A stretch of DNA of 64,000 bases, taken from positions 6,071-70,070 of the forward strand of contig JAGLLT010000018.1 of NCBI GenBank assembly GCA_023140385.1, read 5' to 3'. The notes under the pieces were generated by a model. The model did no database searches, had not been told where the DNA came from, and saw nothing but the letters and a program-made list of their open reading frames with translations. Below are positions 1 through 64,000 of the stretch, in pieces; the first letter of the stretch is position 1; the number at the start of each line of letters is the position of its first letter. This DNA is from Candidatus Omnitrophota bacterium (GTDB taxonomy: Bacteria; Omnitrophota; Gorgyraeia; JAGLLT01). A program made the translations under genes and the position numbers.

Positions 1-996
<996 letters not shown>

Positions 997-1012
<16 letters not shown>

Positions 1013-2529
1013 CGAACAAAAAAGGAATAGTTCTATCTTTTGCCTCCGGCATCCTCCTCTCTTTATCATTTCTGAATTTTGGATTAGATTGGTTTGTCTG
1101 GTTTGGATTGGTACCGCTTCTTATAGTTATCGAAAGAGAGGACAACTATAAGTTCCTCCTGAAGAAGTCGGCCTTGTGCGGTATAGTTTTTTTTGGAGCC
1201 GGCCTTTACTGGCTCTATTTTACTACCGCCTTCGGCCTGATAATAGTTACGCTTTACACCGCCTCCTATGTTGTTCTCTTTAGTCTTTTACTAAAATTCA
1301 TCAACAATAGAAAAGCATTAAGTCCCTTAAAGCGACTATTTCTTATACCTTCTTTGTGGATCTTGACAGAGTATGCCCGCGGCCACCTTTTTACCGGGTT
1401 TGGCTGGGCGGCTTTGGGTTACTCTCAATATGAAAACCTAAAGCTGATTCAGATTGCCGATTTTTGCGGTGTCTATGGGGTATCTTTTCTTATCGTGTTG
1501 GTTAACGCGGCTATCGCTGAAGTAGTCATTAATATCCGCCCGCTTTTTTTATTTAACAAAAAGGTTTTAATAAGAACGTGTGGTGTAGTTTTTATGGCCC
1601 TTTCTCTTGTTCTGTTGGTTTATATTTACGGGGATATTAAATTAAACACAACTGCTCCACCCGAAGAAGAAGTTAAGATATCGATTATTCAGGGCAACAT
1701 CAAACAGTCGCAAAAGTGGCACCCGTTTTACAAAAGCCTGATATTGAAAAAATATAAGATGCTGACAAAGATGGCCTCTTTTGACGAACCGGATATCATC
1801 ATCTGGCCGGAGACGTCTCTGCCGGGGTACCTTGATGAGTCCGAGCTTTTTAAAGAGATAAAAGAGCTTGCGCGGGATATAGAAATACCTCTGCTTATCG
1901 GGGCGGCAAGGATAGATAGCTGTGAGCAAAAGTATTATAACAGCGCGGTTTTATTTTCTAAAAAAGGAAGCCTGCTTAATGTTTATGATAAGATTCATCT
2001 TGTGCCCTTTGGAGAGTACATACCCTTTGATTTTATCTTCGGTTTTTTGAGAAATTACGCTGAGATAGCCGATTTTTCCAGAGGGGAAATTCATACTATA
2101 TTCGACGTGAAGCGGGTGGATTTCGGTGTTTTAATCTGCTTTGAAGATATATTTCCCGGCCTGGTCAGAACCTTTGTTGCCCGTGGAGCTGACTTTATGG
2201 TGAACATAACCAATGACGCATGGTTCTTGAAGTCAAGCGAGCCCTACCAGCACCTTTCAAACTCAGTATTCAGGGCCGTCGAAAACAGAATTAATGTAGT
2301 CAGGGCGGCTAATACAGGCATATCATGTTTTATCGACCCCTACGGCAGGATAACCGGCAAGGTTTCCTCTAAAGGCGAAGACATCTTTGTCGAGGGCTAT
2401 AGAACAGAAACGATTAAAATCAACAGAATCAACTCTTTCTATAGCCGCTTCGGAGACGTATTTATCCTAATAGCCTTAATTACAGCGACAGGCTGCGTCC
2501 TCGGGGCAGGCATAAAAAAAACTTTTTAG
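997..2529 (+). CDS. lnt: Apolipoprotein N-acyltransferase
   Basis: 510 aa. The N-terminal half is multi-TM. The C-terminal half is a CN-hydrolase (nitrilase-type) domain with the ICFEDIFPG motif. This is the typical Lnt architecture. It overlaps the secA stop by 16 nt. Confidence 0.8.
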
Positions 2530-2545
2530 AAAACTGTTTTCATTT

Positions 2546-2625
2546 GATAAGATTAAGAGGTTGTTTTATGATTTAAAACAAAGGTGTAGTCAAGTCGAGA
2601 CTTGACCCCTTATTTGACCCCTTAT
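2546..2625 (+). repeat. Repeat copy 1 (about 80 bp) containing the 18-bp perfect palindrome GTCAAGTCGAGACTTGAC (2589-2606), followed by tandem GACCCCTTATT
   Basis: Near-identical sequence recurs at 3825-3895 and 3899-3945. A degenerate inverted copy lies at 5431-5456. Seen directly in the sequence. Confidence 0.8.
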
Positions 2626-2701
2626 TCCGCATGCTAATCAAACAATTACTTGTGATTAGAAATTAATTGATACTAAATTACTAAAATGGTATAATTAAAC
2701 T

Positions 2702-3010
2702 ATGATTAAGAATAAAAATGATATTATATCGGTAATTAAAAAACGTCGAAACGAGATTGAATCTTTTGGGGTTAAAAGGTTGGGTCTGTTTGGCTCCTTT
2801 GTCCGGCAGGAACAAGATTCGCAAAGTGATATAGATCTACTTGTGGAATTCGAACAAGATAAAAAAACTTTTGATAATTTTATACACCTTTCATTCTTAT
2901 TGGAAAATCTGCTTGAACATCATATAGAATTGGTTACTCCTGAATCACTAAGCCCTTACATTAAACCACATATTGTAAAAGAGGTTGAGTATGTTATTTC
3001 CCGGCTCTGA
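2702..3010 (+). CDS. MntA-like minimal nucleotidyltransferase (antitoxin-type NTase)
   Basis: 102 aa. It carries the GLFGSFVRQEQDSQSDIDLLVEF motif (GSxxRGxxxxxSDxD) typical of Pol-beta-superfamily minimal NTases that pair with HepT. Confidence 0.7.
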   Translation: MIKNKNDIISVIKKRRNEIESFGVKRLGLFGSFVRQEQDSQSDIDLLVEFEQDKKTFDNFIHLSFLLENLLEHHIELVTPESLSPYIKPHIVKEVEYVISRL

Positions 3011-3203
3011 ATGCTTAAGCCATATTCTTGATGAGACAAAATACCTTATAACTCAGACGAAAGGCCTTGAACAATCCGGTTTTGCTGAAAACGAAACATT
3101 GCAAAGAGCTTTTGCGCGTAGTATAGAAATAATCGAAGAAGCCACAAAGAAAATCCCTCCACTCCACCAAGAAATCAAAAAGATTATTGATAAAGAAAAA
3201 TAA
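2985..3203 (+). pseudogene. HepT-like (DUF86) toxin gene, apparently 3'-truncated
   Basis: 72 aa. It overlaps the NTase gene by 26 nt, as in MntA/HepT pairs. The N-terminal region resembles HepT. The ORF stops before the region that normally carries the Rx4HxY catalytic motif. No alternative frame restores that motif downstream. Confidence 0.45.
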
Positions 3204-3428
3204 AAAACACATAACACCCATAATGCCCCGCTTATCAAGGGAAAAGATTTCCCCGGACAAGATTCTTAAAAATCCTTTAGAGTTGTAAAAATGAAGTTAT
3301 TTCATTTAGTTAAAGTGTTGGTTCATTCCAACCCTTTTAGGAAAGTTTAACAAAACTTAGCCCGCAAGAGGGCCTTAATTATTATCAAGACACTACAGCT
3401 GACCGTAGCCCGCGCCGAAAAGGCGCGT

Positions 3429-3707
3429 GTGCTGGTAGGTGATGTCAATGTTGGAAGAAAGATTTCTGAAATGAATAATGCGATTGAACGGAACCTTGGA
3501 GAGCAACCCATCACACGAATTATGGCGGGCCATGGTATTAAAGCACAGAACCTTGTCGCTATCTCAACTGAACAGATCACTCACAAGATGGTATCCCGGG
3601 CGTGCAAAGGTAGAAGGTTAACACCTGGCTCCCAATCCAAGATTCGCAACGCGTTGAATAAGTCCACGGGCAAAAAGTATTCTATGAAGGAACTGTTTAC
3701 CTATTAA
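3429..3707 (+). CDS. Hypothetical small ORF (92 aa, GTG start) in a locally GC-richer segment; no family recognised
   Basis: Open frame only. It is preceded by the hairpin CGCGCCGAAAAGGCGCG (3411-3427). It could be a remnant of a mobile-element gene or non-coding. Confidence 0.2.
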   Translation: MLVGDVNVGRKISEMNNAIERNLGEQPITRIMAGHGIKAQNLVAISTEQITHKMVSRACKGRRLTPGSQSKIRNALNKSTGKKYSMKELFTY

Positions 3708-3754
3708 CTTGTGCTATGAATGTTATAAGGAAAGACCTGTGGATGGGAAAAAAG

Positions 3755-3822
3755 ATTGAATATAAAGCAAGGCATTAAGGTCAAGATAGTATTAAAACAA
3801 GACCAAAAAAGTGGTAAATTAA
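3755..3822 (+). repeat. 68-bp duplicate of the 5' coding end of the YwbE-like gene (identical to 5583-5649); a start-less gene fragment
   Basis: Exact match to 5583-5649, read directly. In this upstream copy the reading frame has no start codon and is closed by an upstream stop. Confidence 0.85.
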
Positions 3823-3824
3823 TA

Positions 3825-3945
3825 ATAAGATTAAGAAGTTGTTTTTTGATTTAAAACAAAGGTGTAGTCAAGTCGAGACTTGACCCCTTATTTTAAATAA
3901 AACAAAGGTGTAGTCAAGTCGAGACTTGACCCCTTATTTTAATAA
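3825..3945 (+). repeat. Repeat copies 2 and 3 (tandem), each with the GTCAAGTCGAGACTTGAC palindrome (3867-3884 and 3913-3930)
   Basis: The flank ATAAGATTAAGAAGTTGTTTTTTGATTTAAAACAAAGGTGTAGTCAAGTCGAGACTTGACCCCTTATTTT matches copy 1 with 3 differences. A tandem copy of the ~46-bp core follows immediately. Confidence 0.8.
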
Positions 3946-3954
3946 AAGGACACG

Positions 3955-5427
3955 ATGAAAAATAAAATTTCTATTATAACTCTTGGCAGTGCCTTAGTAA
4001 CGGGTATTTTATTTAATCATTTGTTTTATGGTAAGGTGCCCGGTATATCCTTTGCGATCTTTTTTTATTTTACTTTGGCATGTATTGTAGTTTTTGCACG
4101 ATTTTCAAAGTGCTCTTTCAATCCGCCACAAATTCTCATGATGGGCGGTGTGTTGATTTTCTCGTTTTTCTTTTGTTATCGTGCGGCTCCGGAATTAGTG
4201 CTCATTAATTTTTGTTTGACAATCTATTTTTTTACATTGGTTTTCTCAAATCATCTGACGGGCAGGTCGATAAAAGGCCAAAATTTTATTGATTATTTCT
4301 TCCTGCCTTTCAGATTTTTTATCAGATCATATAGTTATGGAGGAAAAGAAGTTTTAAATAAGTGTCGGGTGCGAAATGAGACTCACTTAAGCATTGCGAA
4401 AAGGTTCCTTATTGGTTTATTGATTGCCATACCGCTTCTTCTATTAATTAGCTTGCTAATGAGTAGCGCTGATCAGATTTTTAAGAAATTAGCAGATTCT
4501 TTCTGGGAGTTTTTCAGAGAATATCTACTGGAAGGAATTGGACGCGGGATCCTTATTCTTATCGTTACGGTTCTTTATGCAGGAATTTATTCTTGGAAGT
4601 ACAGAAAGGGAGAGGAGGATGTAAAAAGATTTGTTACAACCCCCTCTAAGCAACGGGGTTTTGTGGAAGGCACTGTTATTATAACTCTCCTGAATGTTCT
4701 TTTTTTGATATTTACGGGTATACAAGTAATTTTTTTATTGGGGAAAGAAGAACAAATTACACGTTTAGGTGTTACTTATTCGGTATATGCCAGGCAGGGG
4801 TTCTGGCAAATGGTCTGCATAGCTATTATAGTTTTAATTATATCAATTTTATTAGAGGGAAAGATGGGTCGAAATACGGATAAGCAAAGACGTATTCATA
4901 AAATCAATCTTTGTTTAACCAGTTTAATGATGACGGTGGTTATGATTTCTGCCTTTTATCGTCTTTGGTTATATGAGCAAAGTTATGGGTTTACTGTTTT
5001 GCGGTTTTATAGTCATACATTTATTATCTATGTTGCTGCCGTCTTTGTAATTTTAAGTACAAAAATATTAAAAGAGCATAGTTCACAGAAATTTTTATTT
5101 AATAGTTTTGTTGCCACGCTTCTCCTTTTTGTTTTTTGGAATGTTTCGAACCCTCATTACTTTATTGCTTCAATCAATTTAAATCGTCATAAGACAAGTG
5201 TAAGAGAACTCGATATTTCATATCTTAATCAACTCTCGGATGATGCAATACCGGCTATAACATCTGCATTAAATGAAGAGCGGGATGATCCAGCATATGA
5301 AAAATTAAGAGAGCATCTTATTAAGAGGAGAGTTAAAATTCAAAAAAGGATTGAGAATAAGACTTTGCTTTCTCAAAATATAGCAACACTTAAAGCTTTG
5401 ACGGAGATAGATCGTATATTGAAATAG
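3955..5427 (+). CDS. Polytopic integral membrane protein of unknown function (about 10 predicted TM segments; DUF4153/DUF4173-like is a guess)
   Basis: 490 aa and very hydrophobic, with a charged coiled C-terminal tail. It is bracketed by repeat copy 3 (ends 3945) and the inverted degenerate copy (5431-5456). Confidence 0.5.
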   Translation: MKNKISIITLGSALVTGILFNHLFYGKVPGISFAIFFYFTLACIVVFARFSKCSFNPPQILMMGGVLIFSFFFCYRAAPELVLINFCLTIYFFTLVFSNHLTGRSIKGQNFIDYFFLPFRFFIRSYSYGGKEVLNKCRVRNETHLSIAKRFLIGLLIAIPLLLLISLLMSSADQIFKKLADSFWEFFREYLLEGIGRGILILIVTVLYAGIYSWKYRKGEEDVKRFVTTPSKQRGFVEGTVIITLLNVLFLIFTGIQVIFLLGKEEQITRLGVTYSVYARQGFWQMVCIAIIVLIISILLEGKMGRNTDKQRRIHKINLCLTSLMMTVVMISAFYRLWLYEQSYGFTVLRFYSHTFIIYVAAVFVILSTKILKEHSSQKFLFNSFVATLLLFVFWNVSNPHYFIASINLNRHKTSVRELDISYLNQLSDDAIPAITSALNEERDDPAYEKLREHLIKRRVKIQKRIENKTLLSQNIATLKALTEIDRILK

Positions 5428-5430
5428 TTT

Positions 5431-5456
5431 AAGGGGTTAAGTCTTGGCTTGACTAC
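5431..5456 (-). repeat. Degenerate inverted copy of the palindromic repeat core
   Basis: The reverse complement GTAGTCAAGCCAAGACTTAACCCCTT matches GTAGTCAAGTCGAGACTTGACCCCTT at 23 of 26 positions. Confidence 0.6.
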
Positions 5457-5565
5457 ATGTTGATAGTTTGACATAATCCGTCCAATATTGATTAAATGTA
5501 CCTAAAATAAATAATCAAAAAAAACAAATGGCCAGACCACTGGGTATATTATTTGAAGGAGCATA

Positions 5566-5760
5566 TTGTCACATTATAAATTATTGAATATAAAGCAAGG
5601 CATTAAGGTCAAGATAGTATTAAAACAAGACCAAAAAAGTGGTAAATTAACCGAAGGAATTGTTAAAGATATCTTAACAAAGTCTCCTTCACATCCTCAC
5701 GGCATAAAGATAAGATTGACTAGTGGAGAAGTGGGACGAGTTAAAGAGATATGCGGATGA
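5566..5760 (+). CDS. Small YwbE-like protein (DUF2196-like)
   Basis: 64 aa. The pattern KQGIKVKIVLKQDQKSGKLTEG...GIKIRL.SGEVGRV is typical of the YwbE family. Its first about 68 nt are duplicated at 3755-3822. Confidence 0.5.
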   Translation: MSHYKLLNIKQGIKVKIVLKQDQKSGKLTEGIVKDILTKSPSHPHGIKIRLTSGEVGRVKEICG

Positions 5761-5902
5761 CAAAAAAGAGATAGCTTGACATTTACAATTATTTATCTAA
5801 CCGCTTACTATATTAGAAAAATATAGAAAATAGCAACCAGCCATCCCTTTACGCAGAAACGCGCATTCCTTATTTTCTGAGGGAAGTACGCCCGCATTAG
5901 TG

Positions 5903-5931
5903 TTGACACTTACCTTATTATAATATATAAT
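5903..5931 (+). promoter_or_regulatory. Sigma70-type promoter TTGACA-17-TATAAT upstream of lysS
   Basis: TTGACA at 5903-5908, a 17-nt spacer, TATAAT at 5926-5931. The RBS AAGGAGGGG lies at 5939-5947 and the ATG at 5957. Confidence 0.6.
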
Positions 5932-5956
5932 CACCAGTAAGGAGGGGTTTATTTGA

Positions 5957-7402
5957 ATGGAAAATTTGAACGAGATTATTCGGCAAAGAATAAATAAATT
6001 AAAAGAGATTAAAGAAAAAAATATTGATCCTTACGGCCGTAAGTTTGAGCGTAGCCACAGTATTAACGAAGCTGTGAACTCTTTTGATGAAACAAAAGAG
6101 GTAATCGTAAAGACAGCCGGCAGGATTAGAGCCTTAAGGGGCCACGGCAAAAGCTCCTTTTTGGATATTAGAGATGAGGATGGAAAAATTCAGCTCTACG
6201 TTAAGAAGGGGCTGATTAGTGAAGATGAGTACTGGCTTTTTGAGAGGCTGGATATCGGCGATATCATCGGGATTGAAGGCAGGCTTTTTAAGACCAGAAG
6301 CGGCGAAGTTACTATCGAGGTTAAATCTTTGACGCTTCTTTCTAAGTCATTAAGGCCTCTTCCTGAGAAGTGGCACGGCCTGAAGGATGTTGAAGCCAGA
6401 TACAGACAGCGTTATCTTGATTTGATTTCCAATGAGGAAGTAAGAAAAACCTTTAAGTTAAGAACGCGGATTGTCAGTAAGATAAAGGAGTTTTTAGACA
6501 AAAAGGGTTATCTTGAAGTAGAGACGCCTATGATGCATATTGTGCCGGGTGGAGCCGCCGGCAGGCCCTTCAAGACTCACCATAACGTCTATGATATTGA
6601 TTTGTACTTAAGAATCGCGCCTGAGCTGTACCTGAAAAAGCTGTTGGTAGGAGGCTTTGAAAAAATTTATGAGATTAATCGCTCCTTTAGAAACGAGGGC
6701 ATCTCTGTAAAACATAATCCGGAGTTTACTATGCTGGAGGTTTATCAGGCCTACGGGGACTATGAAGAGATGATGGACTTAATCGAGGAGTTGGTTACTT
6801 ATGTGGCTCAGGAGGTGCTGGGAACACTGAAGATTACTTATCAAGGGGAGGAGATTGATTTAAAGCGTCCGTGGAAGAGGCAGTCTTTTGCCGAGGCGCT
6901 GGGAATCAGCCCGGAAGAAAAGGATCCGGCCGCCTGGAAAAAGATTTTATGCGCAAAGTTTGGCCTTGATATAAATGAAAAGATAAGCCGATCAGCCCTT
7001 TTAAATGTGGCGGAAGATTTGCTTGATGAAAAGGAAAAGAATAATCCGACCTTCTTTACCGACTATTTTACCGAGGTAAGCCCTTTAGCCAAGACGAGAA
7101 AAGACAGGCCTCTTCTGGCTGAAAGATTTGAACTTTTTGTCGGGGGGATGGAGATAGCCAATGCTTATTCGGAGCTCAATGATCCGCTTGAACAGGCCGA
7201 GCGCATAAGAGTTCAGCAGGAGGATGACGAAGAAAGACTGCATAAAATTGATAAAGACTTTATCACCGCCCTCGAGTATGGCATGCCTCCCGCGGGAGGC
7301 CTGGGCATAGGCATTGACAGGCTGGTGATGCTTTTGGCCGACAAAGCTTCTATTAGAGAGGTGATTTTATTTCCCCAGTTAAAACCGGAAAAACAGGATT
7401 AA
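5957..7402 (+). CDS. lysS: Lysine--tRNA ligase (class II)
   Basis: 481 aa. N-terminal OB-fold anticodon-binding domain plus class II catalytic core (FRNEG motif, GGAAGRPF, GLGIGIDRLVMLL). Confidence 0.93.
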   Translation: MENLNEIIRQRINKLKEIKEKNIDPYGRKFERSHSINEAVNSFDETKEVIVKTAGRIRALRGHGKSSFLDIRDEDGKIQLYVKKGLISEDEYWLFERLDIGDIIGIEGRLFKTRSGEVTIEVKSLTLLSKSLRPLPEKWHGLKDVEARYRQRYLDLISNEEVRKTFKLRTRIVSKIKEFLDKKGYLEVETPMMHIVPGGAAGRPFKTHHNVYDIDLYLRIAPELYLKKLLVGGFEKIYEINRSFRNEGISVKHNPEFTMLEVYQAYGDYEEMMDLIEELVTYVAQEVLGTLKITYQGEEIDLKRPWKRQSFAEALGISPEEKDPAAWKKILCAKFGLDINEKISRSALLNVAEDLLDEKEKNNPTFFTDYFTEVSPLAKTRKDRPLLAERFELFVGGMEIANAYSELNDPLEQAERIRVQQEDDEERLHKIDKDFITALEYGMPPAGGLGIGIDRLVMLLADKASIREVILFPQLKPEKQD

Positions 7403-8584
7403 ATGAGATTTGAATTAGGTGTTGCTTTACGTTATTTGAGGTCGGGGCATAAGAGTAAATTTATCTCTGCCGTTACTATTTTTTCCGTGCTTGGAGTCGC
7501 GGTAGGGGTTATGGCCTTAATAATTGTCCTGGCGGTGATGAGCGGTTTTGATAATGACTTGAGGGAAAAGATTGTGGGGGTCAACCCCCAGGTTTATGTT
7601 CAGGCGGCAGAAGGAATCACTTTTCCTTATGAAGTTATTAAAGAGATAAAGGATATTGAACACGTAGTAGCAGCCAGCCCTTTTATCGAAGGACAGGCGC
7701 TTCTTTTTAAGAATAAATACGCCCAGGGCGTAATGATGAGGGGCATTAACTCTCAACTGGAACCGGAGGTAACAAGGCTAAGGGAGTATTTAATCGCGGG
7801 ATACCTGCCTGAGGCCGAAAACAGCATCCTTGTCGGAAAGGAGCTGGCCAGAACATTTAATCTGGGCGTTGGCAGTATTATTACGGTGGTCTCTCCGGTA
7901 AAGGAGAAGAAGTATAAATTTACAGTCTGCGGCATCTTTAATACCGGTATGTATGACTATGATGCCAGCTGGACTTATATAAGTCTTTCCGACGCCGGAA
8001 CATTCTTTGATACTGATGGCGCGGTAAGCGCGGTGGGTGTTAAGATTGATGACTTGTTTAAGGCGGAAGAGGTTAAAAAAGACATTTTAAAAAAACTGGG
8101 GTATTCTTATTGGGTAAGGACCTGGATGGAGGTTAACCGTAGTTTTTTTTCATCTCTTAAGCTGGAAAAGACGGTGATGTTTATCATTGTGGCCTTGATT
8201 GTAATGGTGGCTTCTTTTAACATTATCAGTACATTGATAATGATGGTGATGGAAAAGACAAAAGATATAGGCATCCTGAAATCACTTGGAGCCAGTAGAA
8301 TAAGCATCGCGCTTATATTTACTTTTTGCGGAGTAATTATTGGAACCCTGGGAACGGTTGTAGGGGCGGGGAGCGGATTTTTGGCCTGCCATCTGCTTGA
8401 AAAGTATGAGTTTATTAAACTACCGGCCGATATTTATTATGTCTCGACCCTGCCGGTTCAGATACAATGGAACGATTCAATACTAATTGCCGTTTCCGCG
8501 GTGGCACTGTCATTTTTAGCTACCCTGTACCCCGCTTATCAGGCGGCCGGGCTTAATCCGGTTGAGGCGTTAAGGTATGAATAA
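7403..8584 (+). CDS. lolC: Lipoprotein-releasing system permease LolC/LolE family (FtsX domain with MacB-like periplasmic domain)
   Basis: 393 aa. One N-terminal TM, a large periplasmic domain, three C-terminal TM segments. Adjacent to an ABC ATPase and near lnt. Confidence 0.65.
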   Translation: MRFELGVALRYLRSGHKSKFISAVTIFSVLGVAVGVMALIIVLAVMSGFDNDLREKIVGVNPQVYVQAAEGITFPYEVIKEIKDIEHVVAASPFIEGQALLFKNKYAQGVMMRGINSQLEPEVTRLREYLIAGYLPEAENSILVGKELARTFNLGVGSIITVVSPVKEKKYKFTVCGIFNTGMYDYDASWTYISLSDAGTFFDTDGAVSAVGVKIDDLFKAEEVKKDILKKLGYSYWVRTWMEVNRSFFSSLKLEKTVMFIIVALIVMVASFNIISTLIMMVMEKTKDIGILKSLGASRISIALIFTFCGVIIGTLGTVVGAGSGFLACHLLEKYEFIKLPADIYYVSTLPVQIQWNDSILIAVSAVALSFLATLYPAYQAAGLNPVEALRYE

Positions 8585-9269
8585 TCTTATTTTAAAAGCC
8601 TATAACCTGCACAAAAGATATCCCAGCGGATACGAAAAATTAGACGTTCTTAAAGGCCTTGATATAGAAATTTCAAAGGGAGAAATCCTGATGGTTATGG
8701 GCCGCTCCGGAGCCGGGAAATCTACCCTGCTTCATATTTTGGGCGGGCTGGATTTTCCTTCCGAGGGCAGGGTTTTAATGAACGACGTAGACATTTATAA
8801 ATTAAACGACAGCAAAAGAGCTTCTTTGCGGAATGAAAAGATTGGCTTTATATTTCAGTTTTTTCACCTTTTGCCGGAGTTTACGGCGCTGGAAAATGTA
8901 ATGCTGCCGGCGGTTATTAATAAAGCAAGAAGGGCGGGCAGAAAAGGCCTTCGTAAAAGGGCAAGCCGCTTAATTGAACAGGTAGGTTTATCGGAAAGGG
9001 CTAATCACAGGCCGGGTGAGCTCTCAGGCGGCGAGCAGCAGAGGGTTGCTGTAGCGCGGGCTCTGATAAATGAACCCGAACTTGTGCTATGCGATGAGCC
9101 TACGGGAAATCTGGACTCAGAGAACTCGGGCAGGCTGGTTGATTTACTGAAGGAACTAAATAACAAAAATAAACAAACCTTTATGATTGTCAGCCACGAT
9201 GAGACAATAAGTGAGGCGGCTCACAGGGTTGTTAAAATTGAAGACGGCAGGATTATCGGAAGGAGCTGA
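8577..9269 (+). CDS. lolD: Lipoprotein-releasing system ATP-binding protein LolD (ABC ATPase)
   Basis: Walker [10 protein letters not shown], signature [15 protein letters not shown], Walker [13 protein letters not shown]. It overlaps the permease gene by 8 nt. Confidence 0.7.
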
Positions 9270-9276
9270 AGAGGAG

Positions 9277-10155
9277 ATGGGCTTAAAGATATTTTTAGAT
9301 GGTAAAATAGTTGATGAAAAGGATGCTAAAATTTCCGTTTTTGACCACGGACTATTATATGGAGATGGAGTTTTTGAAGGTATTCGTTCTTATGACTGTT
9401 TAATTTTTAAGTTAGAAGAGCACATTGAAAGGCTGTTCAGATCAGCCGAGAGTATAAGTCTTCAGATTTCAATGAGTAAAGAAGAAATCCAACAAGCCAT
9501 CATTGATACATTAAAGGCGAACGGAATAAGAGACGGGTATATCAGGCTGGTTGTAACCAGGGGAATGGGTGATTTGGGCCTTGATCCCCAAAAGTGCGAG
9601 AAGCCATCAATGTTTATAATTGCCGACCGCATCGCGCTTTACCCTGAAGAGTATTATATTAAAGGACTTAAAATTATTATAGCTAAAACAAAAAGAAACA
9701 GCGTAAAATCTTTACCGCCCAAGGTGAAGTCTTTAAACTACCTAAACAATATCCTGGCGAGGATGGAGGCTACTCAAGCCGGAGTTGTAGAGGCCTTAAT
9801 GCTAAACGAGGAGGGTTATCTCGCGGAATGTACAGGAGATAACGTCTTTATCGTTAAGGACAATGAACTTATTACTCCCGCTGTAGAGGCGGGCGCGCTG
9901 GAGGGTATTACGCGTGAGATAGTTATGGGCATAGCCCGCGATAAAGGTATTCGAACCGAAGAGAAGTTTATAAGGACAGAAGAGTTGTTTAAAGCGGATG
10001 AAGTTTTTTTGACCGGAACGGCGGCTGAGATTATTCCTGTTACCGAGGTAGATGGTAAGGTGGTAGGCAGCGGCGGCGCGGGTAAGCTAACGGTTGATTT
10101 TATAAATGAGTTTAGGAATCTGATTAAAACAGAAGGAGTTAAATATGCTTTGTGA
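9277..10155 (+). CDS. ilvE: Class IV (fold-type IV) PLP aminotransferase, branched-chain amino acid or D-amino acid type
   Basis: HGLLYGDGVFEGIR and E.TxxNvF...EaG.leGITR motifs. ATG at 9277 with RBS GAGGAG. The longer listed ORF (from 9211) overlaps lolD. Confidence 0.7.
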   Translation: MGLKIFLDGKIVDEKDAKISVFDHGLLYGDGVFEGIRSYDCLIFKLEEHIERLFRSAESISLQISMSKEEIQQAIIDTLKANGIRDGYIRLVVTRGMGDLGLDPQKCEKPSMFIIADRIALYPEEYYIKGLKIIIAKTKRNSVKSLPPKVKSLNYLNNILARMEATQAGVVEALMLNEEGYLAECTGDNVFIVKDNELITPAVEAGALEGITREIVMGIARDKGIRTEEKFIRTEELFKADEVFLTGTAAEIIPVTEVDGKVVGSGGAGKLTVDFINEFRNLIKTEGVKYAL

Positions 10156-10666
10156 TATTTGTCACAAAAGAGAGGCTACCATTCACGTTACAGAAATTAT
10201 AAATAACGAAGTGCAGGAAATTCACGTCTGTGAAGAATGTGCTGAGAAAAAGGGTATGGTGACTAAGCAAAATTTTGGCCTGGCAGGTTTTCTGGGGGGG
10301 CTGGCTGATTTTGGATTTACATCGGAAGAAGAGGCCGTTAATGAAGTTGAATTAAAATGCCCCGGATGCGGCCTGACCCTTACTGATTTTAAAAAGATAG
10401 GCCGTTTGGGCTGTGACCGTTGCTATGAAACCTTCCAAAAGGCTCTATTGCCGCTTTTAAGGAAAATTCACGGTACAGCTCAACACTCCGGCAAAATGCC
10501 GGCCGGTACCGGTAAAGAACTTGAGAATGAATCCGATTTGGGGCGGCTTGAGCGGGAGTTGAAAAGAGCCATAGAAGAGGAGGAGTTTGAAGAAGCAGCT
10601 AAGATAAGGGATAAAATCAGGGATTTGAAAGAAAAGAATAAGAGAGAAAAAAAAGATGAAGCTTGA
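10145..10666 (+). CDS. mcsA: McsA-like protein-arginine kinase activator (zinc-finger pairs plus UVR-like C-terminus)
   Basis: CDICHKREAT...CEECAEKKG and CPGCGLT...CDRCYETF Cys pairs. The C-terminal LERELKRAIEEEEFEEAAKIRDKI segment is a UvrB/C-like motif. It lies directly upstream of mcsB. Confidence 0.7.
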   Translation: MLCDICHKREATIHVTEIINNEVQEIHVCEECAEKKGMVTKQNFGLAGFLGGLADFGFTSEEEAVNEVELKCPGCGLTLTDFKKIGRLGCDRCYETFQKALLPLLRKIHGTAQHSGKMPAGTGKELENESDLGRLERELKRAIEEEEFEEAAKIRDKIRDLKEKNKREKKDEA

Positions 10667-11705
10667 TGACTTGCTTAAGCAGACGAATGAATGGCTTAAA
10701 GAGACAGGGCCTGAGTGTGAAATAGTTATGAGTTCACGCGTAAGATATGCCCGCAATTTAAAAGGTATCCCCTTTTCACATTGGGCCGGCACAAAGCAGA
10801 GAAAGAAGGTTTTGTCAATAATTGAGCCGGTTTTGTTAAGGAATAGCTGCTTAAAAAATTCATTGTTTTTAAAGATGGATGAAGTAAACGCGGTTGATAA
10901 GCAGTTTTTGGTTGAACGCCATTTAATCAGCCGTGAGCTGGCTTCGGGCAATAGCTCAAAGGCCGTTAATATCAGCGAAAAGGAGATCTTCTCGTTAATG
11001 ATTAACGAAGAAGATCATCTGAGGAGTCAGGTGATGCAGTCGGGTTTTAATCTTAACGAGGCCTTCAGGTTGATTGAAAAACTTGATTTAGAGCTGGAGA
11101 AGAGTTTTGACTTTGCTTATGACCGGCGGTGGGGATATTTGACCGCCTGTCCCACGAACGTAGGAACGGGTATGCGAGCTTCCGTTATGCTTCATCTGCC
11201 GGCGCTGGTGATGACAAAACGTGTCAGAAGAATCTTAGAGAGTATTACCAAGCTGAATCTGGCCGTCAGGGGTTTGTACGGCGAAGGAAGTGAAGCCGCC
11301 GGTAATTTCTTTCAGATTTCCAATCAGGTGACCCTGGGGCGTTCCGAGCGGGAACTGATAGACGGTATCACCAGGATTATTAAGCAGATTATAAATTATG
11401 AACAAAAGGCCAGGGACTTTTTGTTTGAGGACAGTAAAAAGCAGCTTGAGGATAAGATATTCAGGGCTTATGGTATTTTGACCAATGCCCGCATTATTTC
11501 AAGTAAAGAGACTATTGATTTATTATCTCTGGCGCGCCTGGGAATTAATCTTAATATTCTGCCGGGCATTAACATAAAGACTGTAAATGAACTCTTCATC
11601 CTTATTCAACCGGCTCATATACAGAAGATAGAGGGAAGAGTTTTGGATATTGAAGAGCGGGACTTTAAAAGGGCCCAGCTTGTAAGGAAGAAGCTGAAAG
11701 CATAG
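10656..11705 (+). CDS. mcsB: Protein-arginine kinase McsB (ATP:guanido phosphotransferase family)
   Basis: 349 aa. Phosphagen-kinase signature CPTNVGTGMRASV plus conserved EDHLR and other McsB motifs. Confidence 0.85.
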   Translation: MKLDDLLKQTNEWLKETGPECEIVMSSRVRYARNLKGIPFSHWAGTKQRKKVLSIIEPVLLRNSCLKNSLFLKMDEVNAVDKQFLVERHLISRELASGNSSKAVNISEKEIFSLMINEEDHLRSQVMQSGFNLNEAFRLIEKLDLELEKSFDFAYDRRWGYLTACPTNVGTGMRASVMLHLPALVMTKRVRRILESITKLNLAVRGLYGEGSEAAGNFFQISNQVTLGRSERELIDGITRIIKQIINYEQKARDFLFEDSKKQLEDKIFRAYGILTNARIISSKETIDLLSLARLGINLNILPGINIKTVNELFILIQPAHIQKIEGRVLDIEERDFKRAQLVRKKLKA

Positions 11706-11726
11706 AAAAACAAAGGGGTAGTAAGC

Positions 11727-14195
11727 ATGGCTATGTTTGAAAGATTTACTGAACGGGCACGGAGAGTTATTGTCCTGGCGAAAGAAGAGGCCAGGAGGTT
11801 TAATCACGATTACATCGGTACCGAGCACATACTTTTAGGATTAATTAAAGAAGGAAGGGGTGTGGCGGCCGCCGTTTTAAAAAATCTGGGCATGAGCCTG
11901 GATAAGATTAGATTTGAAGTTGAAAAGTTGGTTAAGGCCGGCCCCTCAACCAAAATAAACGGGGATATTCCTTTTACGGCCAGGGCAAAAAGGGTAATTG
12001 AGCTGGCAATGGATGAAGCCAGGTCTTTGGGCCATAATTACGTTGGCACCGAGCATCTCCTTCTGGGGCTTATCGCGGAAGGAGAGGGTATGGCCTCACA
12101 GGTTCTTATGAATCTTGGCCTGGACTTAAACAAGGTCAGGCAGGAGGTTATGAATCTTTTGGGCTCCGCCACCCCCGGTTTCACGGGATTTAACATTAAA
12201 AAATCAAAACCCGGCTATTCTCCCAGCCCGGCAGCCGCGAAGTCTAAAACGCCGGCCCTGGATACTTTTGGCAGAGACCTGACAAAACTGGCTATGGAAA
12301 ATAAACTGGATCCTGTTATCGGCCGTGAAAAGGAGATTAATAGAGTAATTCAAATATTAAGCAGAAGAACCAAAAATAACCCGGTTCTTTTAGGGGAGGC
12401 CGGAGTAGGCAAGACGGCTATAGTTGAAGGGCTGGCTCAAAATATAATCAAAGGGGATATGCCGGAAATACTGAAAGATAAGAGAGTAATTATTCTTGAC
12501 TTGGCCCTGATGGTAGCAGGTACTAAATACCGCGGCCAGTTTGAAGAAAGAATTAAAGCTGTTCTGGATGAAATAAAAAGAGCTGAGAATGTTATTATAT
12601 TTATTGATGAACTGCATACGCTTGTCGGAGCGGGCGGGGCGGAAGGGGCTATTGATGCCTCGAATATTTTAAAACCGGCGTTAGCCAGAGGTGAGATTCA
12701 GTGCATTGGCGCTACGACACTGGATGAGTACCGTAAGAACATTGAAAAAGACGCGGCCCTTGAGAGAAGATTTCAGACAATTATGGTTGAGCCGCCAACC
12801 GTAGAGGAGACTGTCAAAATTTTAAAGGGGCTGAGAGAGCGCTATGAAGCCCACCACAGAATTAAAATTACGGATGAGGCAGTTTCCGCGGCCGCCAAAC
12901 TATCAGACAGATACGTGAGCGCCAGGTTTTTGCCGGATAAGGCCATTGACGTGATTGACGAGGCAGGCTCCAAGGCCAGGCTGTCAGCGATGACCGCTCC
13001 TTCTGATTTAAAAGAGATGGAAAGACAAATAAAAGAACTTACCGAAGAAAAAGAGCAGTTGGTTAAAAAGCAGGACTTTGAAAGAGCGGCTAAGGTAAGA
13101 GATGAAGAGCGAAAGGCAAAGGATGAGTTAGAGAAGGCCAGAAGCCGGTGGCAGGAGAAAAACGCGGAGAGAGAGGTGGAAATCGGGGAGGAGGATGTGG
13201 CCCAGATTATTGCCGGCTGGACAGGTATACCTATATCAAGGCTGGAAGAAAAGGAGACTGAACGGCTGCTTCGGATGGAGGAGGAAATCCATAAAAGAGT
13301 TATAGGCCAGAACGAAGCGGTTTCGGCTATAGCCAACGCTGTCAGGCGTTCACGCGCCGGCTTAAAAAATCCCAAACGGCCTATAGGGTCGTTTGTATTT
13401 CTTGGCCCTACCGGTGTTGGCAAGAGCCTGCTGGCCAGAGCGCTGGCTGAATTTATGTTTGGCGACGAAGAGGCCTTGATTCAACTGGATATGTCCGAAT
13501 ATATGGAAAAGTTTAACGTCTCCAGATTAGTGGGCGCCCCTCCGGGATACGTCGGCTATGAGGAGGGTGGGCAGTTAACCGAAAAAGTGAGGCGTAAACC
13601 TTACTCAGTCGTTCTTTTGGATGAAATAGAGAAGGCGCACCCCGATATCTTTAATATGCTTTTGCAGGTTTTAGAAGAAGGGAGGCTTACTGACAGCTTT
13701 GGGCGGCAGGTTGACTTCAAAAATACAATACTGCTTATGACGTCAAATCTCGGTGCCGACTTAATTAAAAAAAGCGGCTCTCTGGGTTTTAAGATTGAGA
13801 AGGAAGAGTTGGCCTATGAGGATATGAAGGACCGTTTGAATGAGGAGGTTAAGAAAACCTTTAAGCCGGAGTTTCTGAATCGCATTGATGATGTTATCGT
13901 TTTCCATCCCTTGAGCCGCCAAGACCTGAATAAGATTGTTGACATCGAATTAAACGAGGTCAAGGAGCGCCTGAAAGAGCAGGAGATAGTTATTGAAATT
14001 ACGAAGGGGGCCAAGGAGTTTCTTATAGAAAAAGGTTTTGATCCGCTATTTGGAGCCAGGCCGCTCAAAAGGACGATAGCGCGTTATTTAGAGGACCCCT
14101 TAGCTCAGGTTCTTCTAAAAGGTGAAATAGAAAAAGGACAGATAACGGCCGTAGAAGAAAAAGATGGACGTCTTATCTTTAAAAATACAACATAA
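11727..14195 (+). CDS. clpC: ATP-dependent Clp protease ATP-binding subunit ClpC
   Basis: 822 aa. Two Clp_N repeats, AAA-1 (GEAGVGKTA), a UVR-like linker, AAA-2 (GPTGVGKS), and the IGF-like LFGARPLKR ClpP-docking region. Confidence 0.9.
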
Positions 14196-14208
14196 GTAGA
14201 AATTTTTA

Positions 14209-15885
14209 ATGAAACTACTGTTCAGGGATAGGATTTTAATAAAGTTTATTTTACTTTCTCTCTTTACTCTAACTATAATTCTTTATCTGGCTTCAAAGGA
14301 GAAGGAACTACTTGATGACTTTAAGTCTTATCTCGAAATAGAGATGAGGCAGGCCTTACTGCGTGAAGTAAAGATTAGCGGCATCAGCGGCGGGATATTT
14401 ACCCCCGTTGCTTTACAAGAAGTTAAAATTACTAATAGCTTGAATAACCCGGATACCTTTTTATTTATAAAACGGGTTGAGGTTAATAAGAGGATTTGGG
14501 ATCTGTTCTTTCTTAAAAAAGGCTTGCGGGGCACCTTGGTATTAAAGGTTGAAGATGCTTCCCTGTTTATCTTTGGCGGTATGGGCCCGAGGATAAAAAA
14601 TCAGAGCGGAGTAATAACTTTAGATAAAGATAAAGAGCTTCTTAGTATTAACCTGGCCAATGAGTTTTACAGTTTTACAGGCAAGGCGGCCAATATTTAC
14701 GGCACTCCTTTTCTTGATATGAAGTTACAGATTAACTCAAACTTTGTGAAGGGGGAGATTGGCATTGAGGGCAATCCAAACCTTCCCAGCATAACGGCTG
14801 ACCTGAATTTATTTGGACTGGTCTCCGCCACTTTTAATAATCTTGTTAGAATTGATGAGGAAAAAGTTTTCTTTGATAATCTGATACTCCAGGGGCAATA
14901 TTTTACCTCCGGAGAGATTGATTTAGAAAGGGGTGAAGTTGAGTTTAGCGTAACCCTGGACAATAATGAAAAAATAAACATTAGCTTTAAATCAATAGAC
15001 AACCTTAGTTACGCGGGGCTAATTGAAGTTAGCCATCTTAAGATTAAAGACACTGATGTAGACGTTAACTGTGAAATAAAAGTGGATGTAAGCAAAGGCG
15101 CGGACGGCGCGGTAGATAAAATCAAGGGAGAACTTAACACCAGTACCTTTATCGTCAACTATGAGCCCTTTGATGATATAAGCGCCGCTTTTACCCACAC
15201 TGAAGACAGTTTCGCGATAGACTATCTGAAGATAGGGGATAGTTTTGGCCTCCGGGGGCTTGTTTCATTTGATGAGCCGGAGACTGTCGATATGTTTTTT
15301 GAGCTTAAAGATTTCACGGTGGAAAATCTTTCGAGGTTTTCTTTTGTGCCGGACAACTTTAACTTTAAATCTACGATAAATGTTGAAGCGAACGTTAAAG
15401 GTGAGCCCGCGAAGCCCCATGTTAAAATTCACCTTACGTCTACCAAGGGCAATATGAATGATATTTTGTTTGACTCTATTATGATTACCCTAGAGGGGAA
15501 TTACCCTATTTTAAAGTATAGAGATTCGCGTATAAATAGAGGTGAGGGGTATTTACCTATGGCTGGCAAGGTGGATTTCAGGAAGATAAAGGCCGGCGGC
15601 CTTTTTGAGGATACGATTATAACATCCGATGAAGAAACGATTATTTGGGAGGGGTGGGATATTACCAAAAAGCAGTATGAGAAAGAGGTGAGCCTGCGTA
15701 AGTCGGTCAAGGAGGGGATAAGCGTTTTGTATAGAGGTTATCTGAATGATGAAACGCAGGCCGCGGATGATGACCACGAGGATACGATTGAGCTGGAATA
15801 CGGGATTTTGGAAAATCAGAGTTTAAAGATGAAATTAAAAAAAGATGAGGAGTTCTTCGGGCTTGAAAATAAGATCAGGTTTTAG
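14209..15885 (+). CDS. Membrane-anchored beta-rich protein, possibly AsmA/TamB-like
   Basis: 558 aa. One N-terminal TM helix, then a long hydrophilic region with low-complexity beta-strand-like repeats. It sits immediately upstream of mlaE. The family call is an inference. Confidence 0.35.
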   Translation: MKLLFRDRILIKFILLSLFTLTIILYLASKEKELLDDFKSYLEIEMRQALLREVKISGISGGIFTPVALQEVKITNSLNNPDTFLFIKRVEVNKRIWDLFFLKKGLRGTLVLKVEDASLFIFGGMGPRIKNQSGVITLDKDKELLSINLANEFYSFTGKAANIYGTPFLDMKLQINSNFVKGEIGIEGNPNLPSITADLNLFGLVSATFNNLVRIDEEKVFFDNLILQGQYFTSGEIDLERGEVEFSVTLDNNEKINISFKSIDNLSYAGLIEVSHLKIKDTDVDVNCEIKVDVSKGADGAVDKIKGELNTSTFIVNYEPFDDISAAFTHTEDSFAIDYLKIGDSFGLRGLVSFDEPETVDMFFELKDFTVENLSRFSFVPDNFNFKSTINVEANVKGEPAKPHVKIHLTSTKGNMNDILFDSIMITLEGNYPILKYRDSRINRGEGYLPMAGKVDFRKIKAGGLFEDTIITSDEETIIWEGWDITKKQYEKEVSLRKSVKEGISVLYRGYLNDETQAADDDHEDTIELEYGILENQSLKMKLKKDEEFFGLENKIRF

Positions 15886-16678
15886 AAGAAAAAATTTAGA
15901 GATTACCTTCATTCTTTTAGGCCAGAGATTTATCTCAGCCTTGTTTTATCTGGGTGGAATTTCTCTGCTCTTTTTAAGAACTCTGGCAAGCATCTTTAGG
16001 AGGTTTGTCAGGAAAAGGCAGCTGCTTGACCAGTTAAATAAGGTTGGAGTAGACAGCATACTGATTGTTTTTTTGGTAACTATATTTACGGGCATTGTTC
16101 TGGCTTTACAGAGCGCCTATGCCTTCAAGAAGTTTGATGCCGCCATTTTTATACCGGGCATGGTGGCTCTGTCAATGACCAGAGAACTGGGGCCTGTTTT
16201 GACAGCTTTGATAATCGCCGGCCGCGTGGGGGCCTCAATGACGGCTGAGATAGGTACGATGAAAGTTACCGAGCAAATTGACGCCTTAGAAAGCCTGGCA
16301 TCAGATCCCGTGAGCTTTTTGGTGGTGCCCAGATTTCTCGCTTTATTAATTGCTATGCCGCTTTTGACCATTTGCGGTGATTTTATAGGTATGCTGGGCG
16401 GTTATATGGTGGGCGTCTGGAAGCTGACCATCGGTTCGACTATGTATATAAACAAGACCTTTGAGGCGCTGGTTTACAAAGATGTATTTACGGGTTTAAT
16501 AAAGTCCGTATTTTTCGCGATGATAATTGCTATAGTTTCCTGTTATGAAGGCATGCGTACCTCGGGAGGAGCTGAGGGAGTAGGTAAGTCGACGACCGCG
16601 TCCGTCGTCGTATCTTTTGTACTAATTTTAACCTTCGACTGTTTCTTTACCGTGTTATTTTATTTTATTTTCGATTAA
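15845..16678 (+). CDS. mlaE: Phospholipid ABC transporter permease MlaE
   Basis: Multi-TM protein with conserved MlaE/TTG2B motifs (ELGPVLTALIIAGRVGASMTAEIGTMKVTEQIDAL). The true start may lie downstream of 15845. Confidence 0.8.
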   Translation: MRSSSGLKIRSGFRRKNLEITFILLGQRFISALFYLGGISLLFLRTLASIFRRFVRKRQLLDQLNKVGVDSILIVFLVTIFTGIVLALQSAYAFKKFDAAIFIPGMVALSMTRELGPVLTALIIAGRVGASMTAEIGTMKVTEQIDALESLASDPVSFLVVPRFLALLIAMPLLTICGDFIGMLGGYMVGVWKLTIGSTMYINKTFEALVYKDVFTGLIKSVFFAMIIAIVSCYEGMRTSGGAEGVGKSTTASVVVSFVLILTFDCFFTVLFYFIFD

Positions 16679-16690
16679 GGAATAATTGCC

Positions 16691-17473
16691 GTGATAGAAA
16701 TAAGAAAACTGTGTAAATCATTTGAGAACGTGAAGGTGTTAGATAATATTTCTCTTAACATAAAAACCGGGGAGACAATGGTTATAATTGGGCGTTCAGG
16801 AGTAGGCAAGAGTGTTTTACTCAAGCATATTATAGGGATATTGGCGCCTGACTCGGGCGAGGTTATTGTTGATGGTAAAAATATCAGCCGGCTGAAGCGG
16901 GACGAGCTTAATGAAGTCAGGCTGGAAATGGGAATGCTTTTTCAGGGAGCGGCTCTTTTTGATTCAATGACGGTCGGAGAAAATGTGGGTTTTTTATTAA
17001 GAGAACATACGGATTTAGATGAAGAGGAGATAGAGAAAAGGATAAAAGAGTCTCTGGCTATTATCGGATTAAGGGGCATAGAAAGCCTTATGCCGGTTTC
17101 ATTGAGCGGCGGAATGAAAAAAAGGGTAGGCCTGGCCCGGGCTATTTGTTCAAAGAGTGTAAAGATTGTACTTTATGATGAGCCGACAACCGGCATAGAT
17201 CCCATTATGGGGGACACTATAAATAATCTCATTATTTCTTTACATGATAAATTAAAGATTACTTCTGTGGCCGTTACCCACGACATGAACAGCGCTTACA
17301 AGATTGCCGACAGGATTGCTATGCTGTATAAAGGTAAGATTATTGCCGCCGGTACTCCGGATGAAATAAGAAACATGGCAGACCCATTTGTCCGCCAGTT
17401 TATTACCGGTGCCGCGCACGGGCCGATCACCGAAGGGAAGGCTTCAAAAGAATTTATAATGAAAGAAGGTTAA
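16691..17473 (+). CDS. mlaF: Phospholipid ABC transporter ATP-binding protein MlaF
   Basis: Walker A GRSGVGKS, signature LSGGMKKRVGLARA, Walker B VLYDEPTTGIDP. Confidence 0.85.
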   Translation: MIEIRKLCKSFENVKVLDNISLNIKTGETMVIIGRSGVGKSVLLKHIIGILAPDSGEVIVDGKNISRLKRDELNEVRLEMGMLFQGAALFDSMTVGENVGFLLREHTDLDEEEIEKRIKESLAIIGLRGIESLMPVSLSGGMKKRVGLARAICSKSVKIVLYDEPTTGIDPIMGDTINNLIISLHDKLKITSVAVTHDMNSAYKIADRIAMLYKGKIIAAGTPDEIRNMADPFVRQFITGAAHGPITEGKASKEFIMKEG

Positions 17474-17826
17474 TTGAGGTAATGTCAAAAGTTGTATGAA
17501 GAAATGAAGAAGAAGGGGAATAAAATAATCAAGATACGAAAAACAGGATTAAGGATTAAGACGCTCATTTCATTCGCTCTAAGGATTAAGTTAGAAGCAA
17601 GAGATAAGATACAAGAAACAAGATATGCCCTAACGGGCACAAGCAAGATACAATGACCAAATTCAAATGACCAAACTAATACAAGAGCAACTGTTTGATT
17701 ATTGGATATTGAAATTTGAATATTGTTTGCCTGTGCCCCGTAGGGGTATATCTTGTAACTTGGTTATTGGTTATTTAAAGTTAGATATTTTTGACAATAC
17801 GTAATTTTATTAAAGGGGAGAACGTG
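17474..17826 (+). other. About 350-bp A/G-rich, repeat-laden spacer inside the mla gene block
   Basis: Direct repeats TAAGGATTAAG (x2), CAAGATAC(A/G) (x4) and GACCAAA(T/C) (x2). No ORF and no promoter consensus recognised. Confidence 0.5.
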
Positions 17827-18498
17827 ATGCCTAAAACAAATTTAGAGCTGAAGGTGGGGATATTTGTTTTGGCCGGGATGGTTATTTTTATCTGGATAGT
17901 TTTTTCAATCGGGAATTTTGATCTGGTAAATAAAGGTTATCACGTCAGAGTAAGGTTTAATGATGTGGCCGGCCTGGAAGCCGGGGCGCCGGTTGAACTG
18001 GCAGGTGTTGAAGCAGGCAGGATACGGTCTTTAAATATTGTTTATGATAAGAGGCTAAATAAGAAAATGGTAGAGCTGGGACTGTGGATTAAAGAAGGGA
18101 CGGAAATACGGAAAAATACCGCGGTCAAACTTAAGCGGCTCGGCCTGATGGGTGAGCAGTATGTTCATCTGTCGCTGGGAACCAAAGATGCCGGATTTGT
18201 TAAAGATAACGGGCTTTTATACGGGGATGACACGATTAGCATAGAGGATGTGACGGAAGAAGTATATTCCGCGACCAAAGAATTAAAAAAGGTGATGCAC
18301 TCTGTAAACGATCTGGTAGGAGATGAAGAATTTCGCCGCGACATAAAGGAAACGGCTTCCAATACGAGAAAGGCAAGCGCCAATCTGGAGGAGATGACTT
18401 CTGATATTAAAGAGCACCCGTGGAAACTTCTTGTCGCGCCCAAAGAAAACAAAGGGGATAGAAAAAAACAAGGTTATATCCTGGATGAGCGTTACTAA
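17827..18498 (+). CDS. mlaD: MCE-domain phospholipid-binding protein MlaD
   Basis: N-terminal TM (VGIFVLAGMVIFIWIVFSI) followed by an MCE domain. ATG at 17827 with RBS AAAGGGGAG. The listed ORF begins at an upstream TTG. Confidence 0.75.
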   Translation: MPKTNLELKVGIFVLAGMVIFIWIVFSIGNFDLVNKGYHVRVRFNDVAGLEAGAPVELAGVEAGRIRSLNIVYDKRLNKKMVELGLWIKEGTEIRKNTAVKLKRLGLMGEQYVHLSLGTKDAGFVKDNGLLYGDDTISIEDVTEEVYSATKELKKVMHSVNDLVGDEEFRRDIKETASNTRKASANLEEMTSDIKEHPWKLLVAPKENKGDRKKQGYILDERY

Positions 18499-19871
18499 TG
18501 ATTAAGATTAAAAGTGTTTATACCTGCCAGAAGTGCGGTTATCAGTCAGCTAAATGGCTGGGGAGATGTCCTGACTGCGCCCAGTGGAACAGCCTGATTG
18601 AAGAGATGCCTTTGAGCGCGGCCGTAGAGCGCGGCGGCAGGGGGGGTTCCGGGGTTTTACCGGCGCCGCTAGCGGAAATTGATGTCAGTGAGGAAAAAAG
18701 GATAAGTTCTAAGATAGCGGAGTTTGACTGTATTTTAGGAGGGGGCCTGGTCAGGGGATCAGTTGTTCTAATCGGCGGTTCTCCCGGAATAGGAAAATCT
18801 ACCTTGTTGCTGCAAATTGCTGATGAATACAGCAAGAACGGTTTAAAGGTTCTCTATGTCAGCGCCGAGGAGTCTATTAAGCAGGTAAAACTAAGGGCTG
18901 ACAGAATTGACTCTCACGGCAAAGACCTGTTTATTGTCAATCAGACCAATCTAAATACCATTACAAACTACATCAAGAAAGGGCCGGTGGATGTAGTGAT
19001 TATTGATTCGGTGCAGTCTCTTTACCGGCCGGAGTTGAGCTCTATTCCGGGCAGTGTCAGCCAGGTAAAGGAGTGCGCGGGAGAGCTTACCTGCCTGGCC
19101 AAGTCAAAAAATTTTTCTTTGTTTCTTGTAGGGCACATTACAAAAGAAGGCGCTCTCGCCGGGCCTAAGATATTAGAGCACATGGTTGATACGGTGCTTT
19201 ACTTTGAAGGGGGTGAGCACCATAATTACAGGATACTGCGCGCGGTTAAAAACAGGTTTGGCTCTACAAATGAAGTGGGTATCTTTGAGATGACGGGAGG
19301 GGGGCTGAAGGAGGTTAAGAATCCCTCGGATATCTTTGTTTCTGAGCGGCCGGATGATATTTCAGGTTCAATTATTGTGCCGGTAATGGAAGGTTCGAGG
19401 CCGATCTTAGTAGAGATACAAGCCCTGGTTTCTTATTCCGGTTATAGCCAGGCCACCAGACGGGTGACAGGCCTTGATTACAATAAGGTCAATCTTTTAA
19501 TAGCCGTCCTGGAAAAAAGAGCCAGGTTGAAACTGGCCAACAAGGATATTTTTGTTAATGTGGCCGGTGGAGTTAAAGTTGCCGAGCCCGCCTCTGATCT
19601 GGCGGTTATAATTTCTGTCGCCTCCAGCTTAAAAGACATCAAGATAAAAAGTGACACGGTTGTCTTTGGGGAGGTTGGCCTGGGCGGTGAGGTTAGGGCC
19701 GTAACCTCACCAAAAAAGAGGATAAATGAAGCAAGGAAATTAGGCTTTAAAAGGTGCATTATTCCCAGAGGTAACCTGAAAGGAATACCGCCGGAAAAGC
19801 GTTCCATAGAAGTTAAAGCGGTAAGCACCGTTTCTGAGGCGCTTAAAGAAGCCTTGAGCCTAAAAGGTTAA
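18498..19871 (+). CDS. radA: DNA repair protein RadA/Sms
   Basis: C4 zinc finger CQKCGY...CPDC, RecA-like ATPase with Walker A GGSPGIGKST, KNRFG motif, C-terminal Lon-protease-like domain. Confidence 0.9.
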   Translation: MIKIKSVYTCQKCGYQSAKWLGRCPDCAQWNSLIEEMPLSAAVERGGRGGSGVLPAPLAEIDVSEEKRISSKIAEFDCILGGGLVRGSVVLIGGSPGIGKSTLLLQIADEYSKNGLKVLYVSAEESIKQVKLRADRIDSHGKDLFIVNQTNLNTITNYIKKGPVDVVIIDSVQSLYRPELSSIPGSVSQVKECAGELTCLAKSKNFSLFLVGHITKEGALAGPKILEHMVDTVLYFEGGEHHNYRILRAVKNRFGSTNEVGIFEMTGGGLKEVKNPSDIFVSERPDDISGSIIVPVMEGSRPILVEIQALVSYSGYSQATRRVTGLDYNKVNLLIAVLEKRARLKLANKDIFVNVAGGVKVAEPASDLAVIISVASSLKDIKIKSDTVVFGEVGLGGEVRAVTSPKKRINEARKLGFKRCIIPRGNLKGIPPEKRSIEVKAVSTVSEALKEALSLKG

Positions 19872-19917
19872 AACAACCATATTTTTCATACGTAAGAAGG
19901 GAGGCTAAGATTTTATA

Positions 19918-20931
19918 ATGACGTTATTTTTTTTAAGATTATTTTTTGTAATAGTGGGAGGGGTGGTGGGTTATCACACAACCTTTATTTTATTTTCCAC
20001 TGACAAGGGTATGATGGGCCTTGGTGTGGGGGTAGTAGCGGCGGCATTGATTATTGTTATCGAAAAGGTAACTAAAAACATTTCGCTTCGGGGGCTTTCT
20101 TCCGCGGTCTTCGGCCTGTTCTTAGGTTTGATCATTGCATGGTTAATTAGAAATCTTCTTGATCTTATTCCCACCCTGGATACGAACGTAAAGTACATTT
20201 CAGGTTTGATTGTAACGGTAATTCTTTGTTATTTAGGCATTGTGCTTTCAATGAGAGGGCGGGATGAATTCAACATCGTTATTCCTTATGTGCGGTTCAG
20301 CCGTCAGGATCAGGAGGAGGAATTGCTGATTTTAGACACTTCTGTTATTATTGACGGACGGATTGCCGATATAGCCCTGACAAAATTTATAGGCGGTAAT
20401 TTTATTATTCCACATTTTGTCTTAAGAGAACTGCAGCATATTGCCGATTCCCGCGACTCTTTAAAGCGGGCCCGCGGCCGGCGCGGATTAGACATTTTAA
20501 ATAAACTGAAAAAGATACCTAACGTGCAGATAAAGATACATCAACAGGATTTTCCGGAAATCAGCGAGGTCGATCACAAACTTGTTAAACTGGCCAAAGT
20601 TTTAGAAGCTAAGCTTGTGACCAATGATTACAACTTGAATAAGGTGGCGGCAATTCAAAATATCTCGGTTTTAAACATTAATGAACTTGCTAATTCCTTA
20701 AAGCCCGTGGTCTTGCCGGGTGAGCAAATGGAAGTAAAGATTGTGAGGGAAGGGACGGAGTATAATCAGGGAGTCGGCTATCTTGATGACGGGACGATGA
20801 TTGTGGTGGATAATTCCAAGCATCTTATCGGCCGTGTCATAAAGGTTGAGATTTCAAGTGTACTGCAGACAACAGCCGGAAAGATGATTTTTGCCAGAAT
20901 GGGTAACGGGGTGAAAAAAAACAGAAGGTAA
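19918..20931 (+). CDS. PIN/TRAM-domain protein, YacL-like
   Basis: 337 aa. N-terminal TM helices, a PIN domain (LDTSVIIDGRI...) and a C-terminal TRAM domain. Its position between radA and ispD matches B. subtilis yacL. Confidence 0.7.
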   Translation: MTLFFLRLFFVIVGGVVGYHTTFILFSTDKGMMGLGVGVVAAALIIVIEKVTKNISLRGLSSAVFGLFLGLIIAWLIRNLLDLIPTLDTNVKYISGLIVTVILCYLGIVLSMRGRDEFNIVIPYVRFSRQDQEEELLILDTSVIIDGRIADIALTKFIGGNFIIPHFVLRELQHIADSRDSLKRARGRRGLDILNKLKKIPNVQIKIHQQDFPEISEVDHKLVKLAKVLEAKLVTNDYNLNKVAAIQNISVLNINELANSLKPVVLPGEQMEVKIVREGTEYNQGVGYLDDGTMIVVDNSKHLIGRVIKVEISSVLQTTAGKMIFARMGNGVKKNRR

Positions 20932-20937
20932 GAGTCA

Positions 20938-21618
20938 ATGAAGGCAAGCGCTGTAATTGTGGCCGCGGGCAGCTCAAGAAGGCTGCCGGCGGAAAAAAGA
21001 AAGCCTTTTATTTTAGTAGGAGGCAAGCCGCTATTGGCCTACACACTCGGGAAGTTTTTTCACTCCGGGTCAATTGATACTATTATTCTGACGGTGAACA
21101 GTAAAGATTTAAAGTTGGCGCGCGCGCTGGCAAAGAAGTATGGATACGGAAACAGGCTAAAAATAATTTCCGGGGGCAGGACAAGGAAGGAGTCGGTCAG
21201 GAGAGGCCTTAAAGAAGTGCCGAATGAGACTGATTATGTTGTTGTCCACGACGGTGTACGCCCTTTTTTCAATGAGAAGTCCTTGAGTAAGCTGCTTAAG
21301 ATGGCCGCGAAGCACGGAGCGGCGATTTTGGCGGTACCGGTTGTGCCTACCGTTAAAAAGGTGGGAAAGGGCCTGTTTATTGAGAGCACTTTAGATAGAG
21401 AGAAGTTATGGGAAGCTCAGACCCCTCAGGTTTTTAAAAAGGAACTTCTTGAAAAAGCGCATAAAAAGTTTTGTAGACAAAAGGCCACAGATGACTCCTC
21501 CTTAGTTGAGCGGTTGGGAATAAAGGTTAAGGTAGTAAAGGGCAGTCGAAAAAACATTAAGATTACAACCCCCGAAGACCTGGCGGCGGTTGAACTTTTG
21601 ATAAAGGAAAAGAGCTAA
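20938..21618 (+). CDS. ispD: 2-C-methyl-D-erythritol 4-phosphate cytidylyltransferase
   Basis: AVIVAAGSSRRL motif (IspD P-loop-like), VVVHDGVRPF, and conserved IspD C-terminal motifs. Confidence 0.85.
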   Translation: MKASAVIVAAGSSRRLPAEKRKPFILVGGKPLLAYTLGKFFHSGSIDTIILTVNSKDLKLARALAKKYGYGNRLKIISGGRTRKESVRRGLKEVPNETDYVVVHDGVRPFFNEKSLSKLLKMAAKHGAAILAVPVVPTVKKVGKGLFIESTLDREKLWEAQTPQVFKKELLEKAHKKFCRQKATDDSSLVERLGIKVKVVKGSRKNIKITTPEDLAAVELLIKEKS

Positions 21619-22100
21619 TGATAAAAATAGGTTATGGATATGATTCGCATAATTTAACAGAAAACAGAGACCTGATTTTAGGAGGTGTTAAAATACCTTA
21701 CTTTAAAGGGCTGGAGGGACATTCGGATGCTGACGTACTAACTCATGCCATATGCGACGCTCTTTTGGGGGCAATGGGCAAAGGAGATATAGGGGAGCAT
21801 TTTCCGCCGGATGAAAGAAAGTATAAAGATATTTCAAGCTTTAGCCTACTCAAAGATGTGTTAAAAATGCTTGAGGAAGCCAAATACAAAATTGTGAATA
21901 TTGATACTTTAATAATTGCCGAAGAGCCTAAAATGAGCCCTTTTAAAAAAAAGATGAAAGACCGTCTTAATCAGGTGTTGAATTTAGGGGAGGACAGCCT
22001 GAATATTAAAGCGACTACTATGGAGGCCAGGGGTTCAATAGGCAGGGGAGAGGCGATCGCGGCAAAGGCAGTGGTGCTGATCGAGAAGGAGAAAGATTAA
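21618..22100 (+). CDS. ispF: 2-C-methyl-D-erythritol 2,4-cyclodiphosphate synthase
   Basis: 160 aa. GYGYDSHNL, HSDADVLTHAICDALLGA and GDIGEHFP motifs. Confidence 0.9.
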   Translation: MIKIGYGYDSHNLTENRDLILGGVKIPYFKGLEGHSDADVLTHAICDALLGAMGKGDIGEHFPPDERKYKDISSFSLLKDVLKMLEEAKYKIVNIDTLIIAEEPKMSPFKKKMKDRLNQVLNLGEDSLNIKATTMEARGSIGRGEAIAAKAVVLIEKEKD

Positions 22101-22103
22101 CCT

Positions 22104-22829
22104 ATGTTATTTTTGAAAATTATGTTATCAATGTTGTTTGCTTTTACGATAGTACCTTTTCTTTTTTTACTGGCTGCTTCTATCTATTTCAAAAAAGAAA
22201 TTAAAGCTGTTTTTGAAAGGGATCCGGCGGCAACCAGTTACTGGGAGGTACTTTTAACCTATTCCAGCCTCCATGCTATTATTTTACACCGCATTGCCCA
22301 TAAAACGCGCGGAAGCGGAATACCTTTTCTTCCCAGGCTTATTTCCCAGATTTCCCGTTTTATTACCGCGGTAGAGATACACCCGGCGGCCAGTATCGGA
22401 GAGGAGTTTTTCATTGACCATGGTATGGGAGTTGTCATAGGCGAAACGACGGTTATCGGAGACAGGGTTACAATATTTCAAGGTGTAACTTTGGGCGGTA
22501 CGGGGAAGGAGCGGGGTAAAAGGCACCCTACCATCGGAAACAACGTGGTTATCGGCGCCGGCGCGAAAATATTAGGCAGTATAAAAATTGGAAACAATGT
22601 TAATATTGGCGCCAACGCCGTAGTTATCAGAGATGTGCCCGATGACTCTACAGTAGTAGGCGTCCCGGGCAGAATTGCCCGGAAAAAGGGTGAAAAGATA
22701 GTAGGCATAAACATTGATTACACTAATTTGCCGGATCCTCTAAGCGCGCGGCTGGAAAATTTACAGCATGAAATTGATGTAATAGAAAAAGAAATTAAAA
22801 CGCACCGCGAAAAAAAAGAGAACAGTTAG
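22104..22829 (+). CDS. cysE: Serine O-acetyltransferase
   Basis: SATase N-terminal motif FERDPAA...HAI.LHRIAH and hexapeptide repeats ([41 protein letters not shown]). The annotated N-terminal about 30 aa look hydrophobic, so the true start may be internal. Confidence 0.8.
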
Positions 22830-22832
22830 ACG

Positions 22833-24341
22833 ATGGCGCTTAAGATATATAACTCACTTATAAACAGAAAAGAAGAGTTTAAACCGATAGCGGCCGGTGA
22901 AGTTAAAATGTACGTTTGCGGAGTTACCGTCTATGATAAATGCCACATTGGCCATGCCAGGGGAGCCTTTGTTTTTGACGTAGTCAGAGATTATTTAACG
23001 TATAAAAGGTATGAAGTTACGTATGTCAAAAATATTACGGATGTAGACGATAAAATTATAAATAAGGCAGCTGAATTAGTTGAGGAGTATAAAAAGAAAG
23101 GTATTAATAAAACTCTTAACGAAGCCGTTGAAGAGATTACAGCCTGTTATATAGATGCTTATTATGAGGATATGGATGCTCTGGGTATTAAAAAGGCGGA
23201 TATTGAGCCCAGGGCCACAGAGCATATTGATGATATGATAAAGATGATCGAGGGGCTTATTGAAAAAGGGTATGCTTATGAAGTTGACGGTGATGTTTAT
23301 TTTGATGTAAAAAAATATAAAGATTATGGACAACTTTCCAATCAGAGCGTTGAAGAACTGCAGGAGGGAGTTCGCAAGGAAGTTGATAAGAAAAAGAGAA
23401 GCGCTCTTGATTTCGCGCTTTGGAAAAAGGTAAAAGAGCATGAACCCCATTGGCAGAGCCCTTTTTCGAATGGAAGGCCCGGCTGGCATTTGGAATGCTC
23501 TGCTATGAGTATTAAGTATTTGGGAGATAATTTTGATATACACGGGGGCGGCAGAGATCTTATCTTTCCTCATCATGAAAATGAAATTGCCCAGGCTGAA
23601 TGCTATACCGGCAAGCCCTTTGCTAATGTCTGGATGCATAACGGTTTGCTGACGGTTGAGGGGCAAAAAATGGCTAAGTCGCTGGGCAACTTTGTAACTA
23701 TCTCCGAGATTATCAAAAAATACCATCCTGAAACCCTGAAGCTTCTTTTTTTATTGAGCCATTACGCGAGCCCCGTAGATTTTACCTTTGAAAAAATGGA
23801 TGAGGCTCGTACAGCAAGAAAAAAATTTTACAGCCTGTTTGAGAAGATTGAGAATGTCCTTAAGGACGCCGGGCAGGCAGAAGAGGGCGCCGCGGCGGCC
23901 GAGGAAGCGGCATTGAAGAGGAGTCTGGATGATTGTGCCCGCGGGCTTGAAAAGGCAAGTCAGGGTTTTATCGAGGCTATGGATGATGACTTTAATACGC
24001 CGACGGCCTTGTCGCGCCTTTTTGACATAGTTAACCTGATAAATAAGTTTATCAGAGATGAAAGCGTCGCGCTTAAAGCTAAAGTCGCGATTTTAAAGTC
24101 TGCTAAGTTCACCTTGAAAGAATTTGGCGGCATCCTGGGACTTTTTCAAAAGGATGAAAAAAATGAGGCGGGTGAAGAAATGGAATTACTTAATAAAGTT
24201 ATGGCTATTATCCTTGATATAAGACAGAAGGCGCGGCAGGGTAAAAACTTTGAATTGTCGGACAGTATTAGAGAGCGCCTTGAAGACGCGGGCCTTATCT
24301 TAGAGGACGAGAAAGGTAAGACGGTCTGGAGGAAAAAGTAA
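22833..24341 (+). CDS. cysS: Cysteine--tRNA ligase
   Basis: Class I HIGH (CHIGHARG) and KMSKS (KMAKSLGN) motifs, plus zinc-site residues, in the CysS arrangement. Confidence 0.9.
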   Translation: MALKIYNSLINRKEEFKPIAAGEVKMYVCGVTVYDKCHIGHARGAFVFDVVRDYLTYKRYEVTYVKNITDVDDKIINKAAELVEEYKKKGINKTLNEAVEEITACYIDAYYEDMDALGIKKADIEPRATEHIDDMIKMIEGLIEKGYAYEVDGDVYFDVKKYKDYGQLSNQSVEELQEGVRKEVDKKKRSALDFALWKKVKEHEPHWQSPFSNGRPGWHLECSAMSIKYLGDNFDIHGGGRDLIFPHHENEIAQAECYTGKPFANVWMHNGLLTVEGQKMAKSLGNFVTISEIIKKYHPETLKLLFLLSHYASPVDFTFEKMDEARTARKKFYSLFEKIENVLKDAGQAEEGAAAAEEAALKRSLDDCARGLEKASQGFIEAMDDDFNTPTALSRLFDIVNLINKFIRDESVALKAKVAILKSAKFTLKEFGGILGLFQKDEKNEAGEEMELLNKVMAIILDIRQKARQGKNFELSDSIRERLEDAGLILEDEKGKTVWRKK

Positions 24342-24576
24342 CTTTTCCCACCATATTCTTTTCAAACTGCTAATCGGCAGCCGGTTGCGTATTTTAACAA
24401 CAAAATACTTCTAAAAGACAATTATTTACTCTTGACTTTATTTCTTGTATTGTGGTATATTAAATAAGTATTTTTTAGAGGTATAGGGGCGGACAAGAAA
24501 CGCCTTTTCCTGATGAAATATACATATTTTGCTAACCCGCTATCTTGTATAGATGACCGGCAGTGGTTACAACATC

Positions 24577-24605
24577 TTGACAAAGCAGCGGGGGTAGTGT
24601 ATATT
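24577..24605 (+). promoter_or_regulatory. Sigma70-type promoter TTGACA-17-TATATT about 130 nt upstream of the GGDEF gene (a second candidate is TTGACT-18-TATATT at 24432-24461)
   Basis: TTGACA at 24577-24582, 17-nt spacer, TATATT at 24600-24605. The predicted leader contains the hairpin CTGCCAAACAAAAGGCAG. Confidence 0.5.
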
Positions 24606-24734
24606 TATAAAAAAGTTAGGACTATAAAGTATTATATACTTTAATATTAACCGACTCCGCCAAACGACTGCCAAACAAAAGGCAGAGTAGTGGAAGTATT
24701 GTATTTAAAGGGGGTTGGGTAAAAGAGACGGACT

Positions 24735-26741
24735 ATGAAGAATAAGAAGATTATTTTAATTGAAGGCAAGGCGGGGGTTTCAGAAAAACTGCTGCCTTTA
24801 TTGGAAGAGCAGAATTGTGAGGTTTTTATAAGCAGAGAAGGCTTAAGCGGTATTCAGGACGTATATCAGCATAAACCCGACCTCATTTTTCTGGACTCGT
24901 CTATTGAAGATATTTCCGCTTTTCAGGTATGCACCTTTTTGAAGGATAAAGATGACTTTAAAGAGATACCCATTGTACTGTTAGGGGCAGATAAAGCGGA
25001 GGAGTTAAATTTTTTCAGAATTAAGGAAGGCGTTCTTGATTTTATTGATGTCTCACAGGACTTAGACTGGATAAATCAGCAGATTAAAGCCATTCTTGAC
25101 AAACATCAGGAGAGCCTCTTCGCGTCAAAGAGTTTTAAGCTCATCGAAGAACTTACTGAAAGCATTCGCCGGTTATCCGGCGGCGGCCAGGCGGATAATA
25201 CGGAAGAAGGAGCGCTGGCTGTGCTGTGTGAAGAGATAGTCTATAAGGTTACTTCAATTTTAAACTCCGAAGTGGGTTCTTTGATGATGATGGATGAAGC
25301 CGGCGGCCACCTTTTTATAAAAGCCGCCCGAGGATTAGATGAAGACGTAATAAATAACACCAGAGTAAAGCTGGGAGAGAAGGTATCCGGCTGGGTAGCC
25401 AAAAGAGGCAGGCCTGTTCTGGTGACTGATATAGAAAAAGATTCAAGGTTTCCTAAGGCAAGTAATGGCAGGTATTATACTAGCTCCTTATTAAGCGCTC
25501 CGCTTAATCTGGGAAGGCTAAAAGGAGTTATAAATGTTAATAATAAGACTACTAAAGAGCCTTATAATGAGAAAGACCTGGCTCTTTTAACGGCACTAAT
25601 AAAGCATCTCAGTTCTACCGCCGAAAACGTGGCCCTTTTTAAAGAACTCGCGGATAGAAACGAGAGGCTCGAGAAGTTAAGGTCGGATAAGAAGATATTG
25701 TCCGGGATTAACAAACTCCTTGATAAAGAACTTTATGATATTGGGATTTCATACGAAATAAATAAAATATTAAATTCCGATTTAGATTATAAGCAGACCA
25801 TAAGCGCGGTAATAGAGTTAATTGAAAGCAGTGTAGACTATCATTTTTGCGGGCTGCTGCTTTTAGATAATGTGCAGGAGGCGGAGCTGATGGTGAGCAT
25901 TAAGTATCCTGCCTCTGAATTTGACCTGGCCGCTTTTAAGGTTAAGACAATTGATACCTTTTATCAGGTATCCGGGTACAATATTCTGCTGGAGAGAATA
26001 GCTTTAAACAGGACTGCCGGGCCGGCTATACTGGTTGCCGAAGCAAAAAAGGATAAAGATGTTCTGAGCAGTTTTCATGCCATAGGATTGAATATAAAAA
26101 ATAAATGCCTGGGACTTTTGGCTGTGAGTCATTCCAGGCCGGAGGCATTCAGCCGTAAAGACCTGAAGCTTCTTTCTATGATTGCCGATCATTCGGTTTT
26201 GGCTATTAATAACGCAGCCTTACATAAGAGAATAAAAAAACTTTCAATAACAGATGGTTTAACGGGGCTTTATGTGTATAGGCATTTTCAGGACAGATTG
26301 GACGAGGAGATAAGGAGGGCCGGAAGATATCAGGAACAGCTTTCCATAATCCTTGTGGACATTGATGGGTTCAAGAGTGTCAATGATAACTTTGGCCATT
26401 TGGTGGGCGATGAGGTTTTAAAGGAGATAAGCCGGATCTTGCTAAAGGCTTGCCGTGAAGTTGATGTAGTTGCCCGTTACGGCGGGGATGAGTTCGCGGT
26501 AATTTTGCCGCAGACCGATAAGGAAGGGTCGTTTTACGTGGCAGAGAGAATAAGGAAGGCAATAAAAGGTAATAACTTCAAATCGCGCGCCCCAGAGCCG
26601 ATTAATTTAACGGTGAGCTGCGGAGCGGCATCGTTTGGTGAATCCGTGAAGGAAAGGGACGTTCTTATCAAAAAGGCCGACGACGCTTTATACCAGGCGA
26701 AAAATGAAGGTAAGAACAAGACGGCGCTAAATCAAGTATAA
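24735..26741 (+). CDS. Response-regulator receiver + GAF + GGDEF diguanylate cyclase
   Basis: 668 aa. N-terminal REC-like domain (phospho-acceptor DSS region), central GAF-type domain(s), C-terminal GGDEF domain with an intact GGDEF motif (ARYGGDEFAVIL) and an upstream RxxD-like I-site. Confidence 0.8.
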   Translation: MKNKKIILIEGKAGVSEKLLPLLEEQNCEVFISREGLSGIQDVYQHKPDLIFLDSSIEDISAFQVCTFLKDKDDFKEIPIVLLGADKAEELNFFRIKEGVLDFIDVSQDLDWINQQIKAILDKHQESLFASKSFKLIEELTESIRRLSGGGQADNTEEGALAVLCEEIVYKVTSILNSEVGSLMMMDEAGGHLFIKAARGLDEDVINNTRVKLGEKVSGWVAKRGRPVLVTDIEKDSRFPKASNGRYYTSSLLSAPLNLGRLKGVINVNNKTTKEPYNEKDLALLTALIKHLSSTAENVALFKELADRNERLEKLRSDKKILSGINKLLDKELYDIGISYEINKILNSDLDYKQTISAVIELIESSVDYHFCGLLLLDNVQEAELMVSIKYPASEFDLAAFKVKTIDTFYQVSGYNILLERIALNRTAGPAILVAEAKKDKDVLSSFHAIGLNIKNKCLGLLAVSHSRPEAFSRKDLKLLSMIADHSVLAINNAALHKRIKKLSITDGLTGLYVYRHFQDRLDEEIRRAGRYQEQLSIILVDIDGFKSVNDNFGHLVGDEVLKEISRILLKACREVDVVARYGGDEFAVILPQTDKEGSFYVAERIRKAIKGNNFKSRAPEPINLTVSCGAASFGESVKERDVLIKKADDALYQAKNEGKNKTALNQV

Positions 26742-26754
26742 AGAAAGATAATTT

Positions 26755-28284
26755 ATGAAAAAAATAAAATTTATGGCAGGGTTGGTTTTCTTTTTAGTTT
26801 TTTGCTTTTTGGAAACACCGGTTATCCGCGCGGACGGTGGTTTAGTATCCATAGAGGCGGAGGATGAGGAGATTTCTGATGTCTTATACTCAATTGCCGA
26901 AGATAATAACTTAAATCTGGTTGTCGGTAAGAACATAAGCGGCAGGGTAACGGTTAAGCTTGACAGTGTTCCCTTAGAAGATGCCCTGAGGGCAATTTTA
27001 CAGCCGAATAGTTATACCTATACTATTGACGGGGATATGGTTACCGTTTACAGTTATGGTGAATTTCAGCAGCACGAGAGATTCAGCCCTCTGGTAACTA
27101 AGGTTTTTACCCTGGAGAACATTGAGGTCTCCTCCCTAAGACGAGCCTTTTTATCTATGAAGACAACCAGGGGAAGAATGGAGCTGAACTTATTGGGCAA
27201 TCAGGTAATTATAACGGATACTAAGGATAGGATAAAACAGCTAGAGAAGGCTTTAAAGGAGATGGATGTTAAGAGGGACTTTAAAAAGTATAAGCTGAAT
27301 TATGCTAAGGCCGCGGATGTTATAGGAAAATTGACCCAGATTATTTCAGAAGACAGGGGCGACGTATTTTTAGATGAAAGAACCAATAGCATTGTAATCA
27401 GGGCCGCGGGCCCTCTGCTTCAGAATATTGATGAGTTGATTGAAGGATGGGATGTACAGCACAAGCAGGTTTTGATTGAAGCGAAAATCTTAGAGGTAAC
27501 CTTAAATAAGAACAAAAAGCTGGGCATTAACTGGGAGTATGATACACCTGATTCCGCCCGGCGGGGAGAACCCGCCCAGTGGGACCTGAGGGGAGATTTT
27601 TCTCAGAACCTGACCTCGGGAGGGATCTTTCAGGTTGGCACTTTGACCGCTGATGATTATCAGATAACGCTGGAGATGCTGGAGAGTCACAGTGATACTG
27701 AAGTTCTTTCAAGTCCCAGGATTGTTGTTATAGACAACCATGAAGCTAATATTTTGGTCGGCAGTGAAGAGCCCTATATAGTTACTTCCACAGATCCTGA
27801 CACCGGCTGGATATTTGAAGAGACAAAGTTTAAAGATGTGGGTTTGAAATTAGTGGTAACCCCCCAAATAGATGAGAATGATTATGTTACAATGACTATC
27901 CATCCCGAGGTAAGCACCGCCAGGCGGGTGGCTGAGGTATCCAATGCTTTAGCTATAGACACGACCCAGGCCGATACGACTCTGATGGTTAAAAATGGAG
28001 AAACGGTTGTCTTGGGAGGGTTAATGAAGGATACGCGCTCTAAGACGGTAAAAAAGGTACCTCTTTTAGGCGACATTCCTATTCTCGGATACTTGTTCAG
28101 AAGCACAGAAGAGGAGGATAAAAAAACTGAAATAATTGTTTTTATTACTCCCCATATATTAACTGATGACAATCGGCAGTCTGTTTCCCGCGAGAGAATT
28201 AAGGGTGTAGCTGAAAGGACAAATACCACCTTTGATCTGCTTGATGAAGGTGTGCAATTTGAACAGGAAGAACGACTCCAGTAA
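26755..28284 (+). CDS. Secretin (PilQ/GspD family) with a PilQ-like N0 domain
   Basis: Signal peptide. N0-like domain (ISDVLYSIAEDNNLNLVVGKNISGRVTVKLDSVPLEDALRAIL). Secretin_N-like domain. C-terminal secretin domain with the VPLLGDIPILGYLFR signature. Confidence 0.8.
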   Translation: MKKIKFMAGLVFFLVFCFLETPVIRADGGLVSIEAEDEEISDVLYSIAEDNNLNLVVGKNISGRVTVKLDSVPLEDALRAILQPNSYTYTIDGDMVTVYSYGEFQQHERFSPLVTKVFTLENIEVSSLRRAFLSMKTTRGRMELNLLGNQVIITDTKDRIKQLEKALKEMDVKRDFKKYKLNYAKAADVIGKLTQIISEDRGDVFLDERTNSIVIRAAGPLLQNIDELIEGWDVQHKQVLIEAKILEVTLNKNKKLGINWEYDTPDSARRGEPAQWDLRGDFSQNLTSGGIFQVGTLTADDYQITLEMLESHSDTEVLSSPRIVVIDNHEANILVGSEEPYIVTSTDPDTGWIFEETKFKDVGLKLVVTPQIDENDYVTMTIHPEVSTARRVAEVSNALAIDTTQADTTLMVKNGETVVLGGLMKDTRSKTVKKVPLLGDIPILGYLFRSTEEEDKKTEIIVFITPHILTDDNRQSVSRERIKGVAERTNTTFDLLDEGVQFEQEERLQ

Positions 28285-28286
28285 TT

Positions 28287-29894
28287 ATGCCAAATCCCGC
28301 GCAAAAAACACAAGTTACCGTAAAAGATTATCTCCTTATAATATTTCTGCGTAAGAAATTTTTTCTCCTTCCCTTTTTAATTGTCTTTTTTACCGCTTCT
28401 ATCGGAAGTTTTTTTATGCCTAAGTATTACCGTTCAGCGGTAATGGTGAAGGTGGAAGATAAAAAGCCGGTTAATCCTTTAGCGGTGCCGGAAAGAAGGG
28501 GCACGACTGATGAAGATAAAACCTTAGTTGAAAAAATGAGAACTCTTACAGAAGAAATCTTAAGCTACCACCGCTTAATTTTTTTAATAAATGAATTGAA
28601 TCTTCGGGAAAGTCTTGGCAGTATTTCAACTACTACGGAGTCGCTAATTACAGCTTTAAGAAAAAGCATAAAAGTCAAGATGATATCCCCTGAAATTTTC
28701 CTGGTCTCTTATGAAGATAAAGATCCCCAGCAGGCAAAGGATGTCGTTAATAGGTTAGTGGGGATATTTATCGATGAGCAGATTAAGCAAAAAGAAGAAG
28801 AGGCCATGGCCGGAGTTGAGTATGCCGAGTCTGAGGCCGAACTTTATAAAGAAGAACTTGAAAAGGCGGAAGAAAAATTTAAGAAGTACAGAGAAAAACA
28901 CGCCTTGCAGCTGCCGGGTAGAGAGCTTGATATGAACGTTGACATTCTGGTCAGCTATGAGCTTCAGCTAACCAGTTTAAGAATGGACCAAAAGAACCTG
29001 CAGGAAGAAATTAACAAGATAAAGAGGCAGTTGAGCGGCAGAGAAGCGGTAATTATCTCTGATGATATGCTTGATTTAAACCCTATAGTTATTGAACTTA
29101 ATAGAGATTTGCAGGAGCTGCGGCTCGCAATAGATAATCTTCTATTGAGTGACCCGGAGTCAGAAAAGATATATGAGCTTCAACAGGCCTTAGAAGATAC
29201 ACGCCGGCGCCTGCAGGAAGAGATAGAGAAGACGGTTAACGCGGAGACCATAGTCAGCGACCCCTTATTTTATCAGCGCCTGTCCCAACGCTTTAAAGGC
29301 GCCGATCAGAGAATGAATGAGCTAAAGGATAGAGAGAGCGAGTTAACGCGGCTGAAGGAGATGTATGAGAAGAGGATAAAGACCCTGCCCGCACAGGAAG
29401 CGGAGTATAGCCGTTTGGGCAGGGACGTTGAGCTAAACAGCCAGTTATACAGGTCTCTCCGGATAAAGGCGGAAGAAGGCCGCCTGACAGCAGAGGAACT
29501 AAAGAAAATAGGTATTAATTATGAGTTGATAGAAGAAGGCCGTCTTCCTCTCAAGGCCTCCAAGCCGAAAAAGCTGTTAATTACTGTAGTTTCTTTACTT
29601 TTGGGTGTTATGTCGGGCTTTGGCTGTGTGTTTCTGGCAGAGTTTTCAGACCGCTCCTTTAAAAGTACCGAAGATGCCATTGGCTATATGGAAATACCGT
29701 GCCTGGGCTCTGTGTCCAAGATAATGACACGGGGTGAGCTAGCTTCCAGAAGGAGAAGAGAAAGAAGCGCCGCTATCCTGATTGTATGTTTAGCAGTTAT
29801 ACTAATTACCGCCGGTATAGTGTCAACCTATAAAGAAAATGAAGAGGTAAGATTGAAAATTGCCGAGCAGGAAAAACTTGAAGAAGCTGATTAA
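28287..29894 (+). CDS. Polysaccharide co-polymerase / chain-length determinant (Wzz/GumC/EpsF-like PCP)
   Basis: 535 aa. N-terminal TM, long coiled-coil periplasmic region, second TM near the C-terminus, short cytoplasmic tail. It starts 3 nt after the secretin stop. Confidence 0.65.
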   Translation: MPNPAQKTQVTVKDYLLIIFLRKKFFLLPFLIVFFTASIGSFFMPKYYRSAVMVKVEDKKPVNPLAVPERRGTTDEDKTLVEKMRTLTEEILSYHRLIFLINELNLRESLGSISTTTESLITALRKSIKVKMISPEIFLVSYEDKDPQQAKDVVNRLVGIFIDEQIKQKEEEAMAGVEYAESEAELYKEELEKAEEKFKKYREKHALQLPGRELDMNVDILVSYELQLTSLRMDQKNLQEEINKIKRQLSGREAVIISDDMLDLNPIVIELNRDLQELRLAIDNLLLSDPESEKIYELQQALEDTRRRLQEEIEKTVNAETIVSDPLFYQRLSQRFKGADQRMNELKDRESELTRLKEMYEKRIKTLPAQEAEYSRLGRDVELNSQLYRSLRIKAEEGRLTAEELKKIGINYELIEEGRLPLKASKPKKLLITVVSLLLGVMSGFGCVFLAEFSDRSFKSTEDAIGYMEIPCLGSVSKIMTRGELASRRRRERSAAILIVCLAVILITAGIVSTYKENEEVRLKIAEQEKLEEAD

Positions 29895-29927
29895 TTTTGA
29901 TAATGGATTGGGAGTACAAGTATAAAG

Positions 29928-30701
29928 ATGGATAATTTTTCAGAATCGATAAAAAGAGCGGCTGAAGATAGAGAGCAGATGCTGAAGAAAAGCCGAATCG
30001 CGCCCACTTCGGTGGTGCGGGCCAAAGATGGCTCAGGTATAGACGCGAGAGTCGTTACCTATCACAGCCCGAAGTCAAACATAGCCGAAAATTACAGAGG
30101 CATTTTTACCCATCTTAAAAATGCTTCAGAAAAGCTTAACGCTAAGGTAATCGCTATTGTCAGCTCCTCTCTTAACGAAGGCAAGAGTATTACGGCTGTT
30201 AATTTGTCGGTGATTATGGCGGCAGATTTTGGGAAAAAGGTTTTATTGCTTGACTGTAACTTAAGAAGCCCGCGAATAGACGAGTTGTTAAATATAAATG
30301 CCCAAGGCGGCCTTTCAGAGATCTTATCTGATAACTTAACTTCTAAGGCGGCTGTAAAGCCTACGGGGATTAACAATCTTTTCGTAATAACCGCGGGCAA
30401 AGAGGCCGGTAGTCCGGTTGAGCTGTTACATAGTCAAAAACTGCCGCGGTTATTAAAAGAATTGAGAGCGGAGTACGATTATATAATTATTGATACAGCG
30501 GCAGTTATTCCTTATTCTGATTTTAAAGTAATGGCGCCCTGGATAGACGCGGCGGCCCTGGTTGTTAGGGTTCATAAGACTTCGCGCGAGGTAATAACGA
30601 GGGCAGAGGCTATGTTGAAGGAGTTAAGAATTAACGTTCTTGGTTTTATGCTCACGGACGTTGAATATTACATTCCGGACTTTATATATCGTCACCTTTG
30701 A
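29928..30701 (+). CDS. BY-kinase-type tyrosine autokinase (CpsD/CapB-like P-loop ATPase)
   Basis: Walker A-like SSSLNEGKS, Walker A' LLLDCNLRSP, Walker B DYIIIDTAAV, and a tyrosine-rich C-terminus (EYYIPDFIYRHL). Confidence 0.7.
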   Translation: MDNFSESIKRAAEDREQMLKKSRIAPTSVVRAKDGSGIDARVVTYHSPKSNIAENYRGIFTHLKNASEKLNAKVIAIVSSSLNEGKSITAVNLSVIMAADFGKKVLLLDCNLRSPRIDELLNINAQGGLSEILSDNLTSKAAVKPTGINNLFVITAGKEAGSPVELLHSQKLPRLLKELRAEYDYIIIDTAAVIPYSDFKVMAPWIDAAALVVRVHKTSREVITRAEAMLKELRINVLGFMLTDVEYYIPDFIYRHL

Positions 30702-30759
30702 TTGTCTGTACTTTTAAATACCTTAAGAAGAGGCGAAGGAGGCAGATAATGTTTGTATT

Positions 30760-30797
30760 AACCAAAATCCAAAGGTAGTGGGTTTTGGTTTTTTTAA
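30760..30797 (+). terminator. Possible rho-independent terminator after the BY-kinase gene
   Basis: Inverted repeat AACCAAAA...TTTTGGTT followed by TTTTTTT. The stem is AT-rich, so it is weak. Confidence 0.35.
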
Positions 30798-30847
30798 TAA
30801 AGTCCAAATTTACATAATAAAGTGATGGGTTTGTAAGGGAAAGAATA

Positions 30848-32278
30848 ATGAAAACTATCCAAAGAATCGCGAAAAATACGGCTATTTTAACTGCGGCTGA
30901 GATAGTAAATAAAGCCTTATCTCTATTTTTATATATTGCCATTGCTAATTATTTAAGAGCCGCCGGCTATGGCCGGTTTTCGTTTATTATAGCGCTTTTG
31001 GCCCTCTTCCAAGTGCTGGCAAACTTTGGCCTTAATAAACTGATTATCAGAGATGTGGCCAAAAATAAAGAGATAACCCGCGCTTACGTATCTTTTATGA
31101 TGAAGCTTAAAGCCTTTTTTTCGTTAAGCGCGTATCTTATTTTTATTTTATCTGTTTGTTTGATGAAAAAACCACCGGAAGTTATTTTCGGGGCGTATTT
31201 GATAGGCCTCTCAATGATATTTATCAGCCTATCCAACGTTTATCTGTCTGTTTTTAATGCTCACGAGAAACTGGAAATAAATGCCATCTCTTTGATTTTA
31301 GTAAAGATAGTCATTGTGGGACTGGTAATTCTATTTATTAGCTTAAAAGGAAGCCTCTTGCTTATTTTGGGCGCCTTTGTCGCCGGCGAGGCTTTGAGAC
31401 TATTGGTACTTTGGCTGGTTTATGATAAAAGTTTTAAGTGTAAACTTTCAGAAGAAGTTGTTAAATTATCAGTAAAGAGGATTGTAAAAACTGCTTTCCC
31501 GTTTGTCCTGGCAGGAGTCGCCTCTTTGATATATATGCATGTCGATAAGATTATGATTTCTGTTATCAAAGGAGATAAAGCTGTCGGCTGGTATAGCGCC
31601 GCCTATACCCTTATCGTAGGGTTAATGTTTATTCCGCGCTGCTATACTCTTTCCGTTTTTCCCGCTATCTCTCGTTACGCGAAAAGTTCCAAGAGGCTAT
31701 TGAGTATTTCCTGGCAAAGATCAGTCAAATATCTTTTGATTATCTCTTTACCTATCGCGGCCGGCGTATTTATTTTAGCTGAGAGGTTTATAAATATTTT
31801 ATACCATAGCGGCTATGAAAATAGTACCGTTGCTTTAAAAATATTAATACTGGCTATACCATGGATTTTTGTAAATTCGATAAATATTTATTTGTTGTAC
31901 GCGGCAAATTTTCAAAAGCGGGCAATGTTTATAATTCTGGCCAGCGCTCTTTTAAACATAGTTTTAAATTTCATTTTTATTCCGCGTTTTAGTTATATAG
32001 GTGCCGCCTGGGCAACAGTTTTGGCGGAAGTTGCCAATAGCCTGATGCTCTTTATTTTTATATACACAGGTATGAATTTAAGAATAGAGATTCAGAACAC
32101 GCTTATTAAGCCGCTGGTAGCCGCCTTTTTTATGGGGACACTGATTTATTATTTCAGATCAGGTAACCTGATAATAATTATTGTGACGGCATCTATTTTA
32201 TACGCGGGCGCGCTTACTTTACTAAGGACATTTGATAGAGAAGATAGGGATATAGTAAAAAAAATAATTACGGCATAA
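30848..32278 (+). CDS. Oligosaccharide flippase (Wzx/MOP superfamily polysaccharide biosynthesis protein)
   Basis: 476 aa with about 12-14 TM segments. Conserved N-terminal motif of PST/Wzx-family flippases (KNTAILTAAEIVNKALS...YGRFSFI). Confidence 0.65.
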   Translation: MKTIQRIAKNTAILTAAEIVNKALSLFLYIAIANYLRAAGYGRFSFIIALLALFQVLANFGLNKLIIRDVAKNKEITRAYVSFMMKLKAFFSLSAYLIFILSVCLMKKPPEVIFGAYLIGLSMIFISLSNVYLSVFNAHEKLEINAISLILVKIVIVGLVILFISLKGSLLLILGAFVAGEALRLLVLWLVYDKSFKCKLSEEVVKLSVKRIVKTAFPFVLAGVASLIYMHVDKIMISVIKGDKAVGWYSAAYTLIVGLMFIPRCYTLSVFPAISRYAKSSKRLLSISWQRSVKYLLIISLPIAAGVFILAERFINILYHSGYENSTVALKILILAIPWIFVNSINIYLLYAANFQKRAMFIILASALLNIVLNFIFIPRFSYIGAAWATVLAEVANSLMLFIFIYTGMNLRIEIQNTLIKPLVAAFFMGTLIYYFRSGNLIIIIVTASILYAGALTLLRTFDREDRDIVKKIITA

Positions 32279-32324
32279 GGATACTTGCAATTAAATTATC
32301 TTTAAATAAATTTAGAATGAAAAG

Positions 32325-33797
32325 ATGAAAATTATTAAAGGCTTAATGGATAATAAAGGAACCTTAGCACAGAAAACAGCCAGAGGCGGGATCTGGGTAT
32401 TCGGCTCTTTTTTCTTTGCCAAGGTACTATTTTTTATCAGAACGGTTATTCTGGCCAGACTTCTCATCCCTAATGATTTTGGGATGATGGGCATTGCTAT
32501 TCTTGCAATGACAGGTATGCAGGTACTTACCGAGACCGGAATTGATCAGGCGATAATTCAAAAGAAAGGAGTTACCAAAGACGCACTTGATACCGCCTGG
32601 GTTATATCTGTTGCGCGCGGAATTATACTTTTTATCGTTCTCTATTTGTTATCTCCAGCTATTGCCGCTTTTTATAATAATCTTATGCTTGAACCTTTAC
32701 TAAAAGTGCTCTCTATTTCTTTTCTTTTTTTGGGGTTACAAAATATCGGTGTTGTCTTTTTTCAAAAAGAGTTAAACTTTAAAAAAAGAGCTTTGTTTAC
32801 CACTGCAACAGACGTTATAAATATAATTTTTACCGTGTTATTCGCGGTAATTCTAAAAAATGTTTGGGCTGTGGTAATTGGTTGTGTTGTCGGTAATTTG
32901 GCGAAGCTGATTATATCATATCGGATTCAAGCTTTTCGTCCTTGTTTTAAATTTAATCCGAAAGCTGCTAAAGAGTTACTGAAATTTGGAAAGCACGTTT
33001 TTGGGGCAAGCGTAATGATTTTTTTCGTTACTCAAGGAGATGATGCTTTGGTTGGTAAGATGTTAGGATTAGAAGCGCTTGGTTTATATGTTTTAGCCTA
33101 TAGCTTGTCCAATATGCCAACAACGGCGATTACGCATGTTATTTCCCAGGTGAGCTTTCCGGCCTATTCAAAAGTGCAGGATGACACTAAAAGGCTTGGG
33201 AGAGGGTACTTAAAAATATTAAAGTTTACCGCGTTATTAACTATACCCTTGGCAGCCGGACTTTTTATTTTGGCTCCCGAATTTATAAAGATAGTATACG
33301 GTGAAAAATGGCTGCCTATGCTTCCCGCGGTTTTGATTATGTGTTTCCTGGGTTTTTTCCGCGCCATCGGAGCGACGATGGGACCTGTTTTCTTTGCGGT
33401 TGGTAAACCGCACATCCAGCACAAGATAAAGTTATGTGAGTTGATAACAATGATTGTAATTATCTATCCGTTAATAAAGATGTTTGGCATCGTTGGCGCC
33501 GCCCTGGCCGGCACATTTGTCTATTTCTTAAGCTTAATATTGCATTATAATAATCTCATTAAAGTTATTAAGGGCATAAAACTTGAAATTTTTAAAACTA
33601 TAAGCAAGCCCTTAGTTTTGAGTTTACTGATGGCGGTTTTTATCTTTTTGCTAAAAAAGCACTTTCTTATATGTATAAATTTAAGCGGTTTATTTTTTCT
33701 CTCTATAGTTGGCTTAGTTTTTTATACAGCCTCAATCTTTTTTATTGATAAAGAGGGAATTGAATTTATGAAAACAACGATTAAACTTATCAAGTAA
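32325..33797 (+). CDS. Second Wzx-like flippase (MOP superfamily)
   Basis: 490 aa polytopic membrane protein. N-terminal motif and topology of the PST family (LAQKTARGGIWVFGS..., ...LGLEALGLY...). Confidence 0.65.
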   Translation: MKIIKGLMDNKGTLAQKTARGGIWVFGSFFFAKVLFFIRTVILARLLIPNDFGMMGIAILAMTGMQVLTETGIDQAIIQKKGVTKDALDTAWVISVARGIILFIVLYLLSPAIAAFYNNLMLEPLLKVLSISFLFLGLQNIGVVFFQKELNFKKRALFTTATDVINIIFTVLFAVILKNVWAVVIGCVVGNLAKLIISYRIQAFRPCFKFNPKAAKELLKFGKHVFGASVMIFFVTQGDDALVGKMLGLEALGLYVLAYSLSNMPTTAITHVISQVSFPAYSKVQDDTKRLGRGYLKILKFTALLTIPLAAGLFILAPEFIKIVYGEKWLPMLPAVLIMCFLGFFRAIGATMGPVFFAVGKPHIQHKIKLCELITMIVIIYPLIKMFGIVGAALAGTFVYFLSLILHYNNLIKVIKGIKLEIFKTISKPLVLSLLMAVFIFLLKKHFLICINLSGLFFLSIVGLVFYTASIFFIDKEGIEFMKTTIKLIK

Positions 33798-33809
33798 AAG
33801 GAATATATA

Positions 33810-35207
33810 ATGAAGTATGATTTAGAAGAACGTCCTCTAATTGAGTTTTCCGGCTTAGTAACGTTTTTTATAATTTTCTTTTCACTGGCCTTTGGAGTTA
33901 GCTTTTTATTCTTACCGTGGTATGTAGTTTTGGTTCTATTTACCGGGTTTGCTATTACTATAGGAATTGTGTTTAATCCGTTCATTGGTGTTCTGCTTTT
34001 TTTAGTAACTACATATGTTCATGTTATGGCTTTTGCTCCTGTCGAGCTTATTAAATCGCAGCCGGCAGTTATGGCAGGCGGCATTGTACTGCTTGCCTGG
34101 CTTTTTCATCTTATTATTTACAAAGATTTTAAGCTACCCAGGTCTCCGCAGTTTTTATGCGTGATTGGCCTTACTCTTATGGGGTTTTTTTCCGTAATTT
34201 TTCATTTAAACGAATACGAAAACTTTTTTTTGGTTTTTCATTTTATTAAGATGTTAATACTGTACTTTTTGGTAACTAACTTGATAAAAACCGAAAAGCA
34301 GTTATACGTTTCACTTACTGTAATATTAATATTAACTTTCGGTACCGCCCTTTCCGGCGTTATGCAGTATTTACAGAGCGAAGCAACTATAGAGGTTGAT
34401 AGAGTCGCGGGTTTTGAAGGCAACCCGAATGCCCTGGCAATAAATTTAGTTTTTATAATTCCCTTTATCGTAGGCCTTATTCAATATTTTTCCTCTTTGA
34501 AATTAAAAGCATTGCTCTTGTGCGTTTTTCTTATTGTATTATCTGGTATTGTTTTTACATTTTCCCGGGCGGGCTTTCTCGCTCTGGCTGTGGTTTTTCC
34601 GATAAGTTTATGGAGATTTTCGAAGAGGCGGAATAGAATATGGCTGATAATAGTGTTTATTGTTTTTCTTGGCCTATTGATTCCTTTTTTACCTGAGCAG
34701 TACTGGGAAAGAATTCAGTCAATAACTGATTTTAGCGATGTAAGTATTATTGGCAGGCTGGATAGTTATCGTATCGGCTGGCAAATGATAAAAGATAATC
34801 CCTTTCTTGGAATTGGCCCGGGAAGATGGGCTTATAAGTATGTAGCTTACGCGGCAAAACTAATAGGAATTACAACTTATAACTGGTGCCCTTTTAATGT
34901 ATTTATTGAAACAGGAGCGGAAAACGGCCTCTTTGCTTTAGGATTCTATGTTTTTATTATCTTTTTCTCATTTAAAGAACTGAATAAGGCTAAGATTATT
35001 TTTGAAAAGAAGGGCAAGTTATTGCTATCAAAAGCATCGCAAGCTTTTTCAATAACCTTAATTGGATTTTTGGTAAATACAATCTTTGAAGCGGGACTGG
35101 GATTAAAAGTGTTTTGGATTATTGCAGGGCTTTCTGTTGTACTTAAAGAGGTCGCTTTAAATTTAGAACTTAATACTTCAATTAATACTTTTAAAACGAA
35201 TGGATAA
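33810..35207 (+). CDS. O-antigen ligase / Wzy-like polymerase family protein (exosortase-associated O-glycosylation-ligase-like)
   Basis: 465 aa multi-TM protein with the Wzy_C-type loop motif (FTFSRAGFLALAVVF...GIGPGRW...H). Confidence 0.65.
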   Translation: MKYDLEERPLIEFSGLVTFFIIFFSLAFGVSFLFLPWYVVLVLFTGFAITIGIVFNPFIGVLLFLVTTYVHVMAFAPVELIKSQPAVMAGGIVLLAWLFHLIIYKDFKLPRSPQFLCVIGLTLMGFFSVIFHLNEYENFFLVFHFIKMLILYFLVTNLIKTEKQLYVSLTVILILTFGTALSGVMQYLQSEATIEVDRVAGFEGNPNALAINLVFIIPFIVGLIQYFSSLKLKALLLCVFLIVLSGIVFTFSRAGFLALAVVFPISLWRFSKRRNRIWLIIVFIVFLGLLIPFLPEQYWERIQSITDFSDVSIIGRLDSYRIGWQMIKDNPFLGIGPGRWAYKYVAYAAKLIGITTYNWCPFNVFIETGAENGLFALGFYVFIIFFSFKELNKAKIIFEKKGKLLLSKASQAFSITLIGFLVNTIFEAGLGLKVFWIIAGLSVVLKEVALNLELNTSINTFKTNG

Positions 35208-36372
35208 AATAAATATTGCGCACATAACAACTCCCAGGAGGGATCAACTTTCAGGCTCTGATAGAGTAATTTTGTCTATTTTATCAAAGTCAGACAAGAA
35301 AAAATTTAATCATATTGTTTTCTGTTTAACGCACAGGGAAAATAAAGGGTACTTATTAATTGAAGAAGTAAAAAAAATAGGCGCAACGGTAGAGACAATA
35401 ATTTTAAAATGGCGGTTTGACATAAGAGCTTTTTGTATATTAAGAAGTTTATTAAAGAAATATAACATTAGTATTTTGCAGACTTATGAGTATAAAAGTA
35501 ATTTTATAGCTTTATTTTCAACTTTTTTTATCAAGGCTAAAAAAATTGCCCGCATCGGCGGCTGGTTAGGCTTTGGCTTAAGTATTAAGAGTTGTAACTT
35601 AGATAGAAAAGCCTTTATTTATGAGTTGATAGATTCTTTTGTGAGAAAATGTTTTGATAGAGTTGTTGTTGTGTCGACAGAAATTAAAGATAAACTTGTA
35701 GCTCAGAGGTGTGCAAAAGATAAAATAGTTTTAATACATAATGGTACTGATTTGGATGAATACTATCAAAATTCAGCTGATTCAACAAATGTAAAAAAGA
35801 CCTTAAGCATTAAATCCGGCGCTAAGATTATAGGTACGATAGGCCGCCTGACAATTGAAAAGGGGCACAGGTATTTACTGGAGGCAGCCGTTGAGGTGCT
35901 GCAAAAATACCCCGATGCAAAATTTGTTATTGTAGGTGAAGGTGAACTCAAGCGCGCATTATTTGACTACTCGAAAAAGTTGGGAATTGAACACAGTATA
36001 ATTTTTACAGGTTTTTCTGAAAATGTGGGTAAATATTTGTCTATTATGGACATCTTCGTTTTTCCGTCCATATGGGAAGGTTTTGGGATAGTGGTGATTG
36101 AGGCGATGGCCGCCGGCATTCCGGTAATTGCTACTAAAGTGGGAGGCATCCCTGATATTATAGAAAACAACGAAACTGGTATTTTGGTGGAAGCTAAAAA
36201 TTCACCGCAACTAACCAAGGCGATAAACCTGTTATTGTCAGATGGGGAAAAATGTGAATTTTTTAAAAATAACGCAAAAAAAATTGTTAGAGATAAATTC
36301 TCCTCAAAAGTAATGATAGAAAAATATGAAGAAATGTATAACAATCTTGTAGCGACCTATGGAAATATTTAA
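35200..36372 (+). CDS. Glycosyltransferase family 4 (GT-B)
   Basis: C-terminal GT4 motif FVFPSIWEGFGIVVIEAMAAGIPVIATKVGGIPDII with the E-x7-E motif. Confidence 0.8.
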   Translation: MDKINIAHITTPRRDQLSGSDRVILSILSKSDKKKFNHIVFCLTHRENKGYLLIEEVKKIGATVETIILKWRFDIRAFCILRSLLKKYNISILQTYEYKSNFIALFSTFFIKAKKIARIGGWLGFGLSIKSCNLDRKAFIYELIDSFVRKCFDRVVVVSTEIKDKLVAQRCAKDKIVLIHNGTDLDEYYQNSADSTNVKKTLSIKSGAKIIGTIGRLTIEKGHRYLLEAAVEVLQKYPDAKFVIVGEGELKRALFDYSKKLGIEHSIIFTGFSENVGKYLSIMDIFVFPSIWEGFGIVVIEAMAAGIPVIATKVGGIPDIIENNETGILVEAKNSPQLTKAINLLLSDGEKCEFFKNNAKKIVRDKFSSKVMIEKYEEMYNNLVATYGNI

Positions 36373-37477
36373 ATATAAAAAAAGGAAAATTTTAGTAATT
36401 TCTATGCAGGGCATTGGCGATCTCCTGCTAATTACCCCTGCTTTGTCTTTATTGCGTAGAAACTTTCCACAGTCTATCATTTCTGTTCTTGTGTTGTCTA
36501 ACGCAAAAGATATAATTCTTGGGAATCCGGATATTGATAGAGTGATAATATACGATCATAAGAAAAAAAGCATTTTTGCAATATTAAAATTTATCTTGAA
36601 GCTTAGAAAGGAAGGCTTTAACTTATCAATTTGTGCTTATCCTAGCGGCCTTCGCGCAATCTTTGTTGGTTTTTTAACAGGCGCTCCTTTACGCATTGGG
36701 CAAAATTTAGTATGTGTAAAAAAAATCCCCTTTTTACTTACGCATAAAATAGATGTTATCAAAGTTAAGCATGCTGTTGATATGAATATTGACCTTATTA
36801 AAACCTTAGGACAAGTGTCCAACGATAAAAAAAAGCAACTAGTTATGCCTATAAATCAAACAGATACAGAATTTGTTCTTCGATACAAGCGGAGGCATGA
36901 CATAAGCGACACTAATATTTTTATTTGTATCCATCCGGGTGTTAGCAAACTGGGGGAGTCTAGAAGATGGCCTTTGGATAAATTTATTAAACTATCTGAC
37001 AGATTAGTCGAAGAGTACAACGCAAGAATTGTTTTTATTGGGATAGAAGATGACAGAGCGGCATTAAATGAAATTAACGGAACTATGAACAAAAAACAAT
37101 TAGTAGTTGTTAACTGGCCTATAAAAAGAGTTTCTGCTTTAATAAAAAGTTGCGATCTTTTTATAGGTAATAACTCAGGCCCGATGCACATTGCCGCTGC
37201 CGTGAAAACTACAACTATAGGACTTTTTGGTGATACTGATCCTCGTATCCATGGGCCGTATGGAGAAAATAACATTGTAGTAAGAAAAAACTTGAACTGT
37301 AGCCCATGCTTCTATCCTTTTTTGCATGGAACGCTTGATTGCGCCAGATTAGACAGGTGTATTGGCAGAGGCAGGCCTAAGTGCATTAAGAGTGAATTTG
37401 AGTGCATGAAAAGTATCGAAGTTGATGATGTGCTGAAGGAAGTAAAAAAAATAGAATCAGTGTGGAAACGTACATAA
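36359..37477 (+). CDS. Glycosyltransferase family 9 (heptosyltransferase-like) with a Cys-rich C-terminal tail
   Basis: GT9 motifs ISMQGIGDLLL near the N-terminus and FIGNNSGPMHIAAA. The C-terminal about 45 aa hold six Cys (CSPC...DC...RC...KC...EC). Confidence 0.65.
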   Translation: MEIFKYKKRKILVISMQGIGDLLLITPALSLLRRNFPQSIISVLVLSNAKDIILGNPDIDRVIIYDHKKKSIFAILKFILKLRKEGFNLSICAYPSGLRAIFVGFLTGAPLRIGQNLVCVKKIPFLLTHKIDVIKVKHAVDMNIDLIKTLGQVSNDKKKQLVMPINQTDTEFVLRYKRRHDISDTNIFICIHPGVSKLGESRRWPLDKFIKLSDRLVEEYNARIVFIGIEDDRAALNEINGTMNKKQLVVVNWPIKRVSALIKSCDLFIGNNSGPMHIAAAVKTTTIGLFGDTDPRIHGPYGENNIVVRKNLNCSPCFYPFLHGTLDCARLDRCIGRGRPKCIKSEFECMKSIEVDDVLKEVKKIESVWKRT

Positions 37478-37504
37478 TGCAAATATAGTTACCAACAGGA
37501 GAGA

Positions 37505-39790
37505 GTGATAGTGGTTAGAGCTTATAAGAAAACAAGAGTTTTTCTTGCTTTAGCAATTATAGTTACTATTGTTTCTTGTTTCTCCCGTGTTATGCGCGGA
37601 GGAACTGAAAATCAGCCGCCTTTATGTGAAGATATGAATCAGCTTATCCCCATGCCTCAAGAATTTCTTTATAAGGGAACTGAAGTTGCCTTAGACGGCA
37701 ATTGGGATATTTTAGTTGATATATTTGATGAAAATGATTTCTTTGCGGCTATGGAACTCCGAAAAGAACTGCGCAAAACGCATAACCTGTCTCTGGCAGT
37801 AAAAGCTATAAACAATAATTTGTCATCTGAAAATAACCATATAATGCTGGTAAATCTTAGAAAAAATGAGAAGACAATTCCTTTTTGTTTGAATAAAGGC
37901 ATCTATTTTGACAAAACCTTGCCGGAAGAAGGATATATCTTAGAAGTGTTTAGCGACAGTATCATTATTGCGGCAGGGAGCGGCTCCGGCGTATTTTACG
38001 GGGCGCAGTCATTGAAACAATTGATTAAAAGCGAAGAGGATTTAGTTGTTGTTCCCGAAGTAAAAATTAAAGATTGGCCGGATTCCAAAATAAGGGGAGT
38101 TCATCTCTGCGGCATTGGTTTGTCCGATATGTACGATGTAATTAATAAAATAGCCGCCCTAAAAATGAATACGGCCATAATTGAAAGAGATTTCTGGTAC
38201 GATTTTCGTTTAAAAAAAATAAACGATCTGGTTAATTACGAAAAGTTTTTTGACTATTGCAGAGAACGTCATATCAATCCTGTTCCAAACATACATAATT
38301 TTGGAATTTCTTCTTTTGTGTTAAAAGAAGATCCGCATTGCGCGGAAGGAATTTGGGTGCAAGATGAAAAGTTTGAATTTGTTGACAACATGGCCCGCCC
38401 GATTATAGCGCTGGATGTTGAAATAAAAAATCCTGGCTTCGAAAAAAATGGCGGACAGAATGTTCCCGAGGGCTGGGAATTTCGCACCGACTTGCTTAAT
38501 TCAATTAATTACTGGTTATGGGATGACAGCGTCGCGCATACTGGCACTTATTCTGCAAAGGTTTCTCTGGATAGCCAGGGTTCAAGCAACTCTTTGTTGC
38601 AAAAATGCCAAGTTACGCCTCGAGCGGCGTATAGCCTTACATTTTACGCAAAAAGATCTCCTGATGGTAGTCAGGGGTATCCGATAGCTATGCGTATCTC
38701 TCAGCGAGATAAATACAACAGGCCCATCGTAAAAAATTATTACCCAGTGAAAAGTAAGCGCTGGCAAAAGCATATTTTTAATTTTATTACCGAACCGGAC
38801 TGCGTGTCGATTCATATTATTCCAAGTATTGTTTCTGGTAAAGGAGCAGCGTGGTTTGACGATTTAGAACTCAAAAGGATGAATGGTAGTTTGATTAATG
38901 TTATTCAAACAGAAACTTCAAATATTATTATCACAAATTTGGATAAAACTAAGATCTATATAGAAGGAATAGACTATAAAGTTGAAGATGGAGATATGAG
39001 ATATTGGGATATTGATGAAGGAGATGCTTACCCGTATGATTTTAGATATCGCGCGCCGACCAAAATTAAGAGATTGCCGAATGGCAGGATAAAAGAAAAG
39101 GAGAAAGTTTTATTAAATTATAATTTTGTTTTACAACTTAATCCCTGTTACTGGAAATCTACATATTGTCCCGGAGAACCAAGGACGTATGAAATTGTGT
39201 TTCAGGCCATAAGAGGTTTAATGGAGAGCGCTCTTAATATTGATGCTATCGTTATCGGGGACTCTGAGGTGTTTGGTATGAACAGAGATTCAAGGTCGTT
39301 AAAAGAGGGCAAAAGCAATGCCGAACTGTTAAGTTACGATATAAACAAGATATGCAATTTTATTTATAGCCTGAAACCCAATATGAAAATTTTTCTATAT
39401 GATGACATGCTTAACCCTCATCATTTTGGAGGGCAAAAGTTGTTGCAAATGATATATGGCGGCAGGATGAAAGGGGGTACGGCTGAAGCGATAAAGTCAA
39501 TCCCTAAAAATGTAGTTCCTATTGTCTGGTGGTATAAAGGGGATGATGAGCTGCATAAAATGAAAAAAAGCCCGTCATATTTTAAAGCTAATGGATTTGA
39601 CTATATGGTGGCTACCGCATACGATAAAGAAAACATACATAAATGGGCAGATATTATCTCGAAGAGAAAAGACTGTTTGGGTGTAATCAATACAAATTGG
39701 CCAAATACCCCGCCTGAATATAAATGGGGAGGCTTAAAGTTGACCGCCGGCTATTCATGGAATTATAAAAGTAGAAGTTATACTAAATAG
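37505..39790 (+). CDS. Glycoside hydrolase-like protein with GH20-type N-terminal/TIM-barrel signatures and an inserted CBM4/9-like module
   Basis: Signal peptide/TM. GH20-like start (GSGSGVFYGAQSLKQLI ... KIRGVHL) and a divergent acid motif VIGDSEV where HIGGDEV is expected. A central jelly-roll-like module begins NPGFEKNGGQNVPEGWEF. The call is tentative. Confidence 0.4.
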   Translation: MIVVRAYKKTRVFLALAIIVTIVSCFSRVMRGGTENQPPLCEDMNQLIPMPQEFLYKGTEVALDGNWDILVDIFDENDFFAAMELRKELRKTHNLSLAVKAINNNLSSENNHIMLVNLRKNEKTIPFCLNKGIYFDKTLPEEGYILEVFSDSIIIAAGSGSGVFYGAQSLKQLIKSEEDLVVVPEVKIKDWPDSKIRGVHLCGIGLSDMYDVINKIAALKMNTAIIERDFWYDFRLKKINDLVNYEKFFDYCRERHINPVPNIHNFGISSFVLKEDPHCAEGIWVQDEKFEFVDNMARPIIALDVEIKNPGFEKNGGQNVPEGWEFRTDLLNSINYWLWDDSVAHTGTYSAKVSLDSQGSSNSLLQKCQVTPRAAYSLTFYAKRSPDGSQGYPIAMRISQRDKYNRPIVKNYYPVKSKRWQKHIFNFITEPDCVSIHIIPSIVSGKGAAWFDDLELKRMNGSLINVIQTETSNIIITNLDKTKIYIEGIDYKVEDGDMRYWDIDEGDAYPYDFRYRAPTKIKRLPNGRIKEKEKVLLNYNFVLQLNPCYWKSTYCPGEPRTYEIVFQAIRGLMESALNIDAIVIGDSEVFGMNRDSRSLKEGKSNAELLSYDINKICNFIYSLKPNMKIFLYDDMLNPHHFGGQKLLQMIYGGRMKGGTAEAIKSIPKNVVPIVWWYKGDDELHKMKKSPSYFKANGFDYMVATAYDKENIHKWADIISKRKDCLGVINTNWPNTPPEYKWGGLKLTAGYSWNYKSRSYTK

Positions 39791-39837
39791 CATTTCAGAT
39801 ATTAAGCGAAGAGCATTGTTTTTATTATTGCGGGAGA

Positions 39838-41082
39838 ATGTTAATGAGACTACTATACCTAACCCTGATGGCATCACTTAAAGATGAGAGTGATATCAGT
39901 ATGTTTAGGGATGCGGGGTATGAGGTTTTTGTACTAAATGCAGATAAAAGCCGCAACTTTAATGAATTAAGCGGCTTGCCAGGTTTTAAGGAAATAATTA
40001 ATTTATACGAAATAAGAAAAGGACGCTTTTCTAATTTGAAAGTAAATACCAAGCGCCTTTTAAAGAAAACATTAAAACCTCTTATGCTTGATAAATGTTG
40101 TTTTTTAATGAAACTCCGGGAACGAATAATGAAAAAGCAGCTTTTAAAAAATGATAACAAACTAATGAAGATGCTCGCGGATATATTAAAACAGTATAAG
40201 ATTGAGGTAGTTTATTCTAGTTGGAGCATTACTTGTTTTAAAGAGATAAAAGCAATTCAAGGGTGCGGCGTGAAAGTACCCATTATTTTAAATATTGAAA
40301 CATACCCATTTTTTATTATAAATACGGTAGGACAAACTTATAAAGAAGATCAAATATTTAAAAATATAATTGAAAAGCTTGATGGAAGAATACACTGTAC
40401 GGAAGTTATGTATAGCTATTTTAATCGTCAATTCAATTTAAAGGATCATGGAAAGGACTTAAAAGCCATCAGCTATTTTCGCCAAAACTATCATTGCGGC
40501 ATAGAACGCACCCCTCTATCAAGAAAAGACAAGGAGCCGCATATTGTTTTTATTGGCACCACCGGGTTTTCAGAGCGCACTATTGATGATGTCAGCAGGC
40601 AAATTTACCAAATTGCTGACAAAGGTATCCACGTACATATTGGGAAGCCTGACATCAATATGAAAAAGCATCCATATCTTCATATCTTTCCACTATTTAA
40701 CAAAATGGATATTGTTAATGGCAATTTTGCCGCTTTCATGACACAGTTCGATGCCTGTGCCGTTCTTTATAATATTAACAAGAAGTATTCGCGTTTTAAC
40801 AATAGTGTTCCCATGCGGTTTCTCTTTGCAATTTGCGCCGAAATACCAATTGTCCTGCCGAGGGGTTACTTTGGCAGTTGCGAAGAAATTATTAACAAAT
40901 ACAAAATTGGCTTTTCATATGCCAACCCAGATGAACTTAAAATGAAAATATCAAATAAAAATTTTATGTTTGAATGCAAAAACAGTATAAAAAAAATTGC
41001 GCCGCTATTAACATTCGAAAATCAATTTTCTGTTTTTGACGCGTTTATAAAAGCGGTTGTTAAGGAAAAAGCAAAGGAATGA
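39838..41082 (+). CDS. Hypothetical protein, possibly a divergent GT-B fold glycosyltransferase
   Basis: 414 aa. N-terminal MRLLYLT-like start and a Rossmann-like C-terminal half. No canonical GT4 E-x7-E motif found. Confidence 0.3.
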   Translation: MLMRLLYLTLMASLKDESDISMFRDAGYEVFVLNADKSRNFNELSGLPGFKEIINLYEIRKGRFSNLKVNTKRLLKKTLKPLMLDKCCFLMKLRERIMKKQLLKNDNKLMKMLADILKQYKIEVVYSSWSITCFKEIKAIQGCGVKVPIILNIETYPFFIINTVGQTYKEDQIFKNIIEKLDGRIHCTEVMYSYFNRQFNLKDHGKDLKAISYFRQNYHCGIERTPLSRKDKEPHIVFIGTTGFSERTIDDVSRQIYQIADKGIHVHIGKPDINMKKHPYLHIFPLFNKMDIVNGNFAAFMTQFDACAVLYNINKKYSRFNNSVPMRFLFAICAEIPIVLPRGYFGSCEEIINKYKIGFSYANPDELKMKISNKNFMFECKNSIKKIAPLLTFENQFSVFDAFIKAVVKEKAKE

Positions 41083-41141
41083 AGGGAGGCCTCTAATTCA
41101 AATATTTGCGCAAAATTTAGAATTTGAATTAGCGGAGTATT

Positions 41142-42128
41142 ATGAAATTAATAGTTAATGTATCAATAATAATGCCTTGTTATAATGAGGTACAACACAT
41201 TGCAAAGTGCATGGAATCGATAGTTGCTAACGATTTTCCAAAGAATAAATTGGAAGTGCTTATATATGATGGCGGAAGCACTGACAGCACATTAAATATC
41301 CTAAAAGAATATACCCAAAAGTATTCATTTATTCACGTAAAAAGTAATAACCGCAAAATACAGGCGGCAGCTATGAATTTGGGCATTAAAGAAGCTCAAG
41401 GTGATATTGTTATAAGAATGGATGCTCACACTGTTTATGAAAAGGATTATATTTCTCAAGCGGTAAAGCTGCTAAATGAGACGAGCGCGGTAAATGTTGG
41501 CGGGCCTCAAGCTGGTCAGGGCAACTCGTATTTTACGAATAGCTTAGTTATGGCACTATCAAATGCTTTTATTTCTGGTAATGCCGTATATAGGTCTGAT
41601 AAAAACGTCCAACAGTATGTTGACACTGTTTATTTAGGTGCATGGCATAAAAAGGATTTAGAGGCTATTGGAGGCTTTGATGAATCTTTTATGGTTAATG
41701 AAGACTATGAATTAAATTATCGGCTTCGCAAAAAAAGCGGACAGATTTTATTTTCACCCAAAATTAAATCAACCTATTATGCGCGGAGTTCTTTATTTAA
41801 ACTAATTAAACAGTATTTTAGATATGGCTTTTGGAAAGCTAAAACTCTTAAGAAGCACCCCGCGTCTTTAAAAATCAGGCAAATGGCGGCACCGCTTTTT
41901 ATTTTAACATTATTTTTTTCTATAGCGTTCACTTTTTGCCAAAATTACTATTTATTGTGGCTTTTGTCGGGTTGCTATGTAATTGTGTTTGTGTTATTAT
42001 CAAGAAGCAGCCTTAACATGAAAAACATAAAATATGTGCCTGCTGTTTTTTTTATCGCTTTATTTATTCATCTTTCGTGGGGAGTGGGTTTTTTTGCCGG
42101 CCTTATTAGGTGGTGTTTTTATAAATAA
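41142..42128 (+). CDS. Glycosyltransferase family 2 with C-terminal TM segments
   Basis: VSIIMPCYNE, DGGSTD and DAH motifs (GT-A fold DxD-type), followed by hydrophobic C-terminal helices. Confidence 0.8.
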   Translation: MKLIVNVSIIMPCYNEVQHIAKCMESIVANDFPKNKLEVLIYDGGSTDSTLNILKEYTQKYSFIHVKSNNRKIQAAAMNLGIKEAQGDIVIRMDAHTVYEKDYISQAVKLLNETSAVNVGGPQAGQGNSYFTNSLVMALSNAFISGNAVYRSDKNVQQYVDTVYLGAWHKKDLEAIGGFDESFMVNEDYELNYRLRKKSGQILFSPKIKSTYYARSSLFKLIKQYFRYGFWKAKTLKKHPASLKIRQMAAPLFILTLFFSIAFTFCQNYYLLWLLSGCYVIVFVLLSRSSLNMKNIKYVPAVFFIALFIHLSWGVGFFAGLIRWCFYK

Positions 42129-42133
42129 AAAGT

Positions 42134-43120
42134 ATGGAGCTTAATATGAACATTTTTATTACGGGCAGTAGTGGTTTTATAGGTAAACATTTAATTGAAA
42201 AGCTAATAAGCCGGAAAAATGTGGTAACCGGGTATGATGTAACTGAACCTGCAATTTCAAGTGAGTTATTTAAGCATATAGATGGAAATATATGTGATAA
42301 AGATAGCTTAATAAATGCCTTGAATCAAAAAAGATACGATATCATTATCCATCTGGCGGCTAAACATCATGATTTTGGCGTTTCTGAAGATGAGTTTTTC
42401 GAAGTCAACGAAGGTGGAACAAAAAATCTAACAAAGGCCGCTGATGCTTGCGGCGTAAAGAACTTTTTATTTTTTAGTTCAGTAGCAGTCTATGGAGATA
42501 GAAGCAAGCCTGTAATGGATGACGCGGTTTGTGAGCCAGCCTCGTTTTACGGTAAATCTAAACTAGCCGCGGAAAAAGTATTAGAAGAATGGACGGCTGT
42601 GAACAATGAAAGAGTGGTTAATGTAATAAGGCCGGTGGTAGTCTTTGGTCCTGAAAATTATGCTAATATGTACCATTTGATCAGTAAAATTGCTAATAAG
42701 AAATTTATATTTATTGGAAAGGGAAGCAATATTAAGTCAATTGCCTACGTAGAAAATGTTGTTAATGCCGCGTTATTTCTTTTAGATAATATGGCGCCGG
42801 GTATTAGCTATTATAACTATTCCGATGAACCCCAAATGCCGGTAAAAAAGATAGTTGAAAAAATAGCTTATCACGCGGGGGTGAAGATTTCCAGATTTCG
42901 GATACCGCTTTTTCCGGCTTTAGCATTAACCTATTTTTTTGACTTGTTGGAAAAGATAACAGGGCATCTGTTTCCGGTTACTGCCAAAAGAATTAAAAAA
43001 TTCAATACACCGACGCACTATGAGTCAAGAAAGATAAGGCTTAAAGGATATAAACAGTTAGTTTCATGTGATGAGGCTTTCGGAAAAACTCTGAAGTGGT
43101 TTATGGACAAAGGAAAGTAG
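42134..43120 (+). CDS. NAD-dependent epimerase/dehydratase (SDR family)
   Basis: Rossmann motif ITGSSGFIGKHL and catalytic YGKSK (YxxxK) motif. Confidence 0.8.
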   Translation: MELNMNIFITGSSGFIGKHLIEKLISRKNVVTGYDVTEPAISSELFKHIDGNICDKDSLINALNQKRYDIIIHLAAKHHDFGVSEDEFFEVNEGGTKNLTKAADACGVKNFLFFSSVAVYGDRSKPVMDDAVCEPASFYGKSKLAAEKVLEEWTAVNNERVVNVIRPVVVFGPENYANMYHLISKIANKKFIFIGKGSNIKSIAYVENVVNAALFLLDNMAPGISYYNYSDEPQMPVKKIVEKIAYHAGVKISRFRIPLFPALALTYFFDLLEKITGHLFPVTAKRIKKFNTPTHYESRKIRLKGYKQLVSCDEAFGKTLKWFMDKGK

Positions 43121-43138
43121 ATTAAAACAAAGCGGGAA

Positions 43139-43942
43139 GTGAATATGGATATGAATAACACCTTTCATAAAGATAGGGCCGATGAAATTATTCGCAAAAA
43201 AGACGAAAAAGATTTTCATGATAAATTTTTTGCCGAAAGTGCGGAAAGAAAAGCTCAGGAAAAATTTTACGCTAAAGAGGTCAAAGAGCTTCTTTTTAAT
43301 TATGCCATTTCTCAAATGGGAGACTTAAAAGGTAGAAAACTTCTCTATTATGGTTGTGGAATTAATAAAAAACCATTGTCGAAATTTATTTCAGAAGGCG
43401 CAGAAGTAAAGGCTATTGATTTGTCCTCAGAGGCCGTTGAGATTATGAAAAAGTTCATAATAAAAGAAAAATTAAATGATTATGCGGAAATGCTGGAAAT
43501 GGATGCGGAAAAATTATCGTTTGATAATAATATGTTTGATTTAGTATTCGGATCCGCAATAATTCACCATTTGGACATAAGAAAGGCAAGTTCAGAGATC
43601 AGCAGGATTTTGAAAAAAGGAGGAAAAGCTATTTTCATAGAACCCCTGGGGATGAATCCTATTATAAACTTCTATCGCTTAGTAACCCCTAAAGACAGGA
43701 CAAAAGATGAGCATCCCTTAAAAATGGGCGACGTAGATACAGTTAAAAAGAATTTTACTTCTTGCAGACAAAAAAATTTCTTTTTTCTTGCCTTGGGCGC
43801 TTTTTTTTGGAAATATATAAGAAATGAGGCGCTTTTTAGGCTGACTTTTAAGATATTTGTAAAGGCGGATAATTGCCTTTTTAAGGTTGTTCCATTTTTT
43901 AAAAGGTACTGTTGGTGTACTGTAATTACCTTGCAAAAATGA
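43139..43942 (+). CDS. Class I SAM-dependent methyltransferase
   Basis: Motif I-like LLYYGCGIN and motif II/III-like DLVFGSAIIHHL and LKKGGKAIFIEP. Confidence 0.6.
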   Translation: MNMDMNNTFHKDRADEIIRKKDEKDFHDKFFAESAERKAQEKFYAKEVKELLFNYAISQMGDLKGRKLLYYGCGINKKPLSKFISEGAEVKAIDLSSEAVEIMKKFIIKEKLNDYAEMLEMDAEKLSFDNNMFDLVFGSAIIHHLDIRKASSEISRILKKGGKAIFIEPLGMNPIINFYRLVTPKDRTKDEHPLKMGDVDTVKKNFTSCRQKNFFFLALGAFFWKYIRNEALFRLTFKIFVKADNCLFKVVPFFKRYCWCTVITLQK

Positions 43943-43991
43943 TTAACACAATTTTTGTGCTAAAAATGTAAATTGAAAAAAAGTTTTATAA

Positions 43992-45029
43992 ATGACTAAA
44001 AGCTATTTTTTCACCTTCATAATTTGTATCGCGGTTTCTTTTATTGCGACGCCTTTTATCAGAAAACTGGCCCGTTGGGGGGGGTTTTTGGATAAGCCCG
44101 GCAGGCGCAAGGTGCACAGAGAGAGTATTGCCAGCCTGGGCGGTATGGCAATTTTCATCTCTTTTTTGGCGGGCATATTTTTTGTTTATCATATAATGGC
44201 GCTAACGGCTGATAGGAACCTGCTTACCGGCCTTTTGATTGGAGCTTCCGCGATTGTCCTTCTTGGTGTCTACGATGACATAAAGAATGTACCCGCTTTG
44301 TTAAAGTTGGCCGGCCAGGTGGCGGTTGCCTCAATTGTTTATTATTACGGTTTTAGAATTGAAGAGTTTTTTGGCCTGTCTGTAGATACTCCCTTTCTTA
44401 AACTCTTATCCTATCTTGTTACGGTTGGCTGGATAGTGGGGGCAATTAATGCCATTAACCTTTTAGATGGTTTAGACGGCCTGGCTTGCGGCATAACGGC
44501 TATAGTGGCTGTATTTTTGTTTACCGCCTCTTTTATTGACGGCAACTATATGCTTTGTTTTTTGACCGCGGCTCTTGCCGGAAGCTGTCTGGGTTTCTTA
44601 CCTTACAATCTCTATCCGGCCAGTATATTTATGGGAGATACCGGAAGCATGCTCTTGGGCCTAATTTTAGCCCTGGTAGCTATAGAAAGTTCTCAGAAAA
44701 GTACGACTATTATTGCCGTTCTTGTTCCTATGATTGCCATGGCGGTTCCTTTAATTGATACGTTCTTATCTATTTTAAGACGCCTTATTAAAAAAGAGCC
44801 GCTTTTTAAAGCTGACAAAAATCACATTCACCACCGTCTGCTGATGGAGGAGAAATCGCAGATGAAGGTGGTATTGACTTTATATTCCGTTACCTGTTTT
44901 TTTGGTTTGATTGCTCTCGGCGTACGAGGGATAAAGGGTATTTATATGGTTGGCGCTCTGGCTGTTGTCAGCCTGGTTACTTTCAGGTGGATGCGTAATT
45001 CGGGCTTTCTGGATATAGAGGGGAAGTAG
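43992..45029 (+). CDS. Polyprenyl-phosphate N-acetylhexosamine-1-phosphate transferase (WecA/MraY family priming glycosyltransferase)
   Basis: 345 aa polytopic membrane protein with [17 protein letters not shown] and MGDTGS motifs of the MraY/WecA family. Confidence 0.8.
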
Positions 45030-45049
45030 TTTATGGTCGGTGGGAAACT

Positions 45050-45922
45050 ATGGGTTTAAGAAATAATTTTTCCATACTAAAGCCTGTTGTTAAAGCAAAC
45101 TTTGTTTTCTTACGGCGTTATCCGAGAGCTTTTATTCCTTTCCTGATCACGGCGCTTGCCAGCTCCCTTGTCCTTCTTATTTTATATTTGATTCCCATGA
45201 GCCCCCTTAACAGCCTGCTTGGCCAGCCGGTTACAGACTTCTACGGGGCGCAGTATCTGCATTATCCGTATAATTTTACACTTCTGCCGCGTCTTTTTTC
45301 AAATGCAAGGAACTTTTTGGTTAATCCTTTGATGGGAAGTCTGATGGCGGCCATTGCCGTAGGTATGGTTTGTAATTATCACCGGGGCCGGGAGCCGGCC
45401 TTTTTCAGAAACTTTAATAAGGCCATGAGAAGGTTTATTCATATAGCCGGCTGTATGGTTCTAATGGTGACGGTAAGTTACCTTTTATCGCGGGCGGTTC
45501 CTTATTTGGTAACTAAACTTTTTCCCGGCATTTCCCGTCCGGCACTCATAAATTCAGCCGTCACTTTTTTTGTCCTGGCAGGCGCTGAATGCTTTTTCGT
45601 TTACACCTTTATAGCGATTATGTACAAGAGGATGAAGTTTGGGGGCGCGCTGAAGGAGAGCTTTGTATTTTCAGGCCGCTTATATCTTGTAACCTTCGCT
45701 CTGATTTTTTCCTGCAGACTGCTTGATTTTGGCGCTACTCTTATTGTTTTAAGACAGCCTTACCTGATGGATAGGTTTGTACCCGATATTACTCTTCTAA
45801 TCTTATTTTTCGGGATTATAGTAGCGGTTTTTTCAGATGCTTTGGTATATACCCTTGCTGCTAATTTGTATATCTTTAAAGAGCATATTGGAGAGTCATT
45901 AAGCAATGATGAAGTTCAATAA
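45050..45922 (+). CDS. Hypothetical polytopic membrane protein
   Basis: 290 aa with about 6-7 predicted TM helices. No family recognised. It overlaps the next gene by 17 nt. Confidence 0.35.
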   Translation: MGLRNNFSILKPVVKANFVFLRRYPRAFIPFLITALASSLVLLILYLIPMSPLNSLLGQPVTDFYGAQYLHYPYNFTLLPRLFSNARNFLVNPLMGSLMAAIAVGMVCNYHRGREPAFFRNFNKAMRRFIHIAGCMVLMVTVSYLLSRAVPYLVTKLFPGISRPALINSAVTFFVLAGAECFFVYTFIAIMYKRMKFGGALKESFVFSGRLYLVTFALIFSCRLLDFGATLIVLRQPYLMDRFVPDITLLILFFGIIVAVFSDALVYTLAANLYIFKEHIGESLSNDEVQ

Positions 45923-46775
45923 AAAAATACTTAAATTTTCGCGGGTTATCCTGATTCTTGCAACACTGTGTCTGTCGGGGTGCTACGGCGCCTATGAAGC
46001 GGAGAGGGCCTACTGGCTGGTTAACCGTAAATATGCACGCTTTATAAAGGAGTTTGAAGCGGCGGATGAGGTTGGCCGCGAGAGGCTGATTAGCAATAGG
46101 TCGAAGGAGATAATAGTTGATTTTAGAAAGATGATTATTAGTTATCCCGGCTGGCCGCCGTCCGCTCAGGCCCAGCTGATGATTGCCGGCATATATAATA
46201 CGCGGAATGAGACCGAGAGGGCTATAAGTGAATATCAAAGGGTTCTGAAGGAGTATCCCGCCTTAAATAAACAGTGCGCGAGCGCCGTATATGCTATCGC
46301 CGTCATTTATCAACAGGAGGGTAGTTGGCCGGAGGCCGAAGAGAACTTTAAGAGAGTTATGAAAGAGTATTTCTATACAAATACCGGCTTAAGGGTTCCG
46401 CTGCCGTTTAGCCGTTCTTTAAGAGCCAGAGGCAGGTTTGAAGCGGCGGAAGATGTTTATGGCGAAGCTATCAGTAAATATACAACCTACATTAGTGAAA
46501 ATCCGGATGAGCTCAATGTCCTTTTGGCGTTGGAACAGCTTATTAATTGTTACGGTGATCAGAACCGATGGCAGGAAGCCGTAGACTTTTTAGACAACAA
46601 AATAAACAAAGGCCCGGATACTCCTTTGGTCTTGCAATCTTTAGCTATAAGTGCTACTATATACGAAACGCATCTTGACAATAAAGAAAAGGCCTATAAA
46701 ATTTACCGTCGGGTTGTAGAAAAATTTCCCGATAGCCCGGCGGCAAAAAATATAAAGGAACGTCTTAATTTATGA
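45906..46775 (+). CDS. TPR-repeat lipoprotein (PrsT-like)
   Basis: Signal peptide with lipobox LSGC. TPR-like repeats follow (AQLMIAGIYNTRNETERAISEYQRVLKEYP etc.). Confidence 0.6.
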   Translation: MMKFNKKILKFSRVILILATLCLSGCYGAYEAERAYWLVNRKYARFIKEFEAADEVGRERLISNRSKEIIVDFRKMIISYPGWPPSAQAQLMIAGIYNTRNETERAISEYQRVLKEYPALNKQCASAVYAIAVIYQQEGSWPEAEENFKRVMKEYFYTNTGLRVPLPFSRSLRARGRFEAAEDVYGEAISKYTTYISENPDELNVLLALEQLINCYGDQNRWQEAVDFLDNKINKGPDTPLVLQSLAISATIYETHLDNKEKAYKIYRRVVEKFPDSPAAKNIKERLNL

Positions 46776-46788
46776 CAGAGGGCGGGTT

Positions 46789-47628
46789 GTGAAAAAACAA
46801 GGCACGTTAATTAAGCTTGTTATAATTTTTGTCCTGCTGGTAATTACCTATCTGCCGACTTTTAAGTGGATGATAGAAAGGTTTGAAGAAACAGAGTCTT
46901 ACTATTCTCACGGTTATCTGGTGCCTTTCATAGCTCTGGGGCTAATTTATTGGAAGAGGGAAAGGCTTAAGCAGCTTCAAGCTTCATCAAGCGGCATCGG
47001 TTTTTTTCTTATCGCGGCCGCTCTGCTTATGCACGCCGCGGGGCTTATTTTAAAGATAGGCTTTATCAGCGGAGCTTCCTTGCTGATGGCCTTATTCGGG
47101 CTTAGCCTGTATCTGGGCGGAGCGGCTATTGCTAAAGAGCTTTTCTTCCCCATATCCTTTCTTATCTTTATGGTACCTATGCCCAGAGTGCTAACCATCC
47201 ATATAAGTTTTAAAATGAAACTTCTCGCGGCGCAGGCGGGAACCGTTTTAATTAACTGGCTGGGAATAACGGCTGTGCGTAATGGAAGCATAGTTCACCT
47301 GCCTAACACCTCGCTTACCGTCGGCTCTCCCTGCAGCGGCTTAAGGTCATTGATAGCTTTGTGCGGGCTGGGAGTTTTGTTTGCCTATGTCGCTGATTTA
47401 TCGCGTTTTAAAAAATTTATCCTCTTTCTGGCCTCTATTCCCTTAGCTTTGGGCGCCAACATATTGCGCATAACAATGCTTTTATGGGTGGCCCGCAAAT
47501 ATGGACAGGAAGTGGCTACGGGAAAGTTTCATGACTACTCCGGGATGTTTGTTTTTATATTCGCGCTCGCGGGTTTAATTTTAATCAACAAGGCATTACA
47601 ATGGGAACCGAAAAAACAAAGTACTTAG
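46789..47628 (+). CDS. Exosortase (EpsH/Xrt family transpeptidase)
   Basis: 279 aa, 8-TM topology. Catalytic Cys in VGSPCSGLRSL, conserved Arg in NILRIT, and the characteristic N-terminal Y-rich motif (ETESYYSHGYLVPF). Confidence 0.8.
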   Translation: MKKQGTLIKLVIIFVLLVITYLPTFKWMIERFEETESYYSHGYLVPFIALGLIYWKRERLKQLQASSSGIGFFLIAAALLMHAAGLILKIGFISGASLLMALFGLSLYLGGAAIAKELFFPISFLIFMVPMPRVLTIHISFKMKLLAAQAGTVLINWLGITAVRNGSIVHLPNTSLTVGSPCSGLRSLIALCGLGVLFAYVADLSRFKKFILFLASIPLALGANILRITMLLWVARKYGQEVATGKFHDYSGMFVFIFALAGLILINKALQWEPKKQST

Positions 47629-48242
47629 TAGTAATTATAATTTTAGCTCTCAGCTCTTTCTGGGTGACCTTTGTTTTGAACAGGAAGGGCGAGGTAAGTC
47701 AGGGCAGTTCAAAGCGGATTGAAATTCCCTACAGTTTAGGTGAATGGAATGGTAAAGACGCGGACATCAGCCCCGAAGAGTTGGAAGAGATATACCGGAT
47801 ATTGGGCACGGATAAGGTTATCCTGCGCAATTACGTTAATGATGACGGCAGTATTATTCAGCTTTACGTTGTTTACAGTCAGAAGGACAGAACAAGTTTT
47901 CATCCTCCCGAGTACTGTTATATAGGAGGAGGCAATGCCGAATTAATCGGAAAAGGCTTGGTGCAATTATCACTGTATGATAGTAAGCTGGCAGCTAACA
48001 GGCTTATCTTTCAAACGCCGAAAGGAACTCAGCAGGTTATTTACTGGTACGCGGCCGGCAAAAAAATGTATGCCAGTTATAACAAACAGCAGATTCGCCT
48101 GGTGCTGGATATGCTTAAGGGCGGAGAGTTTCAGGGGCTTATGGTGCGCCTTTCAAGCCTTTCCCGGGAGGACAAGCAAGCCGATGATCTTGTTCATTTC
48201 CAGAATTTTGCTAATGAGATTATGCCTTATCTGAGAAAGTAA
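47601..48242 (+). CDS. EpsI-family exosortase-associated protein
   Basis: 213 aa. N-terminal TM plus a periplasmic domain with EpsI-like motifs (W.G.D...E...LG.D....R.Y....G..I.LYV.YS.......HPPEYCY.GGG). It overlaps the exosortase gene by 28 nt. Confidence 0.65.
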   Translation: MGTEKTKYLVVIIILALSSFWVTFVLNRKGEVSQGSSKRIEIPYSLGEWNGKDADISPEELEEIYRILGTDKVILRNYVNDDGSIIQLYVVYSQKDRTSFHPPEYCYIGGGNAELIGKGLVQLSLYDSKLAANRLIFQTPKGTQQVIYWYAAGKKMYASYNKQQIRLVLDMLKGGEFQGLMVRLSSLSREDKQADDLVHFQNFANEIMPYLRK

Positions 48243-48525
48243 GGGGCGCGCGAAAGTAAAGAAAGAACCAACAGTAACATTTGCAGCCGGTAATGAAATA
48301 GTCAAACTGCGCGAGAAGTTCAGGTGTTTGGACGTCAAAATACCCCGCCTTTAAAGATAAATCCTTAAAATTTATTAAAAGTTTAGCGGCGAACAAGAAT
48401 TTACTTGACTGCCGGTTTTTCTTGTGATAAATTACATTCAATTAACTCTTGCGGAAGGAAGAGAATTACCCTTGCAACTTATAACAAGCATTGGTGTTAG
48501 AGATTGCAGGATAATAAAGGAGGAA

Positions 48526-49824
48526 ATGGCAGTGATGTTAAAACGCATTAGGCTTATAGGGTTTATCGCGGCTTTAGCCGTTACGATTTGTCTTTTTGGA
48601 TGCGGCGCCAGGGAAGATGACGGCCGGCCGAGAATACAAGTTTCGTACTGGGGCGGCTACGAGGAGGTTGAGATTATTGAAGGCATTGCCGGAAAGTGGC
48701 AGGAAGAACACCCCGATATAAAAATAGAGCTCCAGCATACACCGGGCATCTCAAATTATACTAACAAGCTCTTAACCAGAGTGGCCGGAGGGGCGCCCCC
48801 TGACGTTTCTTTCGCGGAGGTAAAAGTTTTTGTAGACTTTGTAACCCACGACCTGTTTCTTGACCTGAAACCTTTTATTGAAAAGGATCCGAATTTTGAT
48901 ATTGGAGACTTCTTTCCCGATGTAGTCAAGAGGTTTACCAGAGACGGCAAGATTTTGGGCATTCCCCGGGATACGGCGCCATTTGCCTGTGTTTATTATA
49001 ACAAGAGACTCTTTGACGAGGCTGGTTTGGAGTATCCCACTGATGATTGGACTATGGAAGAGATGTTAGAAAAGGCTCAGGCCTTAACCAGAAAAGACGC
49101 CAAGGGAAGAACGGTCCAGTATGGTTTTTGCAGTCATTTTTTTGAGAACTTTATTTATGCTTACGGCGGCAGGCTGGCCGATAGCGTTGATAATCCCACT
49201 AAGTGCGCCCTTAGTGATCCGAAAACATTAAAGGGCCTCCAGTTTTATACTGATTTGTATACAAAATATAAAGTTTCCCCTAATCCGGAAGCTTTAAGCA
49301 GTTCCGGTAAAAGCGCCAATCAGCTCTTTATGACCGGCCAGGTGGCTATGTATAATTCAGGTGTTTGGGAAAGTCCGGCGTTGAGAGATATTAAGAACTT
49401 TGACTGGGATATAGTTATGTTTCCTAAAGGCCCTGGCGGCAGGAGAGCTTTTGGAACGGGGGGCAGCGCTTACTGTATTTTAAAGACGACCAAAAACCCC
49501 GAGGCCGCCTGGGAGGTAGTAAAAGCTCTTGCAGGAAATGAGGGGCAGATTATGATGGCTAAAAAAGGGTTGGCGCAGCCCGCGAATATCAAGATTGCGG
49601 AAGGCCCCTACTGGACAGGTGATCCCAAGAAGCCGCTAAATAAGGGGATGTTAAATGAAGCGGTTGAATATGTAGTTTACTCTCCTTTTCATCCCAAATG
49701 GAGAGAAGCTGAAGACAAGTATATACGTCCGGAGCTTGATTACCTGCTTCTGGGTGAAATAGACGCGGAAGAGTTTGCTAAGAGGGTAAGTCCCAAAGTA
49801 GACAAATTACTTAAAGAGGAGTAA
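48526..49824 (+). CDS. ABC transporter substrate-binding lipoprotein (family 1, carbohydrate type)
   Basis: Signal peptide with lipobox LFGCGA and a sugar-SBP-like fold. Start assigned at ATG 48526 or 48535 after RBS AAGGAGG. No cognate permease or ATPase genes are adjacent. Confidence 0.7.
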   Translation: MAVMLKRIRLIGFIAALAVTICLFGCGAREDDGRPRIQVSYWGGYEEVEIIEGIAGKWQEEHPDIKIELQHTPGISNYTNKLLTRVAGGAPPDVSFAEVKVFVDFVTHDLFLDLKPFIEKDPNFDIGDFFPDVVKRFTRDGKILGIPRDTAPFACVYYNKRLFDEAGLEYPTDDWTMEEMLEKAQALTRKDAKGRTVQYGFCSHFFENFIYAYGGRLADSVDNPTKCALSDPKTLKGLQFYTDLYTKYKVSPNPEALSSSGKSANQLFMTGQVAMYNSGVWESPALRDIKNFDWDIVMFPKGPGGRRAFGTGGSAYCILKTTKNPEAAWEVVKALAGNEGQIMMAKKGLAQPANIKIAEGPYWTGDPKKPLNKGMLNEAVEYVVYSPFHPKWREAEDKYIRPELDYLLLGEIDAEEFAKRVSPKVDKLLKEE

Positions 49825-49833
49825 TTTTTTGAG

Positions 49834-52242
49834 ATGGCAGAAAAAAATTATAATACTCCATATGGCTATTTTAGCGAAGACGGCAAAGAGTATGTAATAA
49901 AAACACCCCTGACACCCAGGCCGTGGGTGAACGTAATTTCCAACAGTAAAAATTACGGCTTGGTTGTTTCTCAGGCGGGAGGCGGTTACAGCTGGTATAA
50001 GCACGCGCGTGAGAATAGAATTACCAGGTGGAATCAGGACATTGTCAGGGACAACTGGGGTAAGTTTATATATATAAGGGATAACAAAACCGGTAAGTTT
50101 TGGTCATCTACTTATCAACCGGTAAAAAAAAGTCCAAAGAACTACAAATGCCGCCATGGATTGGGCTTTAGTACTTTTGAAAGCCTGCATAATGATATTC
50201 GGACAATCCTGACCGTCTTAGTGGCTCCGGATGACACATTGGAAATATGGTCTTTAACGCTTGAAAATCTAAGTTCAAAGAAAAGAGATTTAAGCCTCTT
50301 TACCTATCTGGAGTGGGCCCTGGGTGTAGCTCCCGATGCTCACAGGGAATTTCATAAATTATTTATCGAGACTAAATACGACCCCAAACAAAAAGCTTTG
50401 CTGGCTGAGAAAAGACTCTGGACCGTCAAGACTCAGGATGGGATTCCGTGGAATAAGTCATGGGATTACCTTGCCTTTCATTCTTCAAGTGTGAGGCCCG
50501 TCTCTTTTGAAGGCGACAAAGAGAGCTTTTTAGGCCAATATGGTGACTTTAACGAACCGGCGGCCGTGAAAAAGGGAGTGTGTTCGAATAGTGACGGGAA
50601 GTGGAATGATTCCATTGGCAGCCTGCATGTAAATGTTAAATTAGATGCTAAACAGAAAAAAAAGGTAGTTTTTACTTTAGGCCTGGCAAAAGACAAAAAG
50701 CAGGTTGAGAAGCTTATTAAACAGTATTGCTGTATAACAGGAGCGGAAGAGGCCTTAGAAAAGGCTAAAAAAAGCTGGGTTGACCTGCTTGATGGTTTTC
50801 ACATAGAGACACCTGATAAAGGTTTTAATTTTATTAATAACTATTGGTTAAGGTATCAAGCCATCTCTTCCAGGCTGTGGGGCCGATCGGCCTATTATCA
50901 GACGGGCGGCGATTTTGGTTATAGAGATCAACTTCAGGATTCTCAAATTTTTCTGACTACTAATCCTGAACTGACAAAAAAACAAATTCTGCTTAATGCC
51001 TCGCATCAATTTAAAGACGGTATGGTGCAGCACTGGTGGAATCCGCTTAATGATATAGGTGCTAAAAACAACATCACCGACAATTTATTGTGGCTGCCTT
51101 TTGTAACTATTAATTATCTGAAGGAGACGGCGGATTATGGCCTCCTGAAAGAAAAGGTTGGTTACCTTGACTCTAATAGAAAAACCTCGGTATATGATCA
51201 TTGCCTTAAGGCTATAGAAAAAAGTCTCAGCAGGCTAAGTTCCCGCGGCCTGCCTCTTCTTGGAGAAGGTGATTGGAATGACGGCCTTTGCCGCGCCGGT
51301 GACAAATGGAAGGGTGAATCTGTCTGGCTGGGGCATTTTTTGTGCGGCATACTTTCCGAGTGGTCGGATTTATTAACCAGGCTTAATAAAAGAAAAGTTG
51401 CTCAAAGATTTAAAGAGGAAGTCAAAAGGCTGAAAGACAATATAAACGAACATGCCTGGGACGGCAAGTGGTATATAAGGGCAACCAGAGACGATGGAAT
51501 TGTTCTGGGAAGTAAAGCGCGGGAGGAAGGGAAAATATTTCTGAATGCCCAGACGTGGGCTATTATTAACGGAATAATTCCTCCGGCCAGGCTGAAGACA
51601 GTACTGGAGTCTCTTGATAAGCATCTTTACCGTGAATACGGGCCGATTCTTTTCTTTCCCGCTTATTCTAAGGCTGATGCCAGGATAGGGTATTTATCCC
51701 GCTACGCGCCGGGCGCGAGAGAAAACGGCGGTTTGTATACCCACGCCGCCTGTTGGGCGGTTATCGCGGAGGTTGTCGCCGGACGCGCCGCTAAGGCCTG
51801 GGATTTGTATGATAGATTTATGCCTGTTAAAAGAGGGATGAATCCGGACTTTTATAAAGCTGAGCCGTACGTGACCTGCGGCAATGTAGACGGCCCGGAT
51901 TCTAAGAATTTCGGGCGGGGAGCCTGGAGCTGGTATTCGGGTTCGGCCGGCTGGTATTTTAAGGCGGGCATAGAATGGCTCATTGGTGTTAGAGCTGAAT
52001 ATGATGGACTGAGAATTGAGCCGATCCTGCCCGACGACTGGACAGAATGTTCCGTAAAGAGAGTTTTTAGGGGAGCTACTTATAATATCAAGATATTCAA
52101 ATATGATGGGCCCGATCAGATAATAGTTGACGGTAAGGTGCATAGCAGCAATGTTATTCCGGCCTTTAAGGATAAGAAAGAACATAGTGTAATCTTCAGG
52201 ATAACAAAAAATTACCCGCTCAGAGCAAGAAGAATAGGTTGA
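49834..52242 (+). CDS. GH94 glycoside phosphorylase (cellobiose/cellodextrin/chitobiose phosphorylase family)
   Basis: 802 aa. The N-terminus (YGYFSEDGKEYVIKTPLTPRPWVNVISN...AGGGYSWYKHAREN) matches the GH94 N-terminal beta-sandwich. The C-terminal (alpha/alpha)6 barrel-like region is also consistent. Confidence 0.75.
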   Translation: MAEKNYNTPYGYFSEDGKEYVIKTPLTPRPWVNVISNSKNYGLVVSQAGGGYSWYKHARENRITRWNQDIVRDNWGKFIYIRDNKTGKFWSSTYQPVKKSPKNYKCRHGLGFSTFESLHNDIRTILTVLVAPDDTLEIWSLTLENLSSKKRDLSLFTYLEWALGVAPDAHREFHKLFIETKYDPKQKALLAEKRLWTVKTQDGIPWNKSWDYLAFHSSSVRPVSFEGDKESFLGQYGDFNEPAAVKKGVCSNSDGKWNDSIGSLHVNVKLDAKQKKKVVFTLGLAKDKKQVEKLIKQYCCITGAEEALEKAKKSWVDLLDGFHIETPDKGFNFINNYWLRYQAISSRLWGRSAYYQTGGDFGYRDQLQDSQIFLTTNPELTKKQILLNASHQFKDGMVQHWWNPLNDIGAKNNITDNLLWLPFVTINYLKETADYGLLKEKVGYLDSNRKTSVYDHCLKAIEKSLSRLSSRGLPLLGEGDWNDGLCRAGDKWKGESVWLGHFLCGILSEWSDLLTRLNKRKVAQRFKEEVKRLKDNINEHAWDGKWYIRATRDDGIVLGSKAREEGKIFLNAQTWAIINGIIPPARLKTVLESLDKHLYREYGPILFFPAYSKADARIGYLSRYAPGARENGGLYTHAACWAVIAEVVAGRAAKAWDLYDRFMPVKRGMNPDFYKAEPYVTCGNVDGPDSKNFGRGAWSWYSGSAGWYFKAGIEWLIGVRAEYDGLRIEPILPDDWTECSVKRVFRGATYNIKIFKYDGPDQIIVDGKVHSSNVIPAFKDKKEHSVIFRITKNYPLRARRIG

Positions 52243-52487
52243 CAAATTAGGTAAGTTGTGATAGTATTTCTTTGCGTAGGGGGTTCTTGATTTTCATTCG
52301 ATTAATTTTTACAATTTTTGAGAATATAATCGCCGGAAGGAAGGGGCGATTTGGATGGACATTAAGAGGTTTGATTTTATGAAGTCAATTCTTGGTGAAG
52401 TTGGCGGTTCTATACTGACGAAAAAGGTCTTCTCTAAAAGAGAAGGCCTTTTTGATGGATTATTAATATTTTTAAAGGTTTAATGAA

Positions 52488-53375
52488 TTGAGGAAAATGA
52501 ATAGTCTTATTGACGTATCAAGGTTCGGCGAGATAAAGATTATAAAAGAGTTAAGTGTTTTTTTTGACGCTCTTTTTGGATTGAAGTTGTCTTTTTACCG
52601 GTTTAACGGCGAAAGCGCGAGTAACTTCTGCCGTATAAACGGTATCGGAAAATCAACGGGAGCAGGATCAGTCAAGTGTGAAAAAGTAATAGCTGGAGAT
52701 GTGAAAAGGGCAATTGAGAAGAAAAAAACGCAAATTTCGAGTTGTCAGCCGGGTATAAAAAGATTTATTGTTCCCATTTTGTTTCGCAAAAAAGTTTACG
52801 GAATAGCCGTGTCTAATGGCATAAGGGTAATGAACAAAGACCGGCTGTCTATGGAGAAAAAAGAGCGCGGGAAGTCTGTAAAAAAGAAATTACGCAAAGA
52901 AGGCAAAGAAATATGCGTTCTGGATAAAAGCAGATTAGACCAACTCTGCTTTTTTCTGGAGTCGTTTGTTAATTACGTTTTTATGTCGAAGTTTGAAGAG
53001 ATGGTTTTTATGAGTTCAGAATTGTCTCAGACCCATTTGCAAGAAAGTATCGCCAGGGCGATAGACCACATAAGGGAGAACTATTACCGGCCTAATTTAA
53101 GCCTCGGTGAAGTTTCTAAGGTAGTCAGCCTGAGTCCCTATTATTTTTCACATCAGTTCAAAAAAGAGTACAACGCGACCTTCATTGAATATCTGACAAA
53201 AATCAGGCTGGAAGCCGCTGTTAGGCTGCTTAAAGACCGGCGTCTTAGTGTAGCTCAGGTGTCTTTCGCGGCCGGTTATCAAGACCCGAATTACTTCAGT
53301 AAAGTTTTTAAAAAATGGATGAATATTTCACCTCAGGAATACAGGGATCAAATTGTGGATCAAAAAGTTTCATAA
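52488..53375 (+). CDS. AraC-family transcriptional regulator with an N-terminal sensor domain (possibly PocR-like)
   Basis: C-terminal double HTH of the AraC family (LSVAQVSFAAGYQDPNYFSKVFKK). The Cys-containing N-terminal domain is uncharacterised. Confidence 0.75.
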   Translation: MRKMNSLIDVSRFGEIKIIKELSVFFDALFGLKLSFYRFNGESASNFCRINGIGKSTGAGSVKCEKVIAGDVKRAIEKKKTQISSCQPGIKRFIVPILFRKKVYGIAVSNGIRVMNKDRLSMEKKERGKSVKKKLRKEGKEICVLDKSRLDQLCFFLESFVNYVFMSKFEEMVFMSSELSQTHLQESIARAIDHIRENYYRPNLSLGEVSKVVSLSPYYFSHQFKKEYNATFIEYLTKIRLEAAVRLLKDRRLSVAQVSFAAGYQDPNYFSKVFKKWMNISPQEYRDQIVDQKVS

Positions 53376-53389
53376 AAGAGGGTGAATGT

Positions 53390-53839
53390 ATGATTAATGA
53401 AAAAAGAAGGCAGAAGAGAAGTAGTGTCGAGGTGCGGTTTTTGGGTCAACTTCTAAGAAAAGATAAGCGTACCGTGTTGACGAATGAGATACCGGTTCTG
53501 TCTAAAGATATAAGTCTGGGCGGAGTGAGGTTGAGCTGGCCGAAGGGCTGGAAGTGCGATAAATGTTCGAATTGCCTGGGATGGGTTTTTAACTTTAACT
53601 GCCGCTTTAAAAGCAATAATACTAATAGAATTAACAGGATAGTAGACGGGGATGTAGTTTTAAAGGTTATCTTTCAGGAAAAGGATGATAGCTCCAAGGA
53701 GGTACTGTCAAAAGTAGTTTGGGCGGAAGAGCCGCAAAAAGAAGATTTGCATTATGATATAGGCCTTAGTTTTATCAAGTTGGATAAAGCGGTTGAAGAA
53801 GATATAAATTATTTGATAAAAGGCAGGCCTAAAAAATAG
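53390..53839 (+). CDS. PilZ-domain protein (putative c-di-GMP receptor)
   Basis: RRQKRSS (RxxxR) and DISLGGVRL (DxSxGG) PilZ motifs. Start taken at ATG 53390 after RBS AGAGGGTGA. Confidence 0.6.
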   Translation: MINEKRRQKRSSVEVRFLGQLLRKDKRTVLTNEIPVLSKDISLGGVRLSWPKGWKCDKCSNCLGWVFNFNCRFKSNNTNRINRIVDGDVVLKVIFQEKDDSSKEVLSKVVWAEEPQKEDLHYDIGLSFIKLDKAVEEDINYLIKGRPKK

Positions 53840-53842
53840 AGA

Positions 53843-53912
53843 AAAGGGCAAATTTATTTTTCTTTCTTCTGAAAGCAAAATTAAGAAAATGAATTTGCCC
53901 TTTTTCTTATCG
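53843..53912 (+). terminator. Long inverted repeat with T-tract downstream of the PilZ gene (possible terminator)
   Basis: AAGGGCAAATTT (53843-53854) pairs with AATTTGCCCTT (53893-53903). TTTTTCTT follows immediately. Confidence 0.35.
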
Positions 53913-53941
53913 CGAAAAATTAACTTAAAAGAGGGGTAAAA

Positions 53942-56356
53942 ATGGATTTTAAGATTACTAAGGACGGATTCAGGCTTAACAACAATGACTTTTTTATTTT
54001 CTCAGGTGAAATTCATTATTTTAGAATTCCAAAGAAATTATGGAAGCTTCATCTTACCAAATTGAAGGAAGCCAACTGCAATACGGTTTCTTTTTATATT
54101 CCCTGGTGCTGGCATGAGTATGAGGACAATAAGTTTGATTTTACGGGGGATAGCCGCGCGGAGAGAGATTTGATAGGATTTCTGAATTTGTGCTATGAAA
54201 TGGGCCTCTATGTGATTGTTAAACCGGGCCCTTATATCCTGGCTGAGTACAAACGCAACGGCCTGCCTGAGTGGCTTTTTGAAAAATATCCGGAGGTTCA
54301 GGCGCTTGATAAGGACAATAATATCCATCCCTTAAAGATGACCAGTTATATGAACCCCGTCTATTTAAAGTATGCCAAGCGCTGGTACAAAAATGTAATG
54401 CCGATAATTGAAAAATATCAGATTAGTAATGACAAAATGATCATTATGATGCAGTTATGCAATGAAATAGCTTTTTATTATTGGTTTTCTGCTGAGGGTG
54501 ATTACAACCGGGAATGCATTAAACACTATCACGATTTTTTGAAAAAGAACTACGGGCATATCTCGAAGCTAAATGAAGTTTACCGGACAAACTACGAAGA
54601 GTTTAGTGAAGTAAAAGCCCCTTCGGAAAAGGTAAAAAATAAAGAAGATTATCTGGAGTATAAAGATTGGCACCTTTTTTACCACCGATACTATGCCGCC
54701 TATCTCATCTATTTGCTTAAAGAGGCAAGGAGCTTTAAGATAACGATACCGGCTTTTCATAACCTCCCGGGCTGGATAGACGGCCGGGCATTGGAGTATC
54801 CGGTTAACATAATTATGTATGATGAGTTGGATAATCTATGCCCTGAGATTATGCTGGGAGTTGATCATATTCCCGAGGCGGTAGACTTCAGGAATATGCA
54901 TGATGATTTGATTTGTAATGAGGTTGTACGCGCTTTGCAGGGACACAGCTATCCTGTTTTGGGGATAGAGATGCAAGCCGGCAGCCGCCATCATAAAACC
55001 CGCGTATACGCGAACGAGTTAAATCTTTTTTATAAAGCCTGTTTGGCCCATGGCATGAAAGGAATGAACTTTTATATGTTTTCGCAGGGCGTAAATCCTC
55101 CGAGAAAGGGTGATCTGGGGCCTGTTTTCTATTGGCAGACCCCTCTTGATGTTAAAGGCGAGCAAAGCGATTTGTACGAGGTCATCAGGAACTTGGGAAA
55201 GTTTATTAAAACACACGGTGAGAATTTAATAAATGTTAAGAAGCATGTGGAAATTTGTGTTGGTTTATACCGTCCGTATTATCATACAGAATTTACTATT
55301 CCCGCTTTTGGTAATCGGAAAATGGATGTCTCCGACTTGGGCTTGTCCTACGACCCGAAACGGCTGAGAGATCAGGTCCTTTTTGACGGGCTTTTAAGAT
55401 CTCTTCAGGTGCTCAATGAAGACTTTATTGTTGAGGATATCCAGGCGGCAGCCTTAGAAAGATTGAAGAAGTATAAGCAGCTCTGGATAATTTCCCTGGA
55501 TTATATGGATAAGGATACGCAGAAGAAGCTGGCTGATTATGTAAAAGGCGGAGGGCACTTAATTATTATGCCCACCTTCCCAAATAAAGATTTAAGCTTA
55601 AATGAATGCGCTTATCTTGAGGATGAATGCGGTGTTAAGAGGAAAGAGGCGGTTTTTCCGGTGACACCTAAAATAGATCTTCTGGGTGTTAAGGATTTTC
55701 AATGCCTGCCCAGAATCAATCTTTATGAGGAAGGCGCCTCGGAGGTTATTGCCAGAACGGAAAAGGGAGAGTGCTGCGGCCTGACAAAAAATACCGGCAA
55801 AGGAAGGGTGACGGTGCTGGGAACAGCCTTTAGTTATGAATTGGGAGAGCATTTAGAGGCTTACGGCAGGCTGATAGCGACCGATAGAATAAATAAGTAT
55901 ACCCTTAGTAATAACCCGGAGATAATTGCCGGACAGCTTTTCAATGAAGAGTACAGTTATCTCTACGTTCTTAATTATCACCGTAACGCCCAGGCCGTAC
56001 GATTAACAGTTAAAAGTCCCACCGGTAAAGAAGAGATTGTTGTACCGTTTGAGGAGAAGTTGTTAATGCCTCCCACATACGGCTTTATTACGCCGGTTAA
56101 TCTGAGATTGAGCGAAGAAGCTGTTTTAAAGTATGCCACCTCCGAGCTTTTGTCTATGGATGCCGCCGATGGCCGGATAAAATTTGAAGTCGCGGGCCAT
56201 CCTGATCTCAGAGGCGGTTTGGTGTTGGAACTTTCTAAAAAACCCAAACAAGTTTTAATTGACGGCAAAGAAGGTTCTTTTAGTTATAAAGACGGGAAGC
56301 TGTTTCTGTCATACTCTCATCGGGAGAAGCCTTTTCAGGTAGTCGTCAGTATATAG
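53942..56356 (+). CDS. GH35-family beta-galactosidase
   Basis: N-terminal GH35 signature (FSGEIHYFRIPKKLWKLHLTKLKEANCNTVSFYIPWCWHEYEDNKFDFTG ... VIVKPGPYILAEYKRNGLPEWL). The catalytic Glu-containing NEI motif is also present. Confidence 0.75.
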   Translation: MDFKITKDGFRLNNNDFFIFSGEIHYFRIPKKLWKLHLTKLKEANCNTVSFYIPWCWHEYEDNKFDFTGDSRAERDLIGFLNLCYEMGLYVIVKPGPYILAEYKRNGLPEWLFEKYPEVQALDKDNNIHPLKMTSYMNPVYLKYAKRWYKNVMPIIEKYQISNDKMIIMMQLCNEIAFYYWFSAEGDYNRECIKHYHDFLKKNYGHISKLNEVYRTNYEEFSEVKAPSEKVKNKEDYLEYKDWHLFYHRYYAAYLIYLLKEARSFKITIPAFHNLPGWIDGRALEYPVNIIMYDELDNLCPEIMLGVDHIPEAVDFRNMHDDLICNEVVRALQGHSYPVLGIEMQAGSRHHKTRVYANELNLFYKACLAHGMKGMNFYMFSQGVNPPRKGDLGPVFYWQTPLDVKGEQSDLYEVIRNLGKFIKTHGENLINVKKHVEICVGLYRPYYHTEFTIPAFGNRKMDVSDLGLSYDPKRLRDQVLFDGLLRSLQVLNEDFIVEDIQAAALERLKKYKQLWIISLDYMDKDTQKKLADYVKGGGHLIIMPTFPNKDLSLNECAYLEDECGVKRKEAVFPVTPKIDLLGVKDFQCLPRINLYEEGASEVIARTEKGECCGLTKNTGKGRVTVLGTAFSYELGEHLEAYGRLIATDRINKYTLSNNPEIIAGQLFNEEYSYLYVLNYHRNAQAVRLTVKSPTGKEEIVVPFEEKLLMPPTYGFITPVNLRLSEEAVLKYATSELLSMDAADGRIKFEVAGHPDLRGGLVLELSKKPKQVLIDGKEGSFSYKDGKLFLSYSHREKPFQVVVSI

Positions 56357-56500
56357 TGAAAAATTAAAGACTAACCGGGCGGCGCGGTATTTTTTTTCTT
56401 GAATAGGCTTATTGTTCGTGGCATAATAAATTACATGTTTAGTTCTAAAAGATGCCTATTGAGTTGGTAGTGTATCCATTAAATATATAGCGGGAGGGAA

Positions 56501-57088
56501 ATGATGAAAGTAAATAAGGCTTTTATTCTGGGCGCTTGCTTGCTGATGCTCGCGGTATTTTTTGGCTGTGGATGGCTATCCAATGAAGAAGATGCCAGGA
56601 AGATGGTGATAGATAAAGACGCTTCTTTTTTAAGGATTTTAGAGGAAAAGGACGGAGTAGATAAAAAGATAAAACAAGCCAGAAACGCGCTCTCGGCTGA
56701 AAAAAAAGCGGCAGACAGCAGGATAAGGAAGATAAAGAAAGAATACTCTGTTCAGGAAAAAGAAGTTAAGCTGGAAATTAAAGGTTTAAAAGAAGGGATT
56801 AATAAATACGTAAATGAAATAAAGAGTGACATTCGCAGTTTGTCGAGTAAATTGAAAATGAAAAAAAGAATAGCAAAAAACCTGAACTCCTCCATTAAAG
56901 AAGCAAACAGGCTTTTGGATAAGGATAGCCAGATAAAGTTAACCCCTGAAGAAAGAAAGAAGTGGCGGGAGAAACTATCTGATTTAAAACTGCAAAAGAA
57001 AGATATTATGGCTGATATAGGCGTTTTAAATAATGAGCTGTCTGTTGAAAAAACAAAAGTCAGGCTTCTTAAGATTAAAAACAAGTAA
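56501..57088 (+). CDS. Coiled-coil lipoprotein of unknown function
   Basis: Signal peptide with lipobox FFGCG. The remainder is Lys/Glu-rich with heptad periodicity. Confidence 0.4.
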   Translation: MMKVNKAFILGACLLMLAVFFGCGWLSNEEDARKMVIDKDASFLRILEEKDGVDKKIKQARNALSAEKKAADSRIRKIKKEYSVQEKEVKLEIKGLKEGINKYVNEIKSDIRSLSSKLKMKKRIAKNLNSSIKEANRLLDKDSQIKLTPEERKKWREKLSDLKLQKKDIMADIGVLNNELSVEKTKVRLLKIKNK

Positions 57089-57104
57089 GTGAGGTAGAGT
57101 TAAA

Positions 57105-58688
57105 GTGGTAAAGATTAGAAGGGCCCTAATCAGTGTCTCGGATAAGAGTGGAATAACGGAATTTGCCCGGGAACTTGAAGCTCTGGGAATTGAGATAATT
57201 TCAACGGGGGGTACCAGAAAAGCATTGGAAGAGGCCGGGATTAAGCTTAGGCCTGTTTCAGAGCTAACCGGTACCGGTGAGATGCTTGATGGTAGAGTTA
57301 AAACCCTGCATCCTAAAATTTACGGCGGGCTTTTAGCCGTACGCGACAACCAAAAGCACATAGAAGAACTGAAAAAAGCCGGTATTGAGTTAATAGATAT
57401 GGTTGTCGTCAACCTCTATCCTTTTGAAAAAGTTATTGCCGAAGACAGTGTTGTGCTTGGGGAGGCTGTGGAAAATATAGACATCGGAGGCCCGGCATTG
57501 TTGAGAGCGGCCGCCAAGAATTATAAGTCTGTAGCGGCTGTATCTAACGCGGGCAGGTATACCGGCATTATCAAAGAGCTAAAAGATAATGATAACCGTT
57601 TAAATGAGATGACTTTGTCTGAATTAGCTGTTGAAGTTTTTGAGGTTACTGCCGGCTACGATAAGAAGATATCGGACTTTTTGAAGGCTCGTCTTGGGCT
57701 TACTGCCGATGGAGGAGGGCCGGGCGATAATGAATTTGCTTTCTCCGGTGAGTTAGAGCTGAGGCTAAAGAAAATACAGGACTTAAGATATGGAGAAAAT
57801 CCCCATCAGAAGGCCGCTTTTTACAGGGATGATAAGGTTACCGAACCAAGCGTTTGTTCTTTAAAACAACTTTCCGGCAAGGAACTGTCTTTTAATAACA
57901 TTATGGATTTAAACGCCGCCATTGAGCTTATAAAGGACTTTGAAAATCCTGCCGCCTGCATATTGAAGCATAATAATCCCTGCGGAGCCGCCTTGGGTTC
58001 TAATCTTGCTTCAGCTTATGAAAAGGCGTTAGAAAGCGACCCGCTTTCCGCTTTTGGGGGGATTGTAGGTTTAAACAAGGTTGTTGATGAAGACACGGCA
58101 GGCTTAATAAATTCCAGCAGGTTTATTGAGTGCGTAATTGCCCCCGGTTACACGGATAAGGCTGTGCAGATTCTTAAAAGAAAAAAAAATATGAGAATTT
58201 TAGATATTCCGGATATGAATAAGCGGGGATTGGATATTGACATTAAGAAAGTGACAGGCGGCATGCTTGTACAGGAAAAAGATGTAATTAAAGTTGAAGC
58301 CGGAGACCTAAAAGTAACTACCAGAAGAAAACCTACCCCCGAGGAAATAGACTCTTTATTGTTTGCCTGGCATGTATGTAAGTATGTTAAATCCAACGCT
58401 ATTGTCCTGGCCGACGGCAGTCAGACCGTAAGTATCGGAGCGGGGCAAATGAGCAGAGTTGATTCGGTCGTTATTGCCATTAAGAAGGCGGGCAAAAGAG
58501 CCCGGGGCTCTGTTATGGCAAGTGATGCCTTCTTTCCGATGAAGGACTCTATTGAAAAGGCTTGTAAAGCGGGCATTAGGGCTATAATACAGCCGGGTGG
58601 TTCCATTAGAGATGAGGAAGTAATAAAGGAAGCGGATGCCGGACAGATAGCCATGGTCTTTACGGGTATCAGGCACTTTAAACACTAA
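57105..58688 (+). CDS. purH: Bifunctional AICAR transformylase / IMP cyclohydrolase
   Basis: N-terminal MGS-like domain (ALISVSDKSGI) and C-terminal AICARFT domain. Confidence 0.9.
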   Translation: MVKIRRALISVSDKSGITEFARELEALGIEIISTGGTRKALEEAGIKLRPVSELTGTGEMLDGRVKTLHPKIYGGLLAVRDNQKHIEELKKAGIELIDMVVVNLYPFEKVIAEDSVVLGEAVENIDIGGPALLRAAAKNYKSVAAVSNAGRYTGIIKELKDNDNRLNEMTLSELAVEVFEVTAGYDKKISDFLKARLGLTADGGGPGDNEFAFSGELELRLKKIQDLRYGENPHQKAAFYRDDKVTEPSVCSLKQLSGKELSFNNIMDLNAAIELIKDFENPAACILKHNNPCGAALGSNLASAYEKALESDPLSAFGGIVGLNKVVDEDTAGLINSSRFIECVIAPGYTDKAVQILKRKKNMRILDIPDMNKRGLDIDIKKVTGGMLVQEKDVIKVEAGDLKVTTRRKPTPEEIDSLLFAWHVCKYVKSNAIVLADGSQTVSIGAGQMSRVDSVVIAIKKAGKRARGSVMASDAFFPMKDSIEKACKAGIRAIIQPGGSIRDEEVIKEADAGQIAMVFTGIRHFKH

Positions 58689-58693
58689 TCTAA

Positions 58694-60013
58694 ATGGATT
58701 ATAAAGAGGCAGTTTTATATCTCAACTCTTTTATAAATAATGAAAAAAACAAAAACTTTTCATACAAAAAATTCCGCCTCGAGAGAGTGCGGGAAATCCT
58801 TAATTTCTTAGACAATCCCCACGAAAAAATAACGGCTATTCATATAGCAGGCACTAAAGGCAAAGGTTCGACGGCAGCCTTTATAAGCAGTATTTTGAAA
58901 AAGGCCGGCTATAAAACAGGCCTTTATACTTCACCGCATCTACACGATTTCCGTGAAAGGATTCAATTAAACAGCCGCAAAATCAGCAAGAGAGACCTGA
59001 TGCGCGTTGTTAAAAAAGTTAAAGTCGCGGTAGATGAATATTTGGAAAAAGGAAGCAGCCGCCCGACTTTCTTTGAAATTTATACCATCGCCGCTTTTTT
59101 GTACTTTAGTTATAAAAGGGCCGATATCGTAGTGCTTGAGGTTGGCATTGGAGGACGGCTTGACGCTACCAACGTTGTTCGTTCCCTGATTTCTGTTATT
59201 ACGCCCATTAGTTATGAGCACACAGGTAAACTCGGAAAGACACTGGCGAAAATAGCGGCTGAAAAGGCAGGTATTATAAAAGAACGGTCGATGGCCATAA
59301 GCGCACCTCAGCCAAAGGCGGCCGAAAGAGTTATAGAATCGAGAGCGCGGGAGGTAAAGGCCGGCTTGCTTGTTATCGGCAAGGATGTATGTTTTAAAGA
59401 GGGAAAATTTAACGGCAGGTTTCAGTCTTTTACTGTTAGAAGTATGTCCGGCAGATTATTTAATTTAAAGACTTCTCTTTTGGGAAGGCATCAGATGATA
59501 AACGCTTCCTGCGGGGTAGCGGCCATTGAAGCCTTGAATTCTTATCATATCAAAGTAAGCTCAGACGCTGTTGAAAGCGGTGTAAATTCAGCCAGGTGGC
59601 CGGGAAGGTTGGAGGTGGCTGCCAGAAAACCCCTTGTTGTTTTAGATGGGGCTCAGAATAAAGCCAGTGCCAGAGTCTTAAAAGAGGCTGTCTTAAAATT
59701 ATTCAAGTACAGCCGCCTGATACTGATTCTTGGAGTATCTGAGGATAAGGATATTAAGGGTATATGTTCAGTGTTGGAAAAAATAAGTGATGTAATTATT
59801 TTAACCAAGGCCCTTCATCCCAGGGCAGTGTCTGTGGATTGCATAAAAAAGCATATTTCAGACAAAAAGAAGATTTATTTAAGCAATAGCGTTAGTAATG
59901 CTCTGGAGTTGGCGCGCGAGAAGGCCGGAGAGAATGATTTGATATTGGCCGCGGGCTCTTTGTTTGTGGTAGCCGAGGCTCGAAAAATAATCAGGGCGGA
60001 TAAGAATGGGTAA
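58694..60013 (+). CDS. folC: Folylpolyglutamate synthase / dihydrofolate synthase (Mur-ligase family)
   Basis: P-loop IHIAGTKGKGST and the Mur-ligase middle and C-terminal domain pattern. Confidence 0.8.
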   Translation: MDYKEAVLYLNSFINNEKNKNFSYKKFRLERVREILNFLDNPHEKITAIHIAGTKGKGSTAAFISSILKKAGYKTGLYTSPHLHDFRERIQLNSRKISKRDLMRVVKKVKVAVDEYLEKGSSRPTFFEIYTIAAFLYFSYKRADIVVLEVGIGGRLDATNVVRSLISVITPISYEHTGKLGKTLAKIAAEKAGIIKERSMAISAPQPKAAERVIESRAREVKAGLLVIGKDVCFKEGKFNGRFQSFTVRSMSGRLFNLKTSLLGRHQMINASCGVAAIEALNSYHIKVSSDAVESGVNSARWPGRLEVAARKPLVVLDGAQNKASARVLKEAVLKLFKYSRLILILGVSEDKDIKGICSVLEKISDVIILTKALHPRAVSVDCIKKHISDKKKIYLSNSVSNALELAREKAGENDLILAAGSLFVVAEARKIIRADKNG

Positions 60014-61421
60014 TCAAAATTTTAGGCTGAGTGATACAATCGCGGCTATCGCGACACCATTAGGGGTAGGGGGCCTAAGCATCGTACGCTTAAGCGGCGG
60101 AGAGGCCTTAAAGGTTGCTGACAAATTATTTGTCTCCGCGGATAAAAAGAAGCCTTCTCGGTTTCAAACCCATACCGTTCATTACGGCCGGGTGCTTTAT
60201 CCGCCGTCTAAAAGCAGGGGGGGGAGAGAGGAAATAGATGAAGCCCTCATGACCGTTATGCGTTCGCCAAAAAGTTATACCAGGGAGGATGTAGTTGAGA
60301 TAAGCTGTCATGGCGGCCTGGTTCCCGCCAGGAAGATTCTTGATTTGGTGTTGGGTTTAAAGGTAAGGCTGGCTGAGCCGGGTGAATTTACCAAAAGAGC
60401 TTTCTTAAACGGAAGGATTGACTTGACACAGGCTGAGGCGGTTCTGGACGTAATTCAGGCAAAGACCGAGGCTGGTTTAAGAGTCGCTCTTAACCATCTT
60501 AAAGGCCGCCTGTCTAAAAAAATAAAGGCAATGCGGGAGGAGTTGATTGATCTCTTGTCAGATGCTGAGGCCTCAATTGATTTTAGTGGTGAAGACATAG
60601 AAGTTATAAGCGGAAGCTCTCTGTCTAAAAGGTTAAGAAAAAACGCTTTAGTTTTAAAAAGACTGCTTGATACCGCCGGCAGAGGTATTATATTAACCGA
60701 AGGGGCATCCGTTGTTATTTGCGGCAAGGCAAACGTTGGCAAATCGAGCCTGATGAACGCGCTGTTAAAGGTAGAAAAGGTTATAGTGACTCCTCAAGCC
60801 GGCACAACCCGTGATACAATTGAAGAGTTAATTAACATTGAGGGAGTTCCCGTCAGGATAATCGATACGGCGGGTGTTCTGGAGCCGGCTGATATAGTTG
60901 AAGAGGAAAGCATTTTACGCAGTAAAAATACAGTAAGCGGGGCTGATATAGCGCTTTTTGTTTTAGATTACAGCAGGCCTCTTTCCGCGCAGGACAAAGA
61001 GATAATAGATCATATAAAAGACAAAGTTGTGATTGTGGTTGTTAATAAAATAGATTTGCCTTTGAAGTTAAAGACAGAGGCTATAAAAGGTTTCTTAAAG
61101 GGCAAAGAGGTTGTTAAGATTTCAGCGGCTGAAGGTTTAAATTTAAGAAAAGTGGAAAAGGCCATTATTCGGACGCTTTTTCAGGGGCAGGGCGCCTGTG
61201 TTTCAGGTCCAATGTTGAATAACCTGCGGCATAAAAGTCTCATACGGCAGGCCTATGACAATCTGCTAAACGCGGAAAAATCCCTTAAAAAAGGCCTTTC
61301 TTTTGAATTTATTGCTCTCGACCTAAAAGAGGCCCTGGATAGATTGGGAGAAATTACAGGGGAGTCTGCTTCCGGAGATATTCTGGACGCGGTTTTTTCA
61401 AAATTTTGCGTGGGAAAATGA
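60006..61421 (+). CDS. mnmE: tRNA modification GTPase MnmE (TrmE)
   Basis: G-domain motifs GKANVGKSSLMN and DTAG, the N-terminal THF-binding domain, and the C-terminal CxGK motif (FCVGK). Confidence 0.9.
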   Translation: MGNQNFRLSDTIAAIATPLGVGGLSIVRLSGGEALKVADKLFVSADKKKPSRFQTHTVHYGRVLYPPSKSRGGREEIDEALMTVMRSPKSYTREDVVEISCHGGLVPARKILDLVLGLKVRLAEPGEFTKRAFLNGRIDLTQAEAVLDVIQAKTEAGLRVALNHLKGRLSKKIKAMREELIDLLSDAEASIDFSGEDIEVISGSSLSKRLRKNALVLKRLLDTAGRGIILTEGASVVICGKANVGKSSLMNALLKVEKVIVTPQAGTTRDTIEELINIEGVPVRIIDTAGVLEPADIVEEESILRSKNTVSGADIALFVLDYSRPLSAQDKEIIDHIKDKVVIVVVNKIDLPLKLKTEAIKGFLKGKEVVKISAAEGLNLRKVEKAIIRTLFQGQGACVSGPMLNNLRHKSLIRQAYDNLLNAEKSLKKGLSFEFIALDLKEALDRLGEITGESASGDILDAVFSKFCVGK

Positions 61422-61434
61422 AAGGAAGTAAAAA

Positions 61435-61998
61435 ATGAGTATTAATAAGAAAAAAGTAGAGACAGCCGTTAAATTATTTCTCGAGGCTATAGGGGAAGAT
61501 GTAAAAAGGCAGGGGGTTGTTGATACACCGCGAAGAATAGCCAATATGTGTGATGAAATATTGGCTGGCATGACAAGAAAGGCTGACAAAGAGCTTGAGG
61601 TAATATTTACCAAAGAACATGATGAGATTATATTGGTTAAGGATATTCCATTCTACTCGCTTTGCGAGCACCACCTCTTGCCTTTTTTTGGCAAGACACA
61701 TGTGGCCTATATTCCTTCAGGGCACAAAATTACAGGATTAAGTAAGTTGGCCAGGGTAGTTGACCTGTTGTCGAAAAAGCTGCAGATACAGGAGAATCTT
61801 ACCACGGAGATCGCCGACCTTGTAATGAAGAAGCTAAAACCCAAGGGTGTTATGGTGGTCGTGGAAGCGGAACATCTTTGTATGAGTATGAGAGGGGTGA
61901 AAAAACCGGGAGCCCTGACGATAACCAGCGCGGTGAGAGGCGTCTTTAGAAAAAGCGAAAAAACCCGCTCTGAGACGCTCTTCCTGATTAAATCTTGA
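61435..61998 (+). CDS. folE: GTP cyclohydrolase I
   Basis: 187 aa with the [11 protein letters not shown] active-site motif. Confidence 0.9.
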
Positions 61999-62025
61999 CA
62001 CAGGCCGGCCAAAATATGGTATAAT
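61995..62025 (+). promoter_or_regulatory. Candidate extended -10 promoter (TTGACA ... TGgTATAAT) upstream of the GAF/HD-GYP gene
   Basis: TTGACA at 61995-62000 and TGGTATAAT at 62017-62025. The spacer is long (19 nt) but there is an extended -10 TG. It overlaps the folE stop codon. Confidence 0.4.
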
Positions 62026-62065
62026 ATAAAAAGAATATCTAAAAACACTAAGAGGAGAGCATTCT

Positions 62066-63241
62066 ATGAGTTTAAGCAGCCTTGAAGTTAAAATCAACGA
62101 GCTGGAAGGACAGATAGCAAGAAAGAACAGGCAGATTCAGGAATTGGAGTTGATGCATAAAATAAGCAAAGAGGCTGCCGGCGTTATTCATCTTAATAAG
62201 AGCCTGCAGTTGATTGCTAATGAAGCCTGCGATGCCTTTAAGGCGGGAATTGGTTCAATTTTGCTGGTTGATTTTGAGTCGAAGGATTTAATCATTAAAG
62301 CTGCCAGAGGCCTTGATGAATCCGTTATCAGGGAAACCAGAGTAAAGGTGGGAGAGAGGGTTTCCGGCTGGGTAGCTGAATTTAAAGAACCTCTTTTAGT
62401 AGTAGATATCGAGAAAGATCAACGCTTTGCCAAGAGAAGTAATGAAAAGTATTTTAATAATTCTCTTATTGCCGCTCCTATATCCTGCCTGGGCCAATTC
62501 CTGGGAGTTATAAATATTAATAATAAGAAGACTAAAGAAGTGTTTACCGAGCACGACCTGGATTTATTGGTGGCCATTGCCGAGCAGGCGGGAATAATTA
62601 TCAATAATGCCGACAACTATAAAAAACTGCAGGATTTATATATGAATACCGTTTCGGCTTTAACCGAGGCCATTGATACCCGCGATCATTATACTAAAAA
62701 TCACTCGGAGCATGTAACTAAATATGCTGTAGATATAGCCAGGGAGTTAAATCTAAATGAGGAGAGGATAAATATTTTAAGAGACGCGGCTAAACTGCAT
62801 GATATTGGGAAGATAGGAGTGCATGATTACATTTTAATGAAGCCCGGGAAGTTAACTAAAGAAGAGTGGGAAGAGATTAAACTGCACGCGCTTAAAGGTG
62901 TCAAGATTCTCCAGCCGCTTACTTTTTTAAACAATTCAATAGATATTATCAGAGGCCACCATGAAAGATACGATGGTGAAGGTTACCCGGATGGTAAGAA
63001 GGGTGAAGAAATACCTCTTGAGGCCAGAATTATGGCAGTTGCTGATTCCTTTGACGCTATGACGACTGAAAGACCCTATCGTAAGGCATTAACGACAAAG
63101 GAGGCCTTAGATGAAATTACGCGTGGAAAAGGCAGTCAGTTTGACCCTGGTGTAGCCGATGCTTTTTTGAGGTGCGTTAGCAAAAAAAGCTATAATTTTT
63201 CACAGGAAATTACCGGTTTTAAAAGTGAATTAGTCCTTTAA
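62066..63241 (+). CDS. GAF-domain HD-GYP phosphodiesterase (c-di-GMP hydrolase type)
   Basis: N-terminal coiled coil plus GAF domain. C-terminal HD domain with HD...HHERYDGEGYP (the HD-GYP motif). Confidence 0.8.
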   Translation: MSLSSLEVKINELEGQIARKNRQIQELELMHKISKEAAGVIHLNKSLQLIANEACDAFKAGIGSILLVDFESKDLIIKAARGLDESVIRETRVKVGERVSGWVAEFKEPLLVVDIEKDQRFAKRSNEKYFNNSLIAAPISCLGQFLGVININNKKTKEVFTEHDLDLLVAIAEQAGIIINNADNYKKLQDLYMNTVSALTEAIDTRDHYTKNHSEHVTKYAVDIARELNLNEERINILRDAAKLHDIGKIGVHDYILMKPGKLTKEEWEEIKLHALKGVKILQPLTFLNNSIDIIRGHHERYDGEGYPDGKKGEEIPLEARIMAVADSFDAMTTERPYRKALTTKEALDEITRGKGSQFDPGVADAFLRCVSKKSYNFSQEITGFKSELVL

Positions 63242-63267
63242 GGCAAAGACTTAGGGGGGTCTTTATT

Positions 63268-63717
63268 ATGGATGAAAAGGAAAAAGAGAAGTTAAGTGAG
63301 TTGTCGCCGGATGTAGAAAAGGATATGAAGAAAGGTAAGGGTTATACTACTATATTGGCAAATATCGTAGGAGATATAAGAAAACGCGATGTTGAGAAAG
63401 CAGTCAGGTTAAAAAATGATAAAATTAAAGCTCCCGGCCTCATCAAGAAGTTTTTGAAATCAGTGGGCTGGAGTGAGAAAGAAGCGGTTTCTATAGAAGA
63501 AGAAGCTCTGGGAGAAAAGAAGGACGATATCGCGCGGGAGAACATAGTGGGAATTGAAGAAATAAAAGAAGATGAGTTAAAGGTAGAGGTCAGGCATGAA
63601 ATAAGCGGTATTGAAGAAGCCGGTGTAATTAAATTTCGGGGCAGAGATTATATGGTGTTGAGCACGACGACCAATGAACAAAGTGAAACCTTTACCTTTC
63701 ATCTGAAAGGGTGTTAA
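63268..63717 (+). CDS. Hypothetical protein (149 aa, Lys/Glu-rich)
   Basis: Open reading frame with reasonable codon usage. No recognisable family. Confidence 0.3.
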   Translation: MDEKEKEKLSELSPDVEKDMKKGKGYTTILANIVGDIRKRDVEKAVRLKNDKIKAPGLIKKFLKSVGWSEKEAVSIEEEALGEKKDDIARENIVGIEEIKEDELKVEVRHEISGIEEAGVIKFRGRDYMVLSTTTNEQSETFTFHLKGC

Positions 63718-63747
63718 GTGCTGTTCTAAAGAATGCAAGGGCCGCTT

Positions 63748-64000
63748 ATGGCTGATAATGATATTTCCCGTCAGAACCCAGACAAACAAACTAAACCTTC
63801 TCAGCCATTCTCCGGAGTTACCGGTCAGAGTCTTGGAGAGTTTGAAGTAAAAAAGGAGATTGGCAGGGGCGGCACTTCTATTGTTTATGAGGCCTACCAG
63901 CCAAGTTTAAAAAGGGTGGTCGCTCTAAAGGTTCTCCGAAGACCTCTTATCAAAGAACCCAGCCTTATTGAAAGATTCCATCGCGAAGCAGAGGCTGCCG
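63748..64000 (+). CDS. Ser/Thr protein kinase, N-terminal part (continues beyond the window)
   Basis: Kinase subdomain I-II: FEVKKEIGRGGTSIVYEA (Gly-rich loop) and VALKVL (catalytic Lys). It is cut off by the window end. Confidence 0.65.
   Translation, partial: MADNDISRQNPDKQTKPSQPFSGVTGQSLGEFEVKKEIGRGGTSIVYEAYQPSLKRVVALKVLRRPLIKEPSLIERFHREAEAA

Follow-up and report, generated by a model that had tools for sequence, protein, structure and literature searches.

A secretin occupies the slot usually held by a Wza-type exporter, directly upstream of the PCP gene, in the Omnitrophota genome analyzed here and in approximately 38 related loci. In capsule and slime gene clusters, the exporter encoded is normally of the Wza type, and secretins normally serve pili and protein secretion. 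The best explanation, to which we assign roughly even confidence given the sequence evidence at hand, is recruitment of a dedicated secretin paralogue in place of a Wza-type OPX in a Wzx/Wzy-dependent, exosortase-linked pathway, which suggests a hitherto undescribed route by which polysaccharide would cross the outer membrane.

The secretin gene (26755-28284, plus strand) lies within a 64-kb window, that is, the whole stretch of DNA that was analyzed, and encodes a 509-aa protein with a signal peptide, an N0/STN domain, two ring-building N domains, a secretin domain, and a C-terminal helix. Pfam search of the predicted product retrieves Secretin (PF00263; 1.2e-50, 171.8 bits against a cut-off of 27.5), Secretin_N in two stretches (2.9e-15, 56.7 bits), and STN (2e-8, 34.3 bits), and the protein carries the conserved motif VPLLGDIPILGYLFR, the motif stretch being read as KKVPLLGDIPILGYLFRS. 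In the AF2 monomer model (pLDDT 78), an N-terminal hydrophobic helix (residues 2-19) is followed by N0 (30-99), the ring domains (113-170 and 174-232), the secretin domain (238-469), and the C-terminal helix; the top Foldseek matches of this model are PulD, GspD, InvG, and PilQ (probability 1.00). Judging from the agreement of the ORF list, Pfam, NCBIfam, the structural model, Foldseek, and the motif, the product is a true secretin, as originally predicted, and by family it would be expected to function as a homo-oligomeric, gated outer-membrane channel. Wza/OPX identity was also considered for this protein and rejected, given that no Poly_export or SLBB domain was matched in Pfam.

The secretin stop codon (TAA, 28282-28284) is separated by two nucleotides (TT) from the PCP start codon (ATG at 28287), so that both the coordinates and the near-contact of the two ORFs reported in the original prediction hold. 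This spacing points to co-transcription and translational coupling of the two genes. The PCP (28287-29894, plus strand; 535 aa, PCP-2b) has a predicted Wzc-like periplasmic fold, two transmembrane helices, and an extra C-terminal helix; it matches GNVR in Pfam (1.4e-11), scores below the cut-off with TIGR03007 (224.7 bits against 278.85), and has among its best structural matches chains from solved Wza-Wzc complexes. The BY-kinase (29928-30701, plus strand) is a separate polypeptide of 257 aa, with Walker A (GKS) and Walker A' (DCNLR) motifs and a conserved, Tyr-rich tail, EYYIPDFIYRHL; its TIGR01007 score (133.3 bits) is above the cut-off of 108.

Among the species-level genomes that encode this PCP family and have readable upstream DNA, the secretin is located directly 5' of the PCP gene in 34 of 34, from Omnitrophota, Auribacterota, and UBP3, and this recurrence means that the pairing is more than chance. 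The same adjacency is found in independent metagenome loci (L001-L005, L007, and L129). The gap between the secretin stop and the PCP start is 0-11 nt in most of the related loci, with a median of 3 nt. PCP identity ranges from 41 to 100% within Omnitrophota, Auribacterota, and the PVC group and then falls to 25% or less; because the PCP family is thus discrete and the secretin is always adjacent, the two are co-inherited, and they stay adjacent at protein identities as low as about 41-45%, in two further candidate phyla as well. In about two-thirds of the related loci, a cyclase homologue is located immediately 5' of the secretin. Farther upstream, the contexts differ (cysS, coaBC with pilin-like genes, a tRNA_bind-domain gene, or carB), and the glycosyltransferase sets vary from locus to locus. 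The gene order GT-Wzy-GT-GT9-GH20b-GT-WecA is repeated in relatives, and the string WecA-unk290-TPR-Xrt-EpsI is present in whole in L050 and in part, truncated where the contigs stop, in L049, L051, and L053. The secretin, the PCP, the BY-kinase, and, often, the cyclase thus make up a tight, co-directional, co-inherited module that heads a variable glycan block.

In a simple neighbor-joining (NJ) tree, constructed without support values, all PCP-linked secretins form one clade, and its sister clade includes secretins from T2SS-type contexts: in L045, the secretin ends a complete gspE-F-G-H-I-J-K-L-M-C operon, and in L006 and L046, it belongs to a PilO/GspM-GspC-like-secretin-protease context. 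One genome (P0059 and P0120; contig SDBU01000001.1) appears to hold both types. These T2SS GspD proteins of the phylum share with the window secretin the N0, two N, and secretin domains, as well as the domain lengths, at about 43-49% identity, but follow gspM-gspC-like genes, whereas the window secretin precedes the PCP and the BY-kinase, and secretins of the window type have a longer C-terminal tail and belong to a separate clade. The PCP-linked clade is characterized by just 5 clade-specific conserved positions, and the sequence shows no obvious adaptation to glycan cargo. The tree and the neighborhoods support the view that the secretin is a dedicated paralogue, inherited with the PCP and the BY-kinase across Omnitrophota, Auribacterota, and UBP3, and the originally proposed option of a captured orphan secretin was accordingly abandoned. 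The original refuting expectation, of a Wza partner for this PCP family and a secretin beside pilus genes in orthologous contexts, was largely not borne out: apart from one subclade with pilin-like genes, the secretin is encoded there with the PCP, and T2SS contexts hold other paralogues, which favors recruitment.

The original designation of the protein as PilQ-type is another matter. PilQ proteins of type IVa pili commonly contain one or more N-terminal AMIN domains and are encoded together with pilM/N/O/P. The secretin scores 283.7 bits with the PilQ model (TIGR02515; cut-off 284.35) and 283.4 bits with the GspD model (TIGR02517; cut-off 351.35); a profile scan of the 64-kb window produced no matches to the AMIN or PilM/N/O/P families, and no PilO/GspC-like neighbor was seen in the PCP-linked loci. 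The protein is a secretin, but given the T2SS-linked sister clade, the lack of a reported AMIN domain, and the equal resemblance to GspD, the PilQ label is not established. Assignment to GspD was rejected as well: the score is below the cut-off, the model contains only N0 and two N domains as opposed to N0-N1-N2-N3, and gspC-M genes are absent from both the window and the PCP-linked loci.

Upstream of the secretin, separated from it by 13 nt, lies a gene for a REC-GAF-GGDEF diguanylate cyclase (24735-26741, plus strand), in which the GGDEF motif is intact and an RxxD I-site is present. The best promoter match within the 394-nt cysS-cyclase spacer is a predicted sigma-70-like promoter (24577-24605, plus strand; TTGACA-17-TATATT, 11/12), and a predicted terminator-like hairpin (30760-30790, plus strand; a 12-bp stem followed by a T run) is located between the BY-kinase gene and the first Wzx gene; both are consensus matches only. 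All the genes that follow are on the plus strand. Two Wzx-type flippases (MOP/Polysacc_synt; 30848-33797, namely, 30848-32278 and 32325-33797) and a Wzy-type polymerase (Wzy_C; 33810-35207) are followed by a glycan-building block (35200-45029) of lower G+C content (0.34-0.39), with GT4-family (Glycos_transf_1), GT9, and GT2 enzymes, an epimerase, and a methyltransferase among its members, along with a GH20b-like predicted lipoprotein (37505-39790), a 414-aa protein without an assigned family, and a WecA-like initiating transferase (Glycos_transf_4; 43992-45029). Together with the PCP-2 and the BY-kinase, these are the features of a Wzx/Wzy pathway; no match to the Wzb phosphatase family was detected in the locus. 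Next come a 290-aa protein (45050-45922) that is strongly hydrophobic, probably spans the membrane several times, and is conserved 5' of the TPR and exosortase genes, and a TPR lipoprotein (45906-46775; lipobox LSGC). The latter is a candidate pilotin of the PilF/PilW class or, alternatively, may be a short protein resembling PrsT that works with the exosortase system. The co-directional gene string ends with an exosortase (46789-47628), about 18.5 kb 3' of the secretin, and EpsI (47601-48242), both of which score above the cut-offs (146.9 against 105.55 for the generic model TIGR02602 and 85.6 against 42.8, respectively). A regular-expression screen for the C-terminal motif found no PEP-CTERM cargo in the window.

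Among the 52 plus-strand ORFs of at least 100 aa in the window, including those at 61435-61998 and 63268-63717, there were no matches to Poly_export, T2SS, T4P, or MSHA families, in agreement with the original report that secretion and pilus genes are absent nearby. An OPX HMM search of all six-frame window ORFs of 60 aa or more yielded a lone, spurious match (E 0.57), and the same HMM found no OPX in the fetched flanks, up to 10 kb on each side, of about 40 related loci; in control loci, it did pick up about 40 OPX proteins encoded next to distant exosortases. A search for prepilin-like N-termini in the window gave none; the locus has no GspC/PilP HR-domain partner and no pilus, needle, or filament piston, and a set of ATPase, platform, and pseudopilins is missing from the window and from most of the related loci. 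Two of the original statements, however, apply to the window but not universally beyond it. Pilin-like genes, one to three in tandem, lie directly 5' of the cyclase in one subclade of the related loci; and a published annotation table lists an OPX homologue (PF02563/K01991) in the MAG DG02-5-26, which carries one of these loci (L026), K01991 likewise being annotated in one or more further Omnitrophota genomes. The absence of Wza thus is true for the window and for the flanks in relatives, but does not extend to whole genomes, as DG02-5-26 shows. The OPX of DG02-5-26, the pilin-like subclade, the T2SS-like domain lengths, and the lack of a piston or HR-domain partner were counted against recruitment.

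Under the recruitment scenario, Und-PP-linked repeat units would be started by the WecA-like enzyme and flipped by Wzx, and Wzy polymerization would be controlled by the Wzc-like PCP and the BY-kinase. The periplasmic crown of the PCP would dock not on a Wza octamer but on the vestibule that the N0/N-rings of a secretin multimer form, and the growing polymer, possibly carrying exosortase-processed PEP-CTERM proteins, would exit through the secretin gate; c-di-GMP made by the adjacent cyclase would set the output, and the TPR lipoprotein may aid delivery of the secretin to the outer membrane. Secretins are 12-15-mers and Wzc proteins are octamers, so that such docking would involve a symmetry mismatch. 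Compared with Wza, a secretin has a gated lumen that is several times as wide; in the known systems, it is a pilus, pseudopilus, needle, or phage filament that opens the gate. The role of an outer-membrane conduit, as originally proposed, fits the conserved slot and the distinct clade, whereas conduction of polysaccharide rather than protein is unproven and is suggested by gene position.

A distinctly less probable scenario is that the secretin passes only proteins, either exosortase-processed PEP-CTERM proteins or T2SS/T4P-type substrates, with the polymer leaving via an OPX encoded elsewhere; the secretin would then be co-transcribed with the PCP and the BY-kinase so that matrix proteins and glycan coincide. 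The presence of the exosortase and EpsI in the same gene string is compatible with such a role, as are the PEP-CTERM genes located just 5' of the cyclase-secretin pair in L001 (PF07589, 27.5 against a cut-off of 20.7), L002, L003, L009, L021, and L040 or divergent from the module in L032 and L033, the T2SS-like architecture and lengths of the secretin, the OPX elsewhere in at least one genome carrying the locus, and the pilin-like genes in one subclade. Moreover, M. xanthus GspD has been reported to move sortase-type MYXO-CTERM proteins (PMC12475490). However, the secretin is invariably paired with the PCP and not with the distant exosortase; the PEP-CTERM and pilin-like neighbors are limited to subclades and missing from the window; the ATPase, platform, and pseudopilin set is missing from most loci; the phylum has separate T2SS-linked secretin paralogues; and canonical XrtA/PEP-CTERM loci do without a secretin, with an OPX at or close to this position.

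It is unlikely, in our assessment, that a class-3 periplasmic OPX encoded elsewhere bridges to the PCP, with the secretin serving as the membrane pore only, in the manner of the Wzp/GfcD-type beta-barrels of M. xanthus and E. coli. Class-3 OPX proteins have no membrane-spanning domain and require a separate pore (10.1101/2022.02.11.480155, PMC9601211, PMC12819527), and an OPX is annotated in an Omnitrophota MAG with this locus; yet in the known systems, the OPX and pore genes adjoin each other and the PCP gene, the fetched DNA around the related loci contains no OPX, and the Omnitrophota OPX genes may be part of other loci, of the ABC-transporter or Wzc kind. Least probable by far is a genomic link only, whereby a pilus or T2SS secretin is fixed beside the PCP by ancestry and shares no function with it. 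The score at the PilQ threshold, the report of T4aP genes in most Omnitrophota (PMC10066038), and the possibility that synteny lasts by descent inside one phylum are all consistent with this explanation, but the adjacency outlasts wholesale change of flanking genes and glycosyltransferase sets, holds at low identity and in two other candidate phyla, and the short gaps argue for selection on co-expression.

Among the closest known systems are the XrtA/PEP-CTERM EPS loci (Haft 2006; TIGR03007, TIGR03018, TIGR03027, TIGR03109), with which the locus shares the exosortase and EpsI, the split PCP and tyrosine kinase, the TPR lipoprotein, and Wzx/Wzy; the best NCBIfam matches of the PCP and the kinase are to XrtA-system models. 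Those loci encode an export protein (OPX), whereas the window has the secretin in its place and lacks a GspA-like ATPase and a PEP-CTERM cargo gene. A strict XrtA system was rejected, all three scores being below the cut-offs (XrtA, 172.8 against 208; TIGR03007, as above; TIGR03018, 147.1 against 230.65). The nearest PCPs beyond the family, at 24-25% identity, come from canonical XrtA loci: in L047, a Poly_export/SLBB protein, a member of the XrtA/PEP-CTERM export protein family of Pseudomonadota, is encoded immediately 5' of the PCP (OPX-PCP-kinase), and in L048, the OPX gene is one gene further 5' (OPX-unknown-PCP-GspA-like-kinase).

The Wza-Wzb-Wzc machine of E. coli group 1 capsule and colanic acid (2J58, 7NHR; complexes 9r64/9r68) shares the Wzx/Wzy logic, a Wzc-like PCP, BY-kinase control, and an outer-membrane component encoded directly 5' of the PCP in the order wza-wzb-wzc, but that component is a Poly_export/SLBB/Wza_C octamer, whereas the window has a secretin and a separate kinase polypeptide. 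Composite OPX/beta-barrel translocons, such as M. xanthus WzaX/WzpX (PMC9601211, PMC9603273, PMC12819527), set a precedent for a pore other than the Wza helices, with pore genes adjoining export genes as in the window; their pore is an 18-stranded barrel, whereas here it would be a secretin multimer without an OPX alongside, and these papers do not mention secretins. We found no published description of a secretin standing in for an OPX next to a PCP. Secretin "slime nozzles", namely, PilQ in filamentous cyanobacteria and GspD in M. xanthus (Zuckerman, So and Hoiczyk 2025, PMC12475490), were counted as a precedent for recruitment: there, too, an exopolymer that is not a protein is proposed to leave through a secretin, but the nozzles are housekeeping pilus or T2SS secretins, for which no genetic or physical connection with a PCP or a Wzx/Wzy machine was reported, whereas the window encodes a separate paralogue in an operonic arrangement with the PCP.

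All large open reading frames (ORFs) of the window lie on the + strand. Its first part is occupied by housekeeping genes (secA, lnt, lysS, lolCE/D-like, mcsA-mcsB-clpC, mlaEFD, radA, ispDF, cysE, cysS); a region of low G+C (0.34-0.38) at 2702-5427, with long spacers that have no assignment, encodes a small MNT-like nucleotidyltransferase (2702-3010) and a DUF4153 membrane protein (3955-5427). A 394-nt spacer, which contains the region's best promoter-like site (24577-24605; a sequence match only), separates the housekeeping genes from the export module. This module consists of a REC-GAF-GGDEF cyclase with intact GGDEF motif and I-site (24735-26741), a secretin with Secretin, Secretin_N and STN domains (26755-28284), a Wzc-like polysaccharide co-polymerase (PCP; 28287-29894) directly 3' of the secretin, and a BY-kinase encoded by a separate gene (29928-30701); a terminator-like hairpin with a 12-bp stem follows directly (30760-30790). 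Given the promoter-like site and the hairpin, these four genes may form a unit apart from the glycan genes. The original prediction, that a secretin instead of a Wza-type outer-membrane exporter (OPX) is encoded directly before the PCP-kinase pair, was accurate in every checkable detail, including the secretin motif and the junction TAA-TT-ATG.

Beyond the hairpin, the + strand carries two Wzx genes, Wzy, GT4-family and GT9 transferases, a GH20b-like predicted lipoprotein (37505-39790), a protein of 39838-41082, a GT2 transferase, an epimerase, a methyltransferase, a WecA-like transferase and a strongly hydrophobic protein (45050-45922); the string ends with a TPR lipoprotein (45906-46775), the exosortase and EpsI, which stops at 48242. 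Neither the protein of 39838-41082 nor that of 45050-45922 has a Pfam or NCBIfam match. The G+C content is 0.34-0.39 over the Wzx-to-methyltransferase block (30000-44000), compared with 0.42-0.45 in the export module and the flanks, and the gene content of this block varies between relatives, as expected of an exchangeable glycan-specific cassette. The flank-like composition of the export module, together with the variable, low-G+C glycan block, fits a fixed exporter that serves changeable glycans. Directly 3' of EpsI are a solute-binding protein and a GH94 phosphorylase (48424-52242), an arrangement repeated in one relative (locus L049); a GH94 gene is also found upstream of the module in locus L007. 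Three genes related to c-di-GMP were noted within the locus or near it, namely, those for the cyclase, for a weak PilZ-domain protein (53315-53839), the ORF of which overlaps the end of the gene for a PocR/AraC regulator, and for a GAF-HD_5 protein of the HD-GYP type (62066-63241); the analysis turned up no c-di-GMP receptor that would serve the export module.

The AF2 model of the secretin (pLDDT 78) comprises N0, a pair of ring domains, the secretin domain and a helix at the C-terminus, with PulD, GspD, InvG and PilQ as the top structural matches. Among solved structures, the best sequence relative is Vibrio cholerae PilQ (5e-49), with GspDs close behind. The secretin scores just below the PilQ model cut-off and well below that for GspD, so that the 'PilQ-type' label originally attached to it is not established. 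The PCP model is Wzc-like (pLDDT 77), and its top matches include chains of solved Wza-Wzc complexes; a long extra helix, which comes after TM2 and a short cytoplasmic segment, is predicted at residues 482-534. It keeps its hydrophobic character family-wide and may be a third membrane helix. The kinase scores above the cut-off of the BY-kinase model, with D[CA]N[LFM]R across the family in place of the canonical Walker A' DxDxR, and a nearly invariant C-terminus, EY[YH]IPE[YF]I[HY][RK][HY]L, rather than a loose tyrosine cluster. The TPR protein (289 aa, lipobox LSGC, weak BamD/YbgF/PilW similarity), the gene of which is kept immediately ahead of the exosortase gene in relatives, could serve the secretin as a pilotin or be a short, PrsT-like partner of the exosortase. 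Most relatives also encode the GH20b-like protein (761 aa, Glyco_hydro_20b N-terminal domain, lipobox-like signal IVSC) towards the end of the locus, although in locus L005 a GH123 protein takes its place; it is possibly a polymer-trimming hydrolase.

Of the nearest homologs of the secretin (44-72% identity), nearly all carry the label Candidatus Omnitrophota. In all six contexts that were read directly, the secretin, PCP and kinase genes are followed by Wzx, Wzy and glycosyltransferases, and the upstream genes are wholly different, for example, cysS and a PEP-CTERM protein, coaBC and pilin-like genes, or a tRNA_bind-domain gene. A scan with the PCP alignment, using one genome per GTDB species, yielded 35 loci, of which two are from Auribacterota, one is from UBP3 and the others are from Omnitrophota. 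The secretin is directly upstream of the PCP in 34 of the 34 loci with upstream DNA, with a median gap of 3 nt; in an Auribacterota-labelled locus annotated with Pfam, carB on the - strand precedes the series secretin-PCP-kinase-Wzx...GH20b. The PCP family is sharply bounded, with identity of at least 41% inside the Omnitrophota, Auribacterota and UBP3 lineages and at most 25% outside. Chance or misannotation is ruled out by the domain matches, the structure model with its matches, and the 34/34 adjacency.

Further genes accompany the module in some relatives. Tandem, near-identical pilin-like genes (GFTLIELLVVMAII...; N_methyl plus SBP_bac_10, 133-146 aa), in 1-3 copies per locus, immediately precede the cyclase-secretin genes and are confined to one subclade (locus L004, 6290-7597, and loci L011, L017, L018, L019, L022, L023, L035 and L042). 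A gene for a PEP-CTERM protein of 212-244 aa adjoins the module in others (L001, 7048-7701; L003, 5909-6562; L009, L021 and L040; divergent in L032 and L033). Small 23S_rRNA_IVP (PF05635) ORFs are inserted in some relatives (L003, 13376-13786; L001, 1864-2211), once between the PCP and kinase genes.

Of the PCPs outside the family, the two nearest belong to canonical loci, in which a Poly_export/SLBB protein is encoded upstream of the PCP, immediately in L047 and one gene removed in L048, where a GspA-like ATPase is also present. The L047 OPX is a member of the XrtA/PEP-CTERM export proteins of Pseudomonadota, and an OPX adjoins the exosortase in many distant exosortase loci; thus, the secretin occupies or adjoins the OPX position. 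None of the 52 scanned + strand ORFs of at least 100 aa in the window matches Poly_export, pilus or T2SS families, and the window encodes no prepilin-like N-terminus. An HMM built from about 36 OPX proteins beside distant exosortases and Escherichia coli Wza had no match in the window, nor in any of the related loci. An OPX hidden in the locus was rejected, as searches with E. coli Wza and two XrtA-type OPX queries, along with the HMM built from them, gave no match. In a search beyond the locus, the L047 OPX retrieved nothing but XrtA export proteins of the Pseudomonadota type. A published annotation table for the MAG DG02-5-26, by its name the source of the module-bearing locus L026, lists PF02563 and K01991, and therefore an OPX is encoded elsewhere in at least one genome with the module. 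The secretins known so far depend on a piston and on a partner with an HR domain, and the locus has neither.

In a neighbor-joining tree, all PCP-linked secretins fall in one clade. Among the four members of its sister clade for which contexts were looked up, one (L045) is encoded by the last gene of a complete T2SS operon with GspM/GspC-like neighbors, two (L006 and L046) are encoded after PilO/GspM and GspC-like genes and before proteases, and the context of the fourth (L044) is uninformative. The homologs P0059 (PCP-linked) and P0120 (T2SS-type) are probably both encoded in one genome, that with SDBU01000001.1. A sole secretin shared with pili is disfavored by these sister-clade paralogs in T2SS-type contexts and by the assembly that apparently has both types. 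The PCP-linked and T2SS-linked secretins do not differ in domain lengths, and very few residues tell them apart; almost no adaptive differences were found between them, which weakens the case for specialization of the secretin rather than strengthening it.

The simplest account is recruitment of a secretin paralog as the outer-membrane partner of this Wzx/Wzy pathway; the original interpretation is partly supported. For recruitment, one of the two options considered originally, it is directly observed that the genes are ordered and spaced as in a coupled pair, that they are inherited together and that the secretin replaces the OPX in its slot; we infer that the PCP would dock on the secretin and that the polymer would pass through it. 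GspD of Myxococcus xanthus is reported to export sortase-type cargo (PMC12475490), and therefore the main rival is that the secretin exports protein. The location of a PEP-CTERM gene directly upstream of the export module in several relatives is compatible with such a role; the window itself contains no detectable PEP-CTERM cargo gene, and no credible ORF is present in the cysS-cyclase spacer (24342-24734), the position of this gene in relatives.

Three polysaccharide exits through the outer membrane are recognized: Wza-type OPX pores, composites of OPX and beta-barrels, and the TPR/beta-barrel porins of synthase systems. We tentatively suggest, with the balance tipped slightly against, that Omnitrophota and their neighbors possess a fourth kind of translocon for Wzx/Wzy-made polysaccharide, a secretin ring docked directly on a Wzc-like co-polymerase, with neither OPX nor pseudopilus. 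On this reading, the width of the channel might be required by a bulky glycoconjugate cargo, a polymer bearing exosortase-attached PEP-CTERM proteins. If true, it would be the first secretin-polysaccharide machine to be hard-wired genetically. The secretin N-domains and the PCP crown make a clean, testable pair. The 'PilQ' and 'GspD' calls in Omnitrophota, and the pilus and T2SS counts derived from them, may include the EPS-linked paralog. Searches of the open-access literature gave no description of a secretin in a PCP/BY-kinase cluster: papers on the OPX classes and composite translocons do not mention secretins (10.1101/2022.02.11.480155, PMC9601211, PMC9603273, PMC12819527), and the main Omnitrophota survey reports pili and not the secretin-PCP locus (PMC10066038). 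Secretins have recently been reported as exopolymer nozzles, with no link to PCP genes given (PMC12475490), a claim that the suggested translocon, if real, would put on a mechanistic footing. The case for export of non-protein polymers by secretins has been made for the slime of cyanobacteria and myxobacteria; it relies on housekeeping secretins that do several jobs, and it shows no connection with the machinery of synthesis. The secretin described here is a dedicated paralog, joined gene-to-gene to a Wzx/Wzy co-polymerase in every genome found with this PCP family.
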